Source: Seleniivibrio woodruffii (GTDB lineage Bacteria > Chrysiogenota > Deferribacteres > Deferribacterales > Geovibrionaceae). Taken from it: a stretch of 64,000 nt of DNA. The stretch spans positions 87,106-151,105 of the forward strand of contig NZ_SMGG01000003.1 of assembly GCF_004339245.1 (NCBI RefSeq), in the 5' to 3' direction. Positions within the stretch are counted from its first letter, which is position 1. Every line of letters starts with the position of its first letter. Made by a program: the position numbers and the translations under genes. This document shows positions 1-64,000 of this stretch, in pieces. The notes below the pieces were generated by a model, which searched no databases, was not told where the DNA came from, and saw nothing but the letters and a program-made list of their open reading frames with translations.

Positions 1-342
1 GATCCACACAAGGTGGGAAGCGACACGCGACATCTCGGCAAGGATAACACGAAGATATTCCGCTCTTTCGGGGATCTTAACATCGAAAAACTTCTCTACT
101 GCCAGGCAGTAGGCAAGGTTATTTGAAAGAGGTGAAAGGTAGTCCAGTCTGTCCGTAAGCGGAATAATCTGGTGGTAAGTCCTGTTTTCGGCCAGCTTTT
201 CCGTGCCTCTGTGGAGGAAGCCCACATCGGGTTCCACATTGACGATGGTTTCGCCGTCGATGTCTACGATGAGCCTGAGAACCCCGTGTGTTGAGGGGTG
301 CTGCGGACCCATGTTGACGGTAATTACTTCTGAAATGTTATT
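1..342 (-). CDS. nuoD: NADH-quinone oxidoreductase subunit D, N-terminal part (gene continues past window start)
   Basis: Reverse translation from ATG at 342 gives [27 protein letters not shown]..., the conserved NuoD N-terminus. It is not in the supplied ORF track because it is truncated by the window edge. Confidence 0.85.
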
Positions 343-360
343 ATTAATCATGTTCAGTTC

Positions 361-858
361 CTACCTTGAAAACTTAATGCCGAGACCCTGCTCGTCAGCG
401 TTGTTGAACCAGGCTCTCTCTTTAAGCGGGAAGTCTTTTCTAAGGGGGTGTCCCTCGAAGAATTCGGGCAGAAGCACCCTTTTCAGGTTGGGGTGACCCT
501 CGAAAACAACGCCCACAAGGTCATACTGCTCCCTTTCCATCAGGTTGGCACCGGGCCAGATATCCACAATGGAGGGGAACCTGTTTTCTTCGCCGGCCAC
601 TTTAACGAAGACACGCAGCTTGTTCTGAATTGAGAACAGGTTGATTGTAACTTCGAATTTTTCGCGTTTTTTGGGCCAGTGAACTGCGACTACATCAACG
701 ATGTACTTGAAGGAGGCTTCGTCCCTTAAAGCAGTTAAAACCGCTTTGTAAGCGGCTGCGTCCTTCACTTTTATGAAGTTGCACTTGAACTCCGTATAGC
801 AGTTCAGCTTTTCGGGGAACAGTGCATCCAGTTTGGCTGAAAGCTGTTCAAATGTCAT
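361..858 (-). CDS. nuoC: NADH-quinone oxidoreductase subunit C
   Basis: 165-aa ORF at the size and position of NuoC, lying between nuoB and nuoD. Confidence 0.85.
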   Translation of the reverse strand: MTFEQLSAKLDALFPEKLNCYTEFKCNFIKVKDAAAYKAVLTALRDEASFKYIVDVVAVHWPKKREKFEVTINLFSIQNKLRVFVKVAGEENRFPSIVDIWPGANLMEREQYDLVGVVFEGHPNLKRVLLPEFFEGHPLRKDFPLKERAWFNNADEQGLGIKFSR

Positions 859-869
859 TTTCTGCCTCC

Positions 870-1346
870 TTACTTTCTTACGACTTTTTCAGTCATGATT
901 TTTTGCTGGAGAGCAACAATGGCATCGAAGAAAGCCTCGGGTCTGGGGGGACAACCGGGAACATAGAAATCCACCGGCACAACCTCGTCAACACCCTGAA
1001 CTGTTGAATAGGTGTTGTAGATGCCGCCGCTGGTTGCGCAGCTTCCGATGGCGATGACCCATTTGGGTTCCGGCATCTGGAGATACACCTTTCTGACGAC
1101 AGGCGCCATTTTTCTGGTAACGGTTCCAGCTACAAGCATCAGGTCGGACTGACGGGGAGTAGCACGGAAAATGATACCCATCCTGTCAAAGTCGAACTTG
1201 GCCGCACCGCAGGCCATCATCTCGATAGCGCAGCAGGCAAGACCAAAAGTCATCGGCCAGATGGAGCCTTTTCTACAATAGTTGATAACGCTGTCAACTG
1301 TCGTAGTAAGCACGTTGTCGGGTAATTTTCTGTCAATTAAGCCCAT
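870..1346 (-). CDS. nuoB: NADH-quinone oxidoreductase subunit B (20 kDa, Fe-S)
   Basis: Contains the [19 protein letters not shown] and PGCPPRPE motifs. I chose the second ATG at 1346 because it is preceded by a perfect AAGGAG Shine-Dalgarno at 7-nt spacing; the first ATG at 1367 would overlap nuoA by 31 nt. Confidence 0.88.
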
Positions 1347-1690
1347 TCTAACGCTCCTTTCTGCCATGCGTAAAAATAGCCGAAGACAAGGATTACGATG
1401 AACAGAATCATTTCGATGAGACCGAACAGCCCGATCATGTCAAAGGCTACGGCCCAGGGATAGAGAAACACTGTCTCCACATCAAAAATAACGAACAGCA
1501 TAGCGATTATGTAGAACCTTACGTTCAGACGCTTCCTGTTCTCATCCAGCGAGGGCATTCCGCACTCATATACGCTGAATTTGACCTTTTCGTATTTCTT
1601 AGGGCGGACAATCGCTCCAACGAACATAACAATCACGCCGAGCGCACCGGCCACAAGAAGGAAAAGCACTATAGGCAAATATCCACTCAT
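1337..1690 (-). CDS. nuoA: NADH-quinone oxidoreductase subunit A
   Basis: 117-aa protein with three TM segments and the NuoA-like motif [12 protein letters not shown]. It heads the nuoABCD gene order. Confidence 0.85.
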
Positions 1691-1841
1691 ACCTCACCTC
1701 TGTATTTTGTATACAGTATGCAGGTTCTATCATGAAGCTGTAAAGGTGTCAACAAGAAACATCGTTTTAGGACTAAATGCAGACAGGGTTTTGAGGCACT
1801 TTTGCGGTATCCCGCCATAGGAGCGGGAGTTCAGAATAATA

Positions 1842-2738
1842 CTACCGTTCCAGTATGGTTATCAAAGCGGCCATATCCTCCGGAATGTGCGATAGAAAAG
1901 ACTTCTGAGTGTTATCGAAAGGATCTATAAAGGACAGATGCCACGAATGCAGAGCCTGCCTGCTGATGGGCATCGCAGTGGAAATTCTGTTTCCATATAC
2001 GCAGTCCCCTGCCAGAGGATACCCCAGATGGGACATGTGAACCCGTATCTGATGAGTGCGTCCGGTGTATATTTTCACCTCTGCCAGAAACGCCCCTTTC
2101 AACAATTTTAGAACAGTGATTTCACTTTTAGCGTACTTGCCCCCATCCTCTACAGCCATCTTTTTTCGGTCTTTTCTGCTCCTTCCGATGGGAAATTCCG
2201 CTATAAAATTCATTTTTTTAGGAACACCTGCGCAGACGGCAAGGTATTTTTTATCCACTGTTCTATCAGCGAACATCCTTGACAGTTTCTCCCTCGCCTC
2301 TCTGTTCTTCGCCACCAGCAGAAGACCCGACGTATCCTTGTCCAGCCTGTGCACAATGCCCGGCCTGACGTCGTTATCGTCTTTGATATCAAACTGATGG
2401 AGCAGTCCGTTCACAATGGTGTCGGCTCCGGTTCCGTGTGCGGGATGCACTGTCACTCCGGCGGGCTTGTCTATGACCGCATAGTGCTCGCACTCGTAGA
2501 CAACCTTAAGATTCATCTCCACGGGGGTCATATCCGGCATTTTCTCAGGCGGAATGACTACCGATATATCATCACCCGCCTTCACCTTATACTTCTTCTC
2601 ACGGGGGGAACCGTTCACTGTGACCTGCCCATCAGCTATCAGCTTCTCCGCATGGGAGCGTGAGATATCCGAATTTGACGCTATGAACGCATCCAGTCTT
2701 TCGCCGGAGATTTCCGCTTTCAGGTTTATGGTTTTCAC
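1842..2738 (-). CDS. rluD: RluA-family 23S rRNA pseudouridine synthase (RluD-like) with N-terminal S4 domain
   Basis: HRLDKDTSGLLLVAKN catalytic motif, an S4-like N-terminus, and 298 aa length. Confidence 0.8.
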   Translation of the reverse strand: MKTINLKAEISGERLDAFIASNSDISRSHAEKLIADGQVTVNGSPREKKYKVKAGDDISVVIPPEKMPDMTPVEMNLKVVYECEHYAVIDKPAGVTVHPAHGTGADTIVNGLLHQFDIKDDNDVRPGIVHRLDKDTSGLLLVAKNREAREKLSRMFADRTVDKKYLAVCAGVPKKMNFIAEFPIGRSRKDRKKMAVEDGGKYAKSEITVLKLLKGAFLAEVKIYTGRTHQIRVHMSHLGYPLAGDCVYGNRISTAMPISRQALHSWHLSFIDPFDNTQKSFLSHIPEDMAALITILER

Positions 2739-3742
2739 TGCTTCTTTGCCTCTTTCATTATGCTTTTGGCACGTTCCGCAGTGTCCGGATGGGTCGAGAT
2801 ATAGGCGGGGATCTTTCCGCCCTGCCTTTCGCCGCTCAGCCTGTTCAGCATATCCGCAAAACTTTTAACCGGCATATTCAGCTGTTTCATCCGCTCTATT
2901 GCAAAACTGTCCGCATCCCTTTCGAAATCACGGGAATATTTCGCCTGCATCAGAAACGAGGGGATGCCCACCGTCAGGGATGAAATGTCGCCAGTCACAA
3001 AAACTGCCGCCGCCGAAATGACGGAGTTCTGAAGCAGAGTCCTCAACCCGTGGCGATGGATTATATGCCCCAGTTCATGGGCAAAGACCGAAGCAAGTTC
3101 ATTGTCATTCTTTGCCAGATGCACCAGTTCGTCCGTTACGATTATGTTTCCGTCCGGCAGTGCGATGGCATTTGAGCCGAGTTTTCCTCCCGTACGGAAC
3201 ACCAGTTTATATTCAAGGTCTCTCGGCAGACCTTCGGATATCTTCATCAGCAGTATGTCAAGCTCACGCCGCCTTTCGGAGGTCAGAGCCGTGGGTTTGA
3301 AGAGCTGTTTATCCAGCATATCTATCGTGCCCTTGCTTATCATCCTGTTGGTCTCCGCCGGAAGAGCGTATGCCGCCGCCTTGGCAAGCAGCGGAACACC
3401 ATAAAAGAAGAGAGCAGCACCCAGCATCACGGTGAAAGCCAGAGCCGCAAGCACATACCGCCATTTCCTTTCAAGCATCAGCACGAAAGTCTCCCTTGTG
3501 TCGTACTCCAGGACTTTCAGTATAGCGGCAACCTCTTCAGTTTCAAAGGTTTCGCAGGAGGAGCCGTCAGGAAAGAACATGTGACTGGGCGCACTGCCGA
3601 TACCTCTGCGGAATTTTATTTCAGTCAGAGGATATTCCCGTTGAAATTCATCATTCTTTATAACCAGTCTGCTGCCTGCTGCCTCGGCATAAGCCTCGGT
3701 GCGGCCGGAGCTGTTTGAACCGTAATAATATACCTTAAACAT
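2735..3742 (-). CDS. M48-family zinc metallopeptidase
   Basis: HELGHIIHRHG (HEXXH) motif, an internal TM segment, and an N-terminal extra domain. Its start overlaps the DUF898 stop (TGATG) and its stop overlaps the rluD start (ATGA). Confidence 0.75.
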   Translation of the reverse strand: MFKVYYYGSNSSGRTEAYAEAAGSRLVIKNDEFQREYPLTEIKFRRGIGSAPSHMFFPDGSSCETFETEEVAAILKVLEYDTRETFVLMLERKWRYVLAALAFTVMLGAALFFYGVPLLAKAAAYALPAETNRMISKGTIDMLDKQLFKPTALTSERRRELDILLMKISEGLPRDLEYKLVFRTGGKLGSNAIALPDGNIIVTDELVHLAKNDNELASVFAHELGHIIHRHGLRTLLQNSVISAAAVFVTGDISSLTVGIPSFLMQAKYSRDFERDADSFAIERMKQLNMPVKSFADMLNRLSGERQGGKIPAYISTHPDTAERAKSIMKEAKKQ

Positions 3743-4728
3743 CAGAGCCCCATTTCCACATCGAATATATCGCTGAACTCCTCGCCCAGAGCACCGACCT
3801 GATTCACCTGAATACCCACAAAGGAATCAAGATTTCCGGTCGTCTGAATGGAGATATTCTCAAGCCTGTATCTTGCCGTGCGCACCATTGCCCATGGAGC
3901 AAGCAGACCGAGGGTAAAGACTATTGCAAGGTAGTTTGTCACGTTGATGATCATATAGTCAGTTGTGCGCATGGTGCTTCGGAAACTGATGTCACGCAGA
4001 CGCATGCAGTCCAGAACGTAGTTGGTCTGGGAAACGTAGATATAAGCCATTACTATTGAGAACGCCGCAATCCATATGAATATGGCAACGAAGGGAACCA
4101 TCATGCTGAGCCCCACGCCCACGAGAACCAGCACTCCGCCAAGAACCGCCGCCATTATATAAAAGGTGTAGAACATACCTGCGCCTCCGTTGAAGCTGAA
4201 ATGCTGGAGACCGTATCTGCTGTTCTCAACGATATGCTTTTTGATGCGGTACATGTAATAAGGAAAAAGAAGTCCCAGCGTCAGTGCCGAAAGGACACCG
4301 AGCAGGATAAATACATTAAAGGTTTTCCAGTAGGTAGAGTTGAAATCGAACCGCACGTTCCGATAGCAGGAGTTCACCGCATTAAATTTCAGCGACTTAT
4401 TTATAATGTAAGGCATAACGAAGAAAACAGCCACGATAAGAACCCCGCCAAGCACAGGGGAAACGTTCGCAAGAGCCGCACCCGCCGCATAAAGGCCGTA
4501 TACTATCACCCTGCTCAGAAGGATCCGCTTAGGGTCGGCCAGATATTCGAAACTGGAGCCGTCCAGAGTGGTGCACCCGTAAAAATACCTTTTGCGGCGA
4601 ACCTTTGCCCATGCGGAATAGATTCCGAAGGTAACTATCGTCAGCAGGATGTTTATGCTCCATATCCTGAAATATTCCGCCCCTTTTCCTGAAAATCTGA
4701 ATCGGTACTGGTTGTATGTATTTTCCAT
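3742..4728 (-). CDS. DUF898/YjgN-family polytopic membrane protein
   Basis: N-terminus FRFSGKGAEYFRIWSINILLTIVTFGIYSAWAKVRRKRYFYGCTTLDG matches the DUF898 signature. Multiple TM helices. Confidence 0.7.
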   Translation of the reverse strand: MENTYNQYRFRFSGKGAEYFRIWSINILLTIVTFGIYSAWAKVRRKRYFYGCTTLDGSSFEYLADPKRILLSRVIVYGLYAAGAALANVSPVLGGVLIVAVFFVMPYIINKSLKFNAVNSCYRNVRFDFNSTYWKTFNVFILLGVLSALTLGLLFPYYMYRIKKHIVENSRYGLQHFSFNGGAGMFYTFYIMAAVLGGVLVLVGVGLSMMVPFVAIFIWIAAFSIVMAYIYVSQTNYVLDCMRLRDISFRSTMRTTDYMIINVTNYLAIVFTLGLLAPWAMVRTARYRLENISIQTTGNLDSFVGIQVNQVGALGEEFSDIFDVEMGL

Positions 4729-4900
4729 TTTATCACCTTTGAAAACAGAATAGCAGAAGGGGACACCTTTTCAAGTTTATTATGATTGGCAGCCCCTGAC
4801 GTGTTTATCAATAATATAAAAACGTCTTCGCGAACCCCAAAGGGGTGCGGCGATCTTCCACGCTCAGATTAACCTGAACATCCCGTATGCTGACGTGGCA

Positions 4901-4933
4901 GACTGCTTCGTCACTATGTTCCTCGCAGAGACG
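4901..4933. repeat. Dispersed intergenic repeat, copy R1 (GACTGCTTCGTC-N8-TCCTCGCAGAGACG)
   Basis: 29/33 identical to the copy at 30566..30598. Lies in the divergent intergenic region upstream of rpsF. Confidence 0.7.
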
Positions 4934-5062
4934 TCTGGCTCACAATCTTCGGCTCAGGCAACAAACATCATTGACATTTCAATCCCGTCCTGTTAAAAGA
5001 CTCAACCACCTTTGTTGCGCATACTATAAGTGCGTGACTACATAATCCATAAAGGAGGATAC

Positions 5063-5512
5063 ATGAACACTTACGAAACCGTATTCATCGTCCGCCCTGA
5101 TCTCCAGCAGGAAGAGATCGAGAAAGAGCTTGAGTTCTTTAAGAACAACATCGAGCAGAACGGCGGCAAAATCATCAAAGTTGAGCCCTGGGGCAGAGTT
5201 ACTATGGCATACGCCATCGAAAACTACGCTGAAGGCTACTACTTCCTTATCCAGTTCGAGGCATCTTTCGAATATCCCGAAGAGCTTACCAAGCGTTTCC
5301 GTTACAACGAAAACGTGCTCAGATTCGTTGTTGTTGCCATCGACGACAAGAAATTCAAACTGAACCCCAGAAAAGACACAGGCGCAAAACGCTACGTCAA
5401 GAAACCCGGCGCAAGAAAGCCCCGTGAGGGTGAAGAGGGCGAAGAGTTCGCTCCCGAAGCCGGCGAAGAGTTCGCAGCAGGCGAAGAAACAACCGAAGAC
5501 TCAGCGGAATAA
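5063..5512 (+). CDS. rpsF: 30S ribosomal protein S6 with acidic C-terminal tail
   Basis: AAAGGAGG Shine-Dalgarno 6 nt before the ATG at 5063. MNTYETVFIVRPD... is a typical S6 N-terminus and the C-terminus is Glu-rich. Confidence 0.9.
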   Translation: MNTYETVFIVRPDLQQEEIEKELEFFKNNIEQNGGKIIKVEPWGRVTMAYAIENYAEGYYFLIQFEASFEYPEELTKRFRYNENVLRFVVVAIDDKKFKLNPRKDTGAKRYVKKPGARKPREGEEGEEFAPEAGEEFAAGEETTEDSAE

Positions 5513-5530
5513 TTTCGCAGGAGATACACT

Positions 5531-5929
5531 ATGGGTTTCCTTAATAAAGTCATGCTTCTCGGCAATGTTACACGCAACCCCGAAGTTCGGTTCATCCCGG
5601 GACGTGACCTGCCCGTGGCCAAATTCGGCCTGGCAGTCACAACAAGGAAAACAAAAGACAAGGAAGAAACCTGTTTCATCGACATCACGGTTTTCGGCAA
5701 AACAGCCGAAATGTGCGGCGAATATGTCACTAAAGGCATGCCGCTGCTCGTCGAGGGCAGGCTTCAGTACAGCACGTGGGAAACTGACGGCCAGAAGCGT
5801 TCCAAGCATGAGGTGGTCGCCGAAAACATCCAGTTTGTATCCAGAAAGGACAAATCGGATTACGGCTCAGGAAACGCTTTCGATGAACCCGTATCAGGTT
5901 CTCTCGATGAAGATGATATCCCATTTTAA
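5531..5929 (+). CDS. ssb: Single-stranded DNA-binding protein
   Basis: OB-fold sequence ending in the C-terminal DDIPF motif. Sits between rpsF and rpsR. Confidence 0.88.
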   Translation: MGFLNKVMLLGNVTRNPEVRFIPGRDLPVAKFGLAVTTRKTKDKEETCFIDITVFGKTAEMCGEYVTKGMPLLVEGRLQYSTWETDGQKRSKHEVVAENIQFVSRKDKSDYGSGNAFDEPVSGSLDEDDIPF

Positions 5930-5941
5930 GGAGGAAAACAA

Positions 5942-6172
5942 ATGGCTGTTGTTAGACGCAAGTTCCAGCGCAGAAAAGTTTGCAAATTCTGCACAGAAGC
6001 TATAGATATCGATTACAAAGATGTAAAGCTGCTCCGCCAGTATGTAACTGAGCGCGGCAAAATTATGCCCCGCAGACTTACAGGCACATGTGCAAAACAC
6101 CAGAGAGCTCTTTCCATAGCTGTTAAGACTGCCAGAGTGATCGCTCTGCTGCCTTTCAGCCTCAATAGATAA
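5942..6172 (+). CDS. rpsR: 30S ribosomal protein S18
   Basis: 76-aa protein containing [12 protein letters not shown] and [11 protein letters not shown]. Confidence 0.92.
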
Positions 6173-6181
6173 TTAAAGGAA

Positions 6182-6210
6182 GGGGAGGCAAACACCTCCC
6201 CTTATTTTTT
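6182..6210 (+). terminator. Rho-independent terminator after rpsR
   Basis: GGGGAGG-caaaca-CCTCCCC stem followed by a TTATTTTTT run. The run abuts the ATG of the next ORF. Confidence 0.7.
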
Positions 6211-7119
6211 ATGACACAGGTTATTCTATTTCCAATCACTTCAGTTTTACTCTACGGTCTGATGGCCTACATGCCGCAGTTCGGCATTGTCGGCGCAGTT
6301 TTCAGCCCTCTTCTTCTGCTTTTATATCTCAACCATGAGAAAAGGAGCAAATACTCCGACCTGATGCTGGTTTCAGCAGTGGGGCTGATGGCAGGGATAA
6401 GCTATATGCTCCCCCTCATCTACATAGCCACGGTGGCCTTCTGTGCCCTGTTCATTTTTATGTACATGAAGAAAGGGCACCTTGAAATCTGGCTGCCGGT
6501 CTCGGCGGCTCCGCTTCTCATCTTCACAGGGATGGCCATAATGATCTACGGCCTGCCCGAATACAGAAAAGAACTTACCGACTTTGCCGAAAAAGGCATG
6601 CTTAATTTCATAAATGCAGTAAAAGAATCCAAGAACCCCATGGCTGATGATCCCTATTTCCTTGCGGTGGCAAACCAGAGCAGAATGGCCGCCGAGTCAA
6701 TGGTGCTGGCGTTTCCGGCGATAAACTATGCGTTCGCCGCCCTGTGCACCCACATAGCCATGAGCCTCTACTCAAAGCTGAAAAAGATAGAGCTGCCCAA
6801 GTTCCGTCTCCCCGACAATCTCGTGTGGCTGCTTATCCTCGGTTTTGCCCTTGTGTTTGTTAATCAGAAATACATAAAGCACGGCGGGCTGAACCTTATC
6901 ATAATGATGCTGACCCTTTATGCTTTTCAGGGGTTTGATGTTGTGAACCACTGGTTTACAAGATTCAAGTTCCCCTCCTTCCTCAAAGCTCTCATATTTG
7001 TCTTTATATTTGCCGAGCCTCCGTTTATAATTTTCATAGCCCTGCTTGGGCTTTTCAGTGTCTGGTTCAATCTCTACGGCAGACAGGAGAATAACAAGGA
7101 GCAGACGCCATCAGACTGA
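6211..7119 (+). CDS. DUF2232 (YybS-like) polytopic membrane protein
   Basis: Hydrophobic protein with about 8 TM segments. Position after rpsF-ssb-rpsR mirrors Bacillus rpsF-ssbA-rpsR-yybS. The start is uncertain because the first ATG lies directly after the terminator T-run and has no Shine-Dalgarno. Confidence 0.6.
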   Translation: MTQVILFPITSVLLYGLMAYMPQFGIVGAVFSPLLLLLYLNHEKRSKYSDLMLVSAVGLMAGISYMLPLIYIATVAFCALFIFMYMKKGHLEIWLPVSAAPLLIFTGMAIMIYGLPEYRKELTDFAEKGMLNFINAVKESKNPMADDPYFLAVANQSRMAAESMVLAFPAINYAFAALCTHIAMSLYSKLKKIELPKFRLPDNLVWLLILGFALVFVNQKYIKHGGLNLIIMMLTLYAFQGFDVVNHWFTRFKFPSFLKALIFVFIFAEPPFIIFIALLGLFSVWFNLYGRQENNKEQTPSD

Positions 7120-7184
7120 CAAAGCTGAATGCAACCAAGGTATCAATTAGCACTGCGGTTTTTCTGGCGGTTTTCAAAGCAGGC

Positions 7185-8048
7185 GTGGGAATATGGTCGG
7201 GTTCGCTGGCTGTTCTGTCCTCCGCTTTCGATTCTCTGCTGGACATAATCTCTTCAACAGTCAACTTCTATGCTATCCGCCTGTCAATGCTCCCTCCGGA
7301 CGAAAACCACCCGTACGGACATAACAAGTTCGAGCCTCTGGCAGCTCAGATCCAATCATTCATCATACTTTTCTCAGGGGTTTACATTCTCTATAAGGCA
7401 TACATGAACTTCCACTCCAATGTCGAAATCAAGGCAATGGGGGTCAACATAGCGGTCATGGCGGTGAGTATCTGCATTACAGCCTCTCTGGTGTACTTCC
7501 TGAAGTATGCAGCAACAAAACTTAAATCATCAGTGCTTTATGCCGACAGCCTCCACTACAAGACAGACCTGCTCAGCGGAGCGGGCATTCTTGTGGCTCT
7601 GGTGATAATAAAATTTACAGGTTTGTACGTAATAGACTCTATTGTCAGTGCCGTAATTGCAGTGTATATTATCGTTTCTGCTCTGAAACTGAACTTTCAG
7701 GTCACAAGAGAGCTCTTGGATGAGACACTTCCGGAAGAGGACATGCAGATAATCAACAGTGTGCTGGACAGGCACAAGGTCGAAATTGTCGATGTCCACA
7801 AGCTGCGCACCAGAAGCGCAGGCAGCCGCAAGTTCATAGACATGCACCTTGTGCTGTTCCACAGCCTGAGCCTTCAGGACGGAAATGACATCCGCAAGGA
7901 TATCGAAAAAAGGATAAAAGCGGGCATCAAAGATGCCGACGTGAATATATACATTGAACCGTGCGATCCGGAACACTGCGAAACCTGCCGTGTTTGCGGC
8001 GAACAGGACGGTTCGGAACCTGAACACGCTGATATTAAAAACAAATAA
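7185..8048 (+). CDS. Cation diffusion facilitator family transporter (CzcD/FieF-like); N-terminus probably extends upstream
   Basis: CDF TM core and C-terminal cytoplasmic domain are present. The ORF as given starts at GTG 7185 inside TM1, and the in-frame upstream region from 7095 has no ATG/GTG/TTG. Confidence 0.7.
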   Translation: MGIWSGSLAVLSSAFDSLLDIISSTVNFYAIRLSMLPPDENHPYGHNKFEPLAAQIQSFIILFSGVYILYKAYMNFHSNVEIKAMGVNIAVMAVSICITASLVYFLKYAATKLKSSVLYADSLHYKTDLLSGAGILVALVIIKFTGLYVIDSIVSAVIAVYIIVSALKLNFQVTRELLDETLPEEDMQIINSVLDRHKVEIVDVHKLRTRSAGSRKFIDMHLVLFHSLSLQDGNDIRKDIEKRIKAGIKDADVNIYIEPCDPEHCETCRVCGEQDGSEPEHADIKNK

Positions 8049-8073
8049 ATTATTAACTCAGGGAGTAACAAGA

Positions 8074-9303
8074 ATGAGCTTATTCATGGAGAATTTAATT
8101 TCGAACAGACTCGGCGGAAAGATGTTCGGAAAAGACACCACAATCTACAAGTTTGAAAAGATCAAACGCGCCAAAAGAGCCGCTATTCAGGAAAACCCCG
8201 GCGTTGAGCTTATCGACATGGGTGTCGGCGAACCCGATGCTATGGCTCACGATGAGGTTGTGAAAGTTCTTCAGCTCGAAGCCACTAAGAAGGAGAACAG
8301 ATTCTATTCCGACAACGGCATAGACGAGTTCAAGCAGTCGGCGGCAAGCTATATGCAGAAACGTTTCGGCGTAACCCTTGACCCTGCAACACAGGTCAAC
8401 CACTGCATCGGTTCAAAACCTGCTCTGGCTCTGCTTCCCATAGCTCTCATCAACCCCGGCGACGTGGCTCTGATGACAGTTCCCGGCTACCCTGTTTCAG
8501 GCACTACAACGAAATATCTCGGCGGAGAGGTTTATAACCTTCCCCTGCTTCATGAGAACAACTTCCTCCCCGTTCTGGACAGCATACCCGCTGACATCCT
8601 GAAAAGAGCGAAGTTCCTCTACATCAACTACCCCAACAACCCCACAGGCGCAGTGGCCACTAAGGAGTTCTACGAGAAGGTAGTTAAATTTGCCAAAGAG
8701 AACGACATAGCCGTTATCTCCGATGCGGCCTACATCGAACTTTCATACGGCGACGAGCCCCTCTCATTCCTCAGCGTTGAAGGCGCAATGGAAGTGGGCA
8801 TAGAGATCCACTCTCTGTCCAAGTCATACAACATGACAGGCTGGCGCCTGGGCTTTGTGTGCGGAAACGAGCACCTTGTAAAAGCCTTCGCAACAGTTAA
8901 GGACAACAACGACTCAGGCCAGTTCATCCCGATTCAGAAAGCTGGCTGCTACTGCCTCGACAACCCCAAACTTATCGAACACACCAAAGCGAAATATGCA
9001 CGCAGACTGAACATGCTGGCAAAAGTGCTCCGCACTCACGGTTTCACCGTTAACGAGCCCAAAGGCACTTTCTACCTCTACTTCGGAATCCCCAAGGCCA
9101 CAGTTTCCGGCCGCAAGTTCGAAAACGCAGAACAGTTCTGTGACTTCCTCATCAGAGAGAAGCTCATCTCCTCTGTTCCGTGGGATGATGCGGGCAACTT
9201 CCTCCGCTTCTCAGTAACTTTCGATGCCCCCACTGTTGAGGCCGAAGAAAGAATTGCGAAGATCATTGATGAAAGACTCAGCACAGAAAAATATATTTTC
9301 TGA
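8074..9303 (+). CDS. PLP-dependent class I aminotransferase, LL-diaminopimelate aminotransferase (DapL)-like
   Basis: GGAG Shine-Dalgarno 8 nt before ATG 8074. Motifs YKFEKIKRAKRAAIQENPGVELIDMGVGEPD and SKSYNMTGWRLG (PLP lysine). Confidence 0.7.
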   Translation: MSLFMENLISNRLGGKMFGKDTTIYKFEKIKRAKRAAIQENPGVELIDMGVGEPDAMAHDEVVKVLQLEATKKENRFYSDNGIDEFKQSAASYMQKRFGVTLDPATQVNHCIGSKPALALLPIALINPGDVALMTVPGYPVSGTTTKYLGGEVYNLPLLHENNFLPVLDSIPADILKRAKFLYINYPNNPTGAVATKEFYEKVVKFAKENDIAVISDAAYIELSYGDEPLSFLSVEGAMEVGIEIHSLSKSYNMTGWRLGFVCGNEHLVKAFATVKDNNDSGQFIPIQKAGCYCLDNPKLIEHTKAKYARRLNMLAKVLRTHGFTVNEPKGTFYLYFGIPKATVSGRKFENAEQFCDFLIREKLISSVPWDDAGNFLRFSVTFDAPTVEAEERIAKIIDERLSTEKYIF

Positions 9304-9337
9304 TGTCTGCCGCAGAATAACAGATTTATGAACATGA

Positions 9338-9368
9338 GGCTCCGCTTAAAGCGGAGCCTTTTTTATTT
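9338..9368 (+). terminator. Rho-independent terminator
   Basis: GGCTCCGC-ttaaa-GCGGAGCC stem followed by a TTTTTTATTT run. Confidence 0.8.
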
Positions 9369-9459
9369 GCACGATGACGGTTTCGGCACAGAATCTGATT
9401 GCAGGTGCACTTTATCTGTCAGCCTCTGGAGGTTATGATAGCCCCTAAAGGAGGCAGAC

Positions 9460-9978
9460 ATGAAAAAGCTGTTTATGTTCCTCACACTTCTGATCTCAGC
9501 TTCGGCTTATGCCGGAGACTTCACCGTATCCGTTCCGTCAGCTAAGAGCGGCATGTTCACCAACGCTCAGGTACTCAACGGGTTCGGATGTTCAGGCGGC
9601 AACGTCTCACCGGAAATTATCTGGCAGAATCCCCCCGAAGGCACAAAAAGTTTCGCCCTCACAATCTACGACCCCGACGCCCCCACCGGCTCCGGCTGGT
9701 GGCACTGGGTGATTACCGACATTCCCGCAGACGTGCTCAGGATAGAATCGGGTTCCGTGCCGAAAGGAGCGCTGGAATCTGCCACTGACTTCGGCAAACC
9801 CGGCTACGGCGGCCCCTGCCCTCCCGAAGGCACAAACCACAGATACATTGTGACCGTCACTGCGCTTAAGACCGGAAAACTGGGTCTCAGCCCTTTCGCC
9901 GGCGGAGCAATGGCAGGTTTCATGATAAATATGAATGCAATAGCAAAGGCATCGGCTATAATAAGATACGGCAGATGA
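9460..9978 (+). CDS. YbhB/YbcL-family phosphatidylethanolamine-binding (PEBP) protein, secreted
   Basis: AAAGGAGG Shine-Dalgarno, a signal peptide MKKLFMFLTLLISASAYA, and the PEBP motifs DPDAP and GYGGPCPP. Confidence 0.8.
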   Translation: MKKLFMFLTLLISASAYAGDFTVSVPSAKSGMFTNAQVLNGFGCSGGNVSPEIIWQNPPEGTKSFALTIYDPDAPTGSGWWHWVITDIPADVLRIESGSVPKGALESATDFGKPGYGGPCPPEGTNHRYIVTVTALKTGKLGLSPFAGGAMAGFMINMNAIAKASAIIRYGR

Positions 9979-9993
9979 CTTTTGGGGCGGAAA

Positions 9994-10818
9994 ATGCCCC
10001 GTTTATGGTGGAATATGGCAAGAGAGATTAAATTCAGAAAGGGTGTCGGTGCTGTCGGAACAATCGTTCAGACCTGCGAAGAGACACTTTACAATCTGGC
10101 GGTGGCCGATCCGTGCCTTATAATGGTGGAGCTTGGCACTAAAAAGATGACCTCCGGAGATTCAGGCTATGAGATAAGGTCGTCTCAGGCTCTGGCCATA
10201 TGGAACACTGTGTATATCGATGTGACCAACATAAAGGCTGACGCAGGGTTCTATCAGGCATCATGGATAGCATGGGACCGAGAGCTGCTGGCAAAATATA
10301 CTTTGGGGAGAACTGCCAGAAAAACTGACTCAAAAAGGGATGTTGTGCATATCCCAAAAGCGGACTTGGTTCTGAAAGACACTTTCAGGCGTGCCGTTGA
10401 GGGTATCGCAGATGAGACTCTGCCACAGGAGATAGCTTCTCACAGGATGACGGAGCTTCTGCTTCTGCTGGACAGCATGAACTGCTTTTGCTCCCCCGAT
10501 GGGGATGTACCGCTCTCGTGGAAACTCCGGAAAATGCTGGACACGGAACCGTCAAGAAAGTGGCGCATCGCTGATATGACCCGTGAGTTCGGAATGAGCG
10601 AATCCACGCTGCGCAGAAGACTGACTGAAGAGAATATAAATATAGGCGAACTGCTTACGGATGTGAGAATGTCCAGAGCGCTGGCACTTCTGCAGTCAAC
10701 GGATATGACTGTCACCCGAATAGCATCCGAAACGGGCTATGACTGCGTTTCCCGATTCACAGCCAGATTCCGTCAGAGATTCGGATTCACCCCATCAGCT
10801 TTCAGGGGGCAGAGATGA
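9994..10818 (+). CDS. AraC-family transcriptional regulator
   Basis: C-terminal AraC helix-turn-helix region (STLRRRLTEENINIGELLTDVRMSRALALL...SAFR). The listed ORF begins at TTG 9982; I chose ATG 9994, and ATG 10015 is an alternative. Confidence 0.7.
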   Translation: MPRLWWNMAREIKFRKGVGAVGTIVQTCEETLYNLAVADPCLIMVELGTKKMTSGDSGYEIRSSQALAIWNTVYIDVTNIKADAGFYQASWIAWDRELLAKYTLGRTARKTDSKRDVVHIPKADLVLKDTFRRAVEGIADETLPQEIASHRMTELLLLLDSMNCFCSPDGDVPLSWKLRKMLDTEPSRKWRIADMTREFGMSESTLRRRLTEENINIGELLTDVRMSRALALLQSTDMTVTRIASETGYDCVSRFTARFRQRFGFTPSAFRGQR

Positions 10819-12138
10819 AACATCGGTTATCCTCTCGTCATCGGCAGTTAGTCCCCTGCGCATGCTCTCACGGATGTAGTCCATTCCGTTGTAAAAGCAT
10901 TTCAGCATAACCGAAAGCAAAAACCGCCCCTTAGGGGTTATTACGGCATCACTGCCGAAGCCTTCAACAGCTCCCAGCAGACGCAGAGCGTTGTATTCCA
11001 GAAAAGGCTTATGACTGGGATTGCCCTGCAATCCGAACATCTCCACCATCATTCTGTACTGGCTTATTGAATATCCGCCGAATGCTACGCTTTTAGTTGC
11101 GCCTGTCATTCCGGCGGCTATCCTGTCAGCATATTCTTTAAGCGAGAATGAGTTGGCATACAGAGTCCCGTTCAGGAAGCTGAAAGCCCCCGAGCCAAGT
11201 CCCACATACTCCTCATTGTCCACAACATATTCGTCAATGTTCGTTCCCCTGCTGTGCGCAAAAGCCCATGAAGTTCTCTGGATATAGGGTTCGGTCATCA
11301 TATCGCTTATGAGCTTATAATGTCCGGCCTCGCTGTCGTATCCGGCCTTGCCTATTCTGCTGCCGAATTTGTGCCCGGCAAAGGGTGCGTACATCAGCGG
11401 ATAGAAGGTCACCTGCTGGGGATTCAGCTTCAGAACGGTAAAAATATCCTCTCCCAGCTCCTCAGGAGTCTGTTCGGGGAAGTTATACATCATATCCACA
11501 TTAACCACAGGGAACAGTTTCAGGATCTCTTCAACCTTGCCGTACTGCTCCTCGCCTGTGCCGAATTTGTGTCTGCGGCCTATCCGCTCCAGATATTTAT
11601 CGTTAAAGGTCTGTATGCCCACCGAAAGCCTGTCTACCCTGCCGACAGTGTGCTCCAGATTTTCCGGATCGATATGGTTTGGATCGGTCTCAACCGAAAC
11701 CTCACGCACTCCGAAAAGCTCCTTCGCAAGGTCTATAGTCTTCGCCAGTTCGGCAGGTATTATGGTCGTTGTGCCGCCGCCGAAGCATACCGAGCTGAAT
11801 TTATAGCCCAGCTCTGCCGTCATCCGCATCTCCTGCCTGAGCAGTCTGAAATAGTTGGCCGCCGTCTCCTCATGAAAGCGGAAGCGGTGGAACGAGCAGT
11901 AGGGGCAGAGGGTCACGCAGAAGGGTATATGGAGATAGAGCATATACTGCCTGTTTTCCGCAGGGCGGGGCAGTGTGCTTATGTTGTGGTCATCCGCAAA
12001 ACGCAGATAATGCTTAACGGCTCTTTTCATAACCTGTCTGACAAGTTTTGCTGAGAAATCCCACTCTATGGAACCGGAAGACGGGTCGAGTTTATGAGGC
12101 TGGTGCACAAAAGACACTTCTCTTGGAAATCCGCTCAA
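10795..12138 (-). CDS. Radical SAM HemN-family protein (oxygen-independent coproporphyrinogen III oxidase-like)
   Basis: LHIPFCVTLCPYCSF CxxxCxxC motif and a HemN-like N-terminal extension (IEWDFSAKLV), 447 aa. Converges on the AraC gene with a 24-nt overlap. Confidence 0.7.
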   Translation of the reverse strand: MSGFPREVSFVHQPHKLDPSSGSIEWDFSAKLVRQVMKRAVKHYLRFADDHNISTLPRPAENRQYMLYLHIPFCVTLCPYCSFHRFRFHEETAANYFRLLRQEMRMTAELGYKFSSVCFGGGTTTIIPAELAKTIDLAKELFGVREVSVETDPNHIDPENLEHTVGRVDRLSVGIQTFNDKYLERIGRRHKFGTGEEQYGKVEEILKLFPVVNVDMMYNFPEQTPEELGEDIFTVLKLNPQQVTFYPLMYAPFAGHKFGSRIGKAGYDSEAGHYKLISDMMTEPYIQRTSWAFAHSRGTNIDEYVVDNEEYVGLGSGAFSFLNGTLYANSFSLKEYADRIAAGMTGATKSVAFGGYSISQYRMMVEMFGLQGNPSHKPFLEYNALRLLGAVEGFGSDAVITPKGRFLLSVMLKCFYNGMDYIRESMRRGLTADDERITDVSSLPPES

Positions 12139-12223
12139 ATCAATACCCTCTGACTACATTATCAATCATATGTTTTATTTTAGTGGTCACGGAACGATAA
12201 ATAAAGGGAAAATGAGAGGAAAA

Positions 12224-12253
12224 GAAAAAAAGGCTCCGCCGTTTGACGGAGCC
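12224..12253 (-). terminator. Rho-independent terminator for the lipoprotein gene (minus strand)
   Basis: On the minus strand a GGCTCCG...CGGAGCC hairpin is followed by a T8 run (A-run 12224..12231 on plus). Confidence 0.7.
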
Positions 12254-12259
12254 GCTATC

Positions 12260-15169
12260 TTAGCGCTGGTCGAGAATATAATTGAAGAACCTGACAGGCA
12301 GGTTTCTCAGCGAATATCCCGATGAGGATTTTTTATCTGAAACAACGGGCATGGCCGTATCTTTTGATACGGTGATATTTACATATTCAATGACGTTTCC
12401 GGAAGTCCCGTTCTGCGCATCAATGCTGTTGCTGTCAGGTTTCGCCGTCATACCGCCTATGTTAAGCCCGGAAGTGACGTTCACCATTGCGGAGCCAAGA
12501 ACCAGTGCGGAATAGTTCGTCGCAGGAATGACATCGGTTTCTGCTCCCACAGGGGGAAGAATTATTGAGTCCTGAACATAAAGGGAGCTCATGTCAACCT
12601 TAAGCATTGAGTTGCTTGTGCTGAATGATCCCTCCCAGTCCTGACCGCTGTAGCCGAAAAGCAGGAAAAGTGTTCCGTAAGGGCCTTCCGCAAATCTGCT
12701 GAATCCTCCGATTCCGTACTGCCCCAAGGCAGACGAGCCCATATAGTCCATATGGGTGAATCCGGTAATGCCGTAACCGGCTCCGGTCACACTGCCGTGC
12801 AGTTTAGCTATTCTGACCATCATCGTTCCGGTTTCGGAGTTTGTGTACTGGTGCAGGTAGTATATGTTTCCGCTGCTGTCGCTGATGGGATCATCCACAA
12901 TGACAGGGCTCTCGTCATAGTTTACCCCGTCTATAAAATATGATGAGTCATAGTTCATGGCAGTATCACAGATAACAACCCCCAGCCGTCTGGACGGACC
13001 ATCAAAAATACGTCCCATTAGTCCGATTCTGTTAAGGGGTTTGATGAGAAGAACCGCAGTAAGTCTGAATTCGGCATCACCTCCGGAGTTATCTTTAAAG
13101 CTGAAGCGCAGTGACGATTCTGCGGCTCCGGTGGCTATATTCAGCTTTATCAGGTCGATCACACCGTCTGAATCCGACGTTGCAACGTACATATACTCAG
13201 TTCCGCCCTCAGAGGCTACAACAGCCCCCGCCGTTTTTGTCCATAAGCCGGAGGGCGATCTGTATTCCTTTATCCATGATATATCCGAAAGGTCACTGTT
13301 TATCTTCATAACGGATACGCTTCCGGTCTCGGTCTGGAGATTGCTCACTATATAAAAATTGCCGCTGCTGTCGGTCAGTTTACTGTAAACAGCCTGCGAC
13401 TGAATGTCCGGATAATTGACGAAACTGATGGCTTTGCTGACCGGATTTTCACCGCCCGTAAGTTTTGAAACGATAAAATCCATGCCGCCGTTACCGCCGC
13501 CGTCTCTTTCAACACGGCTGAGGTATCCGTAGGTATAGACCGAATCATCATAGGCTGCTCCGCCCCAGATGAGACCTGATAAATGATATCTGTTGGTGTC
13601 GTAGCCTGTCTCATTCTCCAGAAATCCGTAAAAACCGCCTGTGCCGGGGGTTTTGAACACGCTCTCTTTTGCAGCAGAGTTGGAAAGGCCGTATTCCTTC
13701 TGAGCCATAAGGTAGTTGAATGAGTAATAGACAGTATAGTCCCTCATGAAGCTGTCGGTGGCTGTTATTCCAATCACAAAATAGTAGCCGTAAAACTGCA
13801 TCAGCTCCGATATGTCGTTTATGGAGAAGGAGAGATTGGTCAGCGCAATTCGGGATTCTTCATGGATGCCGAAGTCTTCGTTTCCTGCATCAATGGATAT
13901 CCTTAGCCCCGAGGGGGTATAGTCATCGGGCAGGGTAACATGGAAATCGAACCTGTATTCCTGTCCGTCCTCGACCATTTCCATCCGAAGCTGAGGGAAC
14001 ATGGACGGAGGAAGTTCGAGAGCGGGCTTGGGGCCTCTGACGGCATAGGTTTCCGTACTGCTGTCGCTGTACTCGGCTGTCAAAGGTGTGTATGCACCCA
14101 TATCTGTGCCGTTGTAGGGCACTATGTTATATTCCATCGGGCTGAAGTAGTAATCTAATACATCCAGTCCCTCGCCGTTATCGAAAGTATATCTGTGGTT
14201 CTCTTCGGAAAGTCCGAACCAGTGCGAATCAGGATTCATTTTCTCAAATACGGCCGTGTCTATGCCTGTACCGGAGAGATTAAAGCCTTCTAAAGGGTAT
14301 TGATCCTCGCTGGGATAATATTCGGCGCTTATGCCTGAAATCACGAAAGGCTCGGTCTGGTCAACGTATCTGTATCCTCTTACAGAGCTGTGTCTAAGTT
14401 CCAGATCATGTTCTATACCGTTGCCCTTTATCTTCCAGGAGCCTTCCTCTTTAACAAACCCTGCGGTGACTATTTCATATGAACCGTCGGAAAAGGTCAC
14501 CCTTATGTCGTACATCCCCGCCATGGAGCTTCCGTCACGCTTCATGCGCTCGTCAAGCCCGCTGACGCTGACTGAGGCCACTTCGATGCCTTCATCATAT
14601 TTAAAATCGGAGTTCTTCGTCATGAGTTCGTTTATGAATGTGTCCCTGTCCATGCCGTCCATAACGCCGAAATCCTGAGCGACATAGCTGCTCAGAGTGT
14701 TATAGTCCGCATCACCGCTGAAAGCTGTTTTAAGCATGTTCAGAGCGGCAAGCTCCATGGAGTTCTTGTCTGCAAACCCGCAAACCAGTTCCGCATCCGT
14801 GGTGGTGTTCGGCATTATCTCGACATCCGCAGTTCCCGCACAGATAACGGACTCGTTTTCGTCCTCGGCAGATATTGCGAATGTGTAGGTTTTTCCGGCT
14901 GAAAGCCCTTCAATAACGATGGGTTCCTTATCTGCTGCTGCGGCTGTTGCGTCAACCTCATGGGTCTGTTCGCCAGCTGTCGAATAGGAAATGGTCACTT
15001 TTCCTATATAAAAATTGCCCACATGGAATCCGGTCTTGCCGGATGTTGAATTTTCAAACTGCATGCTGAGTTCCACCGAGTTTTTCGACTTGCTGGTGGT
15101 GGTTCCTCCGCCGCAGGCAACTGTCAGCAACGATACCAATATAAGTTTAATAAGTGTTGATAATTTCAT
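12260..15169 (-). CDS. Large (969 aa) lipoprotein of unknown function
   Basis: Signal peptide with a lipobox (LLTVAC). The remainder is Ser/Thr/Gly/Tyr-rich, probably beta-rich and extracellular. I recognised no catalytic motif. Confidence 0.55.
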   Translation of the reverse strand: MKLSTLIKLILVSLLTVACGGGTTTSKSKNSVELSMQFENSTSGKTGFHVGNFYIGKVTISYSTAGEQTHEVDATAAAADKEPIVIEGLSAGKTYTFAISAEDENESVICAGTADVEIMPNTTTDAELVCGFADKNSMELAALNMLKTAFSGDADYNTLSSYVAQDFGVMDGMDRDTFINELMTKNSDFKYDEGIEVASVSVSGLDERMKRDGSSMAGMYDIRVTFSDGSYEIVTAGFVKEEGSWKIKGNGIEHDLELRHSSVRGYRYVDQTEPFVISGISAEYYPSEDQYPLEGFNLSGTGIDTAVFEKMNPDSHWFGLSEENHRYTFDNGEGLDVLDYYFSPMEYNIVPYNGTDMGAYTPLTAEYSDSSTETYAVRGPKPALELPPSMFPQLRMEMVEDGQEYRFDFHVTLPDDYTPSGLRISIDAGNEDFGIHEESRIALTNLSFSINDISELMQFYGYYFVIGITATDSFMRDYTVYYSFNYLMAQKEYGLSNSAAKESVFKTPGTGGFYGFLENETGYDTNRYHLSGLIWGGAAYDDSVYTYGYLSRVERDGGGNGGMDFIVSKLTGGENPVSKAISFVNYPDIQSQAVYSKLTDSSGNFYIVSNLQTETGSVSVMKINSDLSDISWIKEYRSPSGLWTKTAGAVVASEGGTEYMYVATSDSDGVIDLIKLNIATGAAESSLRFSFKDNSGGDAEFRLTAVLLIKPLNRIGLMGRIFDGPSRRLGVVICDTAMNYDSSYFIDGVNYDESPVIVDDPISDSSGNIYYLHQYTNSETGTMMVRIAKLHGSVTGAGYGITGFTHMDYMGSSALGQYGIGGFSRFAEGPYGTLFLLFGYSGQDWEGSFSTSNSMLKVDMSSLYVQDSIILPPVGAETDVIPATNYSALVLGSAMVNVTSGLNIGGMTAKPDSNSIDAQNGTSGNVIEYVNITVSKDTAMPVVSDKKSSSGYSLRNLPVRFFNYILDQR

Positions 15170-15247
15170 AAAGACTCCATAAAGCAGTATAGCAGGCTTA
15201 CAGCCGATTATGCAACCTACCCTGTTATGCAGTGAACGGAAAGAACA

Positions 15248-16585
15248 TCAGGAATAAAGCTCACGCTCTATGGTGGTGATGATAAGCTGTACCTCTCTGC
15301 TCTCCTTGTATTTGTCGGAAATGGATTTTACGGCGTGGAGAACAGTTGAGTGGTCTCTTCCGCCGAACATCTGTCCGACCTCCTGCAGTGAGAGATTCAG
15401 CTTCTCCCGCAGAAGATACATAGCCACCTGACGGGGCATGGATATGCTTTTGGTACGTTTTTTGGACTTCATATCCGCCATTTTAACGTTAAAATACGCA
15501 GAAACGGCATCGATGATATTTTCTGACGTGACAACCCTGTCTTTTTTCACGAGGAATTTTTCCAGCGCCTGTCTGGCAAGGTCGATCGTAACCTTGCGCT
15601 TGTGGAAACTGGAGAATGCGCTCAGGCGAACCAGCGAACCGATAAGCTCTCTGATGTTCTCCGTTACAAGGTTCTCTGCCATGAAAAAGGCAACTTCGTG
15701 GGGCATGGGCAGACCCATGAACTCCGCACGCTTGATGAGGATGGCGGTCTTCTCCTCGACACTGGGGGGCTGGATATCGGCAATGAGTCCCCATGAGAAA
15801 CGGCTCTTGAGCCTGTCCTCCATCTCCGGAAGCTCTGCGGGGGTCTTGTCGCTGGTTATTATTATCTGTTTCTGGTTGTCATACAGGGCGTTGAAGGTGT
15901 TGAAGAACTCCTCCGTGCTTCGCTGTTTGCCCGAAAGGAACTGAACGTCGTCGAAAAGGATAAGGTCGATGTTGCGGTATTTATTCTGAAACTCGTCCAT
16001 CTTTTTCATGCGGATGGCGTTTATCATTTCGTTGGTAAAGGTTTCGCTGGTGCAGTAGAGCACCTTCATTTTGGGGAATTTTTCAAGGATACGGTTTCCC
16101 ACTGCCTGCATCATGTGGGTTTTTCCCAGACCTACCCCGCCGTATATAAAAAGCGGGTTATACTGCATGAACTGACCTTCGGAAACGGCCTGACATGCGC
16201 TGTAGGCAAACTCGTTTGAGCTTCCCGCAACGAAATTCTCGAAAATATATTCTTTGTTAAGGTTTGTTCCGCCGTTTTTGGGAACACTGACAACCGCACC
16301 CGAAGGCACACTGCTGACCTCGGCCTGCGCCTGCTTTTTCTCAGCACCGACTATAACGGAGACATCGGCCTCGATAGCCAGATTCTCTTTGAAAACCTTT
16401 TTTATCTGCCCCAGATATTTGTCTTCGGCCCATTTTTTGTAGAATTTGTTAGGTGCGGCAAGGGTGATCATATCCCCGCGAAGCTCCACCACGCTCAGGG
16501 GTTCAAGCCAAACCTTGACCTCCTGCTCGGAAAGCTCCTTACGCAGATATTTCAACACCTCTTCCCAGATTCCGCTCTCGTCCAT
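15248..16585 (-). CDS. dnaA: Chromosomal replication initiator DnaA
   Basis: AAA+ Walker A (GGVGLGKTHMM), Walker B (DLILFDDVQFL), and the C-terminal DnaA-box binding domain (RQVAMYLLRE...HSTV). Confidence 0.93.
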   Translation of the reverse strand: MDESGIWEEVLKYLRKELSEQEVKVWLEPLSVVELRGDMITLAAPNKFYKKWAEDKYLGQIKKVFKENLAIEADVSVIVGAEKKQAQAEVSSVPSGAVVSVPKNGGTNLNKEYIFENFVAGSSNEFAYSACQAVSEGQFMQYNPLFIYGGVGLGKTHMMQAVGNRILEKFPKMKVLYCTSETFTNEMINAIRMKKMDEFQNKYRNIDLILFDDVQFLSGKQRSTEEFFNTFNALYDNQKQIIITSDKTPAELPEMEDRLKSRFSWGLIADIQPPSVEEKTAILIKRAEFMGLPMPHEVAFFMAENLVTENIRELIGSLVRLSAFSSFHKRKVTIDLARQALEKFLVKKDRVVTSENIIDAVSAYFNVKMADMKSKKRTKSISMPRQVAMYLLREKLNLSLQEVGQMFGGRDHSTVLHAVKSISDKYKESREVQLIITTIERELYS

Positions 16586-16623
16586 ACTGTCTTTGTTTCC
16601 CCGAAAAATACGAATGAAAGGAT

Positions 16624-16652
16624 ATTATAGCAGAACACTGCCAGCTTGTATA
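16624..16652 (-). promoter_or_regulatory. Predicted sigma70 extended -10 promoter for dnaA
   Basis: Minus strand reads TATACA-N17-TG-c-TATAAT about 38 nt upstream of the dnaA ATG. Confidence 0.5.
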
Positions 16653-16672
16653 CTCCAACCAGATACTGACGT

Positions 16673-17920
16673 TTAATTCAGTATGAAGACCGTCTTGGGG
16701 CCTTCAAAAATCTTTGCGGCACGCCTGACATCCTCTTTGGTTATCTTTCTGAGAGTCTCCACATAGTTGTCAAAGTACGCACTGCCCAGCCCCACGTTCT
16801 CAAAGAAACATGCGTACCACGCCTGTTTCGAGTTGGTCTGTGAGTCTGTGAGCAGTCTGCCGAGCATGTAGTTCTTTGCAGCCTCAAGCTCTTCGTCGGT
16901 CAGGGTTTCATAAAAGGTTTTGTTTATTCTGTCCAGCGACTTAAGTGCGTCCGGAACGTTCTCGGAGTTAAGCCCTATGTATGACATGAATCTGGAGGAA
17001 CAGAGTCTTGATGCATATGCCGCATAAACGGAATAGGCATAGCCTTTGTCCTTGCGCAGTTCGTTGAAGTATCTGCTGCTCATTCCGCCGCCCAGCAGGT
17101 CTGTGACCACCTTAAGCGCAGGATAATCACTGGCCGCCGCATCGGGTGCTGTGTAGCCGATATAGAGTTTCGCCTGTTTGGAGTTTTTGTCCTTCTCCCT
17201 AACCTGCTCATCTTTCAGGATAACGCTTCCGGTGCAGTCCGGTTTATACGCTTTTCCTCTGGGCAGAGCGGAGAATATGGCACGGATGCGGTTCATCTGG
17301 TCTTCGGTGTAATTGCCCGCCACCGCAAGGGTGATGTTCGATCCGGTGAGCATCTCTTTTCCGTATGCTTTCAGAGCCTTTTCCGTGAGGGATTCCACAC
17401 TTTCCAGAGTGCCCTCTCCGGGCAGTCCGTAGGGATGTGCTCCGTATGTCGCCTTCTGGAAGTTTTTATATGCTCTGCTGTCGGGGTTGTCCTCCGCAGC
17501 GATTATTGATTCTTTAAGGAGCGCTTTCTCACGCTTGAACACTTCGGGGTCTATCTCGGGCTTGCTGATCATCGCAGAGTAATAGCCTATCAGCTTGTCG
17601 AATTTTTCAGTGGGGATAGCAAAGGAGACCTCCATGAAGTCGGAGCTGACAGAAGCGGAAACACCGCCGCCGTAGAACTCAACCTGTTTCAGAAGCTCAC
17701 TGCTTTTGACCCATGAAGACGTGAAAAGATCGCCTATTCCGTTGTTCTTCTCCGTCTCTCTTATGGTTCCGCCCTTAACAAAGAACACGATCGACATTGT
17801 GTTCGTATAGGGACGTTTTATCTCTATCACCCTCACACCGTTATCCATAACAGGCTTTCCTCCGGCAAAAACGGGCAGCGCAAACAGCACCGCCAGCAGA
17901 CTGATCAGCAAAAATTTCAT
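16673..17920 (-). CDS. Secreted M16 (insulinase) family homologue lacking the HXXEH zinc motif
   Basis: Signal peptide and an M16-fold protein of 415 aa. No HxxEH is visible in the N-terminal domain. Confidence 0.6.
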   Translation of the reverse strand: MKFLLISLLAVLFALPVFAGGKPVMDNGVRVIEIKRPYTNTMSIVFFVKGGTIRETEKNNGIGDLFTSSWVKSSELLKQVEFYGGGVSASVSSDFMEVSFAIPTEKFDKLIGYYSAMISKPEIDPEVFKREKALLKESIIAAEDNPDSRAYKNFQKATYGAHPYGLPGEGTLESVESLTEKALKAYGKEMLTGSNITLAVAGNYTEDQMNRIRAIFSALPRGKAYKPDCTGSVILKDEQVREKDKNSKQAKLYIGYTAPDAAASDYPALKVVTDLLGGGMSSRYFNELRKDKGYAYSVYAAYASRLCSSRFMSYIGLNSENVPDALKSLDRINKTFYETLTDEELEAAKNYMLGRLLTDSQTNSKQAWYACFFENVGLGSAYFDNYVETLRKITKEDVRRAAKIFEGPKTVFILN

Positions 17921-18519
17921 ATCACAAAGACCTTGCGCCCTTCAACCTTAAGCCTGTCCTCGCAGAAGAGAGCGACGGCTTCGGGGTATATTCTGTGTTC
18001 CTCTTTCAGGATGCGCTCGGCAAGTGTATGGTCATCGTCATCCTGAAGCACGGGCACAACAGCCTGAAGGATGATGTTTCCGTGGTCCATCTCCTCGTCG
18101 ACGAAATGGACTGTGCATCCGGCGAACTTTACGCCGTATTCGAACGCCTGTTTCTGGGCATCCAGTCCTTTGAAAGAGGGGAGGAGGGACGGATGTATGT
18201 TGAGTATCCTGTTGCGGAACTCGCTTACGAAATAAGGGGAGATGATGCGCATGAAACCTGCCAGACAAACCAGTTCAACACCCTTTTCTTTAAGGATGCG
18301 CACCAGTTCCCTGTCGTAGGCCTCTCTGCCGTCAAACTCCTTCGGGTTGACGAAAATCGCCTCAAGCCCCTGCTCTCTTGCAAATTCAAGGCCTTTGGAG
18401 TCAGCTTTGTTGCTGATAACTGCGACTATTTCGCCCTTTATTGCGCCTTCGTCTATCTTCTTTTTGATTGAAACAAAGTTGCTGCCCCGTCCGGAAAGCA
18501 GCACGGCTATCTTTTTCAA
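17917..18519 (-). CDS. purN: Phosphoribosylglycinamide formyltransferase
   Basis: Starts MKKIAVLLSGRGSNF and contains NIHPSLLPSFKG. 200 aa. Confidence 0.9.
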   Translation of the reverse strand: MKKIAVLLSGRGSNFVSIKKKIDEGAIKGEIVAVISNKADSKGLEFAREQGLEAIFVNPKEFDGREAYDRELVRILKEKGVELVCLAGFMRIISPYFVSEFRNRILNIHPSLLPSFKGLDAQKQAFEYGVKFAGCTVHFVDEEMDHGNIILQAVVPVLQDDDDHTLAERILKEEHRIYPEAVALFCEDRLKVEGRKVFVI

Positions 18520-19541
18520 TTCACACCCTCTATTTCCACTTCGCCTGTGGAGGTTACACAGCCTATGACAGCCGCATCGTCCAGAAGTTTTATAATTTTA
18601 TCCGCTTCCGCCTGCTCAACGGCGATTATGAAACCCACGCCCATGTTGAAAACTCTGTAGAGCTCTTTGGGCTCGATTCCGGATTTATCGAGGATAAACT
18701 TATATATTTCAGGCAGTTTGAAGGTTTGGGGGTCTATTCTGACGCCTGTTCCTTCGGGCAGGACTCTGGGTATGTTGTCATAGAATCCGCCGCCTGTGAT
18801 ATGAACCATTCCCTTTATGTCGATGCCTTCGGCAAGAAGCTTCATTATGTGGGGGACATAAAGTTTGGTGGGGGTCAGGAGTGCATATTTAAGCTGAGTG
18901 TCGCCGTACACTATATCGTCGGGCTTCATTCCAAGCTTGTCGAAGAACAGCTTTCTGGCCAGAGAGAATCCGTTGCTGTGCAGACCGCTGGAGGAGATAC
19001 CCACCAGAACGTCGCCCGCCTTAATGCGCTCTCCCGTGATGGCCTTGGGCTTGTCCAGAATACCCACTGCGAAACCTGCGAGGTCAAAATCCTCGCCGGA
19101 ATACATTCCGGGCATCTCGGCAGTCTCGCCGCCCACAAGGGGGCAGTCGGAAACCCTGCATCCTTCGGCTATGCCCTGAATAACTCTGGACATCTTCTCG
19201 GCGGACAGTTTTCCCGTTGCCATATAGTCCAGAAAGAACAGAGGCTTTGCTCCGGTGACTATGATATCGTTGACGCACATTGCAACAAGGTCGATGCCCA
19301 CTGTGTCGAGAATATCGGTGTCTATCGCCACTTTAAGCTTGGTGCCCACACCGTCTGTGCCGGAAACAAGCACGGGATGCTCCATGCCCTTCATTGAGGA
19401 CACGTCAAAGAACCCCGCAAAGCCGCCTATGCTGCCCATAACGTTTTTATTGTAAGTCGATTCGACCGTTTTTTTAATGACCGATACGAAGCGGTTGCCT
19501 TCGTCTATATCCACTCCGCTTGATTTGTAATCCAGAGACAC
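18516..19541 (-). CDS. purM: Phosphoribosylformylglycinamidine cyclo-ligase (AIR synthetase)
   Basis: MSLDYKSSGVDIDEGN... is a PurM N-terminus. 341 aa. Confidence 0.92.
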   Translation of the reverse strand: MSLDYKSSGVDIDEGNRFVSVIKKTVESTYNKNVMGSIGGFAGFFDVSSMKGMEHPVLVSGTDGVGTKLKVAIDTDILDTVGIDLVAMCVNDIIVTGAKPLFFLDYMATGKLSAEKMSRVIQGIAEGCRVSDCPLVGGETAEMPGMYSGEDFDLAGFAVGILDKPKAITGERIKAGDVLVGISSSGLHSNGFSLARKLFFDKLGMKPDDIVYGDTQLKYALLTPTKLYVPHIMKLLAEGIDIKGMVHITGGGFYDNIPRVLPEGTGVRIDPQTFKLPEIYKFILDKSGIEPKELYRVFNMGVGFIIAVEQAEADKIIKLLDDAAVIGCVTSTGEVEIEGVN

Positions 19542-19550
19542 TTTCTCCCC

Positions 19551-21107
19551 CTATTTCCCTTTCACAAGTTTTTCTATCTCTTTTCTGATGGCTCGCTCCA
19601 CAAGAACGGGAAGCTCCTCCTCCAGAATTCTGGTTATCTTATCAGTAAGAACCTCTTTAACTGCGAATTTCAGAGTATCCTCGTCGATGGCCTCATAAAC
19701 GGCCTCCACAAGCTTCTCCTCGCTGATCCGCACAAGGGGTTCGGGATCTATATCTTTAACATCCTGAACCGCAGAGGCTGTGAAGCTCTGCGCCGCAGAG
19801 GGTCTTGCGGGTATTTCCGCCTCCTCCTCCACTCCGTGCTGTTCGTCCATAACATCTTTCAGCGAAAGCTCTGCCTGAATGTCCGTGAGAACGGTCTCCA
19901 CTGTTTCATCCAGAGCCTCTTCAGCACTGTTGAGGGTTTCGTCAACCTGCTCGTCGTGGGGTTCCTGTTCCTCGTTTATTCCGTCGAGGATGTTGTCCAG
20001 CTCATCGCCGCCGTCTTCCTCGATATCTTTAAATATCTCTTCCTGCTCGGATTCAGTCAGTTCCGTCTCGTCAACAGCCACAGCGTCGTCAAGCAGTTCC
20101 TCCGGAGATGTATTTTCGGGTTTGACTTCCGGCTGATCCTCGTCGACCTCTACAAGCCCTTCAAACTCTCCGAACGGAATATCCTGAACAGCCGCCTCTT
20201 CAGCAGCCGCAGGCTCGTCCTCATCAACAGGTTCGGCAGCCTCTGTCAGCGCAAGCTCGGCGGCCAGTCTGGCCTCCTCCTTTCTGCGCTCCTCCTCTGC
20301 CATCAGAAGATCTTCGTCCACCTCTATCAGTCCGTCAAAAACGCCTCCGGACGGAGCCGCAGGTTTTTTGACGATCATATCCTCAAATCCGTCGGCAACG
20401 TAGGGCAGTTCAATCTCGTGGACTGCCGTGGATATTTCAGGTTCATCAATAAGTTCAGGCTCGGCCGCAAGCAGAACCTCAGGCTCAATATCCACCTCAC
20501 TGCTGACCTCGGCCAGCAGATTGTCTATATCATCCTCTGCGGGCGCTTCAAAGACCACAGTTTCAACGACATCGTCCTCGTCAACAGCGGGAATTTCGCC
20601 CGTCTCCGCCTCTTGCATTGGAGCGGGTTCAGTCACGGCCGCTTCGAAAATGCTGTCATCCTCCGCAGGAACCTCAGCGGACATAGCCGCCAACAGCTCC
20701 TCTTCGGTGGGAAGCTCGGATTCGTCTATGCTCTGAAACTGAGACACGCCGCTCAGTCCGCTTTCTATTTTTGCATCAAGGGTTTTTGCATCGAAAGGTT
20801 TGTAGATAAAGTCGTCTGCACCCACAAGGAAGCAGAGATTGCTGTCGAACTGGTCAAATGCGCCTGTGAGCAGGATTATGAAAACCCTGTCTGCCACGGC
20901 ACGGATGGAGGTTATCACATCCTTGGTGGCCGTATCCCCCAGTTTGTTATCCAGCAGGATAAGATCCGGCGATTCAACGGCTATCACGTTCAGCGCCTCG
21001 TCTTTGGTGAAAACCTTGACGACATCATATTTCTCTTTGTCGATACAGAGGTCTATAACCCGGTGTATCGTAACGCTGTCGTCAATAAGCATTATCTTCT
21101 TTTTCAT
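19551..21107 (-). CDS. CheY-like receiver domain protein with a long Glu/Asp/Ala-rich disordered region and a short C-terminal helical domain
   Basis: N-terminal REC domain over residues 1-120 (phospho-acceptor DLILLD, conserved T and K). About 330 residues of acidic low complexity follow, then a C-terminal 70-aa Lys/Glu helical segment. Confidence 0.7.
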   Translation of the reverse strand: MKKKIMLIDDSVTIHRVIDLCIDKEKYDVVKVFTKDEALNVIAVESPDLILLDNKLGDTATKDVITSIRAVADRVFIILLTGAFDQFDSNLCFLVGADDFIYKPFDAKTLDAKIESGLSGVSQFQSIDESELPTEEELLAAMSAEVPAEDDSIFEAAVTEPAPMQEAETGEIPAVDEDDVVETVVFEAPAEDDIDNLLAEVSSEVDIEPEVLLAAEPELIDEPEISTAVHEIELPYVADGFEDMIVKKPAAPSGGVFDGLIEVDEDLLMAEEERRKEEARLAAELALTEAAEPVDEDEPAAAEEAAVQDIPFGEFEGLVEVDEDQPEVKPENTSPEELLDDAVAVDETELTESEQEEIFKDIEEDGGDELDNILDGINEEQEPHDEQVDETLNSAEEALDETVETVLTDIQAELSLKDVMDEQHGVEEEAEIPARPSAAQSFTASAVQDVKDIDPEPLVRISEEKLVEAVYEAIDEDTLKFAVKEVLTDKITRILEEELPVLVERAIRKEIEKLVKGK

Positions 21108-21205
21108 ACCATCACCTCAGACAGTTTGATTCGCAATGCGCCGCTTCAGAATGAACTGACACCGTATATTAGCATTATAATACTGATTAATCAACGGATT
21201 AAGGC

Positions 21206-21700
21206 TTATCTGCACTCGGTTACGGGCAAACCGAAACGTTCGACTATCCGCTTGTTCACACAGGCGGGAACAAACAGGGAAACATCGCCCGAGTGGAGCG
21301 CAACTTCCCTTACGGTGCTTGAACTTAAGAAGATATGCTTTTCATTTGGCATAAGAAAAACGCTTTCGCAGTCGGGATCCATCGTTCTGTTCATCAGGGC
21401 AAGCTGAAACTCGAACTCGAAATCGCTCACCGCTCTCAGACCTCTTACAACAACGTTCGCCTTATGTTTTTTAAGGAAATTTACCAGAAGACAGGTATAG
21501 GGAACAACTGTGACATTCTGCATGTGGGCTGTGGCCTCGGCCGCCATCTCCACACGCTCTTCAAGGGTGAATGCAGTGGTTTTCCGCTTGCTCTCCGACA
21601 CCGCCACAATAACACTGCCGAACAGTTTCACCGCCCGCTCAACAATGTCCATATGCCCGAAGGTCATAGGGTCGAAGGTTCCGGGATAGACTGCAATCAT
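21206..21700 (-). CDS. coaD: Phosphopantetheine adenylyltransferase
   Basis: Begins MIAVYPGTFDPMTFGHMDIV. 164 aa. Confidence 0.92.
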   Translation of the reverse strand: MIAVYPGTFDPMTFGHMDIVERAVKLFGSVIVAVSESKRKTTAFTLEERVEMAAEATAHMQNVTVVPYTCLLVNFLKKHKANVVVRGLRAVSDFEFEFQLALMNRTMDPDCESVFLMPNEKHIFLSSSTVREVALHSGDVSLFVPACVNKRIVERFGLPVTECR

Positions 21701-22236
21701 ATGTCACCGCCGTCCGGCACAAGATAGTAAATCTTAGTGTCGCCGTATTTTTTCTCATTCTCTATAAAAAAGCCTGTATTTGCAATATCAAATGGTGAAC
21801 GGAAGCTCTCTTCGAACACGATCACACCGCCTTCGGCCAACAGTTCATTATCTGAAATTATGCTCAGAAGAGCTTTTGGAGGATACTCGCCATAGGGAGG
21901 GTCAATGAAAATTATGTCAAATTTTCTGGTGACGGTGGGCAGTATCTTCATGACATCGCCCTTTATGACCTCAGTGCATTCCTCAAGGTCTTTCAGGTTC
22001 TTTTTGACATACGTCACGTCGGTATCTATGAAAACCGCTCTCTCAGCTCCGCGACTTAATGCCTCTATTCCATATGAGCCTGTTCCGCAGAAAAGGTCTA
22101 AAACATTCGCCTCATCCACCCTGTCGAAAAGGACGGAGAATACTGCGTTGCGCACCTTATCCGTTGTGGGTCGAACAGACAAGTCTTTGGGCGTGAAAAG
22201 CTGCCTGCCTTTGAATGTACCGCTTATGATCCTCAA
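21697..22236 (-). CDS. rsmD: 16S rRNA (guanine966-N2)-methyltransferase
   Basis: Begins MRIISGTFKGRQL. Contains the LDLFCGTGSYGIEALSRGA methyltransferase motif and DPPY. Confidence 0.88.
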   Translation of the reverse strand: MRIISGTFKGRQLFTPKDLSVRPTTDKVRNAVFSVLFDRVDEANVLDLFCGTGSYGIEALSRGAERAVFIDTDVTYVKKNLKDLEECTEVIKGDVMKILPTVTRKFDIIFIDPPYGEYPPKALLSIISDNELLAEGGVIVFEESFRSPFDIANTGFFIENEKKYGDTKIYYLVPDGGDI

Positions 22237-23185
22237 TTTCCGTTATCCCCCGGCAAATCCGCCGTATGTCGGGCTGTGAGCCCTCCTTTATAGTAAGCCT
22301 GTTTTCGCAGGCCTCTCTGTTGTATCCGTTATAACCGTATGCAGTGTTTATGTATTTTTTATCCAGTACCAGATTATGACCTAAGCCGAGCCAGATGGCA
22401 ACGGCTATTGTTTTCGCCATGTCGCCTATGGCAGGATGATATTCACCTGCGGCTATCTGCTCCTTCATGCTCTCCGAATCCTGAAGGCCTATTCTGATCA
22501 CCTCTATCCCCGCCGCCTCGAACAATATAAGCCCGTAGGCACACCTTGCCAGTGTTTCCGCCAGAGGCAGAGGCACATGGTCGCCTGACCGCCAGAGACC
22601 GTATAGCTCGGTATCTTTCAATACCACGCAGGGATAGATACGTACATAGTCTGGCCTTACTGCGACCAACTCATTCACCGTGCCGTCAAAGCTATAAAAA
22701 TTTTCGCCGTACATTCCGGTCATTATCTGTGCCGATATTTTTGTGATATGTTTTCTGGCAGTTCTGAGAGCATCAAGGGTCTCAGCCGCTCCGCAAGGCC
22801 TTCTGTTCAGCCGCAGAACCTCGTCGTCAAGACTCTGAACGCCTATCTCAACAGTCTCCACTCCGTTCGCCTTCGCCATTGCCATGTTCTCATCGGTGAC
22901 ACAGTCCGGGCTGGTGGAGAACCGCAGTTTTGTGAATCCATGCTCATGGGCGAGACCGTAGAGCCTTTGCTGAAGCTCGCCGCTCAGACAGGTGAAGCTT
23001 CCGCCGTAATAGGCAAGTTCGTCCCATTTGCCGGATATGCCCAGATATTCGCTGATCTGCCTTTCTGCCGAGGTGAGAATTTCCGTTGATGTGTGCCCAG
23101 TTATGGAGCTTTGACTGCAGTAGACGCACCTTTGTCTGCATCCTGCAAAGGGGATGAATACGGGAAGTATTCTATTTTTCATTAC
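22157..23185 (-). CDS. Radical SAM protein (HemN/Elp3-like fold), function unknown
   Basis: VFIPFAGCRQRCVYCSQ CxxxCxxC motif. I chose the ATG at 23185 (MKNRILPV...) rather than 23323. The C-terminus overlaps the rsmD start by 80 nt. Confidence 0.6.
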   Translation of the reverse strand, partial: VMKNRILPVFIPFAGCRQRCVYCSQSSITGHTSTEILTSAERQISEYLGISGKWDELAYYGGSFTCLSGELQQRLYGLAHEHGFTKLRFSTSPDCVTDENMAMAKANGVETVEIGVQSLDDEVLRLNRRPCGAAETLDALRTARKHITKISAQIMTGMYGENFYSFDGTVNELVAVRPDYVRIYPCVVLKDTELYGLWRSGDHVPLPLAETLARCAYGLILFEAAGIEVIRIGLQDSESMKEQIAAGEYHPAIGDMAKTIAVAIWLGLGHNLVLDKKYINTAYGYNGYNREACENRLTIKEGSQPDIRRICRGITEIEDHKRYIQRQAAFHAQRLVCSTHNG

Positions 23186-23876
23186 CCAGTTTCTTAAGAG
23201 CTTTTGCGGCGGCCGCCTTCTCTGCGCTCTTTTTTGTTTTGCCCGTGCCCTCTTCCGTAACCAGACCCTCAACATGCACACGGACAAGGAAAATCTTGTC
23301 GTGTTCGGGGCCGGATTCGTCAAGCACTATGTATTCCGGCAGTGAGCCGAACTGACGCTGGGTTATCTTCTGAAGTTCGCTTTTGGAATCGATGAAGGTG
23401 CTGTTTGAAATGTCCTCATCTATCTTTGAACCGAAATGGGCAATGATGATCTTTCGTGCCGCATCATAGCCGCCGTCCAGATATATCGCCGCCACGACCG
23501 ATTCGAAGATATCGCAGAGCAGAGACTCCTTATACTTCCCGCCTGAGGCCTTTTCTCCTTTGCCCAGAAGTATATGCTCGCCCAGCTCCATCTCCGTCGC
23601 AATTTTGCTGAGGAAACATTCGCTGACAAAAAATCCACGAAGTTTTGAGAGAAGCCCCTCGTCATAGTCTTTGTATCTTTCCAGAAGATACTCCGTCACT
23701 ATGAGCTGAAGCACCGCATCGCCCAAAAATTCGAGACGTTCATAATTTTTGTTGTTCTTCTTCTCATGGGCGTAAGATCTGTGGGTCAGAGCCTCCAACA
23801 CCACAGACCTGTCGCCAAAGCTGTAACCTAGTTTAGCTTCGAGAGTTTCGATATCCGAACTCTGCTTTTTATTCAT
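23172..23876 (-). CDS. rnc: Ribonuclease III
   Basis: [19 protein letters not shown] signature and a C-terminal dsRBD. Confidence 0.92.
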
Positions 23877-25128
23877 ATTTCTTAAATATCAGAGTACCGT
23901 TGGTGCCGCCAAATCCGAACGAGTTACTGAGAGCGTATTTGAAGTCAAGTTTTTCGGGCTTGTTGGGCACATAGTAAAGGTCGCAATCGGGATCGGGAGT
24001 TGTGTAGTTGATTGTGGGGGGCAAAATTCCCTTTTCCAGTGCCATGCAGCAGTAGATAGCTTCAACGGAACCTGCGGCTCCCAGAAGGTGACCCGTCATG
24101 GATTTTGTTGAGCTGATCTTAAGCTGTTTTGCGTAGTCTCCGAAAACCTTTTTAATGGCAAGAGTCTCTATCTTGTCGTTAAAAGGTGTGGAGGTTCCGT
24201 GCGCATTTATGTATCCGATGTCTTCGGGCTTGATGCCCGCATCTTCAAGGGCAGCCTGCATGCATCTCATTGCTCCGTCACCCGTCTCGTCCGGTGCGGT
24301 CATGTGATATGCGTCTGCGGATGCTCCGTAGCCTGCGTATTCTGCGTATATTTTTGCACCTCTGGCAACGGCATGCTCATAGGATTCCAGAAGCATGATT
24401 CCGCAGCCTTCACCCATAACGAAACCGTCACGGTCTGTATCGAAGGGTCTGGATGCCTTTTCGGGGTCGTCGTTGCGGCGGGAAAGAGCTTTCATGTTGG
24501 CGAAACCGCCTATTGAAAGTGACGTGATAGCACTTTCGGTTCCGCCGGCAAGCATAACGTCTGCGTAGCCGTGCTGAATGAGCCTTGCGGCCTCACCCAC
24601 AGAGTGGGTTCCGGTTGTGCAGGCTGTAACGATGCTGAAGTTGGGGCCTTTGAACCCGAACTCGATGGAAACCGCACCGCTTGCCATGTTTATGATTGAA
24701 GTGGGGATGAAGAAGGGAGATATCTTTTTAACGCCCTTCGCATCAAAATCCCTTGTTGTATGCTCAATAGCTTCGAAACCGCCGATGCCGGAGCCGATAT
24801 GTGTTCCGCATCTGTTGAGGTCGGCCTTTTCCAAATCGAAGTTTGCCATCTTGACTGCGATGGCGGAAGCGGCAATTGCGAAAATCACGAACTGCTCATG
24901 TCTTTTGACCGCTTTGGGGTCTTTAACATAGAGAGCAGGGTCGAAGTCGTCTACAACACCTGCGAACTTAACGGGAAGCTCTTCTGTGTTCAGCCTTTCA
25001 GCGGGGATATATTTGATCCCGCTTTTGCCGTTCATAAGGTTTTCCCAGTTTTTCTCGTTTCCGCTGCCGATGGGTGTTACAAGGCCGTAGCCCGTCACAA
25101 CTACTCTTCTCTTCACAAAATCCTCCAT
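23869..25128 (-). CDS. fabF: 3-oxoacyl-ACP synthase II
   Basis: 419-aa KAS II. Sits downstream of acpP. Confidence 0.92.
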
Positions 25129-25132
25129 TTAG

Positions 25133-25169
25133 AAAAGGTCGGGGGGAATTCCTTACAGGTATTCCCCCC
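25133..25169 (-). terminator. Partial terminator/attenuator hairpin between acpP and fabF
   Basis: GGGGGGAAT-N11-ATTCCCCCC, a 9-bp stem. On the minus strand it is followed by GACCTTTTCT, a weak T-run. Confidence 0.4.
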
Positions 25170-25194
25170 TCACATGAAATTATGGTCAAAAAAA

Positions 25195-25431
25195 TTAAGC
25201 TTTTGCTTTTTCGATGTGAGAAATGGCATCGCCTACAGTTTTGATCTTCTCAGCTTCCTCGTCCGGAATCTCAAGATCGAACTCTTCTTCGAAAGCCATG
25301 ATAAGCTCAACTGTGTCAAGAGAGTCTGCGTCAAGGTCGTCTATGAAGGATGCGTCTTCAGTAACTGCGTCTGCATCAACGTTAAGCTGCTCAACAATGA
25401 TCTCTTTCACTTTTTTTGCGATATCTGACAT
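25195..25431 (-). CDS. acpP: Acyl carrier protein
   Basis: [20 protein letters not shown] motif. 78 aa. Confidence 0.95.
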
Positions 25432-25567
25432 TTTCTGTCCTCCTGATTTTCTCTTTTAAAGAATTTTCTTCGAATTATCACATTGCATGTGTTTTTTACT
25501 AAAAATTACGGCAGAAATCCACACATTTTAATTTCTGCCCGATATATCAGCCTCTTACGAGACTTTA

Positions 25568-26320
25568 TCACATATACATACCGCCGTTAACGTGGATGGT
25601 CTGTCCTGTGATGTAGTCGGATTCTGCTGATGCGAGGAACATTACTGCGTTTGCAACGTCGTCTGCCTCGCCCAGTGCGTTCAGCGATATCTTGGCGAGC
25701 ATTGCGTCAACAACCTCTTTGGGAAGAACGTCGGTCATTGCTGTGCGGATGAATCCGGGTGCAACTGCGTTGACCCTGATGCCTCTGCTGGCAAGTTCCT
25801 GTGCGGATGTTTTTGTGAGACCAACCAGACCCGCCTTGCTTGCGGAGTAGTTTGCCTGTCCGGCGTTACCGGAGAAGCCAACAACTGAAGCAATGTTCAC
25901 GATCTTGCCGTATCTCTTTTTCATCATGCCTTTAAGGGCAGCTTTTGTGCAGATGAAGGCTCCTTTCAGGTTTACGTCAAGAACCTTTTCCCACTGCTCG
26001 ACCTTCATACGCATGATAAGGCCGTCCTGTGTTATGCCTGCGTTGTTTACAAGGATGTCAACAGTGCCGAGTTTCTCCTCGATCTCCTTGATCATCGCTT
26101 CAACGCTCTCCTCTTTGGAAACGTCCGCCGCAACAGCCGCCGCAACGCCCCCTTTGTCTGTTATCTCTTTAACAACAGCTTCAGCATCGGCTTTGATGCT
26201 TGCTATGTCGATATAGTTCACCGCCACTTTTGCGCCTGCTTCGGCCATTTTAAGTGCGATGATGCGGCCTATGCCGCTTGAAGCGCCCGTTACGAGGGCA
26301 ACTTTTCCTTCCAGTGTCAT
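25568..26320 (-). CDS. fabG: 3-oxoacyl-ACP reductase
   Basis: Short-chain dehydrogenase (SDR) with GASSGIGR and the NAG and YSASK motifs. Confidence 0.9.
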   Translation of the reverse strand: MTLEGKVALVTGASSGIGRIIALKMAEAGAKVAVNYIDIASIKADAEAVVKEITDKGGVAAAVAADVSKEESVEAMIKEIEEKLGTVDILVNNAGITQDGLIMRMKVEQWEKVLDVNLKGAFICTKAALKGMMKKRYGKIVNIASVVGFSGNAGQANYSASKAGLVGLTKTSAQELASRGIRVNAVAPGFIRTAMTDVLPKEVVDAMLAKISLNALGEADDVANAVMFLASAESDYITGQTIHVNGGMYM

Positions 26321-26326
26321 TTTTTC

Positions 26327-27241
26327 CTACTCCGGTAAATCCGTGAATTTAGAGATGTTCTCCACAGTCACGTTTTTGTCTATTTTTTTGATGAGTCCGG
26401 CCAGAACCTGACCTGCGCCCACCTCTATGAATCTGTCCACCCCTGAGTCTACCATATTTTTTATCAGAGATGTCCACAAAACTGCACCGTCAACCTGCCT
26501 GCAGAGTGCGTCATAAACGTCTGCGGCGGAGGTTTCCTCTTTTGCATCAACGTTATTGAAAACCGGAACATTCAGGTCTTTAATAACTATGTTATTTTTG
26601 AGGTATTCAGCCATTCTGTCTCTGGCGGGTTTCATCAGAGAGCAGTGGAAGGGTGCGGAAACGGGAAGCAGAAGCGCACGCTTTGCACCTTTGGCCTTTA
26701 TTTTTTCGGAGAACTCCTCAACCGCTTCCTTGTGTCCGGCAACAACTATCTGACCGGGGCAGTTGAAGTTTGCAGGTTCGACGACCTTTGCGCCCGAAAC
26801 CTCTTTGCAGGTCTCAACCACTATCTCATCATCGATACCCATGACGGCGGCCATTGCGCCGACGCCTACAGGAACTGCGTCCTGCATGAACTTTCCTCTG
26901 TTGTGAACCGCCAGAACACCCTCTTCAAACGTGAAGCCGCCTGCGGCAACAACTGCGGAATATTCGCCCAGAGAGTGTCCGGCAAAGTAATCCGCCTTAA
27001 CTCTGTTTCTGAGCACCTCCCATATACCGATGCTCATTGTGAGCAGTGCGGGCTGGGTGTTGTATGTTGTCTTAAGCTCGTCTTCGGAGCCTTCGAACAT
27101 TATCTTAGTAAGGCTGTAGCCGAGAGCGGCATCCGCCTTGTCAAATATCGCTTTAACTTCGGGGCAGGCATCGTAAAAATCCTTGCCCATTCCGACAAAC
27201 TGTGACCCCTGTCCGGGGAAAACAACGGCTGTTTTGCCCAT
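26327..27241 (-). CDS. fabD: Malonyl CoA-ACP transacylase
   Basis: GHSLGEYSA motif. I chose ATG 27241, which has a GGAGA Shine-Dalgarno; the listed start at 27256 is TTG. Confidence 0.9.
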   Translation of the reverse strand: MGKTAVVFPGQGSQFVGMGKDFYDACPEVKAIFDKADAALGYSLTKIMFEGSEDELKTTYNTQPALLTMSIGIWEVLRNRVKADYFAGHSLGEYSAVVAAGGFTFEEGVLAVHNRGKFMQDAVPVGVGAMAAVMGIDDEIVVETCKEVSGAKVVEPANFNCPGQIVVAGHKEAVEEFSEKIKAKGAKRALLLPVSAPFHCSLMKPARDRMAEYLKNNIVIKDLNVPVFNNVDAKEETSAADVYDALCRQVDGAVLWTSLIKNMVDSGVDRFIEVGAGQVLAGLIKKIDKNVTVENISKFTDLPE

Positions 27242-27312
27242 AGTATATGTCTCCAATATTAGTTTCCCTTCCGTTTTCCGAAAGGGCTAAAGGGGGATTT
27301 ACATTAGATAAA

Positions 27313-28293
<981 letters not shown>

Positions 28294-28374
28294 GCGTCAC
28301 CTGAGTTCATCAAATATTAATTAGTTTCTCGGTTGAACTTTTCGGGAACATTGTTCCAGAAACACATCCTTTTG

Positions 28375-29397
28375 TCAACTCGTAATACCCGAATCGGTGA
28401 CTGTCACGGCTTTCTCTATCTGGTCATTGAGCTTTTGCTTGGCCAGTTCATGAGCCATTTTGATACTGTATTTCACAGCGGTGGAATTTGAACTTCCGTG
28501 TCCAATGATGCATACGCCGTTAACGCCCAGAAGAGGTGCTCCGCCGTATGACGAATGGTCTGCCTTCTTCTTGATCCTTTTGAGCGCAGGTATCATGAAC
28601 AGTGCGCCGATTTTTGAAAGTGTGGATGATTTGAGCTCGTCTTTGAGCATCTTCGAGATGAACCAGCCTGCTGATTCTGAGACCTTCAGCGCAACGTTTC
28701 CGGCGAAACCGTCAACAACGATAACGTCGGATGTGCCCCTGAAAACATCTTTGCCCTCCACGTTTCCGTAGAAGTTGATGATGCCCCGCTGACCAAGCTC
28801 GGAGAGCTGTTTGAAAACGGTTTTTGTGGTCTCGTTCCCTTTCACATCCTCTTCGCCCACAGACATAAGCCCCACTGTGGGTCTCTCTTTGCCCATTACG
28901 ATAGATGCGTATGCGCTGGCCATGATGGCGAACTGGATATAGTTCTCCACCTTGCAGTCCACATTCGCACCGACATCGCACATGACCGTGTGCCCCTTAA
29001 CAGTAGGCATGACAGCAGCAATGGCGGGACGGTCTATCCCGGGCAGTGTCTTAAGGATCATCTTTGCAACGGCCATAACAGCGCCGGTGTTTCCCGCACT
29101 GTAAAAAGCAGATCCGCTGCCGTCCTTAACAAGGCGCAGACCTTCATGGATAGAGGAGTTCCTCTTTGCACGAATGATCTGTGAGGGGAGGTCGTCCATA
29201 GTGACAACCTGCTCTGTGTGAAAGATCTCGATGTTTTTTGAAGATTTCGGCCCCAGAGCATCAAGCTCCGTTTTAATCATATTCTCATTCCCTACGAGAA
29301 TGAGTTCTGTACCGAACTCCTGAACAGCTATAACAGCACCCTTGACAATCTCATGGGGAGCGTAGTCCCCCCCCATGGCATCAACGACGACTTTCAT
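28375..29397 (-). CDS. plsX: Phosphate acyltransferase PlsX
   Basis: Begins MKVVVDAMGGDYAP. 340 aa. Confidence 0.9.
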   Translation of the reverse strand: MKVVVDAMGGDYAPHEIVKGAVIAVQEFGTELILVGNENMIKTELDALGPKSSKNIEIFHTEQVVTMDDLPSQIIRAKRNSSIHEGLRLVKDGSGSAFYSAGNTGAVMAVAKMILKTLPGIDRPAIAAVMPTVKGHTVMCDVGANVDCKVENYIQFAIMASAYASIVMGKERPTVGLMSVGEEDVKGNETTKTVFKQLSELGQRGIINFYGNVEGKDVFRGTSDVIVVDGFAGNVALKVSESAGWFISKMLKDELKSSTLSKIGALFMIPALKRIKKKADHSSYGGAPLLGVNGVCIIGHGSSNSTAVKYSIKMAHELAKQKLNDQIEKAVTVTDSGITS

Positions 29398-29398
29398 G

Positions 29399-29581
29399 TT
29401 ATATCTCTTCTTTCGCCACTACCTGTTTCTTATTGTAATACCCGCAAGAAGGGCATACTCTGTGGTTGAGCTTCAGCTCACCGCAGTTGGAGCATTTGCT
29501 GTAAGCCATAGTAACCGCATGGTGGTGGCTTCTTCTGTTGCCCTTTTTCATTCTCGATGTTTTACCCTTAGGTACACCCAT
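29399..29581 (-). CDS. rpmF: 50S ribosomal protein L32
   Basis: Begins MGVPKGKTSRMKKGNRRSHH, with a CxxC...CxxC zinc ribbon. Confidence 0.92.
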   Translation of the reverse strand: MGVPKGKTSRMKKGNRRSHHHAVTMAYSKCSNCGELKLNHRVCPSCGYYNKKQVVAKEEI

Positions 29582-29622
29582 TTTATACTCCTATGAGAGC
29601 AGCCGCAGCTTTTCGCACGGCC

Positions 29623-30120
29623 TCAGTTGTTTTTTAATTTATCCAAGCCCGACCATCTGGGATCGGTTTCTTCTTTACATTTGCAGCTTCCGGTGTTCAG
29701 ATTTTCGCCGCACTTGGGGCAAAGTCCTTTGCAGTCATCGCCGCATACCAGTCTGAGGGGCAGATGAAAGGCGACCTCCTGACGAACTATCTCGTGCAGG
29801 TCTATCTCGTCCTCTTCTATCCAGCAGACACCCATATCGTCGTCGGTAAGCTCCGCTTCCTCTTTAACATCCTCCAGAGACTGCTGCATCAGCTGGATGC
29901 CCGCTGTCTGTCTGCCGAAGCCCTTTGTAAGCTCAAGGCATCTGGCACACGGTGTCTCGTAGCTGTAGCTGAACGAAATGTCCAGAAACAGACCTGAGTC
30001 CGTGGGGATGAAATCCGCAGAGAAGCTCTCAACGGTAACCTTCATGTCATCTTCGGTGAAGGCGAAGTCTCCTTCGAAATGACCGCCTTCTTCCAGAAGT
30101 TCTTCAAAAGACAGCTTCAC
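29623..30120 (-). CDS. yceD: YceD/DUF177 family protein (large-subunit rRNA accumulation protein)
   Basis: 165-aa acidic protein with two C-terminal CxxC pairs. Lies directly upstream of rpmF-plsX, as is usual. Confidence 0.8.
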   Translation of the reverse strand: MKLSFEELLEEGGHFEGDFAFTEDDMKVTVESFSADFIPTDSGLFLDISFSYSYETPCARCLELTKGFGRQTAGIQLMQQSLEDVKEEAELTDDDMGVCWIEEDEIDLHEIVRQEVAFHLPLRLVCGDDCKGLCPKCGENLNTGSCKCKEETDPRWSGLDKLKNN

Positions 30121-30248
30121 GATATCAACTCCAGTTTAAAGGTCAAAGAGCAACAATACTAGTCACTCAATTTATGAAAGTCAAGTCTATTTTCATCAAA
30201 ATCCACTCCGACCCTCCTTTAATGGAGGCTTGAAGGGATTCTTTTGTC

Positions 30249-30551
30249 TTACTTCCTTATCCCCGAATGTCCGAAACGCTCCGTAAGCACCGCTGTGACC
30301 TCTTCGAAGGGTACGCCCCGCATCTCCAGAGCCACTATCATATGATATATATAGTCCGCCGCCTCGCCCGCAACGTCCTTGTCGCTTTCAACAAGGATAG
30401 CCTTGATAAGTTCGGCATTCTCTTCGCCCAGTTTCTTTATTATCTTGTTTGCGCCGCCCTCAAGGAGCTTGCACGTATAAGAGCTGTCCGAAGGGTTCGC
30501 CTTGCGCTCCCTTACGACATCAACCACTTTTCCTATTATAGATGTGTCCAT
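30249..30551 (-). CDS. hisE: Phosphoribosyl-ATP pyrophosphatase HisE
   Basis: MazG-like HisE helical protein (GEENAELIKA, EAADYIYHMIVAL). I chose the start at MDTSII... Confidence 0.8.
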   Translation of the reverse strand: MDTSIIGKVVDVVRERKANPSDSSYTCKLLEGGANKIIKKLGEENAELIKAILVESDKDVAGEAADYIYHMIVALEMRGVPFEEVTAVLTERFGHSGIRK

Positions 30552-30565
30552 ATAACCTCGGGTGA

Positions 30566-30598
30566 GACTGCTTCGTCGCAAAGCTCCTCGCAGAGACG
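30566..30598. repeat. Dispersed intergenic repeat, copy R2
   Basis: 29/33 identical to copy R1. Sits in the 61-bp hisF-hisE intergenic spacer. Confidence 0.7.
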
Positions 30599-30642
30599 AC
30601 TAACCGTCATTGCGAGCGCAACGCGGCAATCTCATTCTTAAC

Positions 30643-31410
30643 TTATTCCGTTATCCTCACAGGGACGTTTCGCTCGGCAAGGAATCTTTTTACCTCGCCA
30701 ACGGTATATTCCCTGAAGTGAAAGATGCTGGCCGCAAGAGCCGCATCCGCTTTGCCCTCTGTCAGTCCATCGTATATGTGCTGAGGGTTGCCCACTCCGC
30801 CGCTGGCTATCACAGGTATCCCTACAGTTTCAGAAACCGCACGGTTAAGCCCGTTGTCGTAGCCGTCCTTTGTGCCGTCGCAGTCCATGCTGGTGAGAAG
30901 TATCTCTCCCGCTCCGAACTCCTGCATCTTAGCCGCCCACTCCAGAACATCTATCCCCGTTGCGTTGCGTCCGCCGTGTGTATAGACCTCCCAGCCAGTG
31001 CCGCCGACCCTTCTCTTGGCATCAATGGCAACCACGATGCACTGAGAGCCGAAACGCAGAGCCGCTTCCTTTACAAACTCAGGTCTGTGCACAGCCGCCG
31101 TGTTGATGGACACCTTGTCCGCACCTGAGTTCAGAAGGTTTCTGATGTCCTTTATCTCACGAACGCCGCCGCCCACGGTCACAGGCATGAACACCCTTTC
31201 GGCTGTTCTGGCCACAACGTCAAGAATTATCCCTCTGTTGTCCGAGCTGGCTGTTATATCCAGAAACGTAAGTTCGTCAGCCCCCTGTGCGTCGTAGATC
31301 TCCGCAACCTCGACCGGATCGCCTGCGTCCCTTAAATTTACAAAGTTAGTACCCTTAACAACCCTGCCGTCCTTAACGTCCAGACAGGGGATAATGCGTT
31401 TTGCGAGCAT
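30643..31410 (-). CDS. hisF: Imidazole glycerol phosphate synthase cyclase subunit
   Basis: Begins [20 protein letters not shown]. 255-aa TIM barrel. Confidence 0.92.
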
Positions 31411-31589
31411 GGTATACCCTTAAAAGTTAGTAGATTGAAAAATAATGGACTAATAAAAGTGAACGGTCAAGGGGTTTAGTTTTTCTTCATACTGCATGCA
31501 ATAAATTTTCATTTAACGAGAATCACCGTGCAGGGGCATACCGTTCTATGCTATAGTTGCATCATTATTATATTTCAAGGAGTACATGA

Positions 31590-32411
31590 ATGGCAGATTT
31601 CCAGAAAAAGATCAATTCGGGAGCGCTGGGCGGTGTTGCCGCTGTTGCCGTGGTCGCAATAGGCTTCCTCGCTTTCACGGCTTTCACGACGATCACCGCA
31701 GGCTCAAGAGGTGTTCTTCTCACCTTCGGCAAACCCTCTGACAGGGTTCTCGGCGAAGGTATCCACTTCAAGATACCGCTTGTGCAGTCCATCGTAAAGA
31801 TCGACACCAAGATAAAAAAAGGTGAAATAGACACCGGAGCAGCCTCAAAAGATCTTCAGGATGTAACGGCCACCGTAGCGGTGAACTTCCATCCGGATCC
31901 CGAGCGGGTCAATATCCTTTACAAAACCATCGGACTTGACTATGCCTCAAGGGTTATAGACCCTTCCGTTCGGGAGGTTATGAAAGCTGTCATCGCACGC
32001 TACACCGCAGGGGAGCTTATCACCCAGCGTGAGGATGTTAAAAACAACATCAAAACTCAGCTGCAGGCACGCATGGTAACATTCAATGTTATCCTTGATG
32101 ATTTCTCAATAGTCAATTTCAGCTTTTCGAAGGGATTCACAGATGCCATCGAAGCCAAGCAGACCGCTGAACAGCTTGCTATAAAGGCTCAGAGAGACCT
32201 TGAGCGTATCAAGATAGAGGCGGAGCAGAAGATAACTCAGGCACAGGCCGAGGCCGAGTCGCTGAGACTTCAGAAGACCAACGTTACCCCTGAGCTTATC
32301 AAGCTGAGAGAGATAGAGATGCAGACCAAGGCCATTGAAAAATGGAACGGACAGCTGCCCACCTACACAGGCGGAGCGATGCCCTTTCTGAACCTGTCGG
32401 CACCTAAGTAA
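31590..32411 (+). CDS. SPFH/band 7 (prohibitin-like) membrane protein
   Basis: N-terminal TM segment, an SPFH domain, and a C-terminal coiled coil (EAEQKITQAQAEAESLRLQ). Confidence 0.8.
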   Translation: MADFQKKINSGALGGVAAVAVVAIGFLAFTAFTTITAGSRGVLLTFGKPSDRVLGEGIHFKIPLVQSIVKIDTKIKKGEIDTGAASKDLQDVTATVAVNFHPDPERVNILYKTIGLDYASRVIDPSVREVMKAVIARYTAGELITQREDVKNNIKTQLQARMVTFNVILDDFSIVNFSFSKGFTDAIEAKQTAEQLAIKAQRDLERIKIEAEQKITQAQAEAESLRLQKTNVTPELIKLREIEMQTKAIEKWNGQLPTYTGGAMPFLNLSAPK

Positions 32412-32420
32412 AACACCCAG

Positions 32421-32454
32421 CCGCCGATGGTTTCGCTGTCGGCGGTTTTTTATT
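32421..32454 (+). terminator. Rho-independent terminator after the band 7 gene
   Basis: CCGCCGA-N11-TCGGCGG stem followed by a TTTTTTATT run. Confidence 0.75.
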
Positions 32455-32487
32455 CCGTCACTCTGAGGCTCCAGCCGAAAAGTCTCT
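32455..32487. repeat. Dispersed intergenic repeat, copy R3 (long subtype CCGTCACTCTGAGGCT...AGTCTC)
   Basis: Nearly identical to the left arm of the palindrome at 47768..47799. Confidence 0.7.
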
Positions 32488-32495
32488 TTTAAGTC

Positions 32496-32618
32496 TTATT
32501 TATCCGTCTTCTTGGGTTTGCAGAGTTTTTCTTTCTTATTCGACTGCGCACCGCATTTGGAACATTCGAAATCCTTCTCTTTGTCCTTTTTCGGTTTCTC
32601 ACCGCACTTTTTGCTCAT
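32496..32618 (-). CDS. 40-aa Lys-rich, 4-Cys small protein translationally coupled to ppk1
   Basis: Its ATG overlaps the ppk1 TGA stop (ATGA). Sequence MSKKCGEKPKKDKEKDFECSKCGAQSNKKEKLCKPKKTDK, with Cys at positions 5, 19, 22 and 33. Confidence 0.5.
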   Translation of the reverse strand: MSKKCGEKPKKDKEKDFECSKCGAQSNKKEKLCKPKKTDK

Positions 32619-34642
32619 AGCTTCGCCTTTCGGGTGTACAGCTTCTGGCAGTTGTCTATCATAAAATCCTGATAGTTCAGCCTGTCTTTGGCCGCTTTTG
32701 TTTTGACGTATTCTGTTCCTTTCTGGAACCACGTCTTCTGATTGTCGCTCAGGTTGAGGTCGAGTATGTTCAGAAGGAAATTCCGTCCCTCCTTCTTTGT
32801 CACCTCGAAGAACATCTCAACACGCCTGTCCATGTTGCGCTCCATCCAGTCGGCGGTGCTGAAAAACACACGTTTTTTGCCCCCCGCATGGAAATAGATT
32901 ATTCTGGGATGCTCAAGGAACCTGCCCACGATACTGCGCACACGGATGTTTTCAGTAACGCCCTTTATTCCGGCACGGATGCCACAGATGCCCCGTACGA
33001 TAAGCTCAATCTTAACTCCCGCACAGGAGGCCTCTATCAGTTTGTCTATTATCTTGCGGTCTATCACCGCATTTACCTTAACTATCATCTTAGCCTCTTT
33101 GCCCGCTTTGGCAAAGGCTATCTCCTCGTCTATCAGTTCCAGAACCTTAGGCTTGATGTATTTCGGCGCAAGATAAAATCTGTTCCAGTTGCCGATATCA
33201 GTATAGCCCATCAGGAGGTTAAACATTGCGGCACTGTCCTTGCCGACGTCCTCATCAGCAGTGATATAGTCCACGTCGGTGTAGATTCCGGCGGTGAACT
33301 CGTTAAAGTTGCCTGTGGACATATGGGAATAGCGAACCACTCTGCCCTTTTCCCTGCGCACTATCATAAGGTTCTTAGCATGTATCTTAAGCCCCGCTAT
33401 GCCGTAGGTGACGATGCATCCCGCCTCTTCAAGCATATACGCCCAGTCGACGTTGCGTGCCTCGTCAAAACGTGCCTTAAGCTCCACCACAACGCTGACG
33501 TGCTTGCCGTTTCGTGCGGCATTCATAAGGCTTTCGAGAATTGTCGAGTTTTTGTTAGCCCTGTAGAGGGTCATTTTTATGGCCATGACATCCGGATCAT
33601 CCGCCGCCGCCGCAACCATTCTGGACACTATGCCGAAATCATGGAACGGACGGTACATTATAATGTCCCGTTTTTTTATCTGCTCAAATATATCCGTCGT
33701 GCTGTCAACATCCTCCGGCAAAACCGGTTTGAAAGGCGGATAACAGAGGTCGGGACGCTCCCCTACGATGGAGAACAGTGAGGTCATGTCTATTATATCG
33801 TCAATTACATATACGACGTCTTTTGAAAACTGGAGATGTTCCGCCACTTCGCCCAGAATCTCCTGCGGGAGCCTGCTGTCGGTCTCCACACGGCATATCC
33901 ACCCCTTTTTGCGGGATTTCAGATAGTTCTGGATTGAAAGAAGAAGATCCACCGACTCCTCTTCGTCGAGGGTAAGGTCGGCATTGCGTGTCACCCGCAG
34001 AAGATAGCTGTCCAGAACCTCGTAGTCCGGATAGACTATATGCAGATATTTCGCAAGGATGTCTTCGGTGAACAGGAAATAGGTCTTGTCCAGCTTAACC
34101 CTGAACATTCTGCGCAGACTCTCCGGCAGAATTATCGTGGAATGATGAATCTCGCCGTCTTTTTTTATGAGAACATAAAGACACAGGCGCAGGTTGTGGA
34201 TGAACGGCATAGGGTTGTTTGCCGAAAGGGTAACGGGTGATATCACCGGATATATCTCCTCGTTGAAGATAGCTTCGGTTATATCATCCAGATTGTTCGT
34301 CAGATTGGGAGCAATGACTATCCCCTCGCTTTCCAGTTCCTTTTTCAGCCCGGCGAAAATCTGCTGACGAAGACTGGTCAGCTCATGAGCCTTTCTGCTT
34401 ATCAGCTCCAGCTGTTCAACGGGAGTTTTTCCGGAGACATCCAGCTTGTCGTAGCCCGCCTCTATCTGGTCACGCAGACCGCCCACACGGATCATGAAAA
34501 ACTCGTCCAGATTGGATGAGAAGATGGCAAGGAATTTAAGGCGCTCCAGAAGCGGAACGGATTCGTCCATCGCCTCCATCATAACCCTTCTGTTAAACTC
34601 CAGCCAGCTGAGTTCCCTGTTAATATACGGACTGACAGCCAT
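32615..34642 (-). CDS. ppk: Polyphosphate kinase 1
   Basis: 675 aa with the PPK1 N-terminus (LSWLEFNRRVMMEA) and two PLD-like domains. Confidence 0.92.
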   Translation of the reverse strand: MAVSPYINRELSWLEFNRRVMMEAMDESVPLLERLKFLAIFSSNLDEFFMIRVGGLRDQIEAGYDKLDVSGKTPVEQLELISRKAHELTSLRQQIFAGLKKELESEGIVIAPNLTNNLDDITEAIFNEEIYPVISPVTLSANNPMPFIHNLRLCLYVLIKKDGEIHHSTIILPESLRRMFRVKLDKTYFLFTEDILAKYLHIVYPDYEVLDSYLLRVTRNADLTLDEEESVDLLLSIQNYLKSRKKGWICRVETDSRLPQEILGEVAEHLQFSKDVVYVIDDIIDMTSLFSIVGERPDLCYPPFKPVLPEDVDSTTDIFEQIKKRDIIMYRPFHDFGIVSRMVAAAADDPDVMAIKMTLYRANKNSTILESLMNAARNGKHVSVVVELKARFDEARNVDWAYMLEEAGCIVTYGIAGLKIHAKNLMIVRREKGRVVRYSHMSTGNFNEFTAGIYTDVDYITADEDVGKDSAAMFNLLMGYTDIGNWNRFYLAPKYIKPKVLELIDEEIAFAKAGKEAKMIVKVNAVIDRKIIDKLIEASCAGVKIELIVRGICGIRAGIKGVTENIRVRSIVGRFLEHPRIIYFHAGGKKRVFFSTADWMERNMDRRVEMFFEVTKKEGRNFLLNILDLNLSDNQKTWFQKGTEYVKTKAAKDRLNYQDFMIDNCQKLYTRKAKL

Positions 34643-34724
34643 GTTAAACTAGCCCCCCTGCTGTTTCTATTGGGATCTCTTAGTCATTCTGAACCCGAAG
34701 GGTAAAGAATCACTGATCAACCCG

Positions 34725-34750
34725 GACTCTTCGCTCCGCTCAGAGTGACG
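34725..34750. repeat. Dispersed intergenic repeat, copy R4 (short subtype GACTCTTCGCTCCGCTCAGAGTGACG)
   Basis: Lies in the ppx-ppk1 spacer and matches the right arm of the 47810..47836 copy. Confidence 0.7.
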
Positions 34751-34757
34751 CAGAATA

Positions 34758-36275
34758 TTATTCGTAGAGTATCCTTGTCTCAAGTTCTATGGGAATACCG
34801 AAAGTATCCGTGAAAATTCTGCTCTTTTCGCCGAATGCATGCTTCTCAAGGAATGCCAGACTCTTGCATTTGGCTTTGATGACAACCTTTCCCGTCTGGA
34901 TGTCCACATCGAAATCCTGAATCAGGTTCATGTGGGAAGCATCCAGAGAATCGGCAATCCTCAGCATGCTTACCAGTTTCTTTATCAGAAGCTGCTTCTC
35001 TATGGAAAAATAGTGATATTTCTGCTCGAACCACTTCTCAACATCGCCGTTGTGCATCAGAACCAGATATGAAACCAGTTTCACACGCTCCCTGGGAAGC
35101 CCGGGGATCTCCAGAGACTGCACCAGATAGTAAGAGTGCTTATTATGCTTCACCGCATCGATATAATAACCGATATCCGACAGCATCGCCGCCGCCTCAA
35201 GGAGAAACTTCTCCTGTCTGCCCAGCGAGTGCAGAGGCTTAAGCTCATCAAACAGCTTCATTGCAAAGCGGGTTGTGGTCTCCGCATGCCGCTGATCCAT
35301 GTTGAACCTTTCGCCCAGAGCATATATCGTGTTCCGGACACGGTTGAAAAAACCTCTGTCTCGAACGGTATTGGTATGATAAAGGCTCAGCATGTGCGGG
35401 AAAGTCATCCCTGAAAACCGCACATAGTCCGTTCCGACAAAGTCCATAAGCTTGAGATAGGTCACCAGTGTGGGAACCAGAAGCCCTGCCTCATCCTTTC
35501 GTATCTTCATCACCGACTGAATCGTGTCTCTGGGCAGCTGTTTAACCCTGTCGTAAAGCTCTTCCAGCTGTTTTCTGGTGAGCATGTTCTTTTTGGGTTT
35601 GAAAATGTTCAGAAGAACGTTCAGCGATGAGCCGGCACTGACAAAATATTTCAGCTTGCATCCGGCGGGCAGTCCGCTCTTCATGGAGTAACACATCTTC
35701 TCGACGTACTGCTCATAAGCCTTGTATCTTATTCGGGCAGGGATGTCGCCGAAGATTCGGCGAAGCCTAAGCGCACCGTAGGGCAGTGCGCCGGAATACA
35801 TGTTCTGCTCGTCTTTCAGAATAGCCATTGCGATGTTTCCGCTGGAGATGTTTGCCAGCAGAACGCCCGCCTTCTCATAGTCGTCAAAATCCTCTATATC
35901 ATTCTTAACACTTACAAATTTAATATATATCTCATCTGCCGGCTGAATAACCTCAAGCTCAATGCCCGTCTCCTGCTTCACATGGTTAATGAAAAAGGCT
36001 CGGTTGCCCGCCTCACGCACGCCGCTGGTGCACACGGCAACGTAGTTCTTCTTTATGCCGTATTCATCCATTTTGATGCGGAATTTTTTCAGGATATCAG
36101 TGGCCGCATAAACACTCTCAAGGGAGATGTATCCTTTGGTGAAGGTGTCTCTGCCCAGCCTGAATGGTTTTATGAGATATTCCAGAGTGCGCTCCTCTCC
36201 GTTCACATACTCGCTGATGTGCATGCGGAATGCGCTCGCCCCGATGTTTATCGCCGCAAAAATACCGTTCTTCAT
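34758..36275 (-). CDS. ppx: Ppx/GppA-family exopolyphosphatase with C-terminal HD-like domain
   Basis: ASKHA-fold N-terminus (AAINIGASAFRMHISE) and 505 aa length. Confidence 0.85.
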   Translation of the reverse strand: MKNGIFAAINIGASAFRMHISEYVNGEERTLEYLIKPFRLGRDTFTKGYISLESVYAATDILKKFRIKMDEYGIKKNYVAVCTSGVREAGNRAFFINHVKQETGIELEVIQPADEIYIKFVSVKNDIEDFDDYEKAGVLLANISSGNIAMAILKDEQNMYSGALPYGALRLRRIFGDIPARIRYKAYEQYVEKMCYSMKSGLPAGCKLKYFVSAGSSLNVLLNIFKPKKNMLTRKQLEELYDRVKQLPRDTIQSVMKIRKDEAGLLVPTLVTYLKLMDFVGTDYVRFSGMTFPHMLSLYHTNTVRDRGFFNRVRNTIYALGERFNMDQRHAETTTRFAMKLFDELKPLHSLGRQEKFLLEAAAMLSDIGYYIDAVKHNKHSYYLVQSLEIPGLPRERVKLVSYLVLMHNGDVEKWFEQKYHYFSIEKQLLIKKLVSMLRIADSLDASHMNLIQDFDVDIQTGKVVIKAKCKSLAFLEKHAFGEKSRIFTDTFGIPIELETRILYE

Positions 36276-37801
36276 ACCAGCCTTACAGGGAGTTTCAAAA
36301 GCTTAGCCAGCATATCCCTGTTTCTCTCAAAATCTTTTATTTCAAACGTAATGTCCTTGTCGGACACTGGTCTGATATCTATGGCAACTGGGGTGACGTT
36401 AACGTCAAGCCTGTCTATAAGCCCTTTGTGGGTTCTGTCCAGAGCTATCGCAAGCCTGAGCAGAGCCGTCAGTTTCTCAACCCTCAGCTGAAGCGAAAGG
36501 CAAAGATCGTTGAAATCGCCGTGCGCCGCTTTGGGCATGCTCTTTCTGTGATATCTGGCTATGCTGGCAATGGCCTCCACCTCGTCGTGTGTATAGCCCA
36601 CCAGCTCCGAATGCTTTATCATATAATAAGAGTGCTTATGATGTTTGGAATAAGCAATGTGTTTGCCGATATCCCTCAGCATCGCCGCCGCCTCAAGAAG
36701 ATACCAGTCCTTCTCAATAAGCCCCATGCGGTCTTTAAGCCCGTCAAAGAGCATTCTGGCCAGTTTCGCCACCTGAACGGCGTCCCTCTCGTCAAAGTCG
36801 AATTTGTTGCCCACCTCAATCAGCCTCGCATAGCGCACGTTGTCCATGCTGTTCTGCTGAAAAGGAAGCTCTATACCCATCCTGTTTATGGTGTCGATGG
36901 TGATTCCCGCCCGAAGTCCACCTGTCAGAGTGTAGAAACCGTCTATTCCCGTCTCTTCCAGAACCATGTCGGTCTGGATGGCCGCCGCAAGGATTATGTC
37001 CGCCCGTTTCTCCTCCATCCCCTCTATCTTCACCCGCTCCGCAGTGGTTTTTCCTCTGATGTCGCTGATGAATTTTTTCAGGAATTTCCGCTCAACGTAT
37101 TTCACCTGACTGTCACGCAGGTTCTTATCCCTGTAGTGACAGATCACTCCGGCGTTGTTCATGGAACCGCCTGTGCAGATGAGCATCTCAAGCCCTTTGC
37201 CCGGCTTCAGTTTATCAATATAGTCCTTAATGTGAGCCTTCATGGCAATTATCTGCGCCGACGTGGGCGGGTCGCCTTCCAGAAACTCACGGGTGAGCCT
37301 GTTGCAGCCCAGAGGCAGGCTTTTCGCCTTGTCCACCTCGCCGTCACGGACTATGGTATATTCCGCACTTCCGCCGCCTATATCGGTTATGAGAGCGTTG
37401 CGCCCTTTAAGTTCAAAATTTGCGCTGGCGGCCAGATAGGTGAGCCTCGCCTCCTCCTGTCCGCTTATGACCTCAATCTTTATCCCGCATTCCTGCTCAA
37501 CAATGTTAAGCGTCTCCCCGAGGTTGTCCGCCTCTCTGAAGGCCGCAGTGGCAATAGCTCTTATGGTTTTGCATCCCCTGCTCTCTGCAAGCCGCTTAAC
37601 ATTTTTGAGCGTGGAAACTATTGTTTCGATGGTATCTTTGGAGAAGTACCCCTGAGTGTATATCGCATCGCCGAGGCGTATCATCTCCTTATAGTCTTCA
37701 AGGACACGGTAGCTTTTGTCCTTCACCTCGGAAATCTGAAGACGTAAGGAGTTGCTGCCTATATCGGCAACAGCCACTTTGACGTTATCGCTTGATCGCA
37801 T
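36272..37801 (-). CDS. Second Ppx/GppA-family phosphatase (tandem paralogue)
   Basis: VAVADIGSNSLRLQISE motif, 509 aa. Its stop overlaps the downstream ppx start by 4 nt (ATGA). Confidence 0.85.
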   Translation of the reverse strand: MRSSDNVKVAVADIGSNSLRLQISEVKDKSYRVLEDYKEMIRLGDAIYTQGYFSKDTIETIVSTLKNVKRLAESRGCKTIRAIATAAFREADNLGETLNIVEQECGIKIEVISGQEEARLTYLAASANFELKGRNALITDIGGGSAEYTIVRDGEVDKAKSLPLGCNRLTREFLEGDPPTSAQIIAMKAHIKDYIDKLKPGKGLEMLICTGGSMNNAGVICHYRDKNLRDSQVKYVERKFLKKFISDIRGKTTAERVKIEGMEEKRADIILAAAIQTDMVLEETGIDGFYTLTGGLRAGITIDTINRMGIELPFQQNSMDNVRYARLIEVGNKFDFDERDAVQVAKLARMLFDGLKDRMGLIEKDWYLLEAAAMLRDIGKHIAYSKHHKHSYYMIKHSELVGYTHDEVEAIASIARYHRKSMPKAAHGDFNDLCLSLQLRVEKLTALLRLAIALDRTHKGLIDRLDVNVTPVAIDIRPVSDKDITFEIKDFERNRDMLAKLLKLPVRLV

Positions 37802-37838
37802 ATTTACTCCCGCAGAAAAGCCTTATTGATGAAGTATA

Positions 37839-39170
37839 TCAAATTCCCAGCGACTTTTTAACCCGTTTCTTTCCTTTACGGAAAATTCGGATAAGCTCCA
37901 CCGCCTGCTCCCGCTCCTGAGCCTTTTTCATTGCCAGAACTGCCATGATATATCCGCAGGCCGCCAGCAGTTTCGGGTCGGTCTCTGAGTTCAGCCTCTC
38001 CTGCATGTGTCCGCACTGAACGGACAGGTCGTTGTATCTGCCCAGACTGTCCTGAAGCGAACGCAGACGGGTCAGAACGTCCGCAGTGTTCTGCTCTTTA
38101 ATGAACAGCCCGAAAAATTCTATGCAGTATCTCAGCTTTTTGAAGGCTATACGGACACTGTGTATCTGCGCATCCTCCGACTCGCCGTCCACCCCTCCGG
38201 TCATAAGCTCCACCCTGCCGAATATCTTCGCCAGAGCTTTTGCGGCGGCCTTCGAGGTGTTCACAAAGCCTCTGCGGCCTATCTCCGCACGGGAGTTTAT
38301 CAGCCGTTCCCATTCGGCAAGGCTGTTATTATACTCCTCTGATGTCAGAAAATTCTGAAGCAATTCATAACTTTTATCCCGCTCCGCCCTGAAATGTGAT
38401 TTAAGCGGCTCAAAGGACTGCTTCATATCATCGGGCAGGATATCTTCATAGCCCTCAAGCTCTTCAAGATACACATCCATGTCCCTTGCCCTTCCGGTGT
38501 ATTCACCGAGGGATTTAAAGAACTGTCTGAAACGCATCTCTCTGTCTTCGGAATAGACACCCTTTAGCATTGACATTGCCGAACGGGTTCTGCGCACGGA
38601 GACACGGAAATCGTGGAGAAACTCAGCATCATACCCTTTCAGTATCCCGTCGGTGTTCAGGCGCATTATATTTATGAGGTCTGAGTGAACCCTCTGCATG
38701 GATTCCCAGAGAACGGCATCGCTGTCGGCGGGGCACTGCACCCTTGTGGTGTAGTCCAGCATCGGGTCACCGCACCTGGCCGCCGCACACGCAACCGCCT
38801 GCCCGAAGCCTTTCAGCTCCTCAGCGCAGTAATGGAATGCGAAATCTTCCTGCGGCTCCTCAGTGTATATAATATATGATGAACCCATGGCATAAAGACG
38901 CCCCTTTATGCCGCCTGCATCAAAAGAGTGTTCAGTCACGGGCAATTTCAGCTTTTCAAACAGATATCTTCCTGAGTATCCGGCTTTTGTGTCCGCTTCC
39001 TGATTGAAAAGGAATCTGTCCTTTCCGTCTGACCAGACAACCCTTCCGGTTCGTACCAGCTGCCATTCGAAGGTATCAAATACCGTTATCTCATAATCCC
39101 TGAGCTTTCTGTAGCGCAGACGGAACTTTCTGTCCGATGCAGGTTTGATGTCGGAAATATAGTACGGCAT
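37839..39170 (-). CDS. CYTH (triphosphate tunnel) plus CHAD domain protein
   Basis: N-terminal CYTH-like beta region and a C-terminal helical CHAD-like region with conserved His/Arg/Lys. I chose ATG 39170 as the start, directly after the sixA stop. Confidence 0.65.
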   Translation of the reverse strand: MPYYISDIKPASDRKFRLRYRKLRDYEITVFDTFEWQLVRTGRVVWSDGKDRFLFNQEADTKAGYSGRYLFEKLKLPVTEHSFDAGGIKGRLYAMGSSYIIYTEEPQEDFAFHYCAEELKGFGQAVACAAARCGDPMLDYTTRVQCPADSDAVLWESMQRVHSDLINIMRLNTDGILKGYDAEFLHDFRVSVRRTRSAMSMLKGVYSEDREMRFRQFFKSLGEYTGRARDMDVYLEELEGYEDILPDDMKQSFEPLKSHFRAERDKSYELLQNFLTSEEYNNSLAEWERLINSRAEIGRRGFVNTSKAAAKALAKIFGRVELMTGGVDGESEDAQIHSVRIAFKKLRYCIEFFGLFIKEQNTADVLTRLRSLQDSLGRYNDLSVQCGHMQERLNSETDPKLLAACGYIMAVLAMKKAQEREQAVELIRIFRKGKKRVKKSLGI

Positions 39171-39171
39171 A

Positions 39172-39627
39172 TCAGAGCAGAGCCTTCTGCTGGATAAGGT
39201 TGACGAGAACACTGTCCTCAATGTGGGCAATGGAGCCCTTCTTGAGCTGAAGCCTCAGTGCTTTGCCGCCGGTGATGAACGATATCACCTCCGACAGATC
39301 AGGCTCGTGCCCCACAACTGCCAGAGGCGAAGCATGCCTCCAGTCGGAAACGGTCTCCAGATAGTCCTTTATCTTCGCACCAGGATTAAGCCTCTCCCTG
39401 ATGTCGTATTTGACACCGCAAAGTTCCGATATTATCGAGGCGGTCTCCACAGAGCGCACCGCTGCGGATGTCAGCACTGCGGCCGGCTTGTCGTAAATAT
39501 TGAAAAATCGGGCGAACGCCCTCTTTGCACGAACCTTTCCCCTGTCGGTAAGCGGCCTGTCCAGATCCCGGCCTTTAAAAACCTCTCTGTCCTCTGCATG
39601 GGCGTGACGTATCAGATACACTATCAT
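39172..39627 (-). CDS. sixA: Phosphohistidine phosphatase SixA-like (histidine phosphatase superfamily)
   Basis: MIVYLIRHAHAE RHG motif. 151 aa. Confidence 0.8.
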   Translation of the reverse strand: MIVYLIRHAHAEDREVFKGRDLDRPLTDRGKVRAKRAFARFFNIYDKPAAVLTSAAVRSVETASIISELCGVKYDIRERLNPGAKIKDYLETVSDWRHASPLAVVGHEPDLSEVISFITGGKALRLQLKKGSIAHIEDSVLVNLIQQKALL

Positions 39628-39731
39628 ATGTGCCCCCGTACGGCGGTAATAATTATATATTAAAGGATAACAGAGGGGAAAATATAAGACAAGGAAAGGG
39701 AGGGGCTAAAGTGTCAGAGAACTGTAAAAGA

Positions 39732-39959
39732 CTAAGACTGACAGGTGACTCCGTATCGCACATAGCTTCTTAGAGCAATGAGAGCCAGATCGGCAAACTT
39801 ACCGTCGCCGCTGAGCAGGGTTATCTGCTCCATGCTGTTAACGCTGAACTCGGCAACAACGAAACCTTCAGAATCTCTGACGTCTCCCTTGCCGCCCGAA
39901 ATGCGAACTCTCCAGCCTGCAAACTCGATATCGCCCGTATCCAGCCCTAAAAAATCCAT
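39732..39959 (-). CDS. Hypothetical 75-aa protein
   Basis: ORF with a GGAGAG Shine-Dalgarno before ATG 39959 (MDFLGLDTGDIEFAGW...). I found no recognisable family. Confidence 0.4.
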   Translation of the reverse strand: MDFLGLDTGDIEFAGWRVRISGGKGDVRDSEGFVVAEFSVNSMEQITLLSGDGKFADLALIALRSYVRYGVTCQS

Positions 39960-40033
39960 AAATCTCTCCAAAAAACGAAAACGGCGGCCCATCTGACCGC
40001 CATAATCGCTTAACTTAACACCTTTACAGATTC

Positions 40034-40648
40034 TTACCCGAGGGGCAGAACTGTTCTTTTATAAACTTCGTTGAGAACCTGCGCCGCGCCTACATACATT
40101 GCAGACAGACCGCAGAGAACGCCTTCAAATCCGGCAAATTTCTTGAGCGATGCGCTCTCGAACATATCGCCGATAGCAAGAAGCATGAACAGGATAACCA
40201 GTAGGAAGAAAACAACCTGAAGGCCTTTGTTCAGCTTGAATGTGCCTATGAAAAGGATAAGGGAGAAGAAGCCCCACAGGAAAAGGTATGCAGACATTGC
40301 AACCGTATCGGGTTTTTCAAATCCCATCTTGGGCAGAACGATTATACCCACCAGTGTGAGCCAGAACAGACCATATGAAGTAAAGGCCACTGTGCCGAAA
40401 GTATTTTTCTTTTTCCATTCCATCATACCAACGATGATCTGTCCCAGACCGCCATAGAAAATACCCATTGCGAGTATTCCGCTGTCCAGAGGGAAAAGAC
40501 CGATGTTATGCAGGTTAAGAAGAATTGTAGTAAGACCGAATCCCATAAGTCCGAGAGGAGCAGGATTTGCGGTGGAGTCTGCGATTACTGTTTCCGCAAT
40601 CTGTCCGATAGCTGCTTCAGTATTCACAGCTTCAACTTTGTTGCTCAT
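40034..40648 (-). CDS. satP: GPR1/FUN34/YaaH-family acetate/succinate channel
   Basis: [14 protein letters not shown] signature and six TM segments. 204 aa. Confidence 0.88.
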
Positions 40649-40815
40649 GCTATACCTCCAAAATATAATAGAAAATAATCAATAACCTTGGTTATCTTCA
40701 AGTTATCAACTTTTGCTGAATAAGGTATACATCACGATTTTTTGACATTCAATAAGAATTTATCATGCGTAAACAAGGTTAATTAATGCTTCATGATTTA
40801 AAAACGTAGTTTTAA

Positions 40816-40837
40816 CTTTTTAGCATATGCTAAAAAG
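40816..40837. promoter_or_regulatory. Perfect 22-bp palindrome CTTTTTAGCATATGCTAAAAAG (candidate operator)
   Basis: Exact dyad symmetry within the AT-rich island, about 170 bp upstream of the satP start. Confidence 0.4.
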
Positions 40838-41574
40838 CCTATTAATCAGAACATTTGCTGATATATTAATAATAGATTCATTTTAAGTAAAACCAAAAAT
40901 ATCCAATTAAAATTACATTATGTTCTATTTTATTTTTTTCATACAAGCTGAAAAATTTTAGCCTATACAGGACATCATTTACCACCTCAGCCCCCTTATA
41001 AAAGGATTTTTACGCCATTGCTTAACCTGTAAACACTTCTGGTTAATATTTACCAAAAGCATATCTCCCATATCTGTTTCTTTCATCAAAAATACACATT
41101 TTCGGCCAGCGTTGTCAGACAGGCTTACTTTTTATACAAGAATACAAAACTTTGTTTCTTTATGATTAATATTTGACTGAAATTCCAACCAGTAAATTCA
41201 TCATAAATACCATTTTTAAAGCACTGATTGAATAACTTCGGTTTTATAACATGTTACTGCAAAACCTGCACAAAGCATTTCAAAGAGCATCTGGCATGGC
41301 ATACGCACGACACTTCATCAGGATTTTGTTAACCAGTTATTACCACCCCTTATGTGAGCGGAGGCTTGTATAACCTCTTTTTCTGTTAATGAACGATTTA
41401 ACCTTTGCGCAACTGAATTTACCCCGAATTAAAATCAGCATATCATCAATATATTATGCATACATCACACGGTATTTTATATTCTGGTTATATTTTTTCT
41501 GCCAATTTATCCTATGTTGCCAACTATTTTCTGAATTAAACAAACTATAGTTTGCGACCGAAACAATATTTTTA

Positions 41575-41603
41575 TTGACACAGGAAATAATTTGCTAAAT
41601 AAT
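41575..41603 (+). promoter_or_regulatory. Predicted sigma70 promoter driving the Phe-rich leader
   Basis: TTGACA-N17-AATAAT. The predicted TSS falls at or just before the leader ATG at 41610, so the transcript may be leaderless. Confidence 0.45.
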
Positions 41604-41609
41604 CTATCC

Positions 41610-41684
41610 ATGAATATGAACAGATTTTTTGCAGCAGCTTCATTTTTCTTTTTTGGTTTCTTTTGGTGCTCAAGCCCTGAGTAA
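41610..41684 (+). CDS. Phe-rich leader peptide (24 aa, MNMNRFFAAASFFFFGFFWCSSPE)
   Basis: 8 Phe and 1 Trp in 24 codons. Lies 30 nt upstream of a strong terminator and 110 nt upstream of the binding-protein gene. Confidence 0.6.
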   Translation: MNMNRFFAAASFFFFGFFWCSSPE

Positions 41685-41715
41685 ACCGTGGAGTTCTGCT
41701 TAACAAGCTGACAAA

Positions 41716-41749
41716 GGGCTGTGAGGAACGAACTCACAGCCCTTTTTTT
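41716..41749 (+). terminator. Attenuator terminator of the Phe leader
   Basis: GGGCTGTGAG-gaacgaa-CTCACAGCCC 10-bp stem followed by T7. The leader 3' end GCTCAAGCCC (41668..41677) can pair with the 5' arm as an antiterminator. Confidence 0.7.
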
Positions 41750-41794
41750 GTTTCAGCCTTCAAATAACATGTTTTATATATCGGAGGTATCAGG

Positions 41795-42907
41795 ATGAAA
41801 AAATCGGTTCTTACGGCACTTCTGCTTCTCGTTTCTGTCTGCGCCTACGCAGAAATAAGGATTGGCGCACTACTCGCACTCTCAGGCCCCATATCAAACC
41901 TCGGCAAACCCGGTCAGGAAATTATTGACGGTGTTGTCGAAGAGGCCAACAAAAAAAACCTGCTCGGCGACAAGATAAGAGTGATATCATACGACACCCA
42001 GTCACTGCCGGACAGAGCGCAAACCTACGCCAAAAAGCTCATAGCCAAGGACAAGGTTGACGTGATAGTCGGTCCCAACGGCACGGGCGAGGCACTGTCG
42101 GTCATCGGAGAGGCTATGTCCTCAAAAACACCGATAATGGCATTCGCAGGCGGAACCTCAGTTGTCGAACCCCTTAAACCCTACATATTCAAATCACCCC
42201 AGAAAACATCAACAGCAATCGAAAAAGCATTCAATTATCTGAAAAAGAAAGGCCTCACAAGAATTGCAGTTGCCGCTGACGCAACGGGATTCGGCCAGGA
42301 CGGTCTGGACCAGATAAACAAATATTCCTCAGGACTCACCATTACCGCCATTGAAAAGTTCAACGCAACCGACAACGACATGAGCACACAGATGTCGAAA
42401 CTGCTGTCAACAAAGCCTCAGGCAGTCGTTATCTGGACAGTGGGCAGAGCGGGCGCAATTGCAGCTAAAAACCTTCGTGCGCTTGACAAGAACATTCTTA
42501 TGGTTCAGTCACACGGCATAGCCGACAACTCATACCTTAAACTTGCGGGCGATGCCGCCGAAAACACGGTCATGCCCTCGGTTAAGCTGACAGTGGCATC
42601 AAGCCTCCCCGCAAACGATCCCCAGAAAAAGGTTATCGATGCTTTCGTAGCCAAATACGGCAAGCTCATCGATGAGACATCCGTTCACGCAAGCTATGCA
42701 TATGACGGCATAAACCTTGTTCTGTCCGCACTGAAAAAGGCAAAGGCCGAAAAGATAACACTTCAGCAGGCTCTGGAGAAGACCACTAAGTTTGTGGGTG
42801 TCACCGGAGTTTATAACATGAGCAAAAACGACCACTGCGGCCTCGACCTCTCTTCAATGGTCATGGTTCGGGTGAAGAACGGCCAGTTTGTTCTGGAAGA
42901 AATGTAA
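41795..42907 (+). CDS. ABC transporter periplasmic binding protein, LivJ/LivK (branched-chain/aromatic amino acid) family, copy 1
   Basis: Signal peptide and a Leu/Ile/Val-binding protein (LIVBP)-fold PBP, 370 aa. It is a paralogue of the next gene. Confidence 0.8.
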   Translation: MKKSVLTALLLLVSVCAYAEIRIGALLALSGPISNLGKPGQEIIDGVVEEANKKNLLGDKIRVISYDTQSLPDRAQTYAKKLIAKDKVDVIVGPNGTGEALSVIGEAMSSKTPIMAFAGGTSVVEPLKPYIFKSPQKTSTAIEKAFNYLKKKGLTRIAVAADATGFGQDGLDQINKYSSGLTITAIEKFNATDNDMSTQMSKLLSTKPQAVVIWTVGRAGAIAAKNLRALDKNILMVQSHGIADNSYLKLAGDAAENTVMPSVKLTVASSLPANDPQKKVIDAFVAKYGKLIDETSVHASYAYDGINLVLSALKKAKAEKITLQQALEKTTKFVGVTGVYNMSKNDHCGLDLSSMVMVRVKNGQFVLEEM

Positions 42908-42922
42908 TTATAAGTTTATAAA

Positions 42923-42951
42923 GGTTACGGTATCCGCCGTAACCTTTTTTT
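42923..42951 (+). terminator. Intergenic hairpin/terminator between the two binding-protein genes
   Basis: GGTTACGG-tatccg-CCGTAACC stem followed by a TTTTTTT run. Confidence 0.6.
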
Positions 42952-42962
42952 CTGGAGGATAT

Positions 42963-44075
42963 ATGAAAAAGATTCTCATAGCCGCATCTGTACTCCTTCT
43001 CAGCATATCTGCATATGCAGAGGTGAAGATAGGTGCGCTTCTGGCTCTCACAGGGCCTATCTCGAATATCGGCAAGCCCTCGCAGGAGATTCTGGAAGGG
43101 GTCATAGCCGATGCAAACAAGGCAAAGTTCATGGGCGAGCCCATAACCCTTATCACCTATGACACTCAGGGGATGCCCGACAAAACGATGCTCTTCGCAA
43201 AAAGACTCATCAACAAGGATGAGGTCAATGTCATAGTCGGCCCCACATCAACAGGCGAGGCGATGTCTATCCTCGGCTCCATTATGGAAGCCCAGATACC
43301 CACAATGGGATTTGTGGGCGGAACTCCCCCTGTTGAACCCGTCCGTCAGTACATGTTCAAGTCGCCCCAGAAAACATCAACAGCTGTTGAAAAAACCTTC
43401 GGCTATCTGAAAAAGAAAGGCCTGACAAAGATCGGCGTTGTCGTTGACGCTACCGGCTTCGGTCAGGACGGGCTTGATCAGATAAACAAATACGCCGCAG
43501 GAATGACCATCACAGGCGTTGAAAAATTCAACATGACCGACACGGATATGACAACCCAGATGAAAAAGATTCTGGACACAAAGCCTCAGGCCATAGTGGT
43601 GTGGACGGTGGGCAAGGCGGGTGCAGTAGCCGCCAAGAGTCTCCGTGCCCTTGACAAGAACATCCCCCTCATCCAGTCCCACGGCATAGCGGATTTCGCC
43701 TATACCAAGCTGGCGGGTGATGCGGCCGAAGGCTCCATTATGCCCGCTCTCAAAATAGTCGTTGCAAATCAGCTCCCCGCAAACGACCCCCAGAAAAAAG
43801 CAATCGAGCTTTTCAACAAACGCTACGGAAAGCTCATCGACGAGACATCGGTTCACGCCATCTATGCATATGACGGGCTGAACCTGATGCTGAACGCACT
43901 GAAACGCTCAAAAAATGAGAAGATAACTGTAATTCAGGCTCTTGAGACCACAAAGAATTTCACAGGCGTCACAGGAGTCTATAACCTTTCAAAAACAGAC
44001 CACTGCGGTCTGGATGCTTCTTCGCTGGTCATGGTGAAGATCAAGAACGGTCAGTTTGTACTGGAAGATATGTAA
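42963..44075 (+). CDS. ABC transporter periplasmic binding protein, LivJ/LivK family, copy 2
   Basis: GGAGGA Shine-Dalgarno and ATG at 42963 (MKKILIAASVLLLSISAYA). Roughly 60% identical to copy 1. Confidence 0.8.
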   Translation: MKKILIAASVLLLSISAYAEVKIGALLALTGPISNIGKPSQEILEGVIADANKAKFMGEPITLITYDTQGMPDKTMLFAKRLINKDEVNVIVGPTSTGEAMSILGSIMEAQIPTMGFVGGTPPVEPVRQYMFKSPQKTSTAVEKTFGYLKKKGLTKIGVVVDATGFGQDGLDQINKYAAGMTITGVEKFNMTDTDMTTQMKKILDTKPQAIVVWTVGKAGAVAAKSLRALDKNIPLIQSHGIADFAYTKLAGDAAEGSIMPALKIVVANQLPANDPQKKAIELFNKRYGKLIDETSVHAIYAYDGLNLMLNALKRSKNEKITVIQALETTKNFTGVTGVYNLSKTDHCGLDASSLVMVKIKNGQFVLEDM

Positions 44076-44082
44076 TACAAAA

Positions 44083-44113
44083 ATCCCCCTCGGCTGAGGG
44101 GGATTTTTTTTAT
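44083..44113 (+). terminator. Strong rho-independent terminator
   Basis: AATCCCCCTC-ggct-GAGGGGGATT stem followed by a T9 run. Confidence 0.85.
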
Positions 44114-44132
44114 TATCCACTCGGCATCAGCT

Positions 44133-44160
44133 GAGATTCTTCGTTACACTCAGAATGACT
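44133..44160. repeat. Dispersed intergenic repeat, copy R6 (degenerate: GAGATTCTTCGTTACACTCAGAATGACT)
   Basis: Aligns with the short subtype GAGACTCTTC...CAGAGTGAC. Confidence 0.5.
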
Positions 44161-44289
44161 CTTTTTGAACATGCCTGACTGACACACGGCAACACATTTA
44201 CAGGCATAACCAGAAGCCTTTTTTCTTTAAATTATTGTTTCATTGGTGTAGTATTTCAGAATTCTGTCATAAAATTAACGGTGATTCAG

Positions 44290-46032
44290 ATGGTCAACGG
44301 TTTCTTTCTGGGCAACGAGCTGATAGCTCTCGCCGCTGTAAATTCCGGCGTTAAAAGCGCATATGCCTATCCCGGCACTCCCTCCAGTGAAATCCTCTCT
44401 GCGTTTCAGAAGTTCGCACCAGAGCGTTACGCTCAATGGTCGCTGAACGAAAAGATAGCTCTGGAACTGGCCGCAGGCGAGGCCATATCCGGTTCTTCAA
44501 CTCTCTGCTGTATGAAAATGGTGGGACTGAACGTAGCCGCCGATCCGCTTTTCAGCGTGGCCTACACAGGCGTTGCGGGCGCAATGGTGCTTGTTTCCGC
44601 CGACGATCCCGGCCCCTACAGCAGCCAGACCGAGCAGGACAGCCGTATGTATGCGGTGAGCGCAAAGATGCCCGTTCTGGATCCATGCAACCCGCAGGAT
44701 GCCTACAGGCTGACCATGCTGGCATATGATATATCTACTAAATACAAGCTTCCGGTAATGGTGCGACCGGTTATGCGTGTCTGTCACTCCCGCCAGAATT
44801 TTGAGACTGGCGAGGCTGCGGCACAGCCCCTTCATGGGCAATTCCAAAAGGACATGCCACGCTGGGCGGCAACTCCTAAGTTCCGCCGTATTCTCCATGA
44901 AAAACTGAACAGAAGCCTCGACCTACTCGCTGCCGAGATGGCACCGAAAATACCCGAAAAGAAATACGACATGGCAGTGGTTGCCTCCGGCTATGCCTAT
45001 GCCATGGCGAAAGACATAATAGACGAACTGAATCTGCCCTTCGACATCATAAAGGTCGATATGCCCTATCCTCTGGACAGGCAGTTCGTAATCGAAACCG
45101 AGCTGGTCTACGACAGGATAGTGGTTCTGGAAGAGACCTTTCCCGTTATCGAACATAACTTTACAATAAAGACCGTCGGCAGGCTGAACGGACTTATCCC
45201 CTCCGAAGGGGAGCTGACGCCCGACATCATCGCCGACATACTGCTCACCACGGCGGGCATACAGCACGAACGTGAAAAGGCGGAGGCGGAAACCGCCGAA
45301 ACTCCCGTTAACCTGAAACCCCGACTCTGCGCAGGATGCGGACACAGACCGGCTTTCTATGCCATGAAGCTGGCGGCTCCGGACGGTATTTTCCCCGGCG
45401 ATATCGGCTGTTATACTCTGGGCATAAATCTGAACGCAGTTGACACCTGCATATGCATGGGAGCATCCATCACATTTGCAGAGGCTCTTAAACGATCCAA
45501 TCCCGAAAAACCCGTAATATGCACCATAGGCGATTCCACTTTCTTCCACACTGGAGTGACCGGACTCACCAACGCAGTTGTGAACAACGCACCCATAGTG
45601 GTTGCCATTCTGGACAACGAAACCACTGCAATGACAGGTTTTCAGCCCGTGCCCCATCTGTCGGGCAAGCTCACCATTGAGCAGGCATGCAGAGGCGCAG
45701 GAGTTAACCATATCGTCACCGTTGATCCCTATAATCTGAAAAAGGGGACGGAGGCGCTGAAACAGGCTATCGCATACGCCCACACGGACAACGCTCCGGC
45801 AGTGGTAATCTTCAACAAAGAGTGCGTTACCAAAACGAGATATAAGAACAAAAAGACGGCGGAGATCTCCGATGCCTGCACCGACTGCACCATCTGCTAT
45901 GAAAAATTTGAATGTCCCGCCATCTCCCGCAACAGGGTTAAAAGGATGGCAGAGATAGACCAGAACGCCTGCGTGGGCTGCATGGTCTGCATTCAGGTCT
46001 GCCCGATAAAGGCCATAGGGGTGAAGAAATGA
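44290..46032 (+). CDS. iorA: Indolepyruvate:ferredoxin oxidoreductase alpha subunit
   Basis: Thiamine pyrophosphate (TPP) binding domains and two C-terminal 4Fe-4S ferredoxin motifs (CTDCTICYEKFECP, CVGCMVCIQVCP). A GTG at 44281 is an alternative start. Confidence 0.85.
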   Translation: MVNGFFLGNELIALAAVNSGVKSAYAYPGTPSSEILSAFQKFAPERYAQWSLNEKIALELAAGEAISGSSTLCCMKMVGLNVAADPLFSVAYTGVAGAMVLVSADDPGPYSSQTEQDSRMYAVSAKMPVLDPCNPQDAYRLTMLAYDISTKYKLPVMVRPVMRVCHSRQNFETGEAAAQPLHGQFQKDMPRWAATPKFRRILHEKLNRSLDLLAAEMAPKIPEKKYDMAVVASGYAYAMAKDIIDELNLPFDIIKVDMPYPLDRQFVIETELVYDRIVVLEETFPVIEHNFTIKTVGRLNGLIPSEGELTPDIIADILLTTAGIQHEREKAEAETAETPVNLKPRLCAGCGHRPAFYAMKLAAPDGIFPGDIGCYTLGINLNAVDTCICMGASITFAEALKRSNPEKPVICTIGDSTFFHTGVTGLTNAVVNNAPIVVAILDNETTAMTGFQPVPHLSGKLTIEQACRGAGVNHIVTVDPYNLKKGTEALKQAIAYAHTDNAPAVVIFNKECVTKTRYKNKKTAEISDACTDCTICYEKFECPAISRNRVKRMAEIDQNACVGCMVCIQVCPIKAIGVKK

Positions 46033-46538
46033 TTCAGGGAATTATCTGCGGCAAGGGCGGACAGGGTGTCATAACCCTTAACGCCATGATAGGCACTCTG
46101 GCGGCAAACATGAATATTCCCGCAGTATCTGCGGAGACCCACGGAATGGCCATGCGTGGCGGTTCTGTGGCAACGTACATAAAGATAGGTCAGGGGCTGA
46201 GCGCATCCGTTGCGGAGCATTCGGCGGATTTCATAATCAGTCTGACAAAGGATGAGGCGCTCAGAAACCTGAACTTCATCAAAAAGGACGGAATACTCAT
46301 TGTGGACAGCGAGAAACCGCTGGACATAAAAGGGATAAGAGTTATCGCACTGCCAGCATCCGACATTGCCGAAGAAAAATTCGGCGGGTGGATATACGGC
46401 GGTCAGGTGCTGTTGGGCATCTTTCTGGGCTGTTTCGGAGCAATTGACACCGCAAAAGCTCTGGAAATCCTCAGAAACGCACCTAAAATCAGTATCGAAG
46501 CCATAGAATACGGGGTGAAACATGCACAAGCTGACTGA
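46029..46538 (+). CDS. iorB: Indolepyruvate:ferredoxin oxidoreductase beta subunit
   Basis: Begins MIQGIICGKGGQGVIT, the pyruvate:ferredoxin oxidoreductase gamma-like fold. Its start overlaps the iorA stop by 4 nt. Confidence 0.85.
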   Translation: MIQGIICGKGGQGVITLNAMIGTLAANMNIPAVSAETHGMAMRGGSVATYIKIGQGLSASVAEHSADFIISLTKDEALRNLNFIKKDGILIVDSEKPLDIKGIRVIALPASDIAEEKFGGWIYGGQVLLGIFLGCFGAIDTAKALEILRNAPKISIEAIEYGVKHAQAD

Positions 46539-47745
46539 TATTCAGCTTCTGAAACTGGGAACAACGCTTCATCACATAAAGAAGTCGAACCCTTACTATT
46601 TTTCCAGATATGAGACAGACAGGGTGACAAGCTATGAGGATCTGACGAAACTTCCCTTTATCACAAAGGATGTCCTGCGTCAGGGCTACCCCTTTGCATA
46701 TGCCTGTGCAGACATAAAAAACTGCGTGCGCATGCATATGTCAAGCGGCACCACAGGCAAGCCCATCATAAACCCCATGACCGAAGGGGACGTGAACCAG
46801 TGGGGCGAGATCATGGCACGCTGCTACACCACCGCAGGGGTGACAAGCGAAGACGTGGTACAGATAACCCCGTCTTTCGGACTTTTCAACGGCGGTTTCG
46901 GTTTCCACTACGGGGCTGAAAGGCTGAAAAGCTTCATAATACCCATGGGTGCAGGCCGCTCCATGCTTCAGCTCCAGTTCATCAAAGACCTTGAAACGAC
47001 CTGCCTCTGCGCAATCGCATCCTATCCCCTCAGGCTGATGGAGGTTGCTAAGCAGGAGGGCTTCAACTTTAAAGAGACAAAACTCCGTGTGGGCATCTTC
47101 GGTGCGGAAACATGGACGGACGGCATACGCCGCAGAATAGAAAAAGAGATGAACATCGAAACTTTCGATATCATCGGCATGACGGAAACAGGCGGAGTCG
47201 GTCTGGGCATCGACTGCAAAGACCACAGCGGAATCCACGTCTGGGACGATCACTACATAGTGGAGATAGTGGATCCTGAAACGGGTGAACCTCTGCCCGA
47301 CGGCGTTGAGGGTGAGATGGTTGTAACAACGCTGACCCGTGAAGGTCTGCCAATGATACGCTACCGCACCCGTGACATAACAAAAATAGTCAGCAGAGGT
47401 CTCTGCAAATGCGGACTGAACACGGTTAAGATAGCCAGACTGAAAGGCCGCACGGACGATATGCTGAAAGTGAAAGGGGTCAACTTCTACCCCGCACAGA
47501 TAGAATCTATCCTGATGGAGTTCACCGAACTTGGCGAGGAATACAGAATCATCCTCGACAAGAAAAAGGGCAAAGGGGATGTTACCCTTGCCGTTGAAAC
47601 AAACGGCATAAGCGACGACACCAGAGACCGTCTGGACACTACTCTGTATGATTTCCTCGGCTTCCGTGTTGACGTTCAGTACCTGAAACCGGGAACACTG
47701 GAACGCTCTCAGGGCAAAGCAATTCGGGTCATCGACAACAGATGA
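46522..47745 (+). CDS. paaK: Phenylacetate-CoA ligase family adenylate-forming enzyme
   Basis: PaaK-like motifs (MSSGTTGKPI, YGxTE region) and a C-terminal ACT-like domain. 407 aa. Confidence 0.8.
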   Translation: MHKLTDIQLLKLGTTLHHIKKSNPYYFSRYETDRVTSYEDLTKLPFITKDVLRQGYPFAYACADIKNCVRMHMSSGTTGKPIINPMTEGDVNQWGEIMARCYTTAGVTSEDVVQITPSFGLFNGGFGFHYGAERLKSFIIPMGAGRSMLQLQFIKDLETTCLCAIASYPLRLMEVAKQEGFNFKETKLRVGIFGAETWTDGIRRRIEKEMNIETFDIIGMTETGGVGLGIDCKDHSGIHVWDDHYIVEIVDPETGEPLPDGVEGEMVVTTLTREGLPMIRYRTRDITKIVSRGLCKCGLNTVKIARLKGRTDDMLKVKGVNFYPAQIESILMEFTELGEEYRIILDKKKGKGDVTLAVETNGISDDTRDRLDTTLYDFLGFRVDVQYLKPGTLERSQGKAIRVIDNR

Positions 47746-47767
47746 AACAATAAAGCCGAAAGCTATA

Positions 47768-47836
47768 CCGTCACTCTGAGGCTTATACCGAAGAGTCTCT
47801 GTCTTACATGAGACTCTTCACTCCGTTCAGAGTGAC
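47768..47836. repeat. Palindromic pair of the dispersed repeat (long copy plus inverted short copy)
   Basis: CCGTCACTCTGAGGCTTATACCGAAGAGTCTC ... GAGACTCTTCACTCCGTTCAGAGTGAC, between the convergent paaK and TRIC genes. Confidence 0.7.
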
Positions 47837-47846
47837 AAAAATGCAC

Positions 47847-48455
47847 CTATCTCTCCCCTGCTCTGGGCAGGTGAAATTCCAGCTTAAGGGTTATCATCCG
47901 CACTGCGAAAACCAGCAGCGCACTGACAGCCGCATTAAGCGACTGATCCACACCGAAATGGTGCAGTGTGCAGTAGAGCGCACCGCCTATTATGCATGCC
48001 GAGGCATACACCTCACGGGTGAGCACCAGCGGCGTGGCATTTATGAGCACATCACGGATCATACCGCCGACAGTACCCGTCATAACCCCGAATATCATCG
48101 AACCGACATAGCCCACGCCGGAGCTGAGGGCGATGTTTATACCCATCACGTTAAAAAGACCAAGCCCCAGCGCATCCATCACCACCAGAAGGTTATAGCT
48201 TCTTTTCACATGGCTGTGGAAAAGTATGACCAGCATGGCCGCCCCGATGGACAGAAACAGATAATTGGAGTCCTTGAAAACGAACGGAGGCACACGACCC
48301 AGCATTGTGTCACGAAGGGTTCCGCCGCCCACTGCCGTAACAATGGCCAGAAAGGTCACCCCGTAAAGGTCGAGTTTTTTACGCACTCCCGCCAGCGCAC
48401 CGCTGACAGCGAATGCGAAAGTACCCAAAAGATCAAGGGCATATAAAATCGTCAT
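47847..48455 (-). CDS. TRIC/UPF0126 (YadS-like) trimeric cation channel family membrane protein
   Basis: Two repeats of the glycine-rich TM motif (AVSGALAGV, TAVGGGTLRD). Confidence 0.75.
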   Translation of the reverse strand: MTILYALDLLGTFAFAVSGALAGVRKKLDLYGVTFLAIVTAVGGGTLRDTMLGRVPPFVFKDSNYLFLSIGAAMLVILFHSHVKRSYNLLVVMDALGLGLFNVMGINIALSSGVGYVGSMIFGVMTGTVGGMIRDVLINATPLVLTREVYASACIIGGALYCTLHHFGVDQSLNAAVSALLVFAVRMITLKLEFHLPRAGER

Positions 48456-49198
48456 CCCTGCTCCCCTGTTGCCGCCGCCATGACCATGTCGTTCCGGAAC
48501 ATGCGGCAGGCCAGATATGATGTTAGAATATTAACAGCAAAGATCATATACATCACCACGAGCTGATACACAATGGCTTTCAGCGGAGAAACACCCGCCA
48601 TGAGAAGTCCCGCGGCAAGCCCCGGCAGAAGCACGACACCCAGAGAAGCTATGTTGTTAAGCACGGGCATTATACCCGCCCGAACAGCCGCCACCACCGA
48701 ATCTTTTGCGGCGATTTCCATTGTCAGCCCCAGCGCAAGCATGCCCTGAATGGCCGCTATGTTCGCTTTGCATTCGGCTCTCAGCCTGTCGACGCTGATG
48801 CTGTGGGCATTCATGCAGTTGCCCACAACCATCCCCGCCACAGGCAGAATTGCGTTCATCTGAACAGGCACGGCACCGCTCAGGATAACAGGCATCAGTC
48901 CCAGCATTGACGGGATATAAATGGAAAGAAAACCCCTGATGATGTGTCCCTCTCCGGTCTTCGACCTGCCCTTTGCCGTGTATGCGGCAAAAACCGACAT
49001 AAAAGCGGCAAAATAGGTCACATGCCATACATTATTGAGCCTGAAGATATATTCCAGCACAAGCCCCATAAGGAACATCTGCACCACAGAGCGCACAGCC
49101 GCCGTGCTGATGCTTTTGTGCATGTTCAGCCCCAGCTTTTCCGATGCGATCAGGGTGAAGACCAGAAATCCGGCAATAGCGATGTATGAACCCGTCAT
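48452..49198 (-). CDS. Polytopic membrane protein, UPF0014/FetB-like putative ABC permease
   Basis: 248 aa with 6-7 TM segments. Start overlaps the TRIC stop by 4 nt. The family assignment is tentative. Confidence 0.5.
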   Translation of the reverse strand: MTGSYIAIAGFLVFTLIASEKLGLNMHKSISTAAVRSVVQMFLMGLVLEYIFRLNNVWHVTYFAAFMSVFAAYTAKGRSKTGEGHIIRGFLSIYIPSMLGLMPVILSGAVPVQMNAILPVAGMVVGNCMNAHSISVDRLRAECKANIAAIQGMLALGLTMEIAAKDSVVAAVRAGIMPVLNNIASLGVVLLPGLAAGLLMAGVSPLKAIVYQLVVMYMIFAVNILTSYLACRMFRNDMVMAAATGEQG

Positions 49199-49331
49199 TA
49201 TCCCTTCCGTTGTTTAAAGTCATTATCAGTAAAAAAAACTTACAGTTGAAATTCCATTATGTATAATCTATGATTACTTGATATACAACTCTTGTGTTAC
49301 TATATAGTTTCACATTTATTTGGTGATATAT

Positions 49332-52055
49332 ATGTCATTCTTAAGGCGCAGGCTGACAGCCGACCTGTCATTGACTGATATTGTAAGCCTTATTCTTTTA
49401 TCCGCTCTCGGATTTGCCGGAAACTACTTCAAAATCGGGATTTTCTTTAATGTAGACTTCCTTTTCGGAAGCATCTTCACAATGTATGCCGTCAAAAGAT
49501 ACGGAATGATCGGCGTTATTCCGGCATTCATAGCATCTTTATACACCTATACCCTCTGGAATCACCCATATGCAATAATAATCTTCACATCCGAAGCACT
49601 GTTTGTTGCGTTTCTGCGCAGAAAGGCCGCAGGGGTGATAGTCCACGACCTCATATACTGGCTGACCGCAGGACTGCTCCTGATATTCATATCGTACCAT
49701 TTCATAATGGGTGTTCCGGTTTCAACAGTCAAGCTTGTGATATTGAAGCAGAGCATAAACGGAATCGTCAACACCGTCTGCGCAACCATTCTTTTTTACG
49801 GTGTAAACTACTACGGCAAGATAACGGGTTCCGGTTTCAGGCGGATATCGTTCCGGCAGACCTTTTTCATACTCATACTGATGATAGCCGCTTTTCCGGC
49901 GATCGCATATGTGGTGTTCGGAGTTAAAACCCAGACAAATGAGATCACTGGGGAGCTGAAAGACGAACTGAACACCATGTACAACATGACCTCCATCTCC
50001 ATAGAATCCCTTCTGGACGAGGCCTACGGCAAGATAAACGGACTGGCGGATAAGGCCGCCTCCGAAGCCATGACGGATTCCGCCACCACCCTTGACGAAC
50101 ACATTGAGACTGTGCTCAATTCGTCTGAAATCTTCATCGGAATGGCTTTTCTAAGCCCCGACGCCAAAGCGGAGCATGTTTACATAAAAACGGATGAAAA
50201 AGTGAAACGGTTCAGCAATGTTGATTTCAGCGGTTCAGGCTATTACGAAGCCATAGGCAAAACCGATGCAACCTACGTTTCCGAAGCTACAAAAAGCTCT
50301 TTCAGGCCGGAGGGAACCCACGTTATCGTGATCATTAAACCTGTTAAGGACGAATCGGGATATCTGCTGGGGTTCATGCAGGCCAGTATGAATTTTGACA
50401 AAATACAGGGGCTTATGAGATCCGTCAGCAAGGATTCGGGCATAGACCTCACCCTTTCCGACAAAAACAGCACCGTGATAATAAACACTTCCGGCAGATT
50501 CAAAGGCGGCAATAAATTCAGCTATCCCGAAGGCTATGCGGCCTTTGACCACGACAGCAGAGGGATATTTATGAGTGCACCCATCCCTCAGAATAACCAC
50601 TCGGTTATGATCCGCTGGAGCAGTTCATTCTATGTCAAATCCGGAGAGCTTGCGCCTTCGGGACTCAAACTCACCGCACAGATGCCCCTTGCCTTACACA
50701 TGGGCAGAATAAACGATATCGGCTACAGGGCGCTTAAAATAATATATCTGGTCATAATACTCTGCATTGCCGCAGCAATGATAATCAGCAGACAGATATC
50801 CCTCCATCTGGAGAATCTTCAGACAAACACAGGGCTTATGCCGGAAAAGATACGCAAAGGGGAGAAAATTCCATCTGTTCAGTCTGTTTTTGCTGAAATA
50901 ACCGACCTTTCGGATCATTTTTCGGCAATGTCCAGACTGCTTTCCGAAAAATTCGGTGAGATAAGCCGCCAAAAGGGCGAACTTTCCCTGATAATGGACT
51001 CCATACCACTGATAATCTTTATGAAAGACACTGAAAACAACATAATCAGTGTAAACAGAACCGCCGCAGAAAGCATGGGGCTAAGCGCCTCAGGCACTGC
51101 AAGGCTCAACGTCTACAAACATTTCCCCTCTTTCGCAGACAGGGTTTATCACGACGACATAAAGGTCATAACCTCCAGATCACCTTTGCTGGGTATAATC
51201 CAGAAATATAACAGCCTGACCGTTAAGACCGACAAGATACCCGTCTTAAACGAAAAGGGGCAGGTGACCTCAATTCTGGTAATCTCAAGGGATATAACGG
51301 ACGAGCTGAAAGCTCAGGAAGAGAAGCAGAGGACACTGGAAACGCTTTATCAGCAGTCGAAAATGGCAGAGATGGGAGCCATGACAGCCGCCATTGCCCA
51401 CCAGTGGAAACAGCCTCTGAGCACTGTTTCGATTCTGACTCAGATGATTGAGTCCGAAATTTCCGACGGAAACCTCACGAACGAATCCCTTCTGACATAC
51501 ACAGGGCTGATGCTTAAGAACACTGATTTCATGAGCCAGACTGCGGACGATTTCACCCATTTCTTCAAGACTGAAAAGAAGAAGCAGATGTTCCGCCCCT
51601 GCGACACCATAACTGAGATATACGGAATAATTGACTCCCAGTTCCGCAGATACGGCATTGAGTTTATAACCAGAGAGCATGCACATTTCAGCGTTTACGG
51701 GTTTAAGAACGAGTTCAAACAGGTCTGTCTGAACCTTCTGGTGAACGCCAAAGATGCTCTGGCTGGCTCAAAAAAGGAAGATAAGCGGATTGAGGTTGCA
51801 TTCAGTCAGGATGATAACTACCGGATAATGACCTTTGAGGACAACGGCGGAGGGATATCGGAAGAACTTCTGCCGGACAGACTGTTTGAGATGTATCAGA
51901 CATCCAAAGGCGAAAGCGGAACAGGAATAGGCCTGTACATATGCAGGTCCATCATAGAGAACCATATGGGCGGAAAAATAACGGCTGAGAACACGGACAA
52001 AGGAGCAAGATTCACAATATATCTGCCGTCCGATCAGACGATAGCCCATGCCTGA
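49332..52055 (+). CDS. Sensor histidine kinase with N-terminal polytopic membrane domain, extracytoplasmic Cache-like region, PAS, HisKA and HATPase_c
   Basis: H-box AIAHQWKQPL and G-box GTGIGLYICRS. Paralogue of the next gene. The listed start at 49320 is TTG. Confidence 0.8.
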   Translation: MSFLRRRLTADLSLTDIVSLILLSALGFAGNYFKIGIFFNVDFLFGSIFTMYAVKRYGMIGVIPAFIASLYTYTLWNHPYAIIIFTSEALFVAFLRRKAAGVIVHDLIYWLTAGLLLIFISYHFIMGVPVSTVKLVILKQSINGIVNTVCATILFYGVNYYGKITGSGFRRISFRQTFFILILMIAAFPAIAYVVFGVKTQTNEITGELKDELNTMYNMTSISIESLLDEAYGKINGLADKAASEAMTDSATTLDEHIETVLNSSEIFIGMAFLSPDAKAEHVYIKTDEKVKRFSNVDFSGSGYYEAIGKTDATYVSEATKSSFRPEGTHVIVIIKPVKDESGYLLGFMQASMNFDKIQGLMRSVSKDSGIDLTLSDKNSTVIINTSGRFKGGNKFSYPEGYAAFDHDSRGIFMSAPIPQNNHSVMIRWSSSFYVKSGELAPSGLKLTAQMPLALHMGRINDIGYRALKIIYLVIILCIAAAMIISRQISLHLENLQTNTGLMPEKIRKGEKIPSVQSVFAEITDLSDHFSAMSRLLSEKFGEISRQKGELSLIMDSIPLIIFMKDTENNIISVNRTAAESMGLSASGTARLNVYKHFPSFADRVYHDDIKVITSRSPLLGIIQKYNSLTVKTDKIPVLNEKGQVTSILVISRDITDELKAQEEKQRTLETLYQQSKMAEMGAMTAAIAHQWKQPLSTVSILTQMIESEISDGNLTNESLLTYTGLMLKNTDFMSQTADDFTHFFKTEKKKQMFRPCDTITEIYGIIDSQFRRYGIEFITREHAHFSVYGFKNEFKQVCLNLLVNAKDALAGSKKEDKRIEVAFSQDDNYRIMTFEDNGGGISEELLPDRLFEMYQTSKGESGTGIGLYICRSIIENHMGGKITAENTDKGARFTIYLPSDQTIAHA

Positions 52056-52136
52056 AACACCATTGATATTTGATATGTCATCGGCTTTCTGGTATAGAAT
52101 ATAAAAGTTTATTTAATTCACAAGCGGGAGCTCGGT

Positions 52137-54854
52137 TTGTCAGAAACTATACGGAAATATGCCGGAACATTTACTGGAACGGTTCTGCTCGGCCTTTTGG
52201 GCTATTTTGCAAACCTCGATAAATTTGAGCTTTTCTTCAATGTCGACTTTCTTTTCGGCGGAGTATTTTCCGTCATTGCAATAAAGAGATACGGTTTATT
52301 CGGAGTCATTTCCGCCGCAATAGCCGCAGCGGGAACCTACGTACACTGGAACCACCCCTACGCAGTTATAATCTTCACAGCCGAGGCTCTGGCGCTGGCA
52401 CGTTTTTACAGCGAGCGGGAGGACATAATCCTTATCGATGTTCTCTACTGGCTGACGGGCGGTCTGGTTCTGGTTTTCTTCTTCTATTCGGGCATAATGG
52501 GCATGAGCGCAGCATCCGCCGCAATCGTGTATCTTAAGCAGAGCATAAACGGAATAATAAACACCCTGATCGCCTCTGTGGCTCTCTGCCTGATAAATCT
52601 CATTGCGAAAGAAGCGGGGCTGAAACACAGTAAGGTTCCCCTGCGCTCGGTCATTTTCGGAACCATCCTGCTGATAACCGTTCTGCCCATGGTGTTTTAC
52701 ATCATCTCAAATATCCGTCACCAGACTCAGGAGATGCAGGATGAGATGCGGAGAAAGCTAACAGCAATGACGAACGCCGCAGTGCTCTCCGGTAACAACG
52801 TTTTCGTGGCAAGCTATTCCAGCCTGAACATTCTGGCCGCCAACCTGAAAAATTATGTCGACGAAACAGGTGTGAACCTTAAGGGTGAGGATCATATAAC
52901 CGCTATTCTAAGCTCATCCGACACCTTCCTCGGGATGGGTTTCATCAACAGGGACAAAATGGCCGCTCCGCTCTATGCAGAGGAGGAGAACGGTCTTAAG
53001 CGGTATTTCGGAAACGACTACAGCGACAGACCCTACTATGCAGAGGCGGCGGCAACGGATAAGATAATCGTTACCGAAGCCCGGAAAAGCAACCTGCTCA
53101 ATCTGAACAACCCCATACTCATCCTTGTGAAAGCGATGAGAGATGATTCAGGAGAAGTGATAGGCTACGTTCAGGGAGGGATACAGTTCCGCTCCATCTA
53201 CAGCCTTATGAACTCCATAACCAGCGACTCGGGTATTTTCCTGACGCTCACCGATATAAACAGAAAACGGATAATCTCCACCAATCCGGCATATCAGGGG
53301 ATGGCATCCATCCCTGTTCTGAGCAGTGACGGCATAATTGAGGATTTCGGCGACGGAATATATCTGCGCACAACCAGACCGCAGGCGAACACTTCTGTAA
53401 TGACCCGCTGGAACAACTCCTACATGATAAAAAGCGTTAAGCTGGAGCACGGAAAAGGCATGGTGCTCACAGCGGAAATGCCTATGACCTCATACGTTAA
53501 GCATATAAATCAGCTCGGTTTTCAGGCTCTGACGGTGATATACGTTTCCATCATAATATCAGTCCTTCTGGCATTTTTCATAAGCAGAAGAGCCGCAAGA
53601 CACCTGAAACAGCTTTCGGACAGAACAGCCGGAATATCCAGCAGACTGGACACACAGGGGGCTGATGTCTGGCCGAACTCCATTTTCAGCGAGGTTACAG
53701 ACCTTTCCGGAAACTTCAGGCATATGGAGGAGGAGATAACTGATCATTTCCGCCAGATAAGCATGCAGAAGACCGAACTTGAGGTCATTCTGGACTCGAT
53801 ACCGCTCATTGTCTTCCTTAAGGACACAAAGAACCACATCATCTTCGCAAACATGGAAGCGAAAAAGCATGTTCTCTTTGAAGACAACAAAAAGATGCAC
53901 ACCAGAGATATATTCGGAAATGAGCACGAACGCTTCTATTCCGACGACAAGATAGTCATGGAAACCAAACGGCCGCTCAGAAAGATAGTCCAGAGCTATC
54001 CGTTCAGTTCCGGACACATAACTGTGCTCACCGACAAGATACCCCTTTTCAAAGAGGACGGAACCATAAGAGCCATTCTGGTAATTTCCAGAGACATAAC
54101 CGAAGAGCTGAAAGCGCAGGAGGAGAAGCAACGTACCCTGGAGGTACTCTATCAGCAGTCGAAAATGGCGGAGATGGGAGCCATGATAGGTGCGATAGCC
54201 CACCAGTGGAAACAGCCCCTCAACTCAATAGCACTGATAACCCAGCTTATCGAAGAGGACGCATCGGACGATACTGTTTCCGAAGAGACGCTTCTCAGAA
54301 ACACAGGCGTCATAATGCGCAATATAGAATTTATGAGCCAGACGGTGAACGACTTTACTGGATTTTTTAAGCAGACAAAAACAAAAGAGGATTTTAAACC
54401 CTGCGAGACCGTGACCGAGGTTTACGGCCTGCTGGACAGACAGTTCGTCAAGAACGGCATAGAGGTCAGGTTCCACGAGCATAAACATTTCAGCATACAC
54501 GGCATAAAGAATGAATTCAAACAGGTCTGCCTGAATATCCTGAATAACGCTAAAGAGGCTCTGATAGCCTCCGGAAACGAAAACAAGCGCATCGACGTAT
54601 ACTACGAACACGACGATCTGCTGAATAAGATAATAATAGAGGACAACGGAGGGGGCATTCCGGAACATCTTCTCCCCTCGAAGCTGTTTGAGATGTACTC
54701 AACAACGAAGGACGAAGGCGGAACAGGCCTCGGACTTTACATATGCAAGTCCATAATAGAAGAACACATGGGCGGAAAGATTGTTGCTGAAAACACCCTG
54801 ACAGGAGCAAGATTCATAATCATGCTGCCCGCAGACGGTGTCAGTTCTTCATAA
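52137..54854 (+). CDS. Sensor histidine kinase, tandem paralogue of the preceding gene
   Basis: Same architecture as the preceding kinase. TTG start with a GGGAG Shine-Dalgarno. H-box AIAHQWKQPL. Confidence 0.8.
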   Translation: MSETIRKYAGTFTGTVLLGLLGYFANLDKFELFFNVDFLFGGVFSVIAIKRYGLFGVISAAIAAAGTYVHWNHPYAVIIFTAEALALARFYSEREDIILIDVLYWLTGGLVLVFFFYSGIMGMSAASAAIVYLKQSINGIINTLIASVALCLINLIAKEAGLKHSKVPLRSVIFGTILLITVLPMVFYIISNIRHQTQEMQDEMRRKLTAMTNAAVLSGNNVFVASYSSLNILAANLKNYVDETGVNLKGEDHITAILSSSDTFLGMGFINRDKMAAPLYAEEENGLKRYFGNDYSDRPYYAEAAATDKIIVTEARKSNLLNLNNPILILVKAMRDDSGEVIGYVQGGIQFRSIYSLMNSITSDSGIFLTLTDINRKRIISTNPAYQGMASIPVLSSDGIIEDFGDGIYLRTTRPQANTSVMTRWNNSYMIKSVKLEHGKGMVLTAEMPMTSYVKHINQLGFQALTVIYVSIIISVLLAFFISRRAARHLKQLSDRTAGISSRLDTQGADVWPNSIFSEVTDLSGNFRHMEEEITDHFRQISMQKTELEVILDSIPLIVFLKDTKNHIIFANMEAKKHVLFEDNKKMHTRDIFGNEHERFYSDDKIVMETKRPLRKIVQSYPFSSGHITVLTDKIPLFKEDGTIRAILVISRDITEELKAQEEKQRTLEVLYQQSKMAEMGAMIGAIAHQWKQPLNSIALITQLIEEDASDDTVSEETLLRNTGVIMRNIEFMSQTVNDFTGFFKQTKTKEDFKPCETVTEVYGLLDRQFVKNGIEVRFHEHKHFSIHGIKNEFKQVCLNILNNAKEALIASGNENKRIDVYYEHDDLLNKIIIEDNGGGIPEHLLPSKLFEMYSTTKDEGGTGLGLYICKSIIEEHMGGKIVAENTLTGARFIIMLPADGVSSS

Positions 54855-55719
54855 AATACCAGGTTCCGAAACTGACCGCCAGCACACCCGGCAGAACAGA
54901 AACATCCGGCAGTCCGTTGCCCAGCAGAAAATTTTCAGCCAGCACAAACAGCGGAATTATATAAATATAGCTCATAACCTTGCTAACAGGCAGCCGTCTG
55001 CCAGCATACTGAATGATGAAGAAAGTCACTGCCGTGGTAAACACCGTAAGATATCCGAGTCCCAGATAAAGCCTGAGCGGCAGTTCGCTCCAGTTTGTAC
55101 GAACAATGTCCGTGTTCGCCCAAAAAGCAAGAACGGCAGCTCCCGTTGCCAGTGTCCAGAAGGTCAGAACAGGCGTAGGTTCATCCTTTGCCAGAAGCTT
55201 TGAAAGAACCGGATACATTCCCATACCCATGCATCCCGCAACGAATATCATATCACCCTTATTAAATTTCAGGCTTACCAGATTCTCAGCAGAACCGCCT
55301 GCTATCACCCAAACAGCCCCAAGCATCACAACACCCAGCACAGCGGCCTTACCCGCATTCGGAACCTCTTTAAGGAACAGTGCACCGTATATGGTCGTAA
55401 ACACAGGCACAAGGGTATATTCCACTCCGGTGTTGGCGGCGGTGGTGTAGCGCAGAGCGGTGAACATGCACACAAAATAGATCACCAGACAAAGGCTTAT
55501 AAATGTATAGCGCACAATGCGGCAGGGTTTGGGAATCTTTATTCCGTGGGAAAACCCCACATATATGCCGAAAATCACCGAGCCCATAAAAAATCGTGCA
55601 AAAGTGAGCACCACAGGGTTTATATCCCCCGCTATGGAATGCCCCACATGGAAAGTTCCGGAGATCAGCAGAGCGTAGATCATCATTAAGACGTGAGGGT
55701 TCTGAATATATTTTTTCAT
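54841..55719 (-). CDS. DMT-superfamily (EamA-like) transporter
   Basis: 10-TM protein containing two EamA-type repeats. Confidence 0.75.
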   Translation of the reverse strand: MKKYIQNPHVLMMIYALLISGTFHVGHSIAGDINPVVLTFARFFMGSVIFGIYVGFSHGIKIPKPCRIVRYTFISLCLVIYFVCMFTALRYTTAANTGVEYTLVPVFTTIYGALFLKEVPNAGKAAVLGVVMLGAVWVIAGGSAENLVSLKFNKGDMIFVAGCMGMGMYPVLSKLLAKDEPTPVLTFWTLATGAAVLAFWANTDIVRTNWSELPLRLYLGLGYLTVFTTAVTFFIIQYAGRRLPVSKVMSYIYIIPLFVLAENFLLGNGLPDVSVLPGVLAVSFGTWYFMKN

Positions 55720-55805
55720 CGGCGGATTATATCATTTCCCGCAGGTTTGTCAGCTTTTTATCCTCACAGGTGGTATATTTGCTTATAAAACCACCGGAGG
55801 CCCTC

Positions 55806-57275
55806 ATGCTGGAAAGTTTCGAAAAGGCCGAAAAGATATCAAAAAGCGACTACACTGACGAGCTGAACCGACTGCGAACCGAACTTATAAACGCTCAATA
55901 CGAGTTCAAAAAATATAAACGCCCCATGATCCTTATCCTGACTGGTCTGGACGGTGCAGGGAAGGGGGATCTGGTGAATTTCATGGCCGACATAATGGAT
56001 ACCAGACTCCTTGAGACATCGACCTTCTGGCAGGAGACCGACGAGGAGAAGGAACGCCCCTATTATTACCGATTCTGGAACGCTATGCCCCAGGGCGGCA
56101 AACTGAGCATATATTTCAACGGATGGTACGACAAGACCATCCGCAGGGCTCTGGAGGACGGCGACAGTCCTGATGCTTTCACAAAAGGGCTTGAAGAGGC
56201 CGCCGATCTGGAAAAGATGCTTTCGCTGGACGGAACGGTAATAGTCAAGGTATGGGCGCACATCAGCAAAAAGGAACAGAAGAAACGCCACGAAAAACTG
56301 GTTAAAAAATCCGATAAATCCGAAGAGATAAGCAAACGTGCCCTCTGGTATTTCAGCAAATACGACAGGATAGTCGAATGTGCCGAAGCCGCATACAAGG
56401 CCACCCACAATGAGTTTGCCCCATGGGAGGTAATCGACTGCACGGACAGACGAACCCGTGAGATAAGGTTTCTTCAGGTCATCCTGAACCATATGAACCG
56501 TGCGCTGAAAGGACAGATGCCGAAAAGCCGCACGGAAAACCTTACAGGGCTTGCGTTTCCCAACGTTCTGGGCAGCCTGAAACAAAACTCTGAAACCGAT
56601 CCGAAGGTCTACCGCAATGAGCTTGACGGACTGGTTGAAGATCTTAAGCCGCTGGCATGGGAGGCTTTCCGCAAGGGTCTGAGCACCATGATAGTTTTTG
56701 AAGGATGGGACGCAGCAGGCAAAGGCGGGGCAATACGAAGACTTTTGCGGGCTTTCGATATGCGCCTTTCAAAAGTGACATCCATCGCCGCACCCTCTTC
56801 CGAAGAACTCTCACGCCACTACCTCTGGCGTTTCTGGCGGCAGGTTCCGCGTGCGGGCAGAATAGCCATATTCGACCGTTCATGGTACGGCAGGGTGCTG
56901 GTTGAACGTCTGGAGAAGATAACTCCCCCCGCCGACTGGTTCAGAGGGTATTCAGAGATAAACAGTTTTGAAAAGCATCTCTCCGACAAAGGCGTTCATC
57001 TGGTGAAATTCTTCCTGCATATAACCGATGAGGAACAGCTTGCACGCTTCAAGGAACGTCAGGAGATACCCTGGAAACAGCATAAGATAACCGATGAGGA
57101 CTGGCGCAACAGAGAGAAGAACGGGGAATATCTGGACGCTTACAACGAAATGTTCTTCAAGACCAGCACAAAGCATGCGCCATGGACGATAGTGCCCGCC
57201 AACGACAAGCGGGGAGCGAGAATTGAGATACTGAAACAACTTAAGACCAGTTTCACAAAGATGCTGAACAAATAG
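55806..57275 (+). CDS. ppk2: Two-domain polyphosphate kinase 2 family enzyme (polyP:AMP/ADP phosphotransferase-like)
   Basis: Two PPK2 P-loop kinase domains (GLDGAGKGD and GWDAAGKGG Walker A). GGAGG Shine-Dalgarno before ATG 55806. Confidence 0.85.
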   Translation: MLESFEKAEKISKSDYTDELNRLRTELINAQYEFKKYKRPMILILTGLDGAGKGDLVNFMADIMDTRLLETSTFWQETDEEKERPYYYRFWNAMPQGGKLSIYFNGWYDKTIRRALEDGDSPDAFTKGLEEAADLEKMLSLDGTVIVKVWAHISKKEQKKRHEKLVKKSDKSEEISKRALWYFSKYDRIVECAEAAYKATHNEFAPWEVIDCTDRRTREIRFLQVILNHMNRALKGQMPKSRTENLTGLAFPNVLGSLKQNSETDPKVYRNELDGLVEDLKPLAWEAFRKGLSTMIVFEGWDAAGKGGAIRRLLRAFDMRLSKVTSIAAPSSEELSRHYLWRFWRQVPRAGRIAIFDRSWYGRVLVERLEKITPPADWFRGYSEINSFEKHLSDKGVHLVKFFLHITDEEQLARFKERQEIPWKQHKITDEDWRNREKNGEYLDAYNEMFFKTSTKHAPWTIVPANDKRGARIEILKQLKTSFTKMLNK

Positions 57276-57299
57276 AAAAAAGGGCGGCTCAGGCCGCCC
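57275..57299 (-). terminator. Terminator for yajQ (hairpin shared with the ppk2 3' end)
   Basis: GGGCGGC-tcag-GCCGCCC stem. An A6 run on plus gives a T-run on the minus strand. Confidence 0.65.
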
Positions 57300-57307
57300 G
57301 TTATGCT

Positions 57308-57799
57308 TTAGCTTTTCATATTTACGAACTGAAGCGGAACGTCCATTTCCGAGGTCTTCATAAGCTGAATAACAGTCTGAAGGTCGTCTATCTTCTTTCC
57401 TTCAACACGGACACGCTCGTCCATGATGGATGCGTTCACTTTCAGCTTGGCATCTTTTATGAGCTTTACGATCTTTTTTGCGTTGTCCTTGCCCAGTCCC
57501 TCTTCGATCTTTATCTCAAATTTTCTGTGGCCTTTGGATGTGTTCTCCGGCTCGCCGAAGCTGAACACTCTGGCATCGATTCCCCTTTTTGAGCCGTGCT
57601 TTATCATCATTTCACGGATGGCCTGACCTTTCATGTCGTCCCCCGTAGTCACTTTGATAACCTTGTCCTTTTTGTTCAGGTCGATCTCAGTGTCGGTGCC
57701 CTTAAAATCGAATCTGCTGTCAACCTCACGCTTAACAAGGTTTACAGCGTTGTCCAGTTCCTGCATATCGATTTCGTTCACAATGTCAAATGAAGGCAT
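57308..57799 (-). CDS. yajQ: YajQ/UPF0234-family nucleotide (c-di-GMP)-binding protein
   Basis: Begins MPSFDIVNEIDMQELDNAVN. 163 aa. Confidence 0.88.
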   Translation of the reverse strand: MPSFDIVNEIDMQELDNAVNLVKREVDSRFDFKGTDTEIDLNKKDKVIKVTTGDDMKGQAIREMMIKHGSKRGIDARVFSFGEPENTSKGHRKFEIKIEEGLGKDNAKKIVKLIKDAKLKVNASIMDERVRVEGKKIDDLQTVIQLMKTSEMDVPLQFVNMKS

Positions 57800-57870
57800 T
57801 TAATCCCCTCCGTTATTTTGTCTATACCAAATAATCATTGATTTTACTGCAAATCAAGCGATAATTTCCT

Positions 57871-59535
57871 ATGAGATTTTTTTGCAGTAAAGACTGCCCC
57901 GACACCTGCGCCATTGAGGCGGAAATCGTAAACGGAAAACCCGTGTTCAAGGGAGTTGCCGAAAGCTGGCAGAAGACCGGATTCGTCTGCTCAAAATTCA
58001 AAGTATTTGCCGAGCGTGAGATAGGAACCTCTGTCAGATCATACAGACGCATAGACGGCAATAATCACTATTTCGATAATGACGAAGCCGCTGTGGGCGC
58101 AATGGCGGAAATGCTGGAGCAGTACCGTCACAAAAAGATACTCTATCTGAAAGGCTCCGGAAGTCTAGGCTACAACATGGGCTACTGGGACAGGCTGATG
58201 AGCGGTTTTGAGCACGCATACAAAATAAAAGGCAATGTGTGCGATGTTACGGGCGAGGACGCACACGAGGCGGACTTCGGCACACCTCTTAACCCGCCTG
58301 TGGAGAATATTGCGGACTGCGATACGGCAATCCTGTTCGGAAAGAATGCCGCTGTGGTCAGTCAGCACCTTTTCGCCTATCTTAAAGAGCTGAAAAAGCA
58401 CGGCCTTAAAATAATATACATAGACCCCATACGCACGAAAACGGCAGATATCGCCGACAGATATATCCCAATACGCCCGGCCTGCGACGGCCTGCTTGCG
58501 GCGGCGCTCATGACCTCTTTGGGGCTTGAGGACGGACACGACACGGAGAGATATCTCAGCCGAGCCGGAATTTCTGCTGAAGATTTCGAATATCTGAAGA
58601 GCAGTATAAGCTCAGGCAGAACAGCTTTTATTCAGGGATTCGGCATCCAGAGGAACCCCAACGGCATGAACATCGTCAGGCTGATAAACCGTCTGGCGGT
58701 CAAGTCCGGCAACGAAAGAAATCTTTTTTACGGGCATGCATCAAAACGCTACTGGAAAGGCTTGGGCGTTAAATTCAATAATTCTGTGCCCATAAACGAG
58801 GTAGCACAGCGTCTGGCCGAAAGCGAGTTCGACCTGTTCGTTAACGTTGCCGCCAACCCCGCAATGACCTTTGCCGATGCTAAAAACTGGATGAAAGGCA
58901 TAGAGCGGACGCCAACCATAGTTGTTGACGTTCAGTCCAACAGAACATCCGAAAACTGCGACCTGTTCATCCGAACAGGCGGCATCTTCGCCCAGCAGGA
59001 CTTAATGGCAAGCTACTTTTTCGAACACGCCCACAGCCGTGACAGACTGACCAATGAGCTGTCCGATACCGATATAGTAAGCAGGCTAAGTACGCTGTTG
59101 AACATCCCGGTGAATATGGCCGAACCGGAGAGTGCCATTCCTGAGGGCAGACAGTTCAGAGATGAATTTGTAAGGCCTCTGTTTCCTGAGGAACACGGCA
59201 GGTTCAGCCTTATGAGCATGTCACACCACGCATATCTGAACTCCCAGACACTGCCGCAAATTGCCGAAGGGCTGAAAAAAGCATACATTAATCCTGCCGA
59301 TGCGGCAGAACTGAGCGTAGCCGATGGCGACGTGCTGAAAATCTCCACGGAGACGGGCTGTTACACCGCCTATGCGGAAATATCAGACAGAGTTTCGCCG
59401 AAGGTTATTATGAGCTGGAAGAACATTCCCATGCTTGAGGGCTGTATAAACGATGCCATTCCCCCGATACTTACGGATTCGGGCAACGGACTGGTGTATT
59501 ACGGCATTCCGGCGGACGTTGCTAAAGTTCTCTGA
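57871..59535 (+). CDS. Small cytoplasmic molybdopterin (Mo-bisPGD) oxidoreductase family protein, substrate unknown
   Basis: N-terminal CSKDCPDTC Fe-S motif and a C-terminal molybdopterin-binding beta-barrel (VLKISTETGCYTAYAEI). No Tat signal. Confidence 0.6.
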   Translation: MRFFCSKDCPDTCAIEAEIVNGKPVFKGVAESWQKTGFVCSKFKVFAEREIGTSVRSYRRIDGNNHYFDNDEAAVGAMAEMLEQYRHKKILYLKGSGSLGYNMGYWDRLMSGFEHAYKIKGNVCDVTGEDAHEADFGTPLNPPVENIADCDTAILFGKNAAVVSQHLFAYLKELKKHGLKIIYIDPIRTKTADIADRYIPIRPACDGLLAAALMTSLGLEDGHDTERYLSRAGISAEDFEYLKSSISSGRTAFIQGFGIQRNPNGMNIVRLINRLAVKSGNERNLFYGHASKRYWKGLGVKFNNSVPINEVAQRLAESEFDLFVNVAANPAMTFADAKNWMKGIERTPTIVVDVQSNRTSENCDLFIRTGGIFAQQDLMASYFFEHAHSRDRLTNELSDTDIVSRLSTLLNIPVNMAEPESAIPEGRQFRDEFVRPLFPEEHGRFSLMSMSHHAYLNSQTLPQIAEGLKKAYINPADAAELSVADGDVLKISTETGCYTAYAEISDRVSPKVIMSWKNIPMLEGCINDAIPPILTDSGNGLVYYGIPADVAKVL

Positions 59536-60067
59536 CGATATCCCTGAGTGTTTTTATCTCCCTGTAAAAGGATATCCCAGCAACTCCCTTGTAGCCTTTT
59601 CCTTTAAGCTGGCTCACATTTAACGTGCCGATGCCGCCCAGTGCGTATATGTCTTTTCCCAGACCGGACACATCCTGAACTCCAAGCGGCCTGACCTCGT
59701 AATCTTTCTGAGTATGAAATATCGGACTCAGCATATAATATGTCGCCTTATTATCGATTATCTCATCAACTGAATGGGCGGAATATCCTGTAGCCAGAGA
59801 GGTGTCTATCCCCTCTTTCCATGTGTTCACGCCGAGCTGAACCCCGTAATATCCAAGAATGGCGGCTATTTCCTCCCGCTCAGAAAGGATCAGCCTGTGC
59901 TCCGGCAGTGCATCTTTCAGCCTCTTAGCCTCTGCATACACAAGCTCAACAGGGCGATTCTTTATCCTGAGCCAGATAATGTCCGCAAAGGGAGCCGTAC
60001 CCACCGCTATGTTCAGCCAGTCCGACCCCATGCTGTCGTAGTCTATTATCTGGACTATCTCCATCAT
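59522..60067 (-). CDS. ThiE/TenI-like (thiamine-phosphate synthase fold) protein
   Basis: 181-aa TIM-barrel-like protein (YALGGIG, GVAGIS). Start overlaps the glnE stop by 4 nt. Confidence 0.55.
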   Translation of the reverse strand: MMEIVQIIDYDSMGSDWLNIAVGTAPFADIIWLRIKNRPVELVYAEAKRLKDALPEHRLILSEREEIAAILGYYGVQLGVNTWKEGIDTSLATGYSAHSVDEIIDNKATYYMLSPIFHTQKDYEVRPLGVQDVSGLGKDIYALGGIGTLNVSQLKGKGYKGVAGISFYREIKTLRDIVREL

Positions 60068-62910
60068 TCCTTCCCGAAAACCCTTTTAAACGCCGCACGA
60101 ACCGAACGGCGGATATTGTTGTATTCATCCAGAAGAGCGGCTCCTCCTGATTTGTACCCGAAGAACTCCGCCAGTCTGTCCAGCAGTTTGTCCTCTTTCG
60201 GCAGACGTGACGTGTCGGTGTTGTCATATATTCGCACCAGATTTTCCAGATGTCTGAAAAACAGGTAGCCTTTGTGGAAGCTGTTGAAATCTCTCGACGA
60301 AATAACGCCGAGATCCTTTGCCGAGTGGATGGCGTCGTGAGTGTTCGGTGTGTGCAGTTCGCCGAATTTACAGCCGTGCATCAGCTGAAACATCTGCGCC
60401 GCAAACTCGATATCCAGCAGACCGCCGTAGCCGGCTTTTATGTCGTTCTTTTCATACGGCAGACCCTTCTCGTTCTCAATTCGCATACGCATTTCATAAA
60501 TCTCTTTCACGCCCTCATCGCCTATCAGGCATATATACAGCGCCTGAGCCTTTATCCGCTCAAACTCAGCCGTCAGAGGCGAGTTGTAGTTTATGACGCT
60601 TGAACGCATGAGTGCCTGTTTCTCCCAGAGCATAGCCCCTTTGCGCTGATACTCTTCGAAGCCCGCAAGGGTTGTGACCAGTGTTCCGCTGGAACCGCTG
60701 GGGCGCAGACGCATGTCTGTCTTGTACAGGTATCCGTTGTGGCTGTATGCGCTGAGGAAGGTTATGCCCCTCTGCACCATCTTTGAATAAAATTCCTGAT
60801 TGGTAATGGATTTTTCGCCGTCTGTGGCTCCGTAGCCTTCATAGAGGAAAATAAGGTCGATGTCCGAACCGAAGCTCATCTCTATGCTTCCCACCTTGCC
60901 AAGCCCCACAAGCAGATAGCCGCACTCTCTGCCGTCCTCTGTTCTGGGTACTCCGTAGCGCTCAACCAGTTTTTCATAAACGTGGCTGAAAGCAAAATCC
61001 AGCGTTCCTCTAGCAAGCTCTGTAAGCGCACGCATTGTTTCGATAATGTTAGTCTGCTTATTAAGGTATGCATAGCCCGCATTGAACACGAACATTTTGT
61101 GCCTGATGCGTGCCGCCTCCGGTATCAGGTCCTCTTTGTCACGGTATTTTTCCGTGTACTGGAACAGGTCTTCCTTGATCTTTTCCGCTGTAAAGTCCAT
61201 GGGTTTGGGGTCGTATATGTAGTCGAGCAGGTCACGGTTGCTCATTATCTGGTCGGTGAGATACCTGCTGTATGAAAAAATATTGATAAGTTTCTGGATT
61301 ATGACGGGCGCAACTGAGAAGATATCGTGCAGCATGTATATTGTGGTGTTGCTGGTGAACATTCTTTCGAAGTTCGCAAGCACCTCGACACTGCCCGCTT
61401 TGCCGCCCAGACCGTTCAGGATCATTATGAAGAGCGACTTGAGTATCTGCCTGTCGCCGGATGTTCTGGGGCGGTTCTTCTGGCCTGCCATTACCCGCCT
61501 TATTATCTTTATACATTCCTGAGGTTCGTTTATCTTAAGCTGTTTAAGGATAACGGCCGCTTCATCCGGAGCTATGTCCTCATCGAACACCAGCATAACG
61601 CCTTCGTCGGATTCCGCATCTTTGAAAAGTTTGGCAAACTCGCCGTTGACCCTCTTTGTAACCTCTGCATACCTTGTTTCGAACTCGTCAGCAGTGGCAA
61701 AACCGCATCTTTCAAGATACAGAGGATAGGTTTCGGTCTTTTCCGGCACAGTGTGGGTCTGGCGCTCGTTCTCTATCTGCGCCATGTGTTCCAGCTTTCT
61801 GAGAAAGCAGTAGGATTCGGTGAGCATTTCGGAGGTTTCCGGAGTGAGGAGATTTGCGTCAGCCAGTATCTTAAGGCTTCTCAGTGTATTTGAATTGAAA
61901 ACATTATTGTTTGACGGGTAATTGATTATCTGCAATGTCTGAACAACGAACTCGATCTCCCGTATGCCTCCGCAGCCGAGCTTGACATGCTTCACATTTG
62001 CGCCTTTAAGCTCAACCCGCTTGTTTATCTTCTTCTTTATGTCCTCAAGGTCCTTCATTAGGTTATAGTCCAGACTTCGGCGGAAAACGAAAGGCTTAAC
62101 GGTTCTGATGAACGCTTCGCCGACCCCTTTGCTTCCCGCAACGGGAAGAGCTTTCAGAAGCATCATCCGCTCCCAGCTCTGGCCGTAGGTCTCGTAGTAG
62201 GTCTCGTAGCTTCTGACTGGCATCGCCAGTGCGCCCCTGTCGCCGTCCGGTCTCAGGCGCAGATCCACCCTGAAGACTATGCCGTCTTTTGTGCGTTCGC
62301 CTATTATACGGGTGATATATTCCGCCATCCTGTTGAAAAATGTATGGTTATCAAGCGAATCTGCCCCGTCGGTCTTGCCGAGGTCTGAGCCGTAAACGTA
62401 GATAACATCAATATCGGAGCTGAAATTCAGCTCCCAGCCGCCCAGTTTGCCAAGGCCTATGACACAGAAGCCCACCTCTCGCCCCTCTTCGTCTCTGGGG
62501 GTTCCGTGTGCGGCTTTCAGCATGTTCGACGCATAAAAGTAAGCCGCCTCACAACCTGCCGAAGCAAATGCGGAAACGTTAGCCGTCACCTCCAGACAGG
62601 GCGCACCGAAGCACATATCCGATGCGGCGATATTTATATATTCCTTCATCTTCACATTGCGCAGGTGAGCCATGAACTCATCATCGTTCATGCCAAGCAC
62701 GTTCACTGCGAAGATGTCCTCCAGAATGGATTTTTTACTGCGCAGGGTTCTGAATCTTCTGACTGCATCCTTAAGTTCGTGCGGGTTGTTTATCATCCAC
62801 ATCCCTATGAACTCGGAGTGTCTGGCTATATATGCCAGAACAAGGGAATCCTCGGCTGATATCCCCTGTTCAAGTGCTATCTGTTCTGTCTGCTGTTCTC
62901 TAGAAATCAT
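60064..62910 (-). CDS. glnE: Bifunctional glutamine synthetase adenylyltransferase/adenylyl-removing enzyme
   Basis: 948 aa with two nucleotidyltransferase domains (GKLGGWELNFSSDID, GKVGSIEMSFGSDID). Confidence 0.9.
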   Translation of the reverse strand: MISREQQTEQIALEQGISAEDSLVLAYIARHSEFIGMWMINNPHELKDAVRRFRTLRSKKSILEDIFAVNVLGMNDDEFMAHLRNVKMKEYINIAASDMCFGAPCLEVTANVSAFASAGCEAAYFYASNMLKAAHGTPRDEEGREVGFCVIGLGKLGGWELNFSSDIDVIYVYGSDLGKTDGADSLDNHTFFNRMAEYITRIIGERTKDGIVFRVDLRLRPDGDRGALAMPVRSYETYYETYGQSWERMMLLKALPVAGSKGVGEAFIRTVKPFVFRRSLDYNLMKDLEDIKKKINKRVELKGANVKHVKLGCGGIREIEFVVQTLQIINYPSNNNVFNSNTLRSLKILADANLLTPETSEMLTESYCFLRKLEHMAQIENERQTHTVPEKTETYPLYLERCGFATADEFETRYAEVTKRVNGEFAKLFKDAESDEGVMLVFDEDIAPDEAAVILKQLKINEPQECIKIIRRVMAGQKNRPRTSGDRQILKSLFIMILNGLGGKAGSVEVLANFERMFTSNTTIYMLHDIFSVAPVIIQKLINIFSYSRYLTDQIMSNRDLLDYIYDPKPMDFTAEKIKEDLFQYTEKYRDKEDLIPEAARIRHKMFVFNAGYAYLNKQTNIIETMRALTELARGTLDFAFSHVYEKLVERYGVPRTEDGRECGYLLVGLGKVGSIEMSFGSDIDLIFLYEGYGATDGEKSITNQEFYSKMVQRGITFLSAYSHNGYLYKTDMRLRPSGSSGTLVTTLAGFEEYQRKGAMLWEKQALMRSSVINYNSPLTAEFERIKAQALYICLIGDEGVKEIYEMRMRIENEKGLPYEKNDIKAGYGGLLDIEFAAQMFQLMHGCKFGELHTPNTHDAIHSAKDLGVISSRDFNSFHKGYLFFRHLENLVRIYDNTDTSRLPKEDKLLDRLAEFFGYKSGGAALLDEYNNIRRSVRAAFKRVFGKE

Positions 62911-64000
62911 TTTGACTCCGGTAATAATATTGTGAACTCACAGCCCTCGCCCGGGGCACTGTTCACTTCGATAAACCCGCCGTTGTCCATCACCACCTGC
63001 TTAACGGTGGCAAGCCCCAGCCCCGCCCCTTTCCGCTCCTTTGTGGTGTAGAAAGGCTTAAATATGCTCCTCTGTTCTGTCTTGTCCATCCCTCTGCCGG
63101 TGTCTTTCACCTTAAGCTCGAAGAACGACCCGTAGAATGTTTCTCTTTTTCCGGTGGAAACGGTGATAATACCTTTTTTCTCCATGGCTTCCGAGGCATT
63201 CTGACACAGATTCACCATCATCTGTATATATCTGCTCTCAATGATGTTTATCATCATTCCGTCTGAACTGTCATTATACTCTATTTTAACATCCGGCGGC
63301 ATAAGATTTCCCGAAATATCGATTGCGGTGGCAGTAAGCTCCCTTCCGAATCTCGGGATAGGTGTCTCCTCGGTCTCTTTCGCACTCTGGAGCACCTTCT
63401 GAATGTACATTTTGGCGCCTTCGACTATCCCGTTTATGTTAACCAGATGCAGTTCACGCTTGTCATCGTCGTCCGCCCGCTCAGCAAGGCTGAACTGGAG
63501 GGCAATATTCTGAAGGATGTTGCTGAAGTCATGAGCCATGCCCGAGGCAAGAGTGCCGACAGCCTCACGTCTCTGAGCCAGATAAAAGCTGTTCTGCATG
63601 CTCTTATAGTCGGTGATATCAGTGAACAGGGAGAGCACAACGTGCCGTCCTTCGGTCTCCATCAGGATTGAGCTGGCGGAAATGCTGATAACCTCGCCGT
63701 CGCCCCTTATCAGGCCGAACTCGCCGAAGCTCTCAAGCTCCTCCTCGCCCATGGATTCCAGTCTGGCTCTGAACTTCTCCTTCTCCCTGATAAAGTCAAA
63801 AATTTTGCATCCGCAGGCGGCTGAGATCCCCAGTTCCCGGCATTTATTGTTCTGTTCAATGATGTTGCCGTCCTTGTCGTGGACAACGACATACTCCGGA
63901 ATGGTCTGAAAAAGGCTCTCATATTTTTTGCTCAGACTGTTCAGGTGCAGGGTACGCTCTTTGATCTCGTCGGCCAGCCTCCTGTTCACCTTGAACATCT
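62907..64000 (-). CDS. PAS-domain sensor histidine kinase (C-terminal part; gene likely continues past window end)
   Basis: H-box HDFSNILQNI and a HATPase region (GAGLGLATVKQVV). Its stop overlaps the glnE start by 4 nt. Confidence 0.75.
   Translation of the reverse strand, partial: MFKVNRRLADEIKERTLHLNSLSKKYESLFQTIPEYVVVHDKDGNIIEQNNKCRELGISAACGCKIFDFIREKEKFRARLESMGEEELESFGEFGLIRGDGEVISISASSILMETEGRHVVLSLFTDITDYKSMQNSFYLAQRREAVGTLASGMAHDFSNILQNIALQFSLAERADDDDKRELHLVNINGIVEGAKMYIQKVLQSAKETEETPIPRFGRELTATAIDISGNLMPPDVKIEYNDSSDGMMINIIESRYIQMMVNLCQNASEAMEKKGIITVSTGKRETFYGSFFELKVKDTGRGMDKTEQRSIFKPFYTTKERKGAGLGLATVKQVVMDNGGFIEVNSAPGEGCEFTILLPESK

Follow-up and report, generated by a model that had tools for sequence, protein, structure and literature searches.

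What is encoded by a 40-codon open reading frame (ORF) that begins inside the stop codon of a bacterial polyphosphate kinase gene, and does its product have anything to do with polyphosphate (polyP)? The locus that raises this question comes from Seleniivibrio woodruffii and lies in a stretch of 64,000 nucleotides that was analyzed as a whole and is referred to here as the window. An earlier note on this DNA had reported that the ppk1 TGA overlaps the ATG of such an ORF, and the coordinates of both the overlap and the ORF were confirmed. The surrounding features are given below in the direction in which ppk1 is read.

36272..37801, minus strand: first Ppx/GppA-family gene, 509 aa (Pfam Ppx-GppA at 179 bits, plus domain III)
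34758..36275, minus strand: second Ppx/GppA-family gene, 505 aa (Pfam Ppx-GppA plus domain III; synteny)
32615..34642, minus strand: ppk1, polyphosphate kinase 1, 675 aa (Pfam PP_kinase N, middle, C1 and C2 domains; TIGR03705 score 763 bits, cutoff 466)
32624..32630, minus strand: Shine-Dalgarno (SD)-like AAAGGCG within the last ppk1 codons, 7 nt 5' of the peptide ATG (read from the sequence)
32615..32618, minus strand: ATGA stop/start overlap (ppk1 TGA at 32617..32615, peptide ATG at 32618..32616)
32496..32618, minus strand: mini-protein gene of 40 codons, "KLCKP" family (purifying selection, orthologues, family, RefSeq annotation)
32455..32486, minus strand: short dispersed REP-like repeat unit with an internal hairpin, directly 3' of the peptide stop
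32419..32447, both strands: GC-rich hairpin common to the convergent SPFH gene and the ppk1-peptide transcript
31590..32411, plus strand: SPFH/Band-7 gene, convergent with ppk1-peptide (Pfam)

The peptide ORF and ppk1 are on the same strand with no terminator between them, and two same-strand Ppx/GppA genes lie upstream of ppk1, so that the peptide ORF closes a ppx-ppx-ppk1 cluster as its last cistron. The first Ppx/GppA gene opens this ppx-ppx-ppk1-peptide cluster and overlaps the second by 4 bp; the ppx-ppx-ppk1 order is kept in all Deferribacterales loci and also in more distant loci. The 3' end of ppk1 reads ...AAG CTA TGA, and the peptide ORF stops at a TAA (32498..32496). A search of 32200..32900 revealed no minus-strand promoter-like site, and an Rfam scan of the same interval gave no match. 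The core of the REP-like repeat, CGTCACTCTGAG, is present in three exact copies in the 64-kb window (0.26 expected), and relatives have the same flanks at this site with a different GC hairpin between them. The hairpin at 32419..32447 has 13 pairs and, on the plus strand, a T-run, and was scored as a terminator for that strand; the sequence after it on the minus strand, CTGGGTGTTTT, is weaker.

The predicted product, MSKKCGEKPKKDKEKDFECSKCGAQSNKKEKLCKPKKTDK, is a mini-protein of 40 aa and 4.6 kDa, with no Arg, 7 acidic residues, a pI of 9.5 and 15 Lys rather than the 14 counted previously. The spacing of its Cys residues (positions 5, 19, 22 and 33) had been described correctly as C-X13-CxxC-X10-C. 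The ORF was also thought to have been missed by annotation, but it already has a RefSeq entry, as a hypothetical protein from Seleniivibrio woodruffii (WP_277656257.1, TCK61624.1). Two other views of the ORF were discarded. A longer, GTG-initiated version of 78 aa (32496..32732) was rejected because orthologues separated from ppk1 by an intergenic spacer begin at the equivalent of the ATG, and a RiPP precursor was dropped because no modification enzyme is found in any neighborhood seen.

Taken alone, an open frame of 40 codons is unremarkable (P about 0.13 by chance, from base composition), and the evidence for a gene is comparative. A ppk1 protein query recovered 80 loci from species-representative genomes, the closest being those of Seleniivibrio and other Deferribacterales MAGs. 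Of the Deferribacterales loci whose ppk1 is at least 67% identical, 9 of 9 have an ORF of this type directly after it. The other 71 of the 80 loci have no peptide after ppk1; it is missing from the loci with ppk1 identity of 51% or less, including ppx-ppx-ppk1 clusters at 47-51%. Comparison of codons between the window and locus L016 revealed 18 synonymous differences and 1 non-synonymous difference, and the L011/L014 pair differs at 8 synonymous and 0 non-synonymous positions. The pairwise dN/dS of the ORF, a check that the earlier note had suggested, is 0.00-0.2 in most computable pairs and reaches at most 0.40 (one pair). Thus, at the codon level, synonymous sites are saturated with almost no amino-acid change. 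In DNA alignments the similarity is codon-periodic within the ORF and disappears completely right after the stop codon. In a more divergent group of loci, called Denitrovibrio-like below, the amino-acid motif has been maintained (64% identity) in a rewritten nucleotide sequence. Conservation is thus not confined to the nucleotide level, which had been named as the outcome that would point to a terminator or UTR, and the ORF is almost certainly a real, translated protein gene. What follows the peptide varies: it is hisF in L001 and in L011-L015, a gene for an ABC transporter in L006 and other content in L008-L010; in the window, a convergent SPFH gene has been inserted. Through every downstream rearrangement seen, the peptide stays with ppk1.

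The overlap with ppk1 has been maintained in only part of this group. The ATGA is kept in L001-L010 and L016, and is replaced by GTGA in L011/L014 (ppk1 identity 76-77%). An AAGG(C/A)G sequence is found 7-9 nt upstream in all of the overlapping orthologues, despite differing C-terminal residues of PPK1. Because the overlap and an AAGG-type SD are kept together, translational coupling to ppk1, as proposed in the earlier note, is plausible in the Seleniivibrio lineage. The proposal does not extend to the whole family. In the Denitrovibrio-like loci L012, L013 and L015 (ppk1 identity 67-71%), the peptide gene is located 70-73 nt downstream of ppk1, behind a predicted promoter, TTGACA-16/17-TATATT or TATTAT, which has 11/12 consensus matches and starts no more than a few bases away from the stop of ppk1. 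These peptide genes have their own GAGG-type SD and, in L012, their own terminator, and to judge from these signals they are independent transcription units. Coupling to ppk1 is therefore clade-specific and no general property of the family. The picture that emerges is one of an ancestral small stand-alone gene between ppk1 and hisF, which in the Seleniivibrio lineage would later have become part of the translation unit of ppk1. There, ribosomes finishing PPK1 would re-initiate at the overlapping AUGA behind the internal SD, and in the proposed scheme this re-initiation would tie synthesis of the peptide to that of PPK1.

The mini-protein belongs to a family that is not evident from its sequence alone. 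A single-sequence search recovers only close relatives; a profile built from the Deferribacterales orthologues recovers 44 proteins, and an exhaustive HMMER search with a 42-sequence alignment retrieves 552 clusters at E <=1e-3, so that the family comprises at least 552 clusters at 50% identity. The KLCKP single-module family was defined in this analysis and has no curated Pfam or NCBIfam model. Its members are 36 to about 60 aa long, and their signature consists of an N-terminal Cys (in M..KC or MGCL/MCLKG), [FY]xCxxCG, 8-10 residues, and KLCKP[KVE]K, the last in a looser form being [LIV]C[KR]P[KVE]K. The peptide of the window has all of these elements: the length, the Cys layout, the motifs and a large excess of Lys over Arg. 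C19, C22, C33 and P35 are invariant in the 42-sequence alignment, and C5, K28, L32, K34 and K37 are conserved at 90% or more. The composition of the family is 26-33% K and 3-4.5% R. Even at loci of 62-69% GC the peptides carry 11-18 K and 0-1 R each, and this persistence of K over R argues for selection for lysine specifically.

Other relatives, retrieved by the same profile (E down to 1e-12), consist of two or three tandem [FY]xCxxCG-x8-9-[LIV]CxP repeats in about 75-110 aa. They have three Cys and often a His per module, lack the extra N-terminal Cys, and contain 9% K. A few of these multi-module proteins are fused to other domains, one to Hsp20 (P0064) and one to a rubredoxin-like plus desulfoferrodoxin unit (P0073). 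The top 150 profile hits include no fusion of the Rosetta-stone type, to PPK or to a nucleotidyltransferase. When the peptide was scanned against Pfam and NCBIfam together with 20 relatives (10 single-module, 10 multi-module), nothing beyond zinc-knuckle matches below threshold came up, and ten further long relatives have no Pfam domain. The best Pfam zinc-ribbon and rubredoxin matches score 11-16 bits, below cutoffs of 25-30. The nearest model is NF045720 (RCKP-type rubredoxin-like), with 14.8 bits for the window peptide and 21.2 for the best relative at a cutoff of 45, and family relatives also match the desulforedoxin N-terminal domain below threshold. Sequence-profile matches in the PDB to C2H2 arrays such as PRDM9 were set aside as additive weak matches, read as mimicry of the [FY]xCxxCG...L motif. 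No relatives were found in a scan of viral contigs or by tblastn against plasmids, and a metagenome scan yielded 12 loci, too few for formal enrichment statistics. A literature string search on the LCKP motif returned nothing relevant.

The four Cys residues probably bind a metal ion, one of the two options (metal or polyanion binding) given in the earlier note. Among the top 150 profile hits are 64 single-module representatives, all of which have the additional upstream Cys; with C5 at 90% or more and C19, C22 and C33 invariant, these proteins show the Cys pattern that a metal site with four ligands requires. An AF2 model based on the family alignment (pLDDT 75.6, moderate confidence) has a small beta-hairpin/short-helix core at residues 17-37, in which a beta-hairpin surrounds the CxxC and a one-turn helix leads to a last strand through LCKP. 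A search for structural neighbors of this model returned no significant one. Most likely, the N-terminal Cys, the CxxC knuckle and the LCKP Cys would together hold one metal ion, with Zn2+ as the default expectation; the metal would fix the tiny hairpin and helix core, and the lysine-rich segments, of K/D/E/S type, would surround it.

Outside the Deferribacterales, the family is found in quite different neighborhoods. In the commonest arrangement the peptide gene stands between that of an AmgK-like kinase (about 480 aa, with a RapZ C-terminal domain fused to it), which comes first, and that of a MurU-like NTP-transferase of about 240 aa, all three in the same orientation. This trio is present in at least 8 lineages (L088, L091/L105, L100, L101, L102, L104, L111 and L118), whose AmgK-like kinases are only 38-54% identical to that of L091, and a ninth lineage has the peptide in front of the MurU-like transferase alone. 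The peptide stop and the transferase start overlap by 4 bp in 3 of the 9 lineages, and a gap of 12 nt or less separates them in 3 more. No ppk or ppx gene is near any of these AmgK-like/MurU-like contexts. The three-gene arrangement appears to be undescribed. Because the commonest neighbors in the wider family are an AmgK-like kinase and a MurU-like nucleotidyltransferase, the association with ppk1 is weakened as a family trait.

A second connection to polyP comes from Planctomycetota MAGs, where the peptide is encoded 45 nt upstream of a two-domain polyphosphate:AMP phosphotransferase (PAP-type PPK2; TIGR03708 score 675 bits, cutoff 548). The family has thus come to lie beside a polyP kinase on two occasions, in separate phyla, and the two enzymes, PPK1 and PPK2, are not homologous. 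In a rough estimate that assumes some 15 context types and 0.1-0.2% per lineage, a second polyP-enzyme adjacency would occur by chance in about 2%, or a few per cent, of cases, and the two-fold adjacency is therefore suggestive, not conclusive, evidence for a polyP link. Other members are found 43 nt upstream of two dTMP-kinase-like genes (one case), upstream of mrpA of the Mrp antiporter (two lineages), and in further unrelated contexts (RidA/ZnuA, DUF4337, FtsX-like); one is convergent with znuA. Within the clade with an MGCL/MCLKG start, one of four sampled contexts is PPK2, the others being dTMP-kinase-like, RidA/ZnuA and DUF4337. The fact that tight coupling recurs, with PPK1, PAP/PPK2, nucleotide kinases and a nucleotidyltransferase, suggests that the family is connected with enzymes forming or cleaving phosphoanhydride bonds.

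Based on these data, the mini-protein may be a metal-stabilized, Lys-rich, polyanion-binding accessory protein that is co-made with PPK1. This reading, which includes a role as a partner of polyP or PPK1, is put forward tentatively, at somewhat under an even chance. In this scheme the peptide would bind the polyP made by PPK1, or PPK1 itself, as a functional analogue of the CHAD phosin PptA; the identity of the relevant ligand or partner as polyP or PPK1 is, if anything, slightly more doubtful than the scheme as a whole. Across the family the role would probably be broader: members would bind ligands rich in phosphoanhydrides, or the enzymes acting on such ligands. A bolder version, and an unlikely one, is that KLCKP mini-proteins are a new class of phosphoanhydride or polyP partner, a metal-stabilized, lysine-specific "mini-phosin" made in fixed ratio with PPK1, PAP-type PPK2 and MurU-like nucleotidyltransferases, which would bind polyP, PPi, NTP or the enzymes and thereby prime, cap, regulate or localize polyP synthesis.

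Several observations bear on the polyP role. The adjacency to PAP-type PPK2 and the bias for Lys over Arg give it circumstantial support. When the segment definition for PASK motifs (20 residues, at least 75% of them D/E/S/K, with at least 1 Lys) is applied, the mini-protein has exactly 15 of 20 such residues in one single segment, residues 2-21, a marginal result; Deferribacterales orthologues have 11-15 of 20, most of them 11-14, and 15 is reached by 4 of 44 family members. On the other side, adjacency to ppk1 is confined to one clade (ppk1 identity of at least 67%), the AmgK-like/MurU-like context dominates outside the Deferribacterales, and the Denitrovibrio-like orthologues have a promoter of their own. 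Seleniivibrio woodruffii also encodes a PAP-type PPK2 (55806..57275), with no KLCKP-type peptide beside it. Finally, a small basic Zn protein could equally bind nucleic acid.

That last point leads to the main rival, a generic nucleic-acid-binding or housekeeping small zinc protein, associated with nucleic acid, the nucleoid or the ribosome, whose position next to ppk1 would be a historical accident fixed by the 4-bp overlap. This explanation is judged rather unlikely, though it carries appreciable weight. It would account for the many contexts of the family (Mrp antiporter, RidA/ZnuA, DUF4337, FtsX-like and others) and for the strong promoter and terminator of the Denitrovibrio-like orthologues, which resemble those of a stand-alone, highly expressed gene. 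A weak resemblance, in profile and in fold, to zinc knuckles of the C2H2 and ribosomal types points the same way, and Lys-rich tails bind DNA and RNA too. However, accidental placement does not sit well with two independent polyP-enzyme adjacencies among some 15 context types, of which the second has the roughly estimated chance of about 2% given above. Stop/start overlaps with nucleotide-phosphate enzymes have also arisen repeatedly, arguing for stoichiometric co-production rather than random placement, and the Pfam and NCBIfam scans gave no match to any ribosomal or nucleoid family.

A metal or redox mini-protein is a less probable explanation, indeed an improbable one. Here the peptide would be an Fe(Cys)4 rubredoxin-like carrier, a thiol switch or a Zn/Cu buffer, and the connection to polyP would run through the physiology of metal or oxidative stress. 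The four conserved Cys of the family fit such a protein, as do the fusions of multi-module relatives to Hsp20 (P0064) and to rubredoxin-like plus desulfoferrodoxin sequences (P0073), the sub-threshold matches to the rubredoxin-like NCBIfam model and the desulforedoxin N-terminal domain, and the one member convergent with znuA. But the mini-protein has a single CxxC knuckle and lacks the aromatic core typical of rubredoxins, and its HMM scores of 15-21 bits are far under the cutoff of 45. Moreover, the Lys-rich composition is limited to the single-module family (26% K versus 9% in multi-module proteins), and redox chemistry leaves it unexplained. As for the notion that there is no gene at all, the conserved stretch being a ppk1 3' UTR, terminator or RNA element and the ORF fortuitous, a 40-codon frame is by itself common enough and a REP-like hairpin and terminator do lie just downstream, but this reading is excluded for practical purposes by the synonymous excess (18 versus 1 in the example above) and the end of similarity at the stop codon, along with the rewritten Denitrovibrio-like loci with their own SD, the 552 related protein clusters and the blank Rfam scan.

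The polyanion-binding accessory protein thus remains the preferred, if tentative, reading, and the earlier note has its observation confirmed and its interpretation partly supported. The gene itself was already annotated; the novelty lies in recognizing a family with a defined signature, a Lys-specific bias and repeated coupling to enzymes that handle phosphoanhydride bonds. A widespread mini-protein family without a Pfam or NCBIfam model is now defined, with members co-encoded with PPK1 in one phylum and with PAP-type PPK2 in another. Should the polyP link fail, the mini-protein would remain an ordinary hypothetical small zinc protein. To our knowledge, few bacterial polyP-binding proteins are known beyond kinases, CHAD phosins, AlgP and a handful of E. 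coli proteins. A 40-residue peptide can be made chemically, and the mini-protein is therefore a tractable candidate for the study of Lys-rich polyP recognition and of accessory action on PPK1.

Among known small proteins, those of the HVO_2753 zinc-finger type, Zn_ribbon and NF045720 resemble the mini-protein in having fewer than 50 aa, four Cys, a CxxCG knuckle on a beta-hairpin and C-K-P, with weak HMM matches. Classical zinc-ribbon and rubredoxin Cys4 sites differ in that they are built from two CxxC/CPxC knuckles, whereas the mini-protein has one CxxC (C19 and C22) and its C5 and C33 are isolated. The tandem relatives with two or three modules have the core module in common with it, but not the Lys-richness or the extra N-terminal Cys.

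The Lys-rich composition invites comparison with other proteins. Binding of polyP by Lys-rich, PASK-like segments is Lys-specific and is lost on K-to-R mutation, and PASK-type motifs are reported to be rare in bacteria (PMC12345225). The Lys-rich protein AlgP localizes to polyP granules (PMC9239181). Like AlgP with its KPAA repeats and the PASK or PASK-like segments of YihI and Rnr, the mini-protein is very high in Lys and has little Arg. The similarity to AlgP and the histone-H1-like granule proteins is one of composition alone, since the 40-aa sequence contains no KPAA or other repeat. In addition, the Lys-rich segments of AlgP, YihI and Rnr are predicted to be disordered, whereas the lysines of the mini-protein flank a putative Cys4-stabilized fold.

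The closest parallel in gene arrangement is the ppk-pptA pair of Streptomyces. The mini-protein, a 40-aa Cys-based peptide, is unlike PptA, a helical CHAD protein of roughly 300-450 aa, and a Pfam search at E <=1 finds no CHAD domain in it. PptA binds both polyP and metal ions (PMC6771595); its polyP binding is demonstrated, and that of the mini-protein is proposed by inference. The start of pptA overlaps the 3' end of ppk, with which it is co-transcribed, and pptA also has its own promoter (PMC8003754). In both systems the gene for a positively charged protein with an established or proposed accessory role overlaps ppk and lies directly 3' of it, co-transcription being predicted in the case described here. 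The resemblance extends to expression: just as pptA combines an overlap with a promoter of its own, the peptide gene overlaps ppk1 in Seleniivibrio and has a separate predicted promoter in its Denitrovibrio-like relatives.

A near-consensus sigma-70 promoter is found with the mini-protein gene (the one encoding the Lys-rich, four-Cys peptide that follows ppk1) in all three Denitrovibrio-like loci, L012, L013 and L015. It consists of TTGACA, a spacer of 16-17 nt and TATATT or TATTAT (11/12 matches), and begins a few bases at most from the ppk1 stop codon. In these loci, the mini-protein gene is driven by this predicted promoter.

Predicted near-consensus sigma-70 promoters (positions within each locus)
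5992-6019, L012
5989-6017, L013
5992-6019, L015

On the downstream side, the window and its relatives differ in gene content. The hisF gene directly follows the peptide in L001 and L011-L015, and in the window its place is occupied by an SPFH/Band-7 gene convergent with the peptide. The SPFH/Band-7 gene looks like an insertion between peptide and hisF in the window's lineage.

Genes flanking the peptide and ppk1
30643-31410, hisF
31590-32411, + strand, SPFH/Band-7 gene
34758-37801, - strand, two tandem divergent Ppx/GppA paralogues, upstream of ppk1

The window carries a short dispersed intergenic repeat of about 35 nt, whose core, CGTCACTCTGAG, occurs as three exact copies and one with a single mismatch, against 0.26 expected. 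The peptide stop is separated from the terminator by one of these copies, and the spacer between ppx and ppk1 contains a second.

Repeat copies
23694-23705, + strand
32455-32486, - strand
34739-34750, - strand
47769-47780, + strand

In L006, L008, L009, L010 and L016, the repeat flanks GAGACT...CAGAGACG are retained directly 3' of the peptide stop around GC hairpins that differ, which suggests a REP-like structured element kept up by compensatory change.

The two Ppx/GppA paralogues share ~25% identity with each other. The ppx-ppx-ppk1 order persists down to 47% ppk1 identity (L017-L021 and L026), including Candidatus Acididesulfobacter MAGs, and the mini-protein is absent from those MAGs.

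Single-module mini-proteins of the same family (KLCKP) also occur in a second conserved gene order, between an AmgK-like kinase that has a RapZ C-terminal domain as fusion partner and a MurU-like NTP-transferase, whose start is often overlapped by 4 bp by the peptide gene. This trio was found in Bacteroidales and other metagenomic lineages (L088, L091, L100, L101, L102, L104, L111 and L118; peptide at about position 5001 or 4001 in most); no literature description of its middle gene was found.

The profile search with the KLCKP alignment also recovered multi-module relatives of 75-110 aa (P0045-P0053, P0064, P0073 and about 80 further representatives), with two or three tandem [FY]xCxxCG-x8-9-[LIV]CxP modules, often with a His two residues ahead of the last Cys. 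These proteins are not Lys-rich in composition and match no curated family. The fusion partner is Hsp20 in some and a rubredoxin-like domain plus desulfoferrodoxin in others; Lys/Ala-rich, H1-like tails also occur in some of the proteins.

The window encodes a second polyP enzyme, with no KLCKP-type peptide beside it.

55806-57275, + strand, two-domain PPK2, 489 aa

This protein includes a 20-residue segment, SKKEQKKRHEKLVKKSDKSE, at the PASK threshold (at least 75% D/E/S/K plus at least one Lys), and along its whole length it shares 37% identity with the L093 protein of PAP type (polyphosphate:AMP phosphotransferase).

Follow-up and report, generated by a model that had tools for sequence, protein, structure and literature searches.

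A Phe-rich leader ORF with an intrinsic terminator upstream of putative aromatic-acid uptake genes in Seleniivibrio woodruffii as a likely ribosome-mediated attenuator

The locus described here raises the question whether a short Phe-rich ORF and an intrinsic terminator, which together precede a solute-binding protein gene of Seleniivibrio woodruffii, form a switch that reads the supply of an amino acid. To our knowledge, descriptions of leader-peptide attenuators come for the most part from Proteobacteria, with a few other groups besides, and almost always these elements stand before biosynthetic or tRNA-synthetase genes. A preliminary description of the window, i.e., the whole stretch of 64,000 nucleotides that was analyzed, had proposed an attenuator at this site. 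The features on which it built, namely the ORF with its Phe and Trp counts, the promoter, the terminator and the complementarity between leader and terminator, were all found where it had placed them.

The leader ORF (41610..41684, plus strand, putatively leaderless) comprises 24 codons, and its translation, MNMNRFFAAASFFFFGFFWCSSPE followed by a stop codon, contains 8 Phe and 1 Trp. Six of the Phe codons and the Trp codon make up the regulatory block FFFFGFFW (41643..41666, plus strand). The Phe richness of this ORF exceeds chance. Among the 1017 small ORFs of the window it alone reaches 5 or more Phe within 9 codons, and a background taken from other loci (479 kb) amounts to about 0.16% of small ORFs. 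Of 2000 dinucleotide shuffles of the intergenic region, only 7 contained a plus-strand ORF beginning with ATG in which 6 or more of 9 codons were Phe.

Nine loci in assemblies of related Deferribacterales (Seleniivibrio-like) have their gene order and leader layout in common. The shared order is satP (minus strand), leader, the two binding-protein genes BP1 and BP2, iorA, iorB and paaK, and it is identical in L001-L006, L038 and L039. The leaders exist in three nucleotide-divergent variants, A with the block FFFFGFFW (invariant within this group), B with FFFSFFFCFW and C with FFDFFFFGFW, which have in common a Phe run followed by Trp, an ORF of 24-28 codons and a terminator that falls within the 5' UTR preceding the first gene. 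No other portion of the intergenic region is as well conserved as the leader, and the conservation of Phe-run ORF and hairpin in orthologous leaders, suggested as a test in the preliminary description, holds in three sequence-divergent lineages. The codon cluster for the presumed regulating amino acid is thereby conserved as peptide in all three of them. This comparison, which covers a small sample of three lineages from one clade, argues that the leader element is not a chance feature. Within the T runs of the Phe block, C residues are always found at third codon positions and TTC codons are always in frame, while the peptide beyond the Phe run shows no conservation. In-frame TTC codons together with freely varying flanking residues represent the pattern of a sensory leader and not that of a functional peptide. 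Other identities of the ORF were considered and rejected, i.e., a functional membrane peptide or type I toxin (the hydrophobic stretch is only 9-14 residues long, with Asp inside it in variants B and C), a member of the small hydrophobic peptide class (N- and C-terminal residues are unconserved across variants), and a signal-peptide remnant, which was ruled out on sequence grounds.

The element appears restricted to this clade among the loci compared. No Phe-rich leader ORF was found upstream of the approximately 40%-identity homologues from Thermodesulfobacteriota and related bacteria (L007-L029). In Deferribacter species the binding-protein gene adjoins an alcohol-dehydrogenase gene and the leader was not found, and iorA homologues of 54-60% identity from other organisms, including Deferribacter abyssi, likewise have no leader. 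Scanning of metagenomes by protein alignment returned nothing, and scanning with a promoter-plus-ATG DNA pattern gave four chance matches only.

Transcription of the leader is predicted to start from a sigma-70-type promoter (41575..41603, plus strand) composed of TTGACA (41575), a 17-nt spacer and AATAAT (41603). It matches 11 of 12 consensus positions and was the top-scoring promoter within 40000-44500 in a promoter scan; the motif TTGACA-N17-[AG]ATAAT is kept in all nine related loci. In each of the three variants the leader ATG lies 6-7 nt 3' of the -10 box, and the leader ORF has no Shine-Dalgarno sequence before it. The fixed spacing and the missing Shine-Dalgarno sequence fit a leaderless start, as had been suspected from the position of the ATG at the predicted transcription start site. 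Hence, the leader ORF probably begins at the transcription start site itself.

The intrinsic terminator (41713..41749, plus strand) is predicted to fold as AAAGGGCTGTGAG-GAACGAA-CTCACAGCCCTTT followed by a T run, with a stem of 13 pairs, a 7-nt loop and -22.9 kcal/mol, which bears out the claim of such a structure ahead of the first binding-protein gene. It is found 31 nt past the leader stop codon, and another 45 nt separate it from the ATG at 41795. All nine related loci possess a terminator between leader ORF and first structural gene, at the same place with other sequences (-19.7 to -23.4 kcal/mol), and the leader stop codon is situated 22-31 nt 5' of the stem in all variants. No plus-strand gene that would need the terminator exists within about 1.1 kb upstream, and the promoter scan revealed no further promoter between the terminator and the first binding-protein gene. 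In variants B and C the T run stops about 17-24 nt before the ATG of BP1, which leaves little space for a separate promoter, hence BP1 most likely depends on read-through there. A TATAAT- or TATAAC-like hexamer adjoins the T run in these two variants; it is not conserved in variant A. Similar hairpins occur further downstream on the plus strand. One lies between the two binding-protein genes directly 5' of the Shine-Dalgarno sequence of the second (42920..42953; equivalents in L001, L005 and L033), the other past the second gene (44079..44116; equivalents in L005 and L034). Such structures flanking BP2 may be leaky or RNA-stabilizing in this organism, which weighs against the attenuator reading given below.

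The genes behind the terminator, all on the plus strand, point to aromatic acids. BP1 (41795..42907, Shine-Dalgarno GGAGG at 41783-41787) belongs to the Pfam family Peripla_BP_6, and BP2 (42964..44075) is a paralogue of about 67% identity. They are followed by iorA (from 44281, with ATG 44290 as possible start), iorB (46029-46538) and a gene for a PaaK-like aryl-CoA ligase (46522-47745), all assigned by Pfam. The best matches of BP1 among solved structures are aromatic-acid binding proteins (E 1e-37 to 1e-28, full length), among them AdgB/IadK2 of Variovorax (PDB 7YLT) and the 4FB4 family of Rhodopseudomonas palustris of SBP subcluster B-III. The earlier label "LivJ-like/branched-chain" was imprecise in this regard, the closest solved homologues being binders of aromatic acids and not LivJ. 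AdgB is specific for indole-3-acetate and binds it with nanomolar affinity (7YLT), and BP1 and BP2 are putative binders of aromatic acids. No ABC permease or ATPase genes were detected in the operon or in the scanned stretches of the window (approximately 23.9-64 kb).

Besides the terminator, minimum-energy folds of the leader contain a long-range stem, P1, on the plus strand. Its 5' arm region precedes the Phe run (41621..41643) and its 3' arm, GTGGAGTTCTGC, is located just past the stop codon (41688..41699) and is invariant in group A. In every variant P1 connects the pre-Phe region with the stop-codon region, by unrelated sequences. Within group A, 98% of the cells are paired, 4 of 4 variable pairs still pair, and all one-sided changes retain pairing. 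Duplex shuffle tests gave p=0.27 for the window, 0.016 for L001, 0.026 for L006 and 0.024 for L033, and once the terminator is left out, the leader as a whole folds with unremarkable energy (z of -1.25, -2.8, -0.29 and +0.93). According to the model folds, a ribosome positioned at the stop codon would cover the 3' arm of P1 in every variant. P1 may be the counterpart of a 1:2-type hairpin disrupted by translation, with modest statistical support.

Building on the directly observed promoter, ORF, codon block, terminator, conservation and gene order, we consider it rather likely that the leader is a ribosome-mediated transcription attenuator, which would sense the charging of tRNA-Phe and probably also of tRNA-Trp. 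The first transcribed nucleotide would be the A of the leader ATG or a direct neighbor of it, so that a 70S ribosome could load onto the 5' end without a Shine-Dalgarno sequence. If no ribosome loads, or if it reaches the stop codon and covers the 3' arm of P1, the terminator would form and a transcript of about 140 nt would result. If Phe-tRNA (or Trp-tRNA) is scarce, the ribosome would stall in FFFFGFFW and mask the 5' arm of P1, which would free the RNA behind the codon block, and this RNA would hinder folding of the terminator 5' arm. RNA polymerase could then enter the genes for the aromatic-acid binding proteins and possibly iorAB-paaK.

The weakest step of this attenuator model is the identity of the antiterminator. 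A candidate strand (41666..41678, plus strand) would pair with 41715-41727. It holds GCTCAAGCCC (41668-41677), which is able to form a duplex with GGGCTGTGAG (41716-41725) that contains one bulge, as the preliminary description had noted. With a ribosome placed on the first Phe codons this candidate was predicted at a net gain of -7.7 kcal/mol, and the duplex of the window (-16.4 kcal/mol) exceeded the shuffled level at p=0.046. The proposed pairing is therefore present in the window, but the relatives do no better than shuffles (p of 0.41, 0.17 and 0.35), it is altered in the closest relatives, and the pairing strand differs among the variants. In the comparison of terminator and antiterminator by RNA folding, which had been recommended, the window offers a candidate, yet masking of the Phe codons by a ribosome leaves the terminator in place in the minimum-energy fold. 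In terms of net stabilization (ddG), pairing of the post-Phe RNA with the terminator 5' arm gains -5 to -8 kcal/mol where shuffled sequences average -5 to -6 (p 0.19-0.38), whereas the attenuator of E. coli pheA, as control under the same test, reached -13.6 kcal/mol with p<0.001. The post-Phe RNA was tested against the 5' arm, against loop plus 3' arm, and against the whole terminator; in addition, the 5' region and, for a reverse logic, the Phe tract were tested against the 5' arm. Ribosome-masked folding, truncated-transcript folding and duplex shuffle tests revealed no consistent antiterminator above chance.

This result leaves room for other readings. It might be argued that the leader forms a small transcription unit of its own, whose terminator acts constitutively, and gives rise to a trans-acting sRNA of about 140 nt and/or a functional Phe-rich peptide, while the binding-protein genes are served by unregulated leakage or an undetected promoter. 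We regard this as unlikely. The leader does own a strong promoter and a strong terminator, no antiterminator rises above chance, and the other terminator-like hairpins in the operon need read-through anyway. PMC6614838 and PMC7298713 moreover provide a precedent from Sinorhizobium, where action in trans is described for attenuator-derived RNAs as well as for leader peptides. However, the peptide is conserved in its Phe/Trp block only, and its hydrophobic part, which has 9-14 residues and in variants B and C an Asp within them, falls short of the length of a membrane helix. The element is always found directly before the same operon, with scant space for a promoter in B and C, it has no match in Rfam, and the frame-specific pattern of the T runs favors translation over a U-rich RNA motif.

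Alternatively, a ribosome-dependent switch could be wired differently from the trp/phe type. It might follow a reverse logic, i.e., be on when Phe is plentiful and is catabolized to phenylacetate, or it might be a two-hairpin device in which P1 and the place of the ribosome alter termination by pausing or non-specific competition, in lieu of a dedicated antiterminator. Such wiring seems improbable to us, too. In its favor, apart from the terminator only P1 is conserved as a structure, no dedicated antiterminator could be detected, and shuffled RNA of the length exposed by stalling already yields competing pairing of about -5 to -6 kcal/mol; moreover, IorAB and PaaK-type enzymes can run in either direction. 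Against the reverse logic, which would require the Phe tract to pair with the terminator 5' arm, this pairing is weaker than that of the average shuffle (p 0.64-0.97). Results for the 5' region against the same arm are inconsistent (p 0.027-0.42), and we know of no precedent for an attenuator with an intrinsic terminator but no antiterminator.

A T-rich 5' UTR could also be readable as Phe by chance, with the hairpin being a partial terminator or an RNA stabilizer as is typical of binding-protein genes, in which case nothing would be sensed. The intergenic region is indeed AT-rich (32% GC) and similar hairpins flank both binding-protein genes. Nevertheless, this explanation is very unlikely given the 7 in 2000 shuffles that reach the Phe density, the three divergent lineages that keep ATG position, frame, ORF length, Phe run and Trp despite different nucleotides, and the homologous genes outside the clade, which are devoid of any such ORF. 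Finally, a UTP-sensing attenuator of the pyrBI type, in which a U-rich tract slows RNA polymerase at low UTP, can practically be dismissed despite the long U-rich transcript segment before the terminator, because in pyrBI the leader ORF extends over the terminator and a coupled ribosome blocks the hairpin, while the ORF here ends 31 nt before it and would not permit such coverage, the downstream genes have no pyrimidine link, and the interruptions of the T run respect the reading frame.

Compared with known systems, the favored attenuator, which would respond to Phe-tRNA charging, resembles pheL (pheA) and pheM (pheST) of E. coli in its short ORF with dense Phe codons; FFFAFFFTF in pheL compares with FFFSFFFCF and FFFFGFF here. 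Also shared are the intrinsic terminator within the 5' UTR, the stem between ORF region and stop region, and a stop codon position at which a terminating ribosome would cover the downstream arm. Of the classic pheA/pheST architecture that had been proposed, the ORF, the Phe run, the terminator and the predicted stem P1 are in place; the antiterminator stays at shuffle level in the relatives and, in contrast to pheA, is statistically not detectable. Further differences are the probably leaderless start without a Shine-Dalgarno sequence, the length of 24-28 codons versus 15 in pheL, the conserved Trp codon after the Phe run, the different phylum (Deferribacterota), and the uptake and salvage genes in place of pheA or pheST. 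There is also no similarity in sequence or structure: no leader, riboswitch or T-box was found by Rfam in the whole window at gathering scores, and at E up to 10 the region 41400-41850 gave no leader family but generic hairpin noise. This includes Phe_leader, presumably the Rfam family of the gammaproteobacterial pheA leader, whose covariance model has no match here.

Closer parallels for the 5' end are found elsewhere. In Deinococcus deserti, leaderless leader peptides have been predicted upstream of tRNA synthetase and biosynthesis genes (PMC4007540), and in mycobacteria polycysteine leaderless sORFs unmask a downstream ribosome-binding site (bioRxiv 10.1101/834739). These cases share with the present leader a sensory sORF at the 5' end, the enrichment of codons for one amino acid, and the position upstream of genes for the metabolism of that amino acid. 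In contrast to the mycobacterial sORFs, an intrinsic terminator is present here in place of RBS unmasking. The GGAGG of the first gene was unpaired in the folds examined, and sequence inspection and folds gave no consistent anti-Shine-Dalgarno sequence across the variants. Phe-run leaders, aromatic-acid transport, IOR operons and Deferribacteres are not mentioned in the text examined from PMC4007540 and 10.1101/834739. Collectively, the leader is most likely a well-known type of switch in a new bacterial group and before a new kind of operon.

The physiological logic of such a switch would be that a shortage of aromatic amino acids turns on the uptake of arylacetates such as phenylacetate and indoleacetate. 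These would be converted into aryl-CoA, from which reductive carboxylation by IorAB would yield the 2-oxo-acid precursors of Phe and Trp. The gene set fits salvage of phenylacetate and indoleacetate into Phe/Trp precursors, if the pathway runs in this direction. Methanococcus maripaludis makes aromatic amino acids from aryl acids in an IOR-dependent manner (Porat et al., cited in PMC4162585), and the likeness to this route consists in IorAB and an aryl-CoA ligase beside aromatic-acid uptake proteins. The preliminary description had connected the leader with iorAB-paaK. These genes do lie downstream, but control by the leader reaching that far is uncertain, since two more terminator-like hairpins and perhaps an internal promoter lie in between; a co-regulation can be assumed only tentatively. 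The literature searched contained no attenuator at iorAB/paaK or aromatic-acid transporter loci and no leader-peptide control of the IOR route.

It is conceivable, though more doubtful than the attenuator itself, that a leaderless Phe/Trp-codon attenuator, maybe without a dedicated antiterminator, couples arylacetate uptake and the IorAB/PaaK conversion to aromatic tRNA charging, with iorAB-paaK serving anabolic Phe/Trp salvage at least in this clade. If true, the widespread bacterial iorAB-paaK cluster would, at least in this clade, function in Phe/Trp salvage and not be fermentative, and a switch made of a translation-sensitive long-range stem and a terminator alone would depart from the three-hairpin paradigm. 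The leader is in this regard a compact case for asking how strong antiterminators must be. If the attenuator is real, leader-peptide attenuation would extend to Deferribacterota, and a further example would be gained in which a leaderless sensory ORF is combined with an intrinsic terminator. Moreover, a sensor made of Phe and Trp codons would predict that the aromatic-acid binding proteins, perhaps together with IorAB and PaaK, supply aromatic amino acids from environmental arylacetates, which would provide a testable prediction for an operon whose direction is usually ambiguous.

The window sequence agrees exactly with the preliminary description of the locus, and its central observation is confirmed. 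The promoter TTGACA-17 nt-AATAAT (41575-41603, plus strand) matches 11 of 12 positions and was the top promoter-like site in a promoter scan of 40000-44500. The ATG of the Phe-rich leader ORF MNMNRFFAAASFFFFGFFWCSSPE (41610-41684, plus strand; 24 codons, 8 Phe and 1 Trp) lies 6 bases downstream of the -10 box and has no Shine-Dalgarno sequence upstream, whereas the first solute-binding protein gene, BP1, has GGAGG at 41783-41787. About 31 bases past the leader stop codon and 45 bases before the BP1 start, an intrinsic terminator is found (41713-41749, plus strand; 13-bp hairpin and T run, -22.9 kcal/mol). This terminator serves no upstream plus-strand gene, because the nearest upstream neighbour is a divergent satP/Gpr1-family gene on the minus strand, located 1.1 kb away beyond an AT-rich spacer. 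The spacer between satP and the promoter (40649-41574, about 0.9 kb, AT-rich) contained no Rfam match, strong promoter or terminator; it is poorly conserved except for a satP-adjacent stretch with 73% identity between window and homologous locus L001. The whole satP-BP1 intergenic region (40649-41794) has 32% GC, and the length of the gap is held at 0.95-1.15 kb in all relatives. When small ORFs of 10-50 codons were counted on both strands of the window, the leader ORF was the only one of 1017 in which any 9-codon stretch contained 5 or more Phe. After dinucleotide-preserving shuffling of the intergenic region, 7 of 2000 sequences carried a plus-strand ORF starting with ATG that reached 6 or more Phe in 9 codons. 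Among about 3800 small ORFs in 479 kb of other loci, comparable ORFs were limited to the orthologous leaders, pheL of E. coli and six scattered background matches.

The Phe-rich ORF is also conserved in the orthologous leaders. Close relatives of BP1 are restricted to Seleniivibrio-like Deferribacterales, where a genome scan and contig look-ups identified nine loci with the common gene order satP (minus strand), leader, BP1, the second binding-protein gene BP2, iorA, iorB and paaK. Three divergent leader variants can be distinguished: group A (window and L001-L004; binding proteins 86-88% identical) with the leader M..NR....SFFFFGFFWCS..E*, group B (L005, L006, L038 and L039; about 70% identical) with the 28-codon leader M..NNVN.LFS.FFFSFFFCFWH.DC.., and group C (L033; about 70% identical) with the 27-codon leader MINKPEAAHTFFDFFFFGFWRYGCVQS. 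Nucleotide alignment between the groups is confined to promoter and terminator. All three groups keep the promoter TTGACA-17 nt-[AG]ATAAT, an ATG 6-7 nt past the -10 box without a Shine-Dalgarno sequence, an ORF length of 24-28 codons, six or seven Phe codons interspersed with one or two other codons and then followed by a Trp codon, and a strong terminator about 22-31 nt past the leader stop codon. A functional peptide fits poorly, since residues outside the Phe run vary freely even inside group A, and a U-rich RNA motif is a poor fit as well, because C residues within the leader T runs fall on third codon positions without exception. Both features argue for a translated ORF in which the codon block alone matters. 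In groups B and C the terminator T run stops only about 17-24 nt before the ATG of the first gene, which leaves little space for a separate promoter; hence, BP1 most likely depends on terminator read-through in these groups.

Homologues from Thermodesulfobacteriota and bacteria related to them, about 40% identical, lack the leader, as do iorAB-paaK loci of other organisms (iorA 54-60% identical), and two metagenome scans gave no further leaders. The leader is also missing in Deferribacter species, whose homologous binding-protein gene adjoins an alcohol dehydrogenase gene. Upstream of this binding-protein gene, the Deferribacter loci L030 (5940-6000), L031 (5925-6000) and L032 (5930-6000) share a conserved block, TTGAC(T/A)TATTAAACA(A/T)TGTTT..TATTtCTTAAC....GGTTAAATAT, with inverted repeats inside. 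Judged from its sequence, the block resembles a promoter combined with a repressor site, which would point to another mode of regulation than the leader.

All leader variants fold as a long-range stem, P1, followed by the terminator. In P1 a segment 5' of the Phe run pairs with a segment at or just past the stop codon, closing a loop that contains the Phe codons. The duplex energy of these two segments, compared with 1000 dinucleotide shuffles, gave p=0.016 for L001, 0.026 for L006, 0.024 for L033 and 0.27 for the window; Fisher combination resulted in about 1e-3 with L001 and about 1e-2 with the window representing group A. When the terminator is left out, the total folding energy of the leader was not unusual (z -2.8 to +0.9). 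The arm sequences are unrelated among the three groups. Members of group A share an identical 3' arm, and all four variable pairs stay paired via one-sided changes, double changes being absent there because the sequences are too similar. Support for the predicted stem as a real structure is modest. Its geometry corresponds to the 1:2 hairpin of classical attenuators, i.e. a ribosome at the first Phe codons would cover the 5' arm and one at the stop codon would cover the 3' arm. In L001-L004 the 5' arm occurs in two copies, as a short direct repeat (CAGAA) at leader nt 12-17 and 22-27 (window 41621-41636), permitting two alternative pairing registers with the unchanging 3' arm. In the window, two extra Phe codons (FF, 41625-41630) weaken the first copy, and the second copy (GCAGCAGCTTCA) is stronger.

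The specific antiterminator pairing proposed in the preliminary description exists in the window, however, it did not exceed shuffled sequence in the relatives. With a ribosome footprint on the first Phe codons and the terminator 3' arm not yet transcribed, 41669-41678 pairs with 41715-41725 at a net gain of -7.7 kcal/mol (duplex -16.4 kcal/mol, p=0.046), and this candidate strand would be masked by a ribosome positioned over the last two Phe codons or over the stop codon. The closest relatives carry CTCAGCCTC in place of CTCAAGCCC, with weaker pairing and no compensation, and for groups B and C a different strand competes best with the terminator. The duplexes of the relatives reached p values of 0.41, 0.17 and 0.35, net stabilisation (ddG) ranged from -6.3 to -7.7 kcal/mol and the null means from -5.2 to -6.4 (p 0.19-0.38), and ribosome-masked full-length folds retained the terminator in every case. 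The same tests applied to the E. coli pheL-pheA leader as positive control detected its antiterminator (-18.0 kcal/mol versus a shuffle mean of -8.3, p<0.001) with a net gain of -13.6 kcal/mol that was lost with the ribosome at the stop codon; thus, the method is able to see a classical antiterminator, and none was seen for this leader. Alternative wirings, in which the stop-codon region pairs with the terminator loop and 3' arm or the 5' region with the terminator 5' arm, performed no better, nor did a reverse logic with the Phe tract pairing with the terminator 5' arm.

Collectively, we consider it rather probable that this conserved, probably translated Phe/Trp sensor ORF and its terminator form a ribosome-mediated attenuator. 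The interpretation first put forward is supported for the sensor ORF with terminator, whereas the specific antiterminator, and hence the exact switching mechanism, is a candidate. Switching may rely on a weak antiterminator of about -6 to -8 kcal/mol or on a mechanism missed by simple thermodynamic tests. In function the leader resembles the pheA and pheST attenuators, and its codon block is strikingly similar to that of E. coli pheL. The leader belongs to none of the Rfam leader families. It differs from pheA and pheST in being longer and apparently leaderless, in the Trp codon after the Phe run, in having no demonstrable antiterminator, in its position upstream of genes for uptake and salvage, and in its occurrence in another phylum. 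Fourteen leaderless leader peptides have been predicted in Deinococcus deserti (PMC4007540), and leaderless polycysteine sORFs have been studied experimentally in mycobacteria, which however act on translation and not on a terminator (10.1101/834739). No attenuator at iorAB/paaK or aromatic-acid transporter loci was found in the literature searched, whose incomplete coverage makes this weak evidence of novelty.

BP1 (41795-42907, plus strand) and its paralogue BP2 (42964-44075, plus strand), both Peripla_BP_6 proteins, are followed by iorA, iorB and the paaK-like ligase gene. Two strong hairpins with T runs resemble terminators: one between BP1 and BP2, ending a few bases before the BP2 Shine-Dalgarno sequence (42920-42953), and one directly 3' of BP2 (44079-44116). 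Equivalents of different sequence occupy corresponding positions in L001, L005, L033 and L034. Such hairpins may act as partial terminators or stabilise the RNA, and in this way set how much binding protein is made relative to enzyme. In the 170 nt upstream of iorA, the window and L001 share the motif TGGTGTAGTAT, which might be part of an internal promoter. The string CATTGGTGTAGTAT(T/C)TCA, present in both about 30 nt 5' of iorA (44236-44262), may be an internal promoter for iorAB-paaK; L034 and L005 carry similar TGGTGTA/TGTGTATAT strings. Given these hairpins and the possible internal promoter, the leader is certainly upstream of BP1 and BP2 is probably under its control, and control of iorAB-paaK is inferred. 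The operon ends with paaK, since the following plus-strand ORF (47808-48446, 212 codons) matches no Pfam family and is probably a shadow, the overlapping minus-strand ORF at 47847-48455 being a Gly_transporter (PF03458) gene, called likewise in L038 and L039. Just beyond the operon, two tandem paralogous sensor histidine kinases with dCache_1 (49320-54854, about 905-911 residues) are encoded, the second also matching PAS_4, and no response regulator adjoins them in the window. A polyphosphate cluster lies upstream (32615-39627; ppk1, two Ppx/GppA genes, a CHAD-domain protein and a histidine phosphatase), and a PPK2 gene downstream (55770-57275).

IorAB and an aryl-CoA ligase can work in reverse and turn arylacetates into arylpyruvates. 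The binding proteins had been described as LivJ-like, but they are not of the LivJ type: the best solved-structure match of BP1 over its full length is 7YLT (E 1.4e-37), AdgB/IadK2 of Variovorax, a nanomolar indole-3-acetate binder from the B-III subcluster of aromatic-acid binding proteins. Next came proteins of Rhodopseudomonas palustris, among them the 4FB4 family (4FB4 is a caffeate complex according to PMC10374108), and proteins named by depositors as Leu/Ile/Val-binding scored far lower. ABC permease or ATPase genes were found neither in the operon nor in the scanned part of the window (about 23.9-64 kb). Methanococcus maripaludis is known to make aromatic amino acids from aryl acids by an IOR-dependent route (Porat et al., as cited in PMC4162585), and an anabolic role of the present operon would be in line with it. 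A sensor of Phe codons plus one Trp codon, preceding the genes of two paralogous aromatic-acid binding proteins, fits a system in which arylacetate salvage would be switched on when aromatic tRNAs are uncharged.

Follow-up and report, generated by a model that had tools for sequence, protein, structure and literature searches.

Within the 64 kb stretch of DNA that we analysed (the window), from a host of the phylum Deferribacterota, positions 41795-47745 carry two tandem genes for periplasmic binding proteins, SBP1 and SBP2, followed by an overlapping trio comprised of iorA, iorB and a paaK-like gene. All of the features described in the initial annotation were found, either where it had placed them or a few bases away, and its arrangement of genes and hairpins is correct. 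The features of the locus are as follows.

41575..41603, + strand: promoter P1, TTGACA-17 nt-AATAAT, with 11/12 consensus matches.
41610..41684, + strand: leader ORF, MNMNRFFAAASFFFFGFFWCSSPE, with a Phe run that is kept in 7 genomes.
41631..41700, + strand: 'protector' hairpin (1:2) of the leader RNA, from the MFE fold.
41669-41678 (CUCAAGCCCU) and 41686-41694 (GUGGAGUUC), + strand: candidate antiterminator segments in the leader RNA hairpin.
41713..41749, + strand: attenuator terminator, a 13-bp stem (41713-45) with 7 G-C pairs, then U7.
41795..42907, + strand: SBP1, a periplasmic Peripla_BP_6 protein of the aromatic-acid (cluster B-III-like) clade, from Pfam, PDB matches and AF2 plus Foldseek.
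42920..42954, + strand: SBP1-SBP2 hairpin, a 12-bp stem (42920-47) with T7.
42963..44075, + strand: SBP2, a paralogue of SBP1 (67% identity), from Pfam and pairwise alignment.
44079..44111, + strand: intrinsic terminator 3' of SBP2, a 13-bp stem (44079-108), then T8.
44219..44254, + strand: putative promoter P2 for iorAB-paaK, a T-tract, TTTAAA (44226-31), a 17-nt spacer and TAGTAT (44249-54).
44290..46032, + strand: iorA-like gene, 2-oxoacid:ferredoxin oxidoreductase alpha subunit of the indolepyruvate type, with POR_N, TPP_enzyme_C and Fer4.
46029..46538, + strand: iorB-like gene, with a POR gamma-type domain (PF01558, 92 bits) and a short product (169 aa).
46522..47745, + strand: gene for a PaaK-like aryl-acid-CoA ligase (AMP-forming), with AMP-binding and AMP-binding_C_2.

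SBP1 and SBP2 are tandem paralogues, as had been described. Each has 370 aa with a Sec signal peptide (N-termini MKK...AYA/E), and they match PF13458 (Peripla_BP_6) over profile positions 1-342/343, scoring 168 and 172 bits (cut-off 31.7). The AF2 model of SBP1 (pLDDT 94) has a two-lobed alpha/beta pattern. The initial annotation called both proteins LivJ-like; we rejected a reading as LivJ/LivK-like amino-acid binders, as sequence and fold lie far nearer to aromatic-acid binders. In a phmmer search of the PDB, the entries 7YLT, 3SG0, 4DQD, 3UK0 and 3TX6 match at E = 1e-37 to 1e-28, the best being 7YLT (E = 1.4e-37), while LivJ is remote at E = 3e-5. Foldseek ranks 3SG0 and 4DQD first, 7YLT next and then p-coumarate/caffeate binders; ranks 1-14 are all aromatic-acid binders, counting 7YLT as IadK2 (its own description is uninformative, and it is read as IadK2 via papers citing it), and LivJ appears at rank 34. 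The entry 4DQD is described as 'transporter in complex with 3-phenylpyruvic acid'. Judged by sequence and modelled fold, the kinship of the SBPs to aromatic-acid binders is closer than that to amino-acid binders.

Two characterized groups of binders offer the closest comparison. Variovorax IadK2 binds indole-3-acetate at nanomolar affinity, and its tandem paralogue IadK3, ~70% identical, has a different specificity (PMC10374108, which cites 7YLT). The SBPs resemble IadK2/IadK3 in fold (Foldseek E = 2e-31) and in forming a tandem paralogue pair, and indole-3-acetate is an arylacetate, the ligand type that we propose below for the SBPs. However, identity to IadK2 is only ~28%, and IadK2 belongs to an aerobic auxin-degradation operon, whereas the SBPs are orphans that stand beside IOR and PaaK genes and behind a Phe attenuator. 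The top structural neighbors (TM 0.84-0.88) are the R. palustris binders 3SG0/4DQD, which have Lys133, His240 and His347 in common with the SBPs, and the p-coumarate binder CouP (RPA1789; 3TX6, 4F8J, 4JB0). These differ from the SBPs in sequence (25-27% identity) and in serving lignin-derived aromatic catabolism. The R. palustris aromatic-acid binders are induced by their own substrates, and the literature consulted describes no leader-peptide control for them, in contrast to the Phe leader of the SBPs. The CouP gene adjoins that of a CoA ligase for CouP's ligand (PMC3223731), the same binder-plus-ligase logic as seen here.

The initial annotation had proposed comparing the binding pockets with those of LivJ/LivK proteins. 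The fold falls nearest to the aromatic-acid binders, but the ligand-anchoring residues of IadK2 are not kept: in the alignment, Arg199 is replaced by Ala/Met191, Phe308 by His298, Trp172 by Phe166 and, in a stretch where the alignment is uncertain, Phe168 by Asp162. In IadK2, Arg199 contacts the ligand, and Phe168 and Phe308 are conserved in cluster B-III (PMC10374108). The residues that are invariant in the SBP clade are Phe132, Lys133, His240 and His347. In a BLASTP alignment with LivJ, the family-invariant His240 falls at LivJ Glu226 and Val216 at Tyr202, so neither LivJ residue is kept; we take Glu226 to hold the alpha-ammonium group of the ligand and the two residues together to hold its alpha-ammonium and alpha-carboxylate groups. 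Given that the anchoring residues of characterized relatives are lost, the ligand class cannot be read directly from SBP sequence. Nevertheless, kinship to aromatic-acid binders and the presence of His240 in place of LivJ Glu226 suggest that the ligands are likely aryl carboxylates rather than Phe, most likely arylacetates such as phenylacetate, with arylpyruvates possible. SBP2 differs from SBP1 at residues 95-96, 116-118, 160-161 and 191, which adjoin the positions that set IadK2 versus IadK3 specificity, and the two proteins probably differ in specificity.

Upstream of SBP1, a promoter, a short Phe-clustered ORF and an intrinsic terminator follow one another, bearing out the Phe leader recognized earlier (ORF 41610-41684, 13-bp terminator 41713-45). 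P1 is the top promoter-like site in a promoter scan of 40600-48600, and both its hexamers and their spacing are kept in 7/7 Deferribacterota loci. The leader ORF has 8 Phe in 24 codons, six of them inside 7 consecutive codons (41643-41663), and is the only ORF on either strand of the window with at most 45 codons and at least 5 Phe within 8 consecutive codons. The Phe run, frame, start position, stop codon and terminator are kept across 7 genomes from two diverged sequence groups; the terminator is present in 7/7, with stem sequences that differ in group B. The region before the ORF lacks a Shine-Dalgarno sequence, and since the ATG lies 6 nt past the -10 hexamer here and 6-7 nt past it across the conserved loci, the leader transcript is probably leaderless.

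Predicted RNA folds give a mixed picture of whether ribosome position would switch this leader. The MFE fold of 41604-41760 is at -49.8 kcal/mol (z = -3.5), and the full-length MFE fold retains the terminator every time. In ribosome-masked folds of truncated transcripts, the terminator's 5' arm pairs with 41669-78: with the ribosome in the Phe run this arm pairs upstream (-14 to -22 kcal/mol), and with the ribosome at the stop codon it stays free (-7.1 to 0 kcal/mol), a dependence that is predicted in 7/7 sequences. Compared with controls in which the upstream sequence was shuffled, the predicted antiterminator gains no stability (z = -0.9 to +0.9). The leader would function like a Phe_leader-type attenuator yet falls outside Rfam RF01859, whose model finds no match in 41610-41750, whether run at the gathering cut-off or at E <= 10; the switch itself is putative. 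The pheL genes bear runs of Phe codons (PMC3082878). As in the pheL-pheA and pheM-pheST systems of Gammaproteobacteria, a short ORF with a Phe run and an intrinsic terminator here precede a gene that would relieve Phe shortage, with the same ribosome-position logic. The present leader departs from these in its Deferribacterota host, its apparently leaderless ORF, the missing Rfam match and its regulated genes, which encode periplasmic binding proteins instead of a biosynthetic enzyme or tRNA synthetase.

The lack of statistical support for the antiterminator against shuffles speaks for a reading in which the adjacency is meaningless, the SBPs binding a non-aromatic ligand, the Phe-rich ORF being no sensor and iorAB-paaK acting on other 2-oxo acids. 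Also in its favor, a T-rich stretch in an AT-rich spacer readily gives Phe codons, synteny among close relatives takes in unrelated genes too, and the IOR and PaaK scores fall under equivalog cut-offs (see below). We regard this reading as very unlikely, as chance would have to account for the frame, ATG-to--10 position, Phe run, stop and terminator being kept in two diverged groups, for the uniqueness of the ORF in 64 kb, for a terminator with no upstream + strand gene that it could serve, and for SBP-PaaK-IOR linkage arising independently in another phylum.

Both hairpin/T-run sites reported between the genes are present, with a 12-bp stem and T7 after SBP1 and a 13-bp stem and T8 after SBP2; in the region as a whole, terminator-like sites number 20 versus 8.7 +/- 3.0 in shuffles. 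The stem between SBP1 and SBP2 is kept through compensatory changes in 6/6 related genomes, with the T-run broken in some and a repeat element inserted into the loop in one (L012), and the Shine-Dalgarno sequence of SBP2 lies directly 3' of the hairpin. This element may be a leaky terminator or an mRNA stabilizer. The terminator after SBP2 is not conserved in sequence; at that place every related genome has either a hairpin with a T-run or a repeat-element insertion. P2 is the sole part of the SBP2-iorA spacer that is conserved in 7/7 genomes, with equal spacing in both sequence groups, but it scores under the promoter-scan threshold, so that we infer its promoter status. A single phenylalanine-responsive unit, as had been proposed, is therefore not supported: between SBP2 and iorA each of the 7 related genomes has a hairpin or an inserted repeat, and iorA is directly preceded by a promoter-like block that is conserved, so Phe control of iorAB-paaK is not established, and the attenuator demonstrably fronts SBP1 and SBP2 alone.

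This division of the locus, marked by a terminator and probably by a second promoter, would also suit SBPs that bind Phe or other aromatic amino acids for starvation-induced high-affinity uptake, with iorAB-paaK a separately regulated neighbor. The attenuator logic is directly suited to such a function, and the pocket lacks the carboxylate-anchoring Arg of aromatic-acid binders and is more polar (Asp162, His298). However, the SBPs are much nearer to aromatic-acid binders than to LivJ/LivK-type amino-acid binders, His240 replaces the Glu that in LivJ presumably holds the alpha-ammonium group, and CoA ligases, enzymes for acids rather than amino acids, are fused to SBP homologues or lie next to them; we consider amino-acid uptake quite unlikely.

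The coordinates and domains of iorA, iorB and paaK agree with the overlapping stops and starts first described. The iorA gene starts at the ATG at 44290, preceded by GGTGA; the GTG at 44281 was rejected as a mechanical ORF start only. The iorB start overlaps the iorA stop (ATGA), and the paaK-like gene overlaps iorB by 17 nt. IorAB has the expected architecture of POR_N, TPP_enzyme_C and two 4Fe-4S motifs, with a small POR-domain subunit encoded directly downstream. Its scores fall below equivalog cut-offs: iorA reaches 593.7 bits on TIGR03336 (IOR_alpha; cut-off 650.9), and iorB reaches 85-89 bits on IOR_beta models, far under theirs (85.3 vs 205.8). By these scores IorAB is clearly a member of the IOR family, with only putative substrate equivalence. 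For the ligase, TIGR02155 and NF041878 score highest, TIGR02155 with 361.8 bits against a cut-off of 646.3, and the nearest PDB entries are 2Y27 and 4R1L (367 bits), the latter annotated as phenylacetate-CoA ligase and presumably the Bacteroides thetaiotaomicron enzyme. We call it PaaK-like; its substrate could be another arylacetate. The trio has the same enzyme families as the iorAB and paaK trios of anaerobes, here with overlapping stops and starts; unlike those, it is coupled to two aromatic-acid SBPs and a Phe attenuator, with sub-equivalog scores and a short IorB (169 aa).

As noted at the outset by the initial annotation, the SBP genes have no adjacent permease or ATPase gene. Across the 64 kb window, tblastn with LivH, LivM, LivG and LivF-like queries from a related locus gave no match, and Pfam scans of the other large window ORFs found no BPD_transp_2 domain or Liv-type ATPase; likewise, no livHMGF partner was found in 7 related genomes in the 10 kb to either side. 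Orphan binding proteins are commonplace (PMC3223731). The Deferribacterota relatives comprise 7 genomes that fall into two diverged groups by sequence, with SBPs 70-88% identical to SBP1. Synteny in these genomes runs into unrelated flanking genes and is therefore, taken alone, weak evidence for a functional link. Deferribacter species have one SBP, with neither adjoining iorAB-paaK nor a Phe leader. More distant homologues (39-43% identical) were compared at 21 loci, mostly from Thermodesulfobacteriota. A PaaK-like gene lies within 5 kb of the SBP homologue in 10 of these, nine of which have an in-frame LivF::PaaK fusion directly upstream of the SBP gene, and livHMGF occurs at 6/21. The sole such locus with iorAB (L021) reads iorA-iorB-livM-livG...livF::paaK-SBP-livH. 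The SBP family is thus linked to PaaK and IOR independently of the present locus. These neighborhoods in another phylum, together with the closeness of the SBPs, in structure and in sequence, to binders of phenylpyruvate, indoleacetate and p-coumarate, uphold the aromatic theme proposed to join the SBPs with iorAB-paaK.

The same neighborhoods also admit a catabolic module, in which the SBPs import arylpyruvates or arylacetates and an oxidative IOR with the PaaK-like ligase delivers arylacetyl-CoA for energy or carbon. The SBP/LivF::PaaK/IorAB clusters of Thermodesulfobacteriota occur in groups such as Syntrophales, Desulfobaccales and Desulfomonilaceae, and groups of this type include aromatic degraders. 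The nearest structural relative was crystallized with 3-phenylpyruvate, a substrate of IOR in the oxidative direction, and both Desulfococcus multivorans and Desulfobacula toluolica make IorAB specifically on phenylpyruvate; sulfate reducers thus employ these enzymes in catabolism (PMC5109826). Nonetheless, a Phe-codon attenuator raises expression at low Phe-tRNA, the opposite of substrate induction; the Phe leader is confined to the Deferribacterota clade and absent from the degraders' loci; and no genes for breaking phenylacetyl-CoA down further (pad, paa or benzoyl-CoA reductase genes) turned up in the 64 kb window. We consider a catabolic role unlikely.

Taken together, the SBP pair, the Phe leader and iorAB-paaK point to, rather than prove, a scavenging route for phenylalanine. 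We put at roughly one in two the probability that the two neighboring transcription units jointly form a route from aryl acids to phenylalanine, the most likely role being capture of aryl acids during Phe starvation to supply a reverse IOR. Attenuators de-repress on starvation for their cognate amino acid (trp, pheA, pheST), and the anabolic direction is inferred from this polarity. Unit 1 (P1, leader, SBP1 and SBP2) would be governed by a classical leader-peptide attenuator, its transcript probably beginning with the A of the leader's start codon. With abundant Phe-tRNA, the ribosome would reach the stop codon (41682), and the terminator at 41713-45 would form; with scarce Phe-tRNA, the ribosome would stall in the FFFFGFF run, freeing a downstream segment to disturb the terminator, so that RNA polymerase continues into SBP1 and SBP2. 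The hairpin between the two genes may reduce expression of SBP2 relative to SBP1. The SBPs would capture aromatic carboxylates in the periplasm and pass them to a Liv-type (HAAT) permease/ATPase presumably encoded elsewhere in the genome. From unit 2 (P2, iorA, iorB and paaK-like), the ligase would convert imported arylacetate to arylacetyl-CoA, being of an AMP-forming type that suits activation and not ATP conservation, and IOR with reduced ferredoxin would reductively carboxylate arylacetyl-CoA to arylpyruvate, from which an unlinked aminotransferase may produce Phe.

Physiological knowledge of the bacterial phenylacetate-to-phenylalanine route goes back to work on the rumen in the 1960s. 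In Methanococcus maripaludis, aryl acids are reported to yield aromatic amino acids by a route that depends on IOR (work of Porat et al. cited in PMC4162585). More tentatively, the locus could be a Phe-starvation salvage regulon in which a leaderless attenuator controls two specialized orphan SBPs, one for phenylacetate and one for a second aryl acid, that feed a reductive IOR/PaaK pathway to aromatic amino acids. If true, this would be the first case of leader-peptide attenuation acting on precursor uptake instead of a biosynthetic enzyme, and it would provide regulatory evidence for a bacterial phenylacetate-to-phenylalanine route.

Five genes lie on the + strand within 41795-47745, and the three terminator-like hairpins that rank highest by strength in a terminator scan of the region flank and separate the two periplasmic binding-protein genes, SBP1 and SBP2:

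41713-45, + strand: terminator-like hairpin 5' of SBP1
41795-42907, + strand: SBP1, 370 aa, Sec signal peptide, full-length Peripla_BP_6
42920-47, + strand: terminator-like hairpin between SBP1 and SBP2
42963-44075, + strand: SBP2, 370 aa, Sec signal peptide, full-length Peripla_BP_6
44079-108, + strand: terminator-like hairpin 3' of SBP2
ATG at 44290, + strand: iorA, with POR_N, TPP_enzyme_C and 4Fe-4S domains, start preceded by GGTGA
46029-46538, + strand: iorB, start overlapping the iorA stop codon
46522-47745, + strand: paaK-like gene, 17-nt overlap with iorB

The ATG at 44290 is the most likely iorA start, and gene calls in public assemblies give a product of 580 aa. The IOR and PaaK proteins are family members that score under the equivalog cut-offs, and we regard the gene identities as named as close to certain. 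SBP1 and SBP2 are 67% identical; a lipoprotein assignment for SBP1 was considered and rejected, as Val occupies position -1 of its VSVC motif and SBP2 lacks Cys. No Liv-type permease or ATPase was found in the 64 kb by tblastn with LivH/LivM/LivG/LivF-like queries or when the other large ORFs were scanned with Pfam; it is common for an orphan binding protein to depend on a transporter whose genes lie elsewhere (PMC3223731). Open reading frames, Pfam, the terminator scan and tblastn therefore bear out the layout proposed in the initial annotation, namely tandem binding proteins, hairpins and iorAB-paaK with no adjacent permease or ATPase.

In a promoter scan, the top-scoring sigma-70-like site of the region is P1 (TTGACA-17-AATAAT, 41575-41603), followed after six nucleotides by the ATG of a 24-codon leader ORF, MNMNRFFAAASFFFFGFFWCSSPE, and then by a terminator. 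This is the sole short ORF on either strand of the whole window with at least five Phe per eight consecutive codons, and because of the position of its ATG relative to the promoter the transcript is apparently leaderless. Rfam places no family at the leader, whether at the gathering threshold over the whole window or at E <= 10 over 40649-44300; weak Phe_leader and rnk matches are sited at the SBP2 terminator and were set aside as terminator-driven. The leader would work like the pheL and pheM attenuators, but it lies outside their Rfam family.

Folding of the free leader (z = -3.5) yields the terminator together with a long hairpin that pairs the sequence immediately ahead of the Phe run, first Phe codon included, with the sequence that follows the stop codon. 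In transcripts that stop short of the terminator 3' arm and carry a ribosome in the Phe run, CUCAAGCCCU can pair with the terminator 5' arm, AGGGCUGUGAG, and in folds of shortened transcripts with the ribosome at the stop codon this arm is unpaired. The antiterminator is seen only in such truncated, co-transcriptional folds. We infer the switching step, since full-length minimum-free-energy folds keep the terminator at every ribosome position and the antiterminator pairing gains no stability over controls in which the upstream sequence was shuffled. On the anatomy and conservation of the leader, we put the probability of a Phe-sensing attenuator in front of SBP1-SBP2 at about 0.8.

The conservation comes from a scan of species-representative genomes, which recovered the same locus in six more Deferribacterota (a Seleniivibrio woodruffii MAG, Seleniivibrio sp. 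S2C1195, two Deferribacterales MAGs, UBA6793 and UBA6799) with SBP1 proteins 70-88% identical to that of the window; an identical SBP1 and unchanged gene order are also found in several public assemblies. In all six, a satP-like gene on the other strand and a ~1.1-kb spacer precede SBP1, SBP2, iorA, iorB and paaK, in that order. The promoter, a 6-7 nt gap to the ATG, the Phe run, the stop codon and the terminator are retained in 7/7 genomes. The leader peptides form two diverged groups, ...SFFFFGFFWCS... and ...FFFSFFFCFWH..., and both keep a single Trp codon and a single Cys codon (FFWC, FCFW; 41664-41669 and equivalents in the six related loci, L011-L016), which may reflect an RNA-pairing constraint or a secondary sensing input. 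The stretch that parts P1 from the satP-like gene on the - strand (40649-41574) is unusually long (~1.1 kb) and AT-rich, and is of similar length in relatives; GC content is 38% in the 40001-42000 bin that contains it, compared with about 50% elsewhere. Short ORFs in this spacer gather non-synonymous changes between near-identical assemblies, and it is therefore probably non-coding.

Deferribacter species have a single orphan binding protein, 53-58% identical, followed by a gene for a Zn-dependent alcohol dehydrogenase; iorAB-paaK is absent beside it, and a search of the upstream regions of these genes found no Phe leader. Their promoter region (7925-7985 of the Deferribacter loci L010, L040 and L041) carries a conserved TTGAC(A/T)TATTAAACA and, at the promoter, a TTAAC-N7/8-GTTAA palindrome that is a probable transcription-factor operator. 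A MITE-like palindromic repeat (...GAGACTGCCGCGTC...TCGCGAGGAGC...AGCGACGCGGCGATCTC...) is inserted into intergenic spacers of related Deferribacterota (L012 11150-11240; L011 and L013 ~12310-12400; L016 ~12320-12400; L010 7840-7890; L041 7650-7800), in L012 within the loop of the SBP1-SBP2 hairpin, and is absent from the 64-kb window.

Just downstream of the locus are two tandem paralogous dCache_1-PAS histidine kinases (49320-52055 and 52137-54854; 911 and 905 aa), a pair that is syntenic in related genomes, has no adjacent response regulator, and could sense small acids and regulate neighboring genes. A polyphosphate cluster (32615-39627: ppk1, two Ppx/GppA genes, a CHAD protein and a histidine phosphatase) lies upstream and a PPK2 gene (55770-57275) downstream. 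The dnaA gene (15248-16585, - strand) is ~26 kb upstream of the locus, and the window may be near the replication origin.

The initial annotation had treated the binding proteins and iorAB-paaK as a single Phe-responsive unit, and the conserved leader and terminator uphold this for SBP1-SBP2. The SBP1-SBP2 hairpin ends only ~15 nt before the SBP2 Shine-Dalgarno sequence and start codon, so SBP2 must be transcribed through it; its stem is maintained by compensatory changes in related genomes, and the element is a leaky terminator or stabilizer. The SBP2-iorA spacer is variable: the window and part of the relatives have a strong terminator there, the other relatives an inserted repeat element. 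Its final ~75 nt before iorA are conserved in 7/7 genomes. This block holds a T-tract and TTTAAA-17-TAGTAT (TTTTCA-17-TATATT in group B), and we somewhat favor a separate promoter here, P2, for iorAB-paaK. A sigma-54 promoter 5' of iorA was rejected on inspection by eye, the GG/GC dinucleotides not being conserved and the -12 element reading TC instead of GC. With a terminator in front and a probable promoter of their own, iorAB-paaK may fall outside the proposed unit, and Phe control is supported, as far as sequence can show, for the SBP1 and SBP2 genes only.

The label 'LivJ-like' given earlier to the two proteins does not hold, as they are far nearer to aromatic-acid binders: matches to 7YLT, 3SG0/4DQD, 3UK0, 3UKJ, 3TX6 and 4JB0 have E = 1e-37 to 1e-28, against 3e-5 for LivJ. 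The top PDB matches of the SBP1 AlphaFold model (pLDDT 94) in Foldseek are 3SG0 and 4DQD, the latter titled in the PDB 'transporter in complex with 3-phenylpyruvic acid', from which its ligand is taken, then 7YLT, then p-coumarate/caffeate binders; the first amino-acid binders, 4GNR and 3TD9, appear at ranks 18-19 and E. coli LivJ at 34. The family-invariant His240 aligns with LivJ Glu226, which holds the ligand amino group. We take 7YLT to be Variovorax IadK2, because both the IadK2 paper and its preprint mention that code. IadK2 is an indole-3-acetate-specific binder of aromatic-acid subcluster B-III, and its tandem 70% paralogue IadK3 differs in specificity (PMC10374108). When published IadK2 pocket residues are mapped by sequence they are not conserved (Arg199 to Ala/Met191, Phe308 to His298, Trp172 to Phe166); the mapping points to no one exact ligand. 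SBP1 and SBP2 are members of the Peripla_BP_6 aromatic-acid branch that lack its published pocket signature, and with modest confidence we assign them an aromatic acid as ligand. Because the differences between them (95-96, 116-118, 160-161 and 191) adjoin positions that separate IadK2 from IadK3, two related yet distinct ligands are suggested.

More distant homologues (39-43% identical) were compared at 21 loci, mostly from Thermodesulfobacteriota. The genes livH-livM-livG-livF lie directly 5' of the binding-protein gene in six of the 21, and a PaaK-like gene lies within 5 kb in ten. Nine of these ten, all Thermodesulfobacteriota MAGs, have an in-frame LivF::PaaK fusion directly 5' of the binding-protein gene (L017, L019, L021 at 7780-9888, L022, L028 at 4047-6176, L032, L034, L036 and L037), encoding ~700-aa proteins in which a LivF-type ABC ATPase is joined to a PaaK-like CoA ligase; the order in L021 is iorA-iorB-livM-livG-...-livF::paaK-SBP-livH. 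The fusion suggests a physical coupling of import to CoA activation. From these neighborhoods and fusions, the family would be expected to work with HAAT-type ABC transporters that pass cargo to a PaaK-type CoA ligase, and such a hand-over would in turn indicate arylacetate-like acids as ligands. The same linkage makes the adjacency of the binding-protein genes to iorAB-paaK in the window meaningful.

The polarity of leader-peptide attenuators is well established. In the mechanism that we propose, Phe shortage would open the attenuator and both periplasmic binders would be produced, capturing aryl acids for an unlinked Liv-type transporter; the AMP-forming PaaK-like ligase would then form arylacetyl-CoA, IOR would reductively carboxylate it to the arylpyruvate, and an aminotransferase would convert the arylpyruvate to Phe. 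The anabolic direction is proposed because of the attenuator polarity, the AMP-forming ligase and the IOR-dependent route from aryl acids documented in M. maripaludis, as cited in PMC4162585. Against it we count sulfate reducers, in which enzymes of the same type are catabolic (PMC5109826). For the full chain, from Phe-attenuated aryl-acid capture through reverse IOR to Phe, with its predicted direction, we consider the odds even.

A leader-peptide attenuator, an aromatic-acid binding protein, IOR and a PaaK-type ligase are each known, and it is their combination that is informative; our literature search found no account of leader-peptide attenuation in Deferribacteres or of attenuation before such binding proteins. 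With this locus, leader-peptide attenuation would reach the Deferribacterota, where the transcript is apparently leaderless, and would take in transport proteins as targets, and the comparison brings to light a widespread LivF::PaaK fusion that may couple ABC import to CoA activation. An attenuator shows what the cell wants at Phe shortage. Its placement before aromatic-acid binders beside iorAB-paaK argues, on regulatory grounds, that a bacterium can use these enzymes anabolically, going from phenylacetate through phenylpyruvate to Phe; regulation at this locus would thereby help to tell in which direction the IOR pathway runs.
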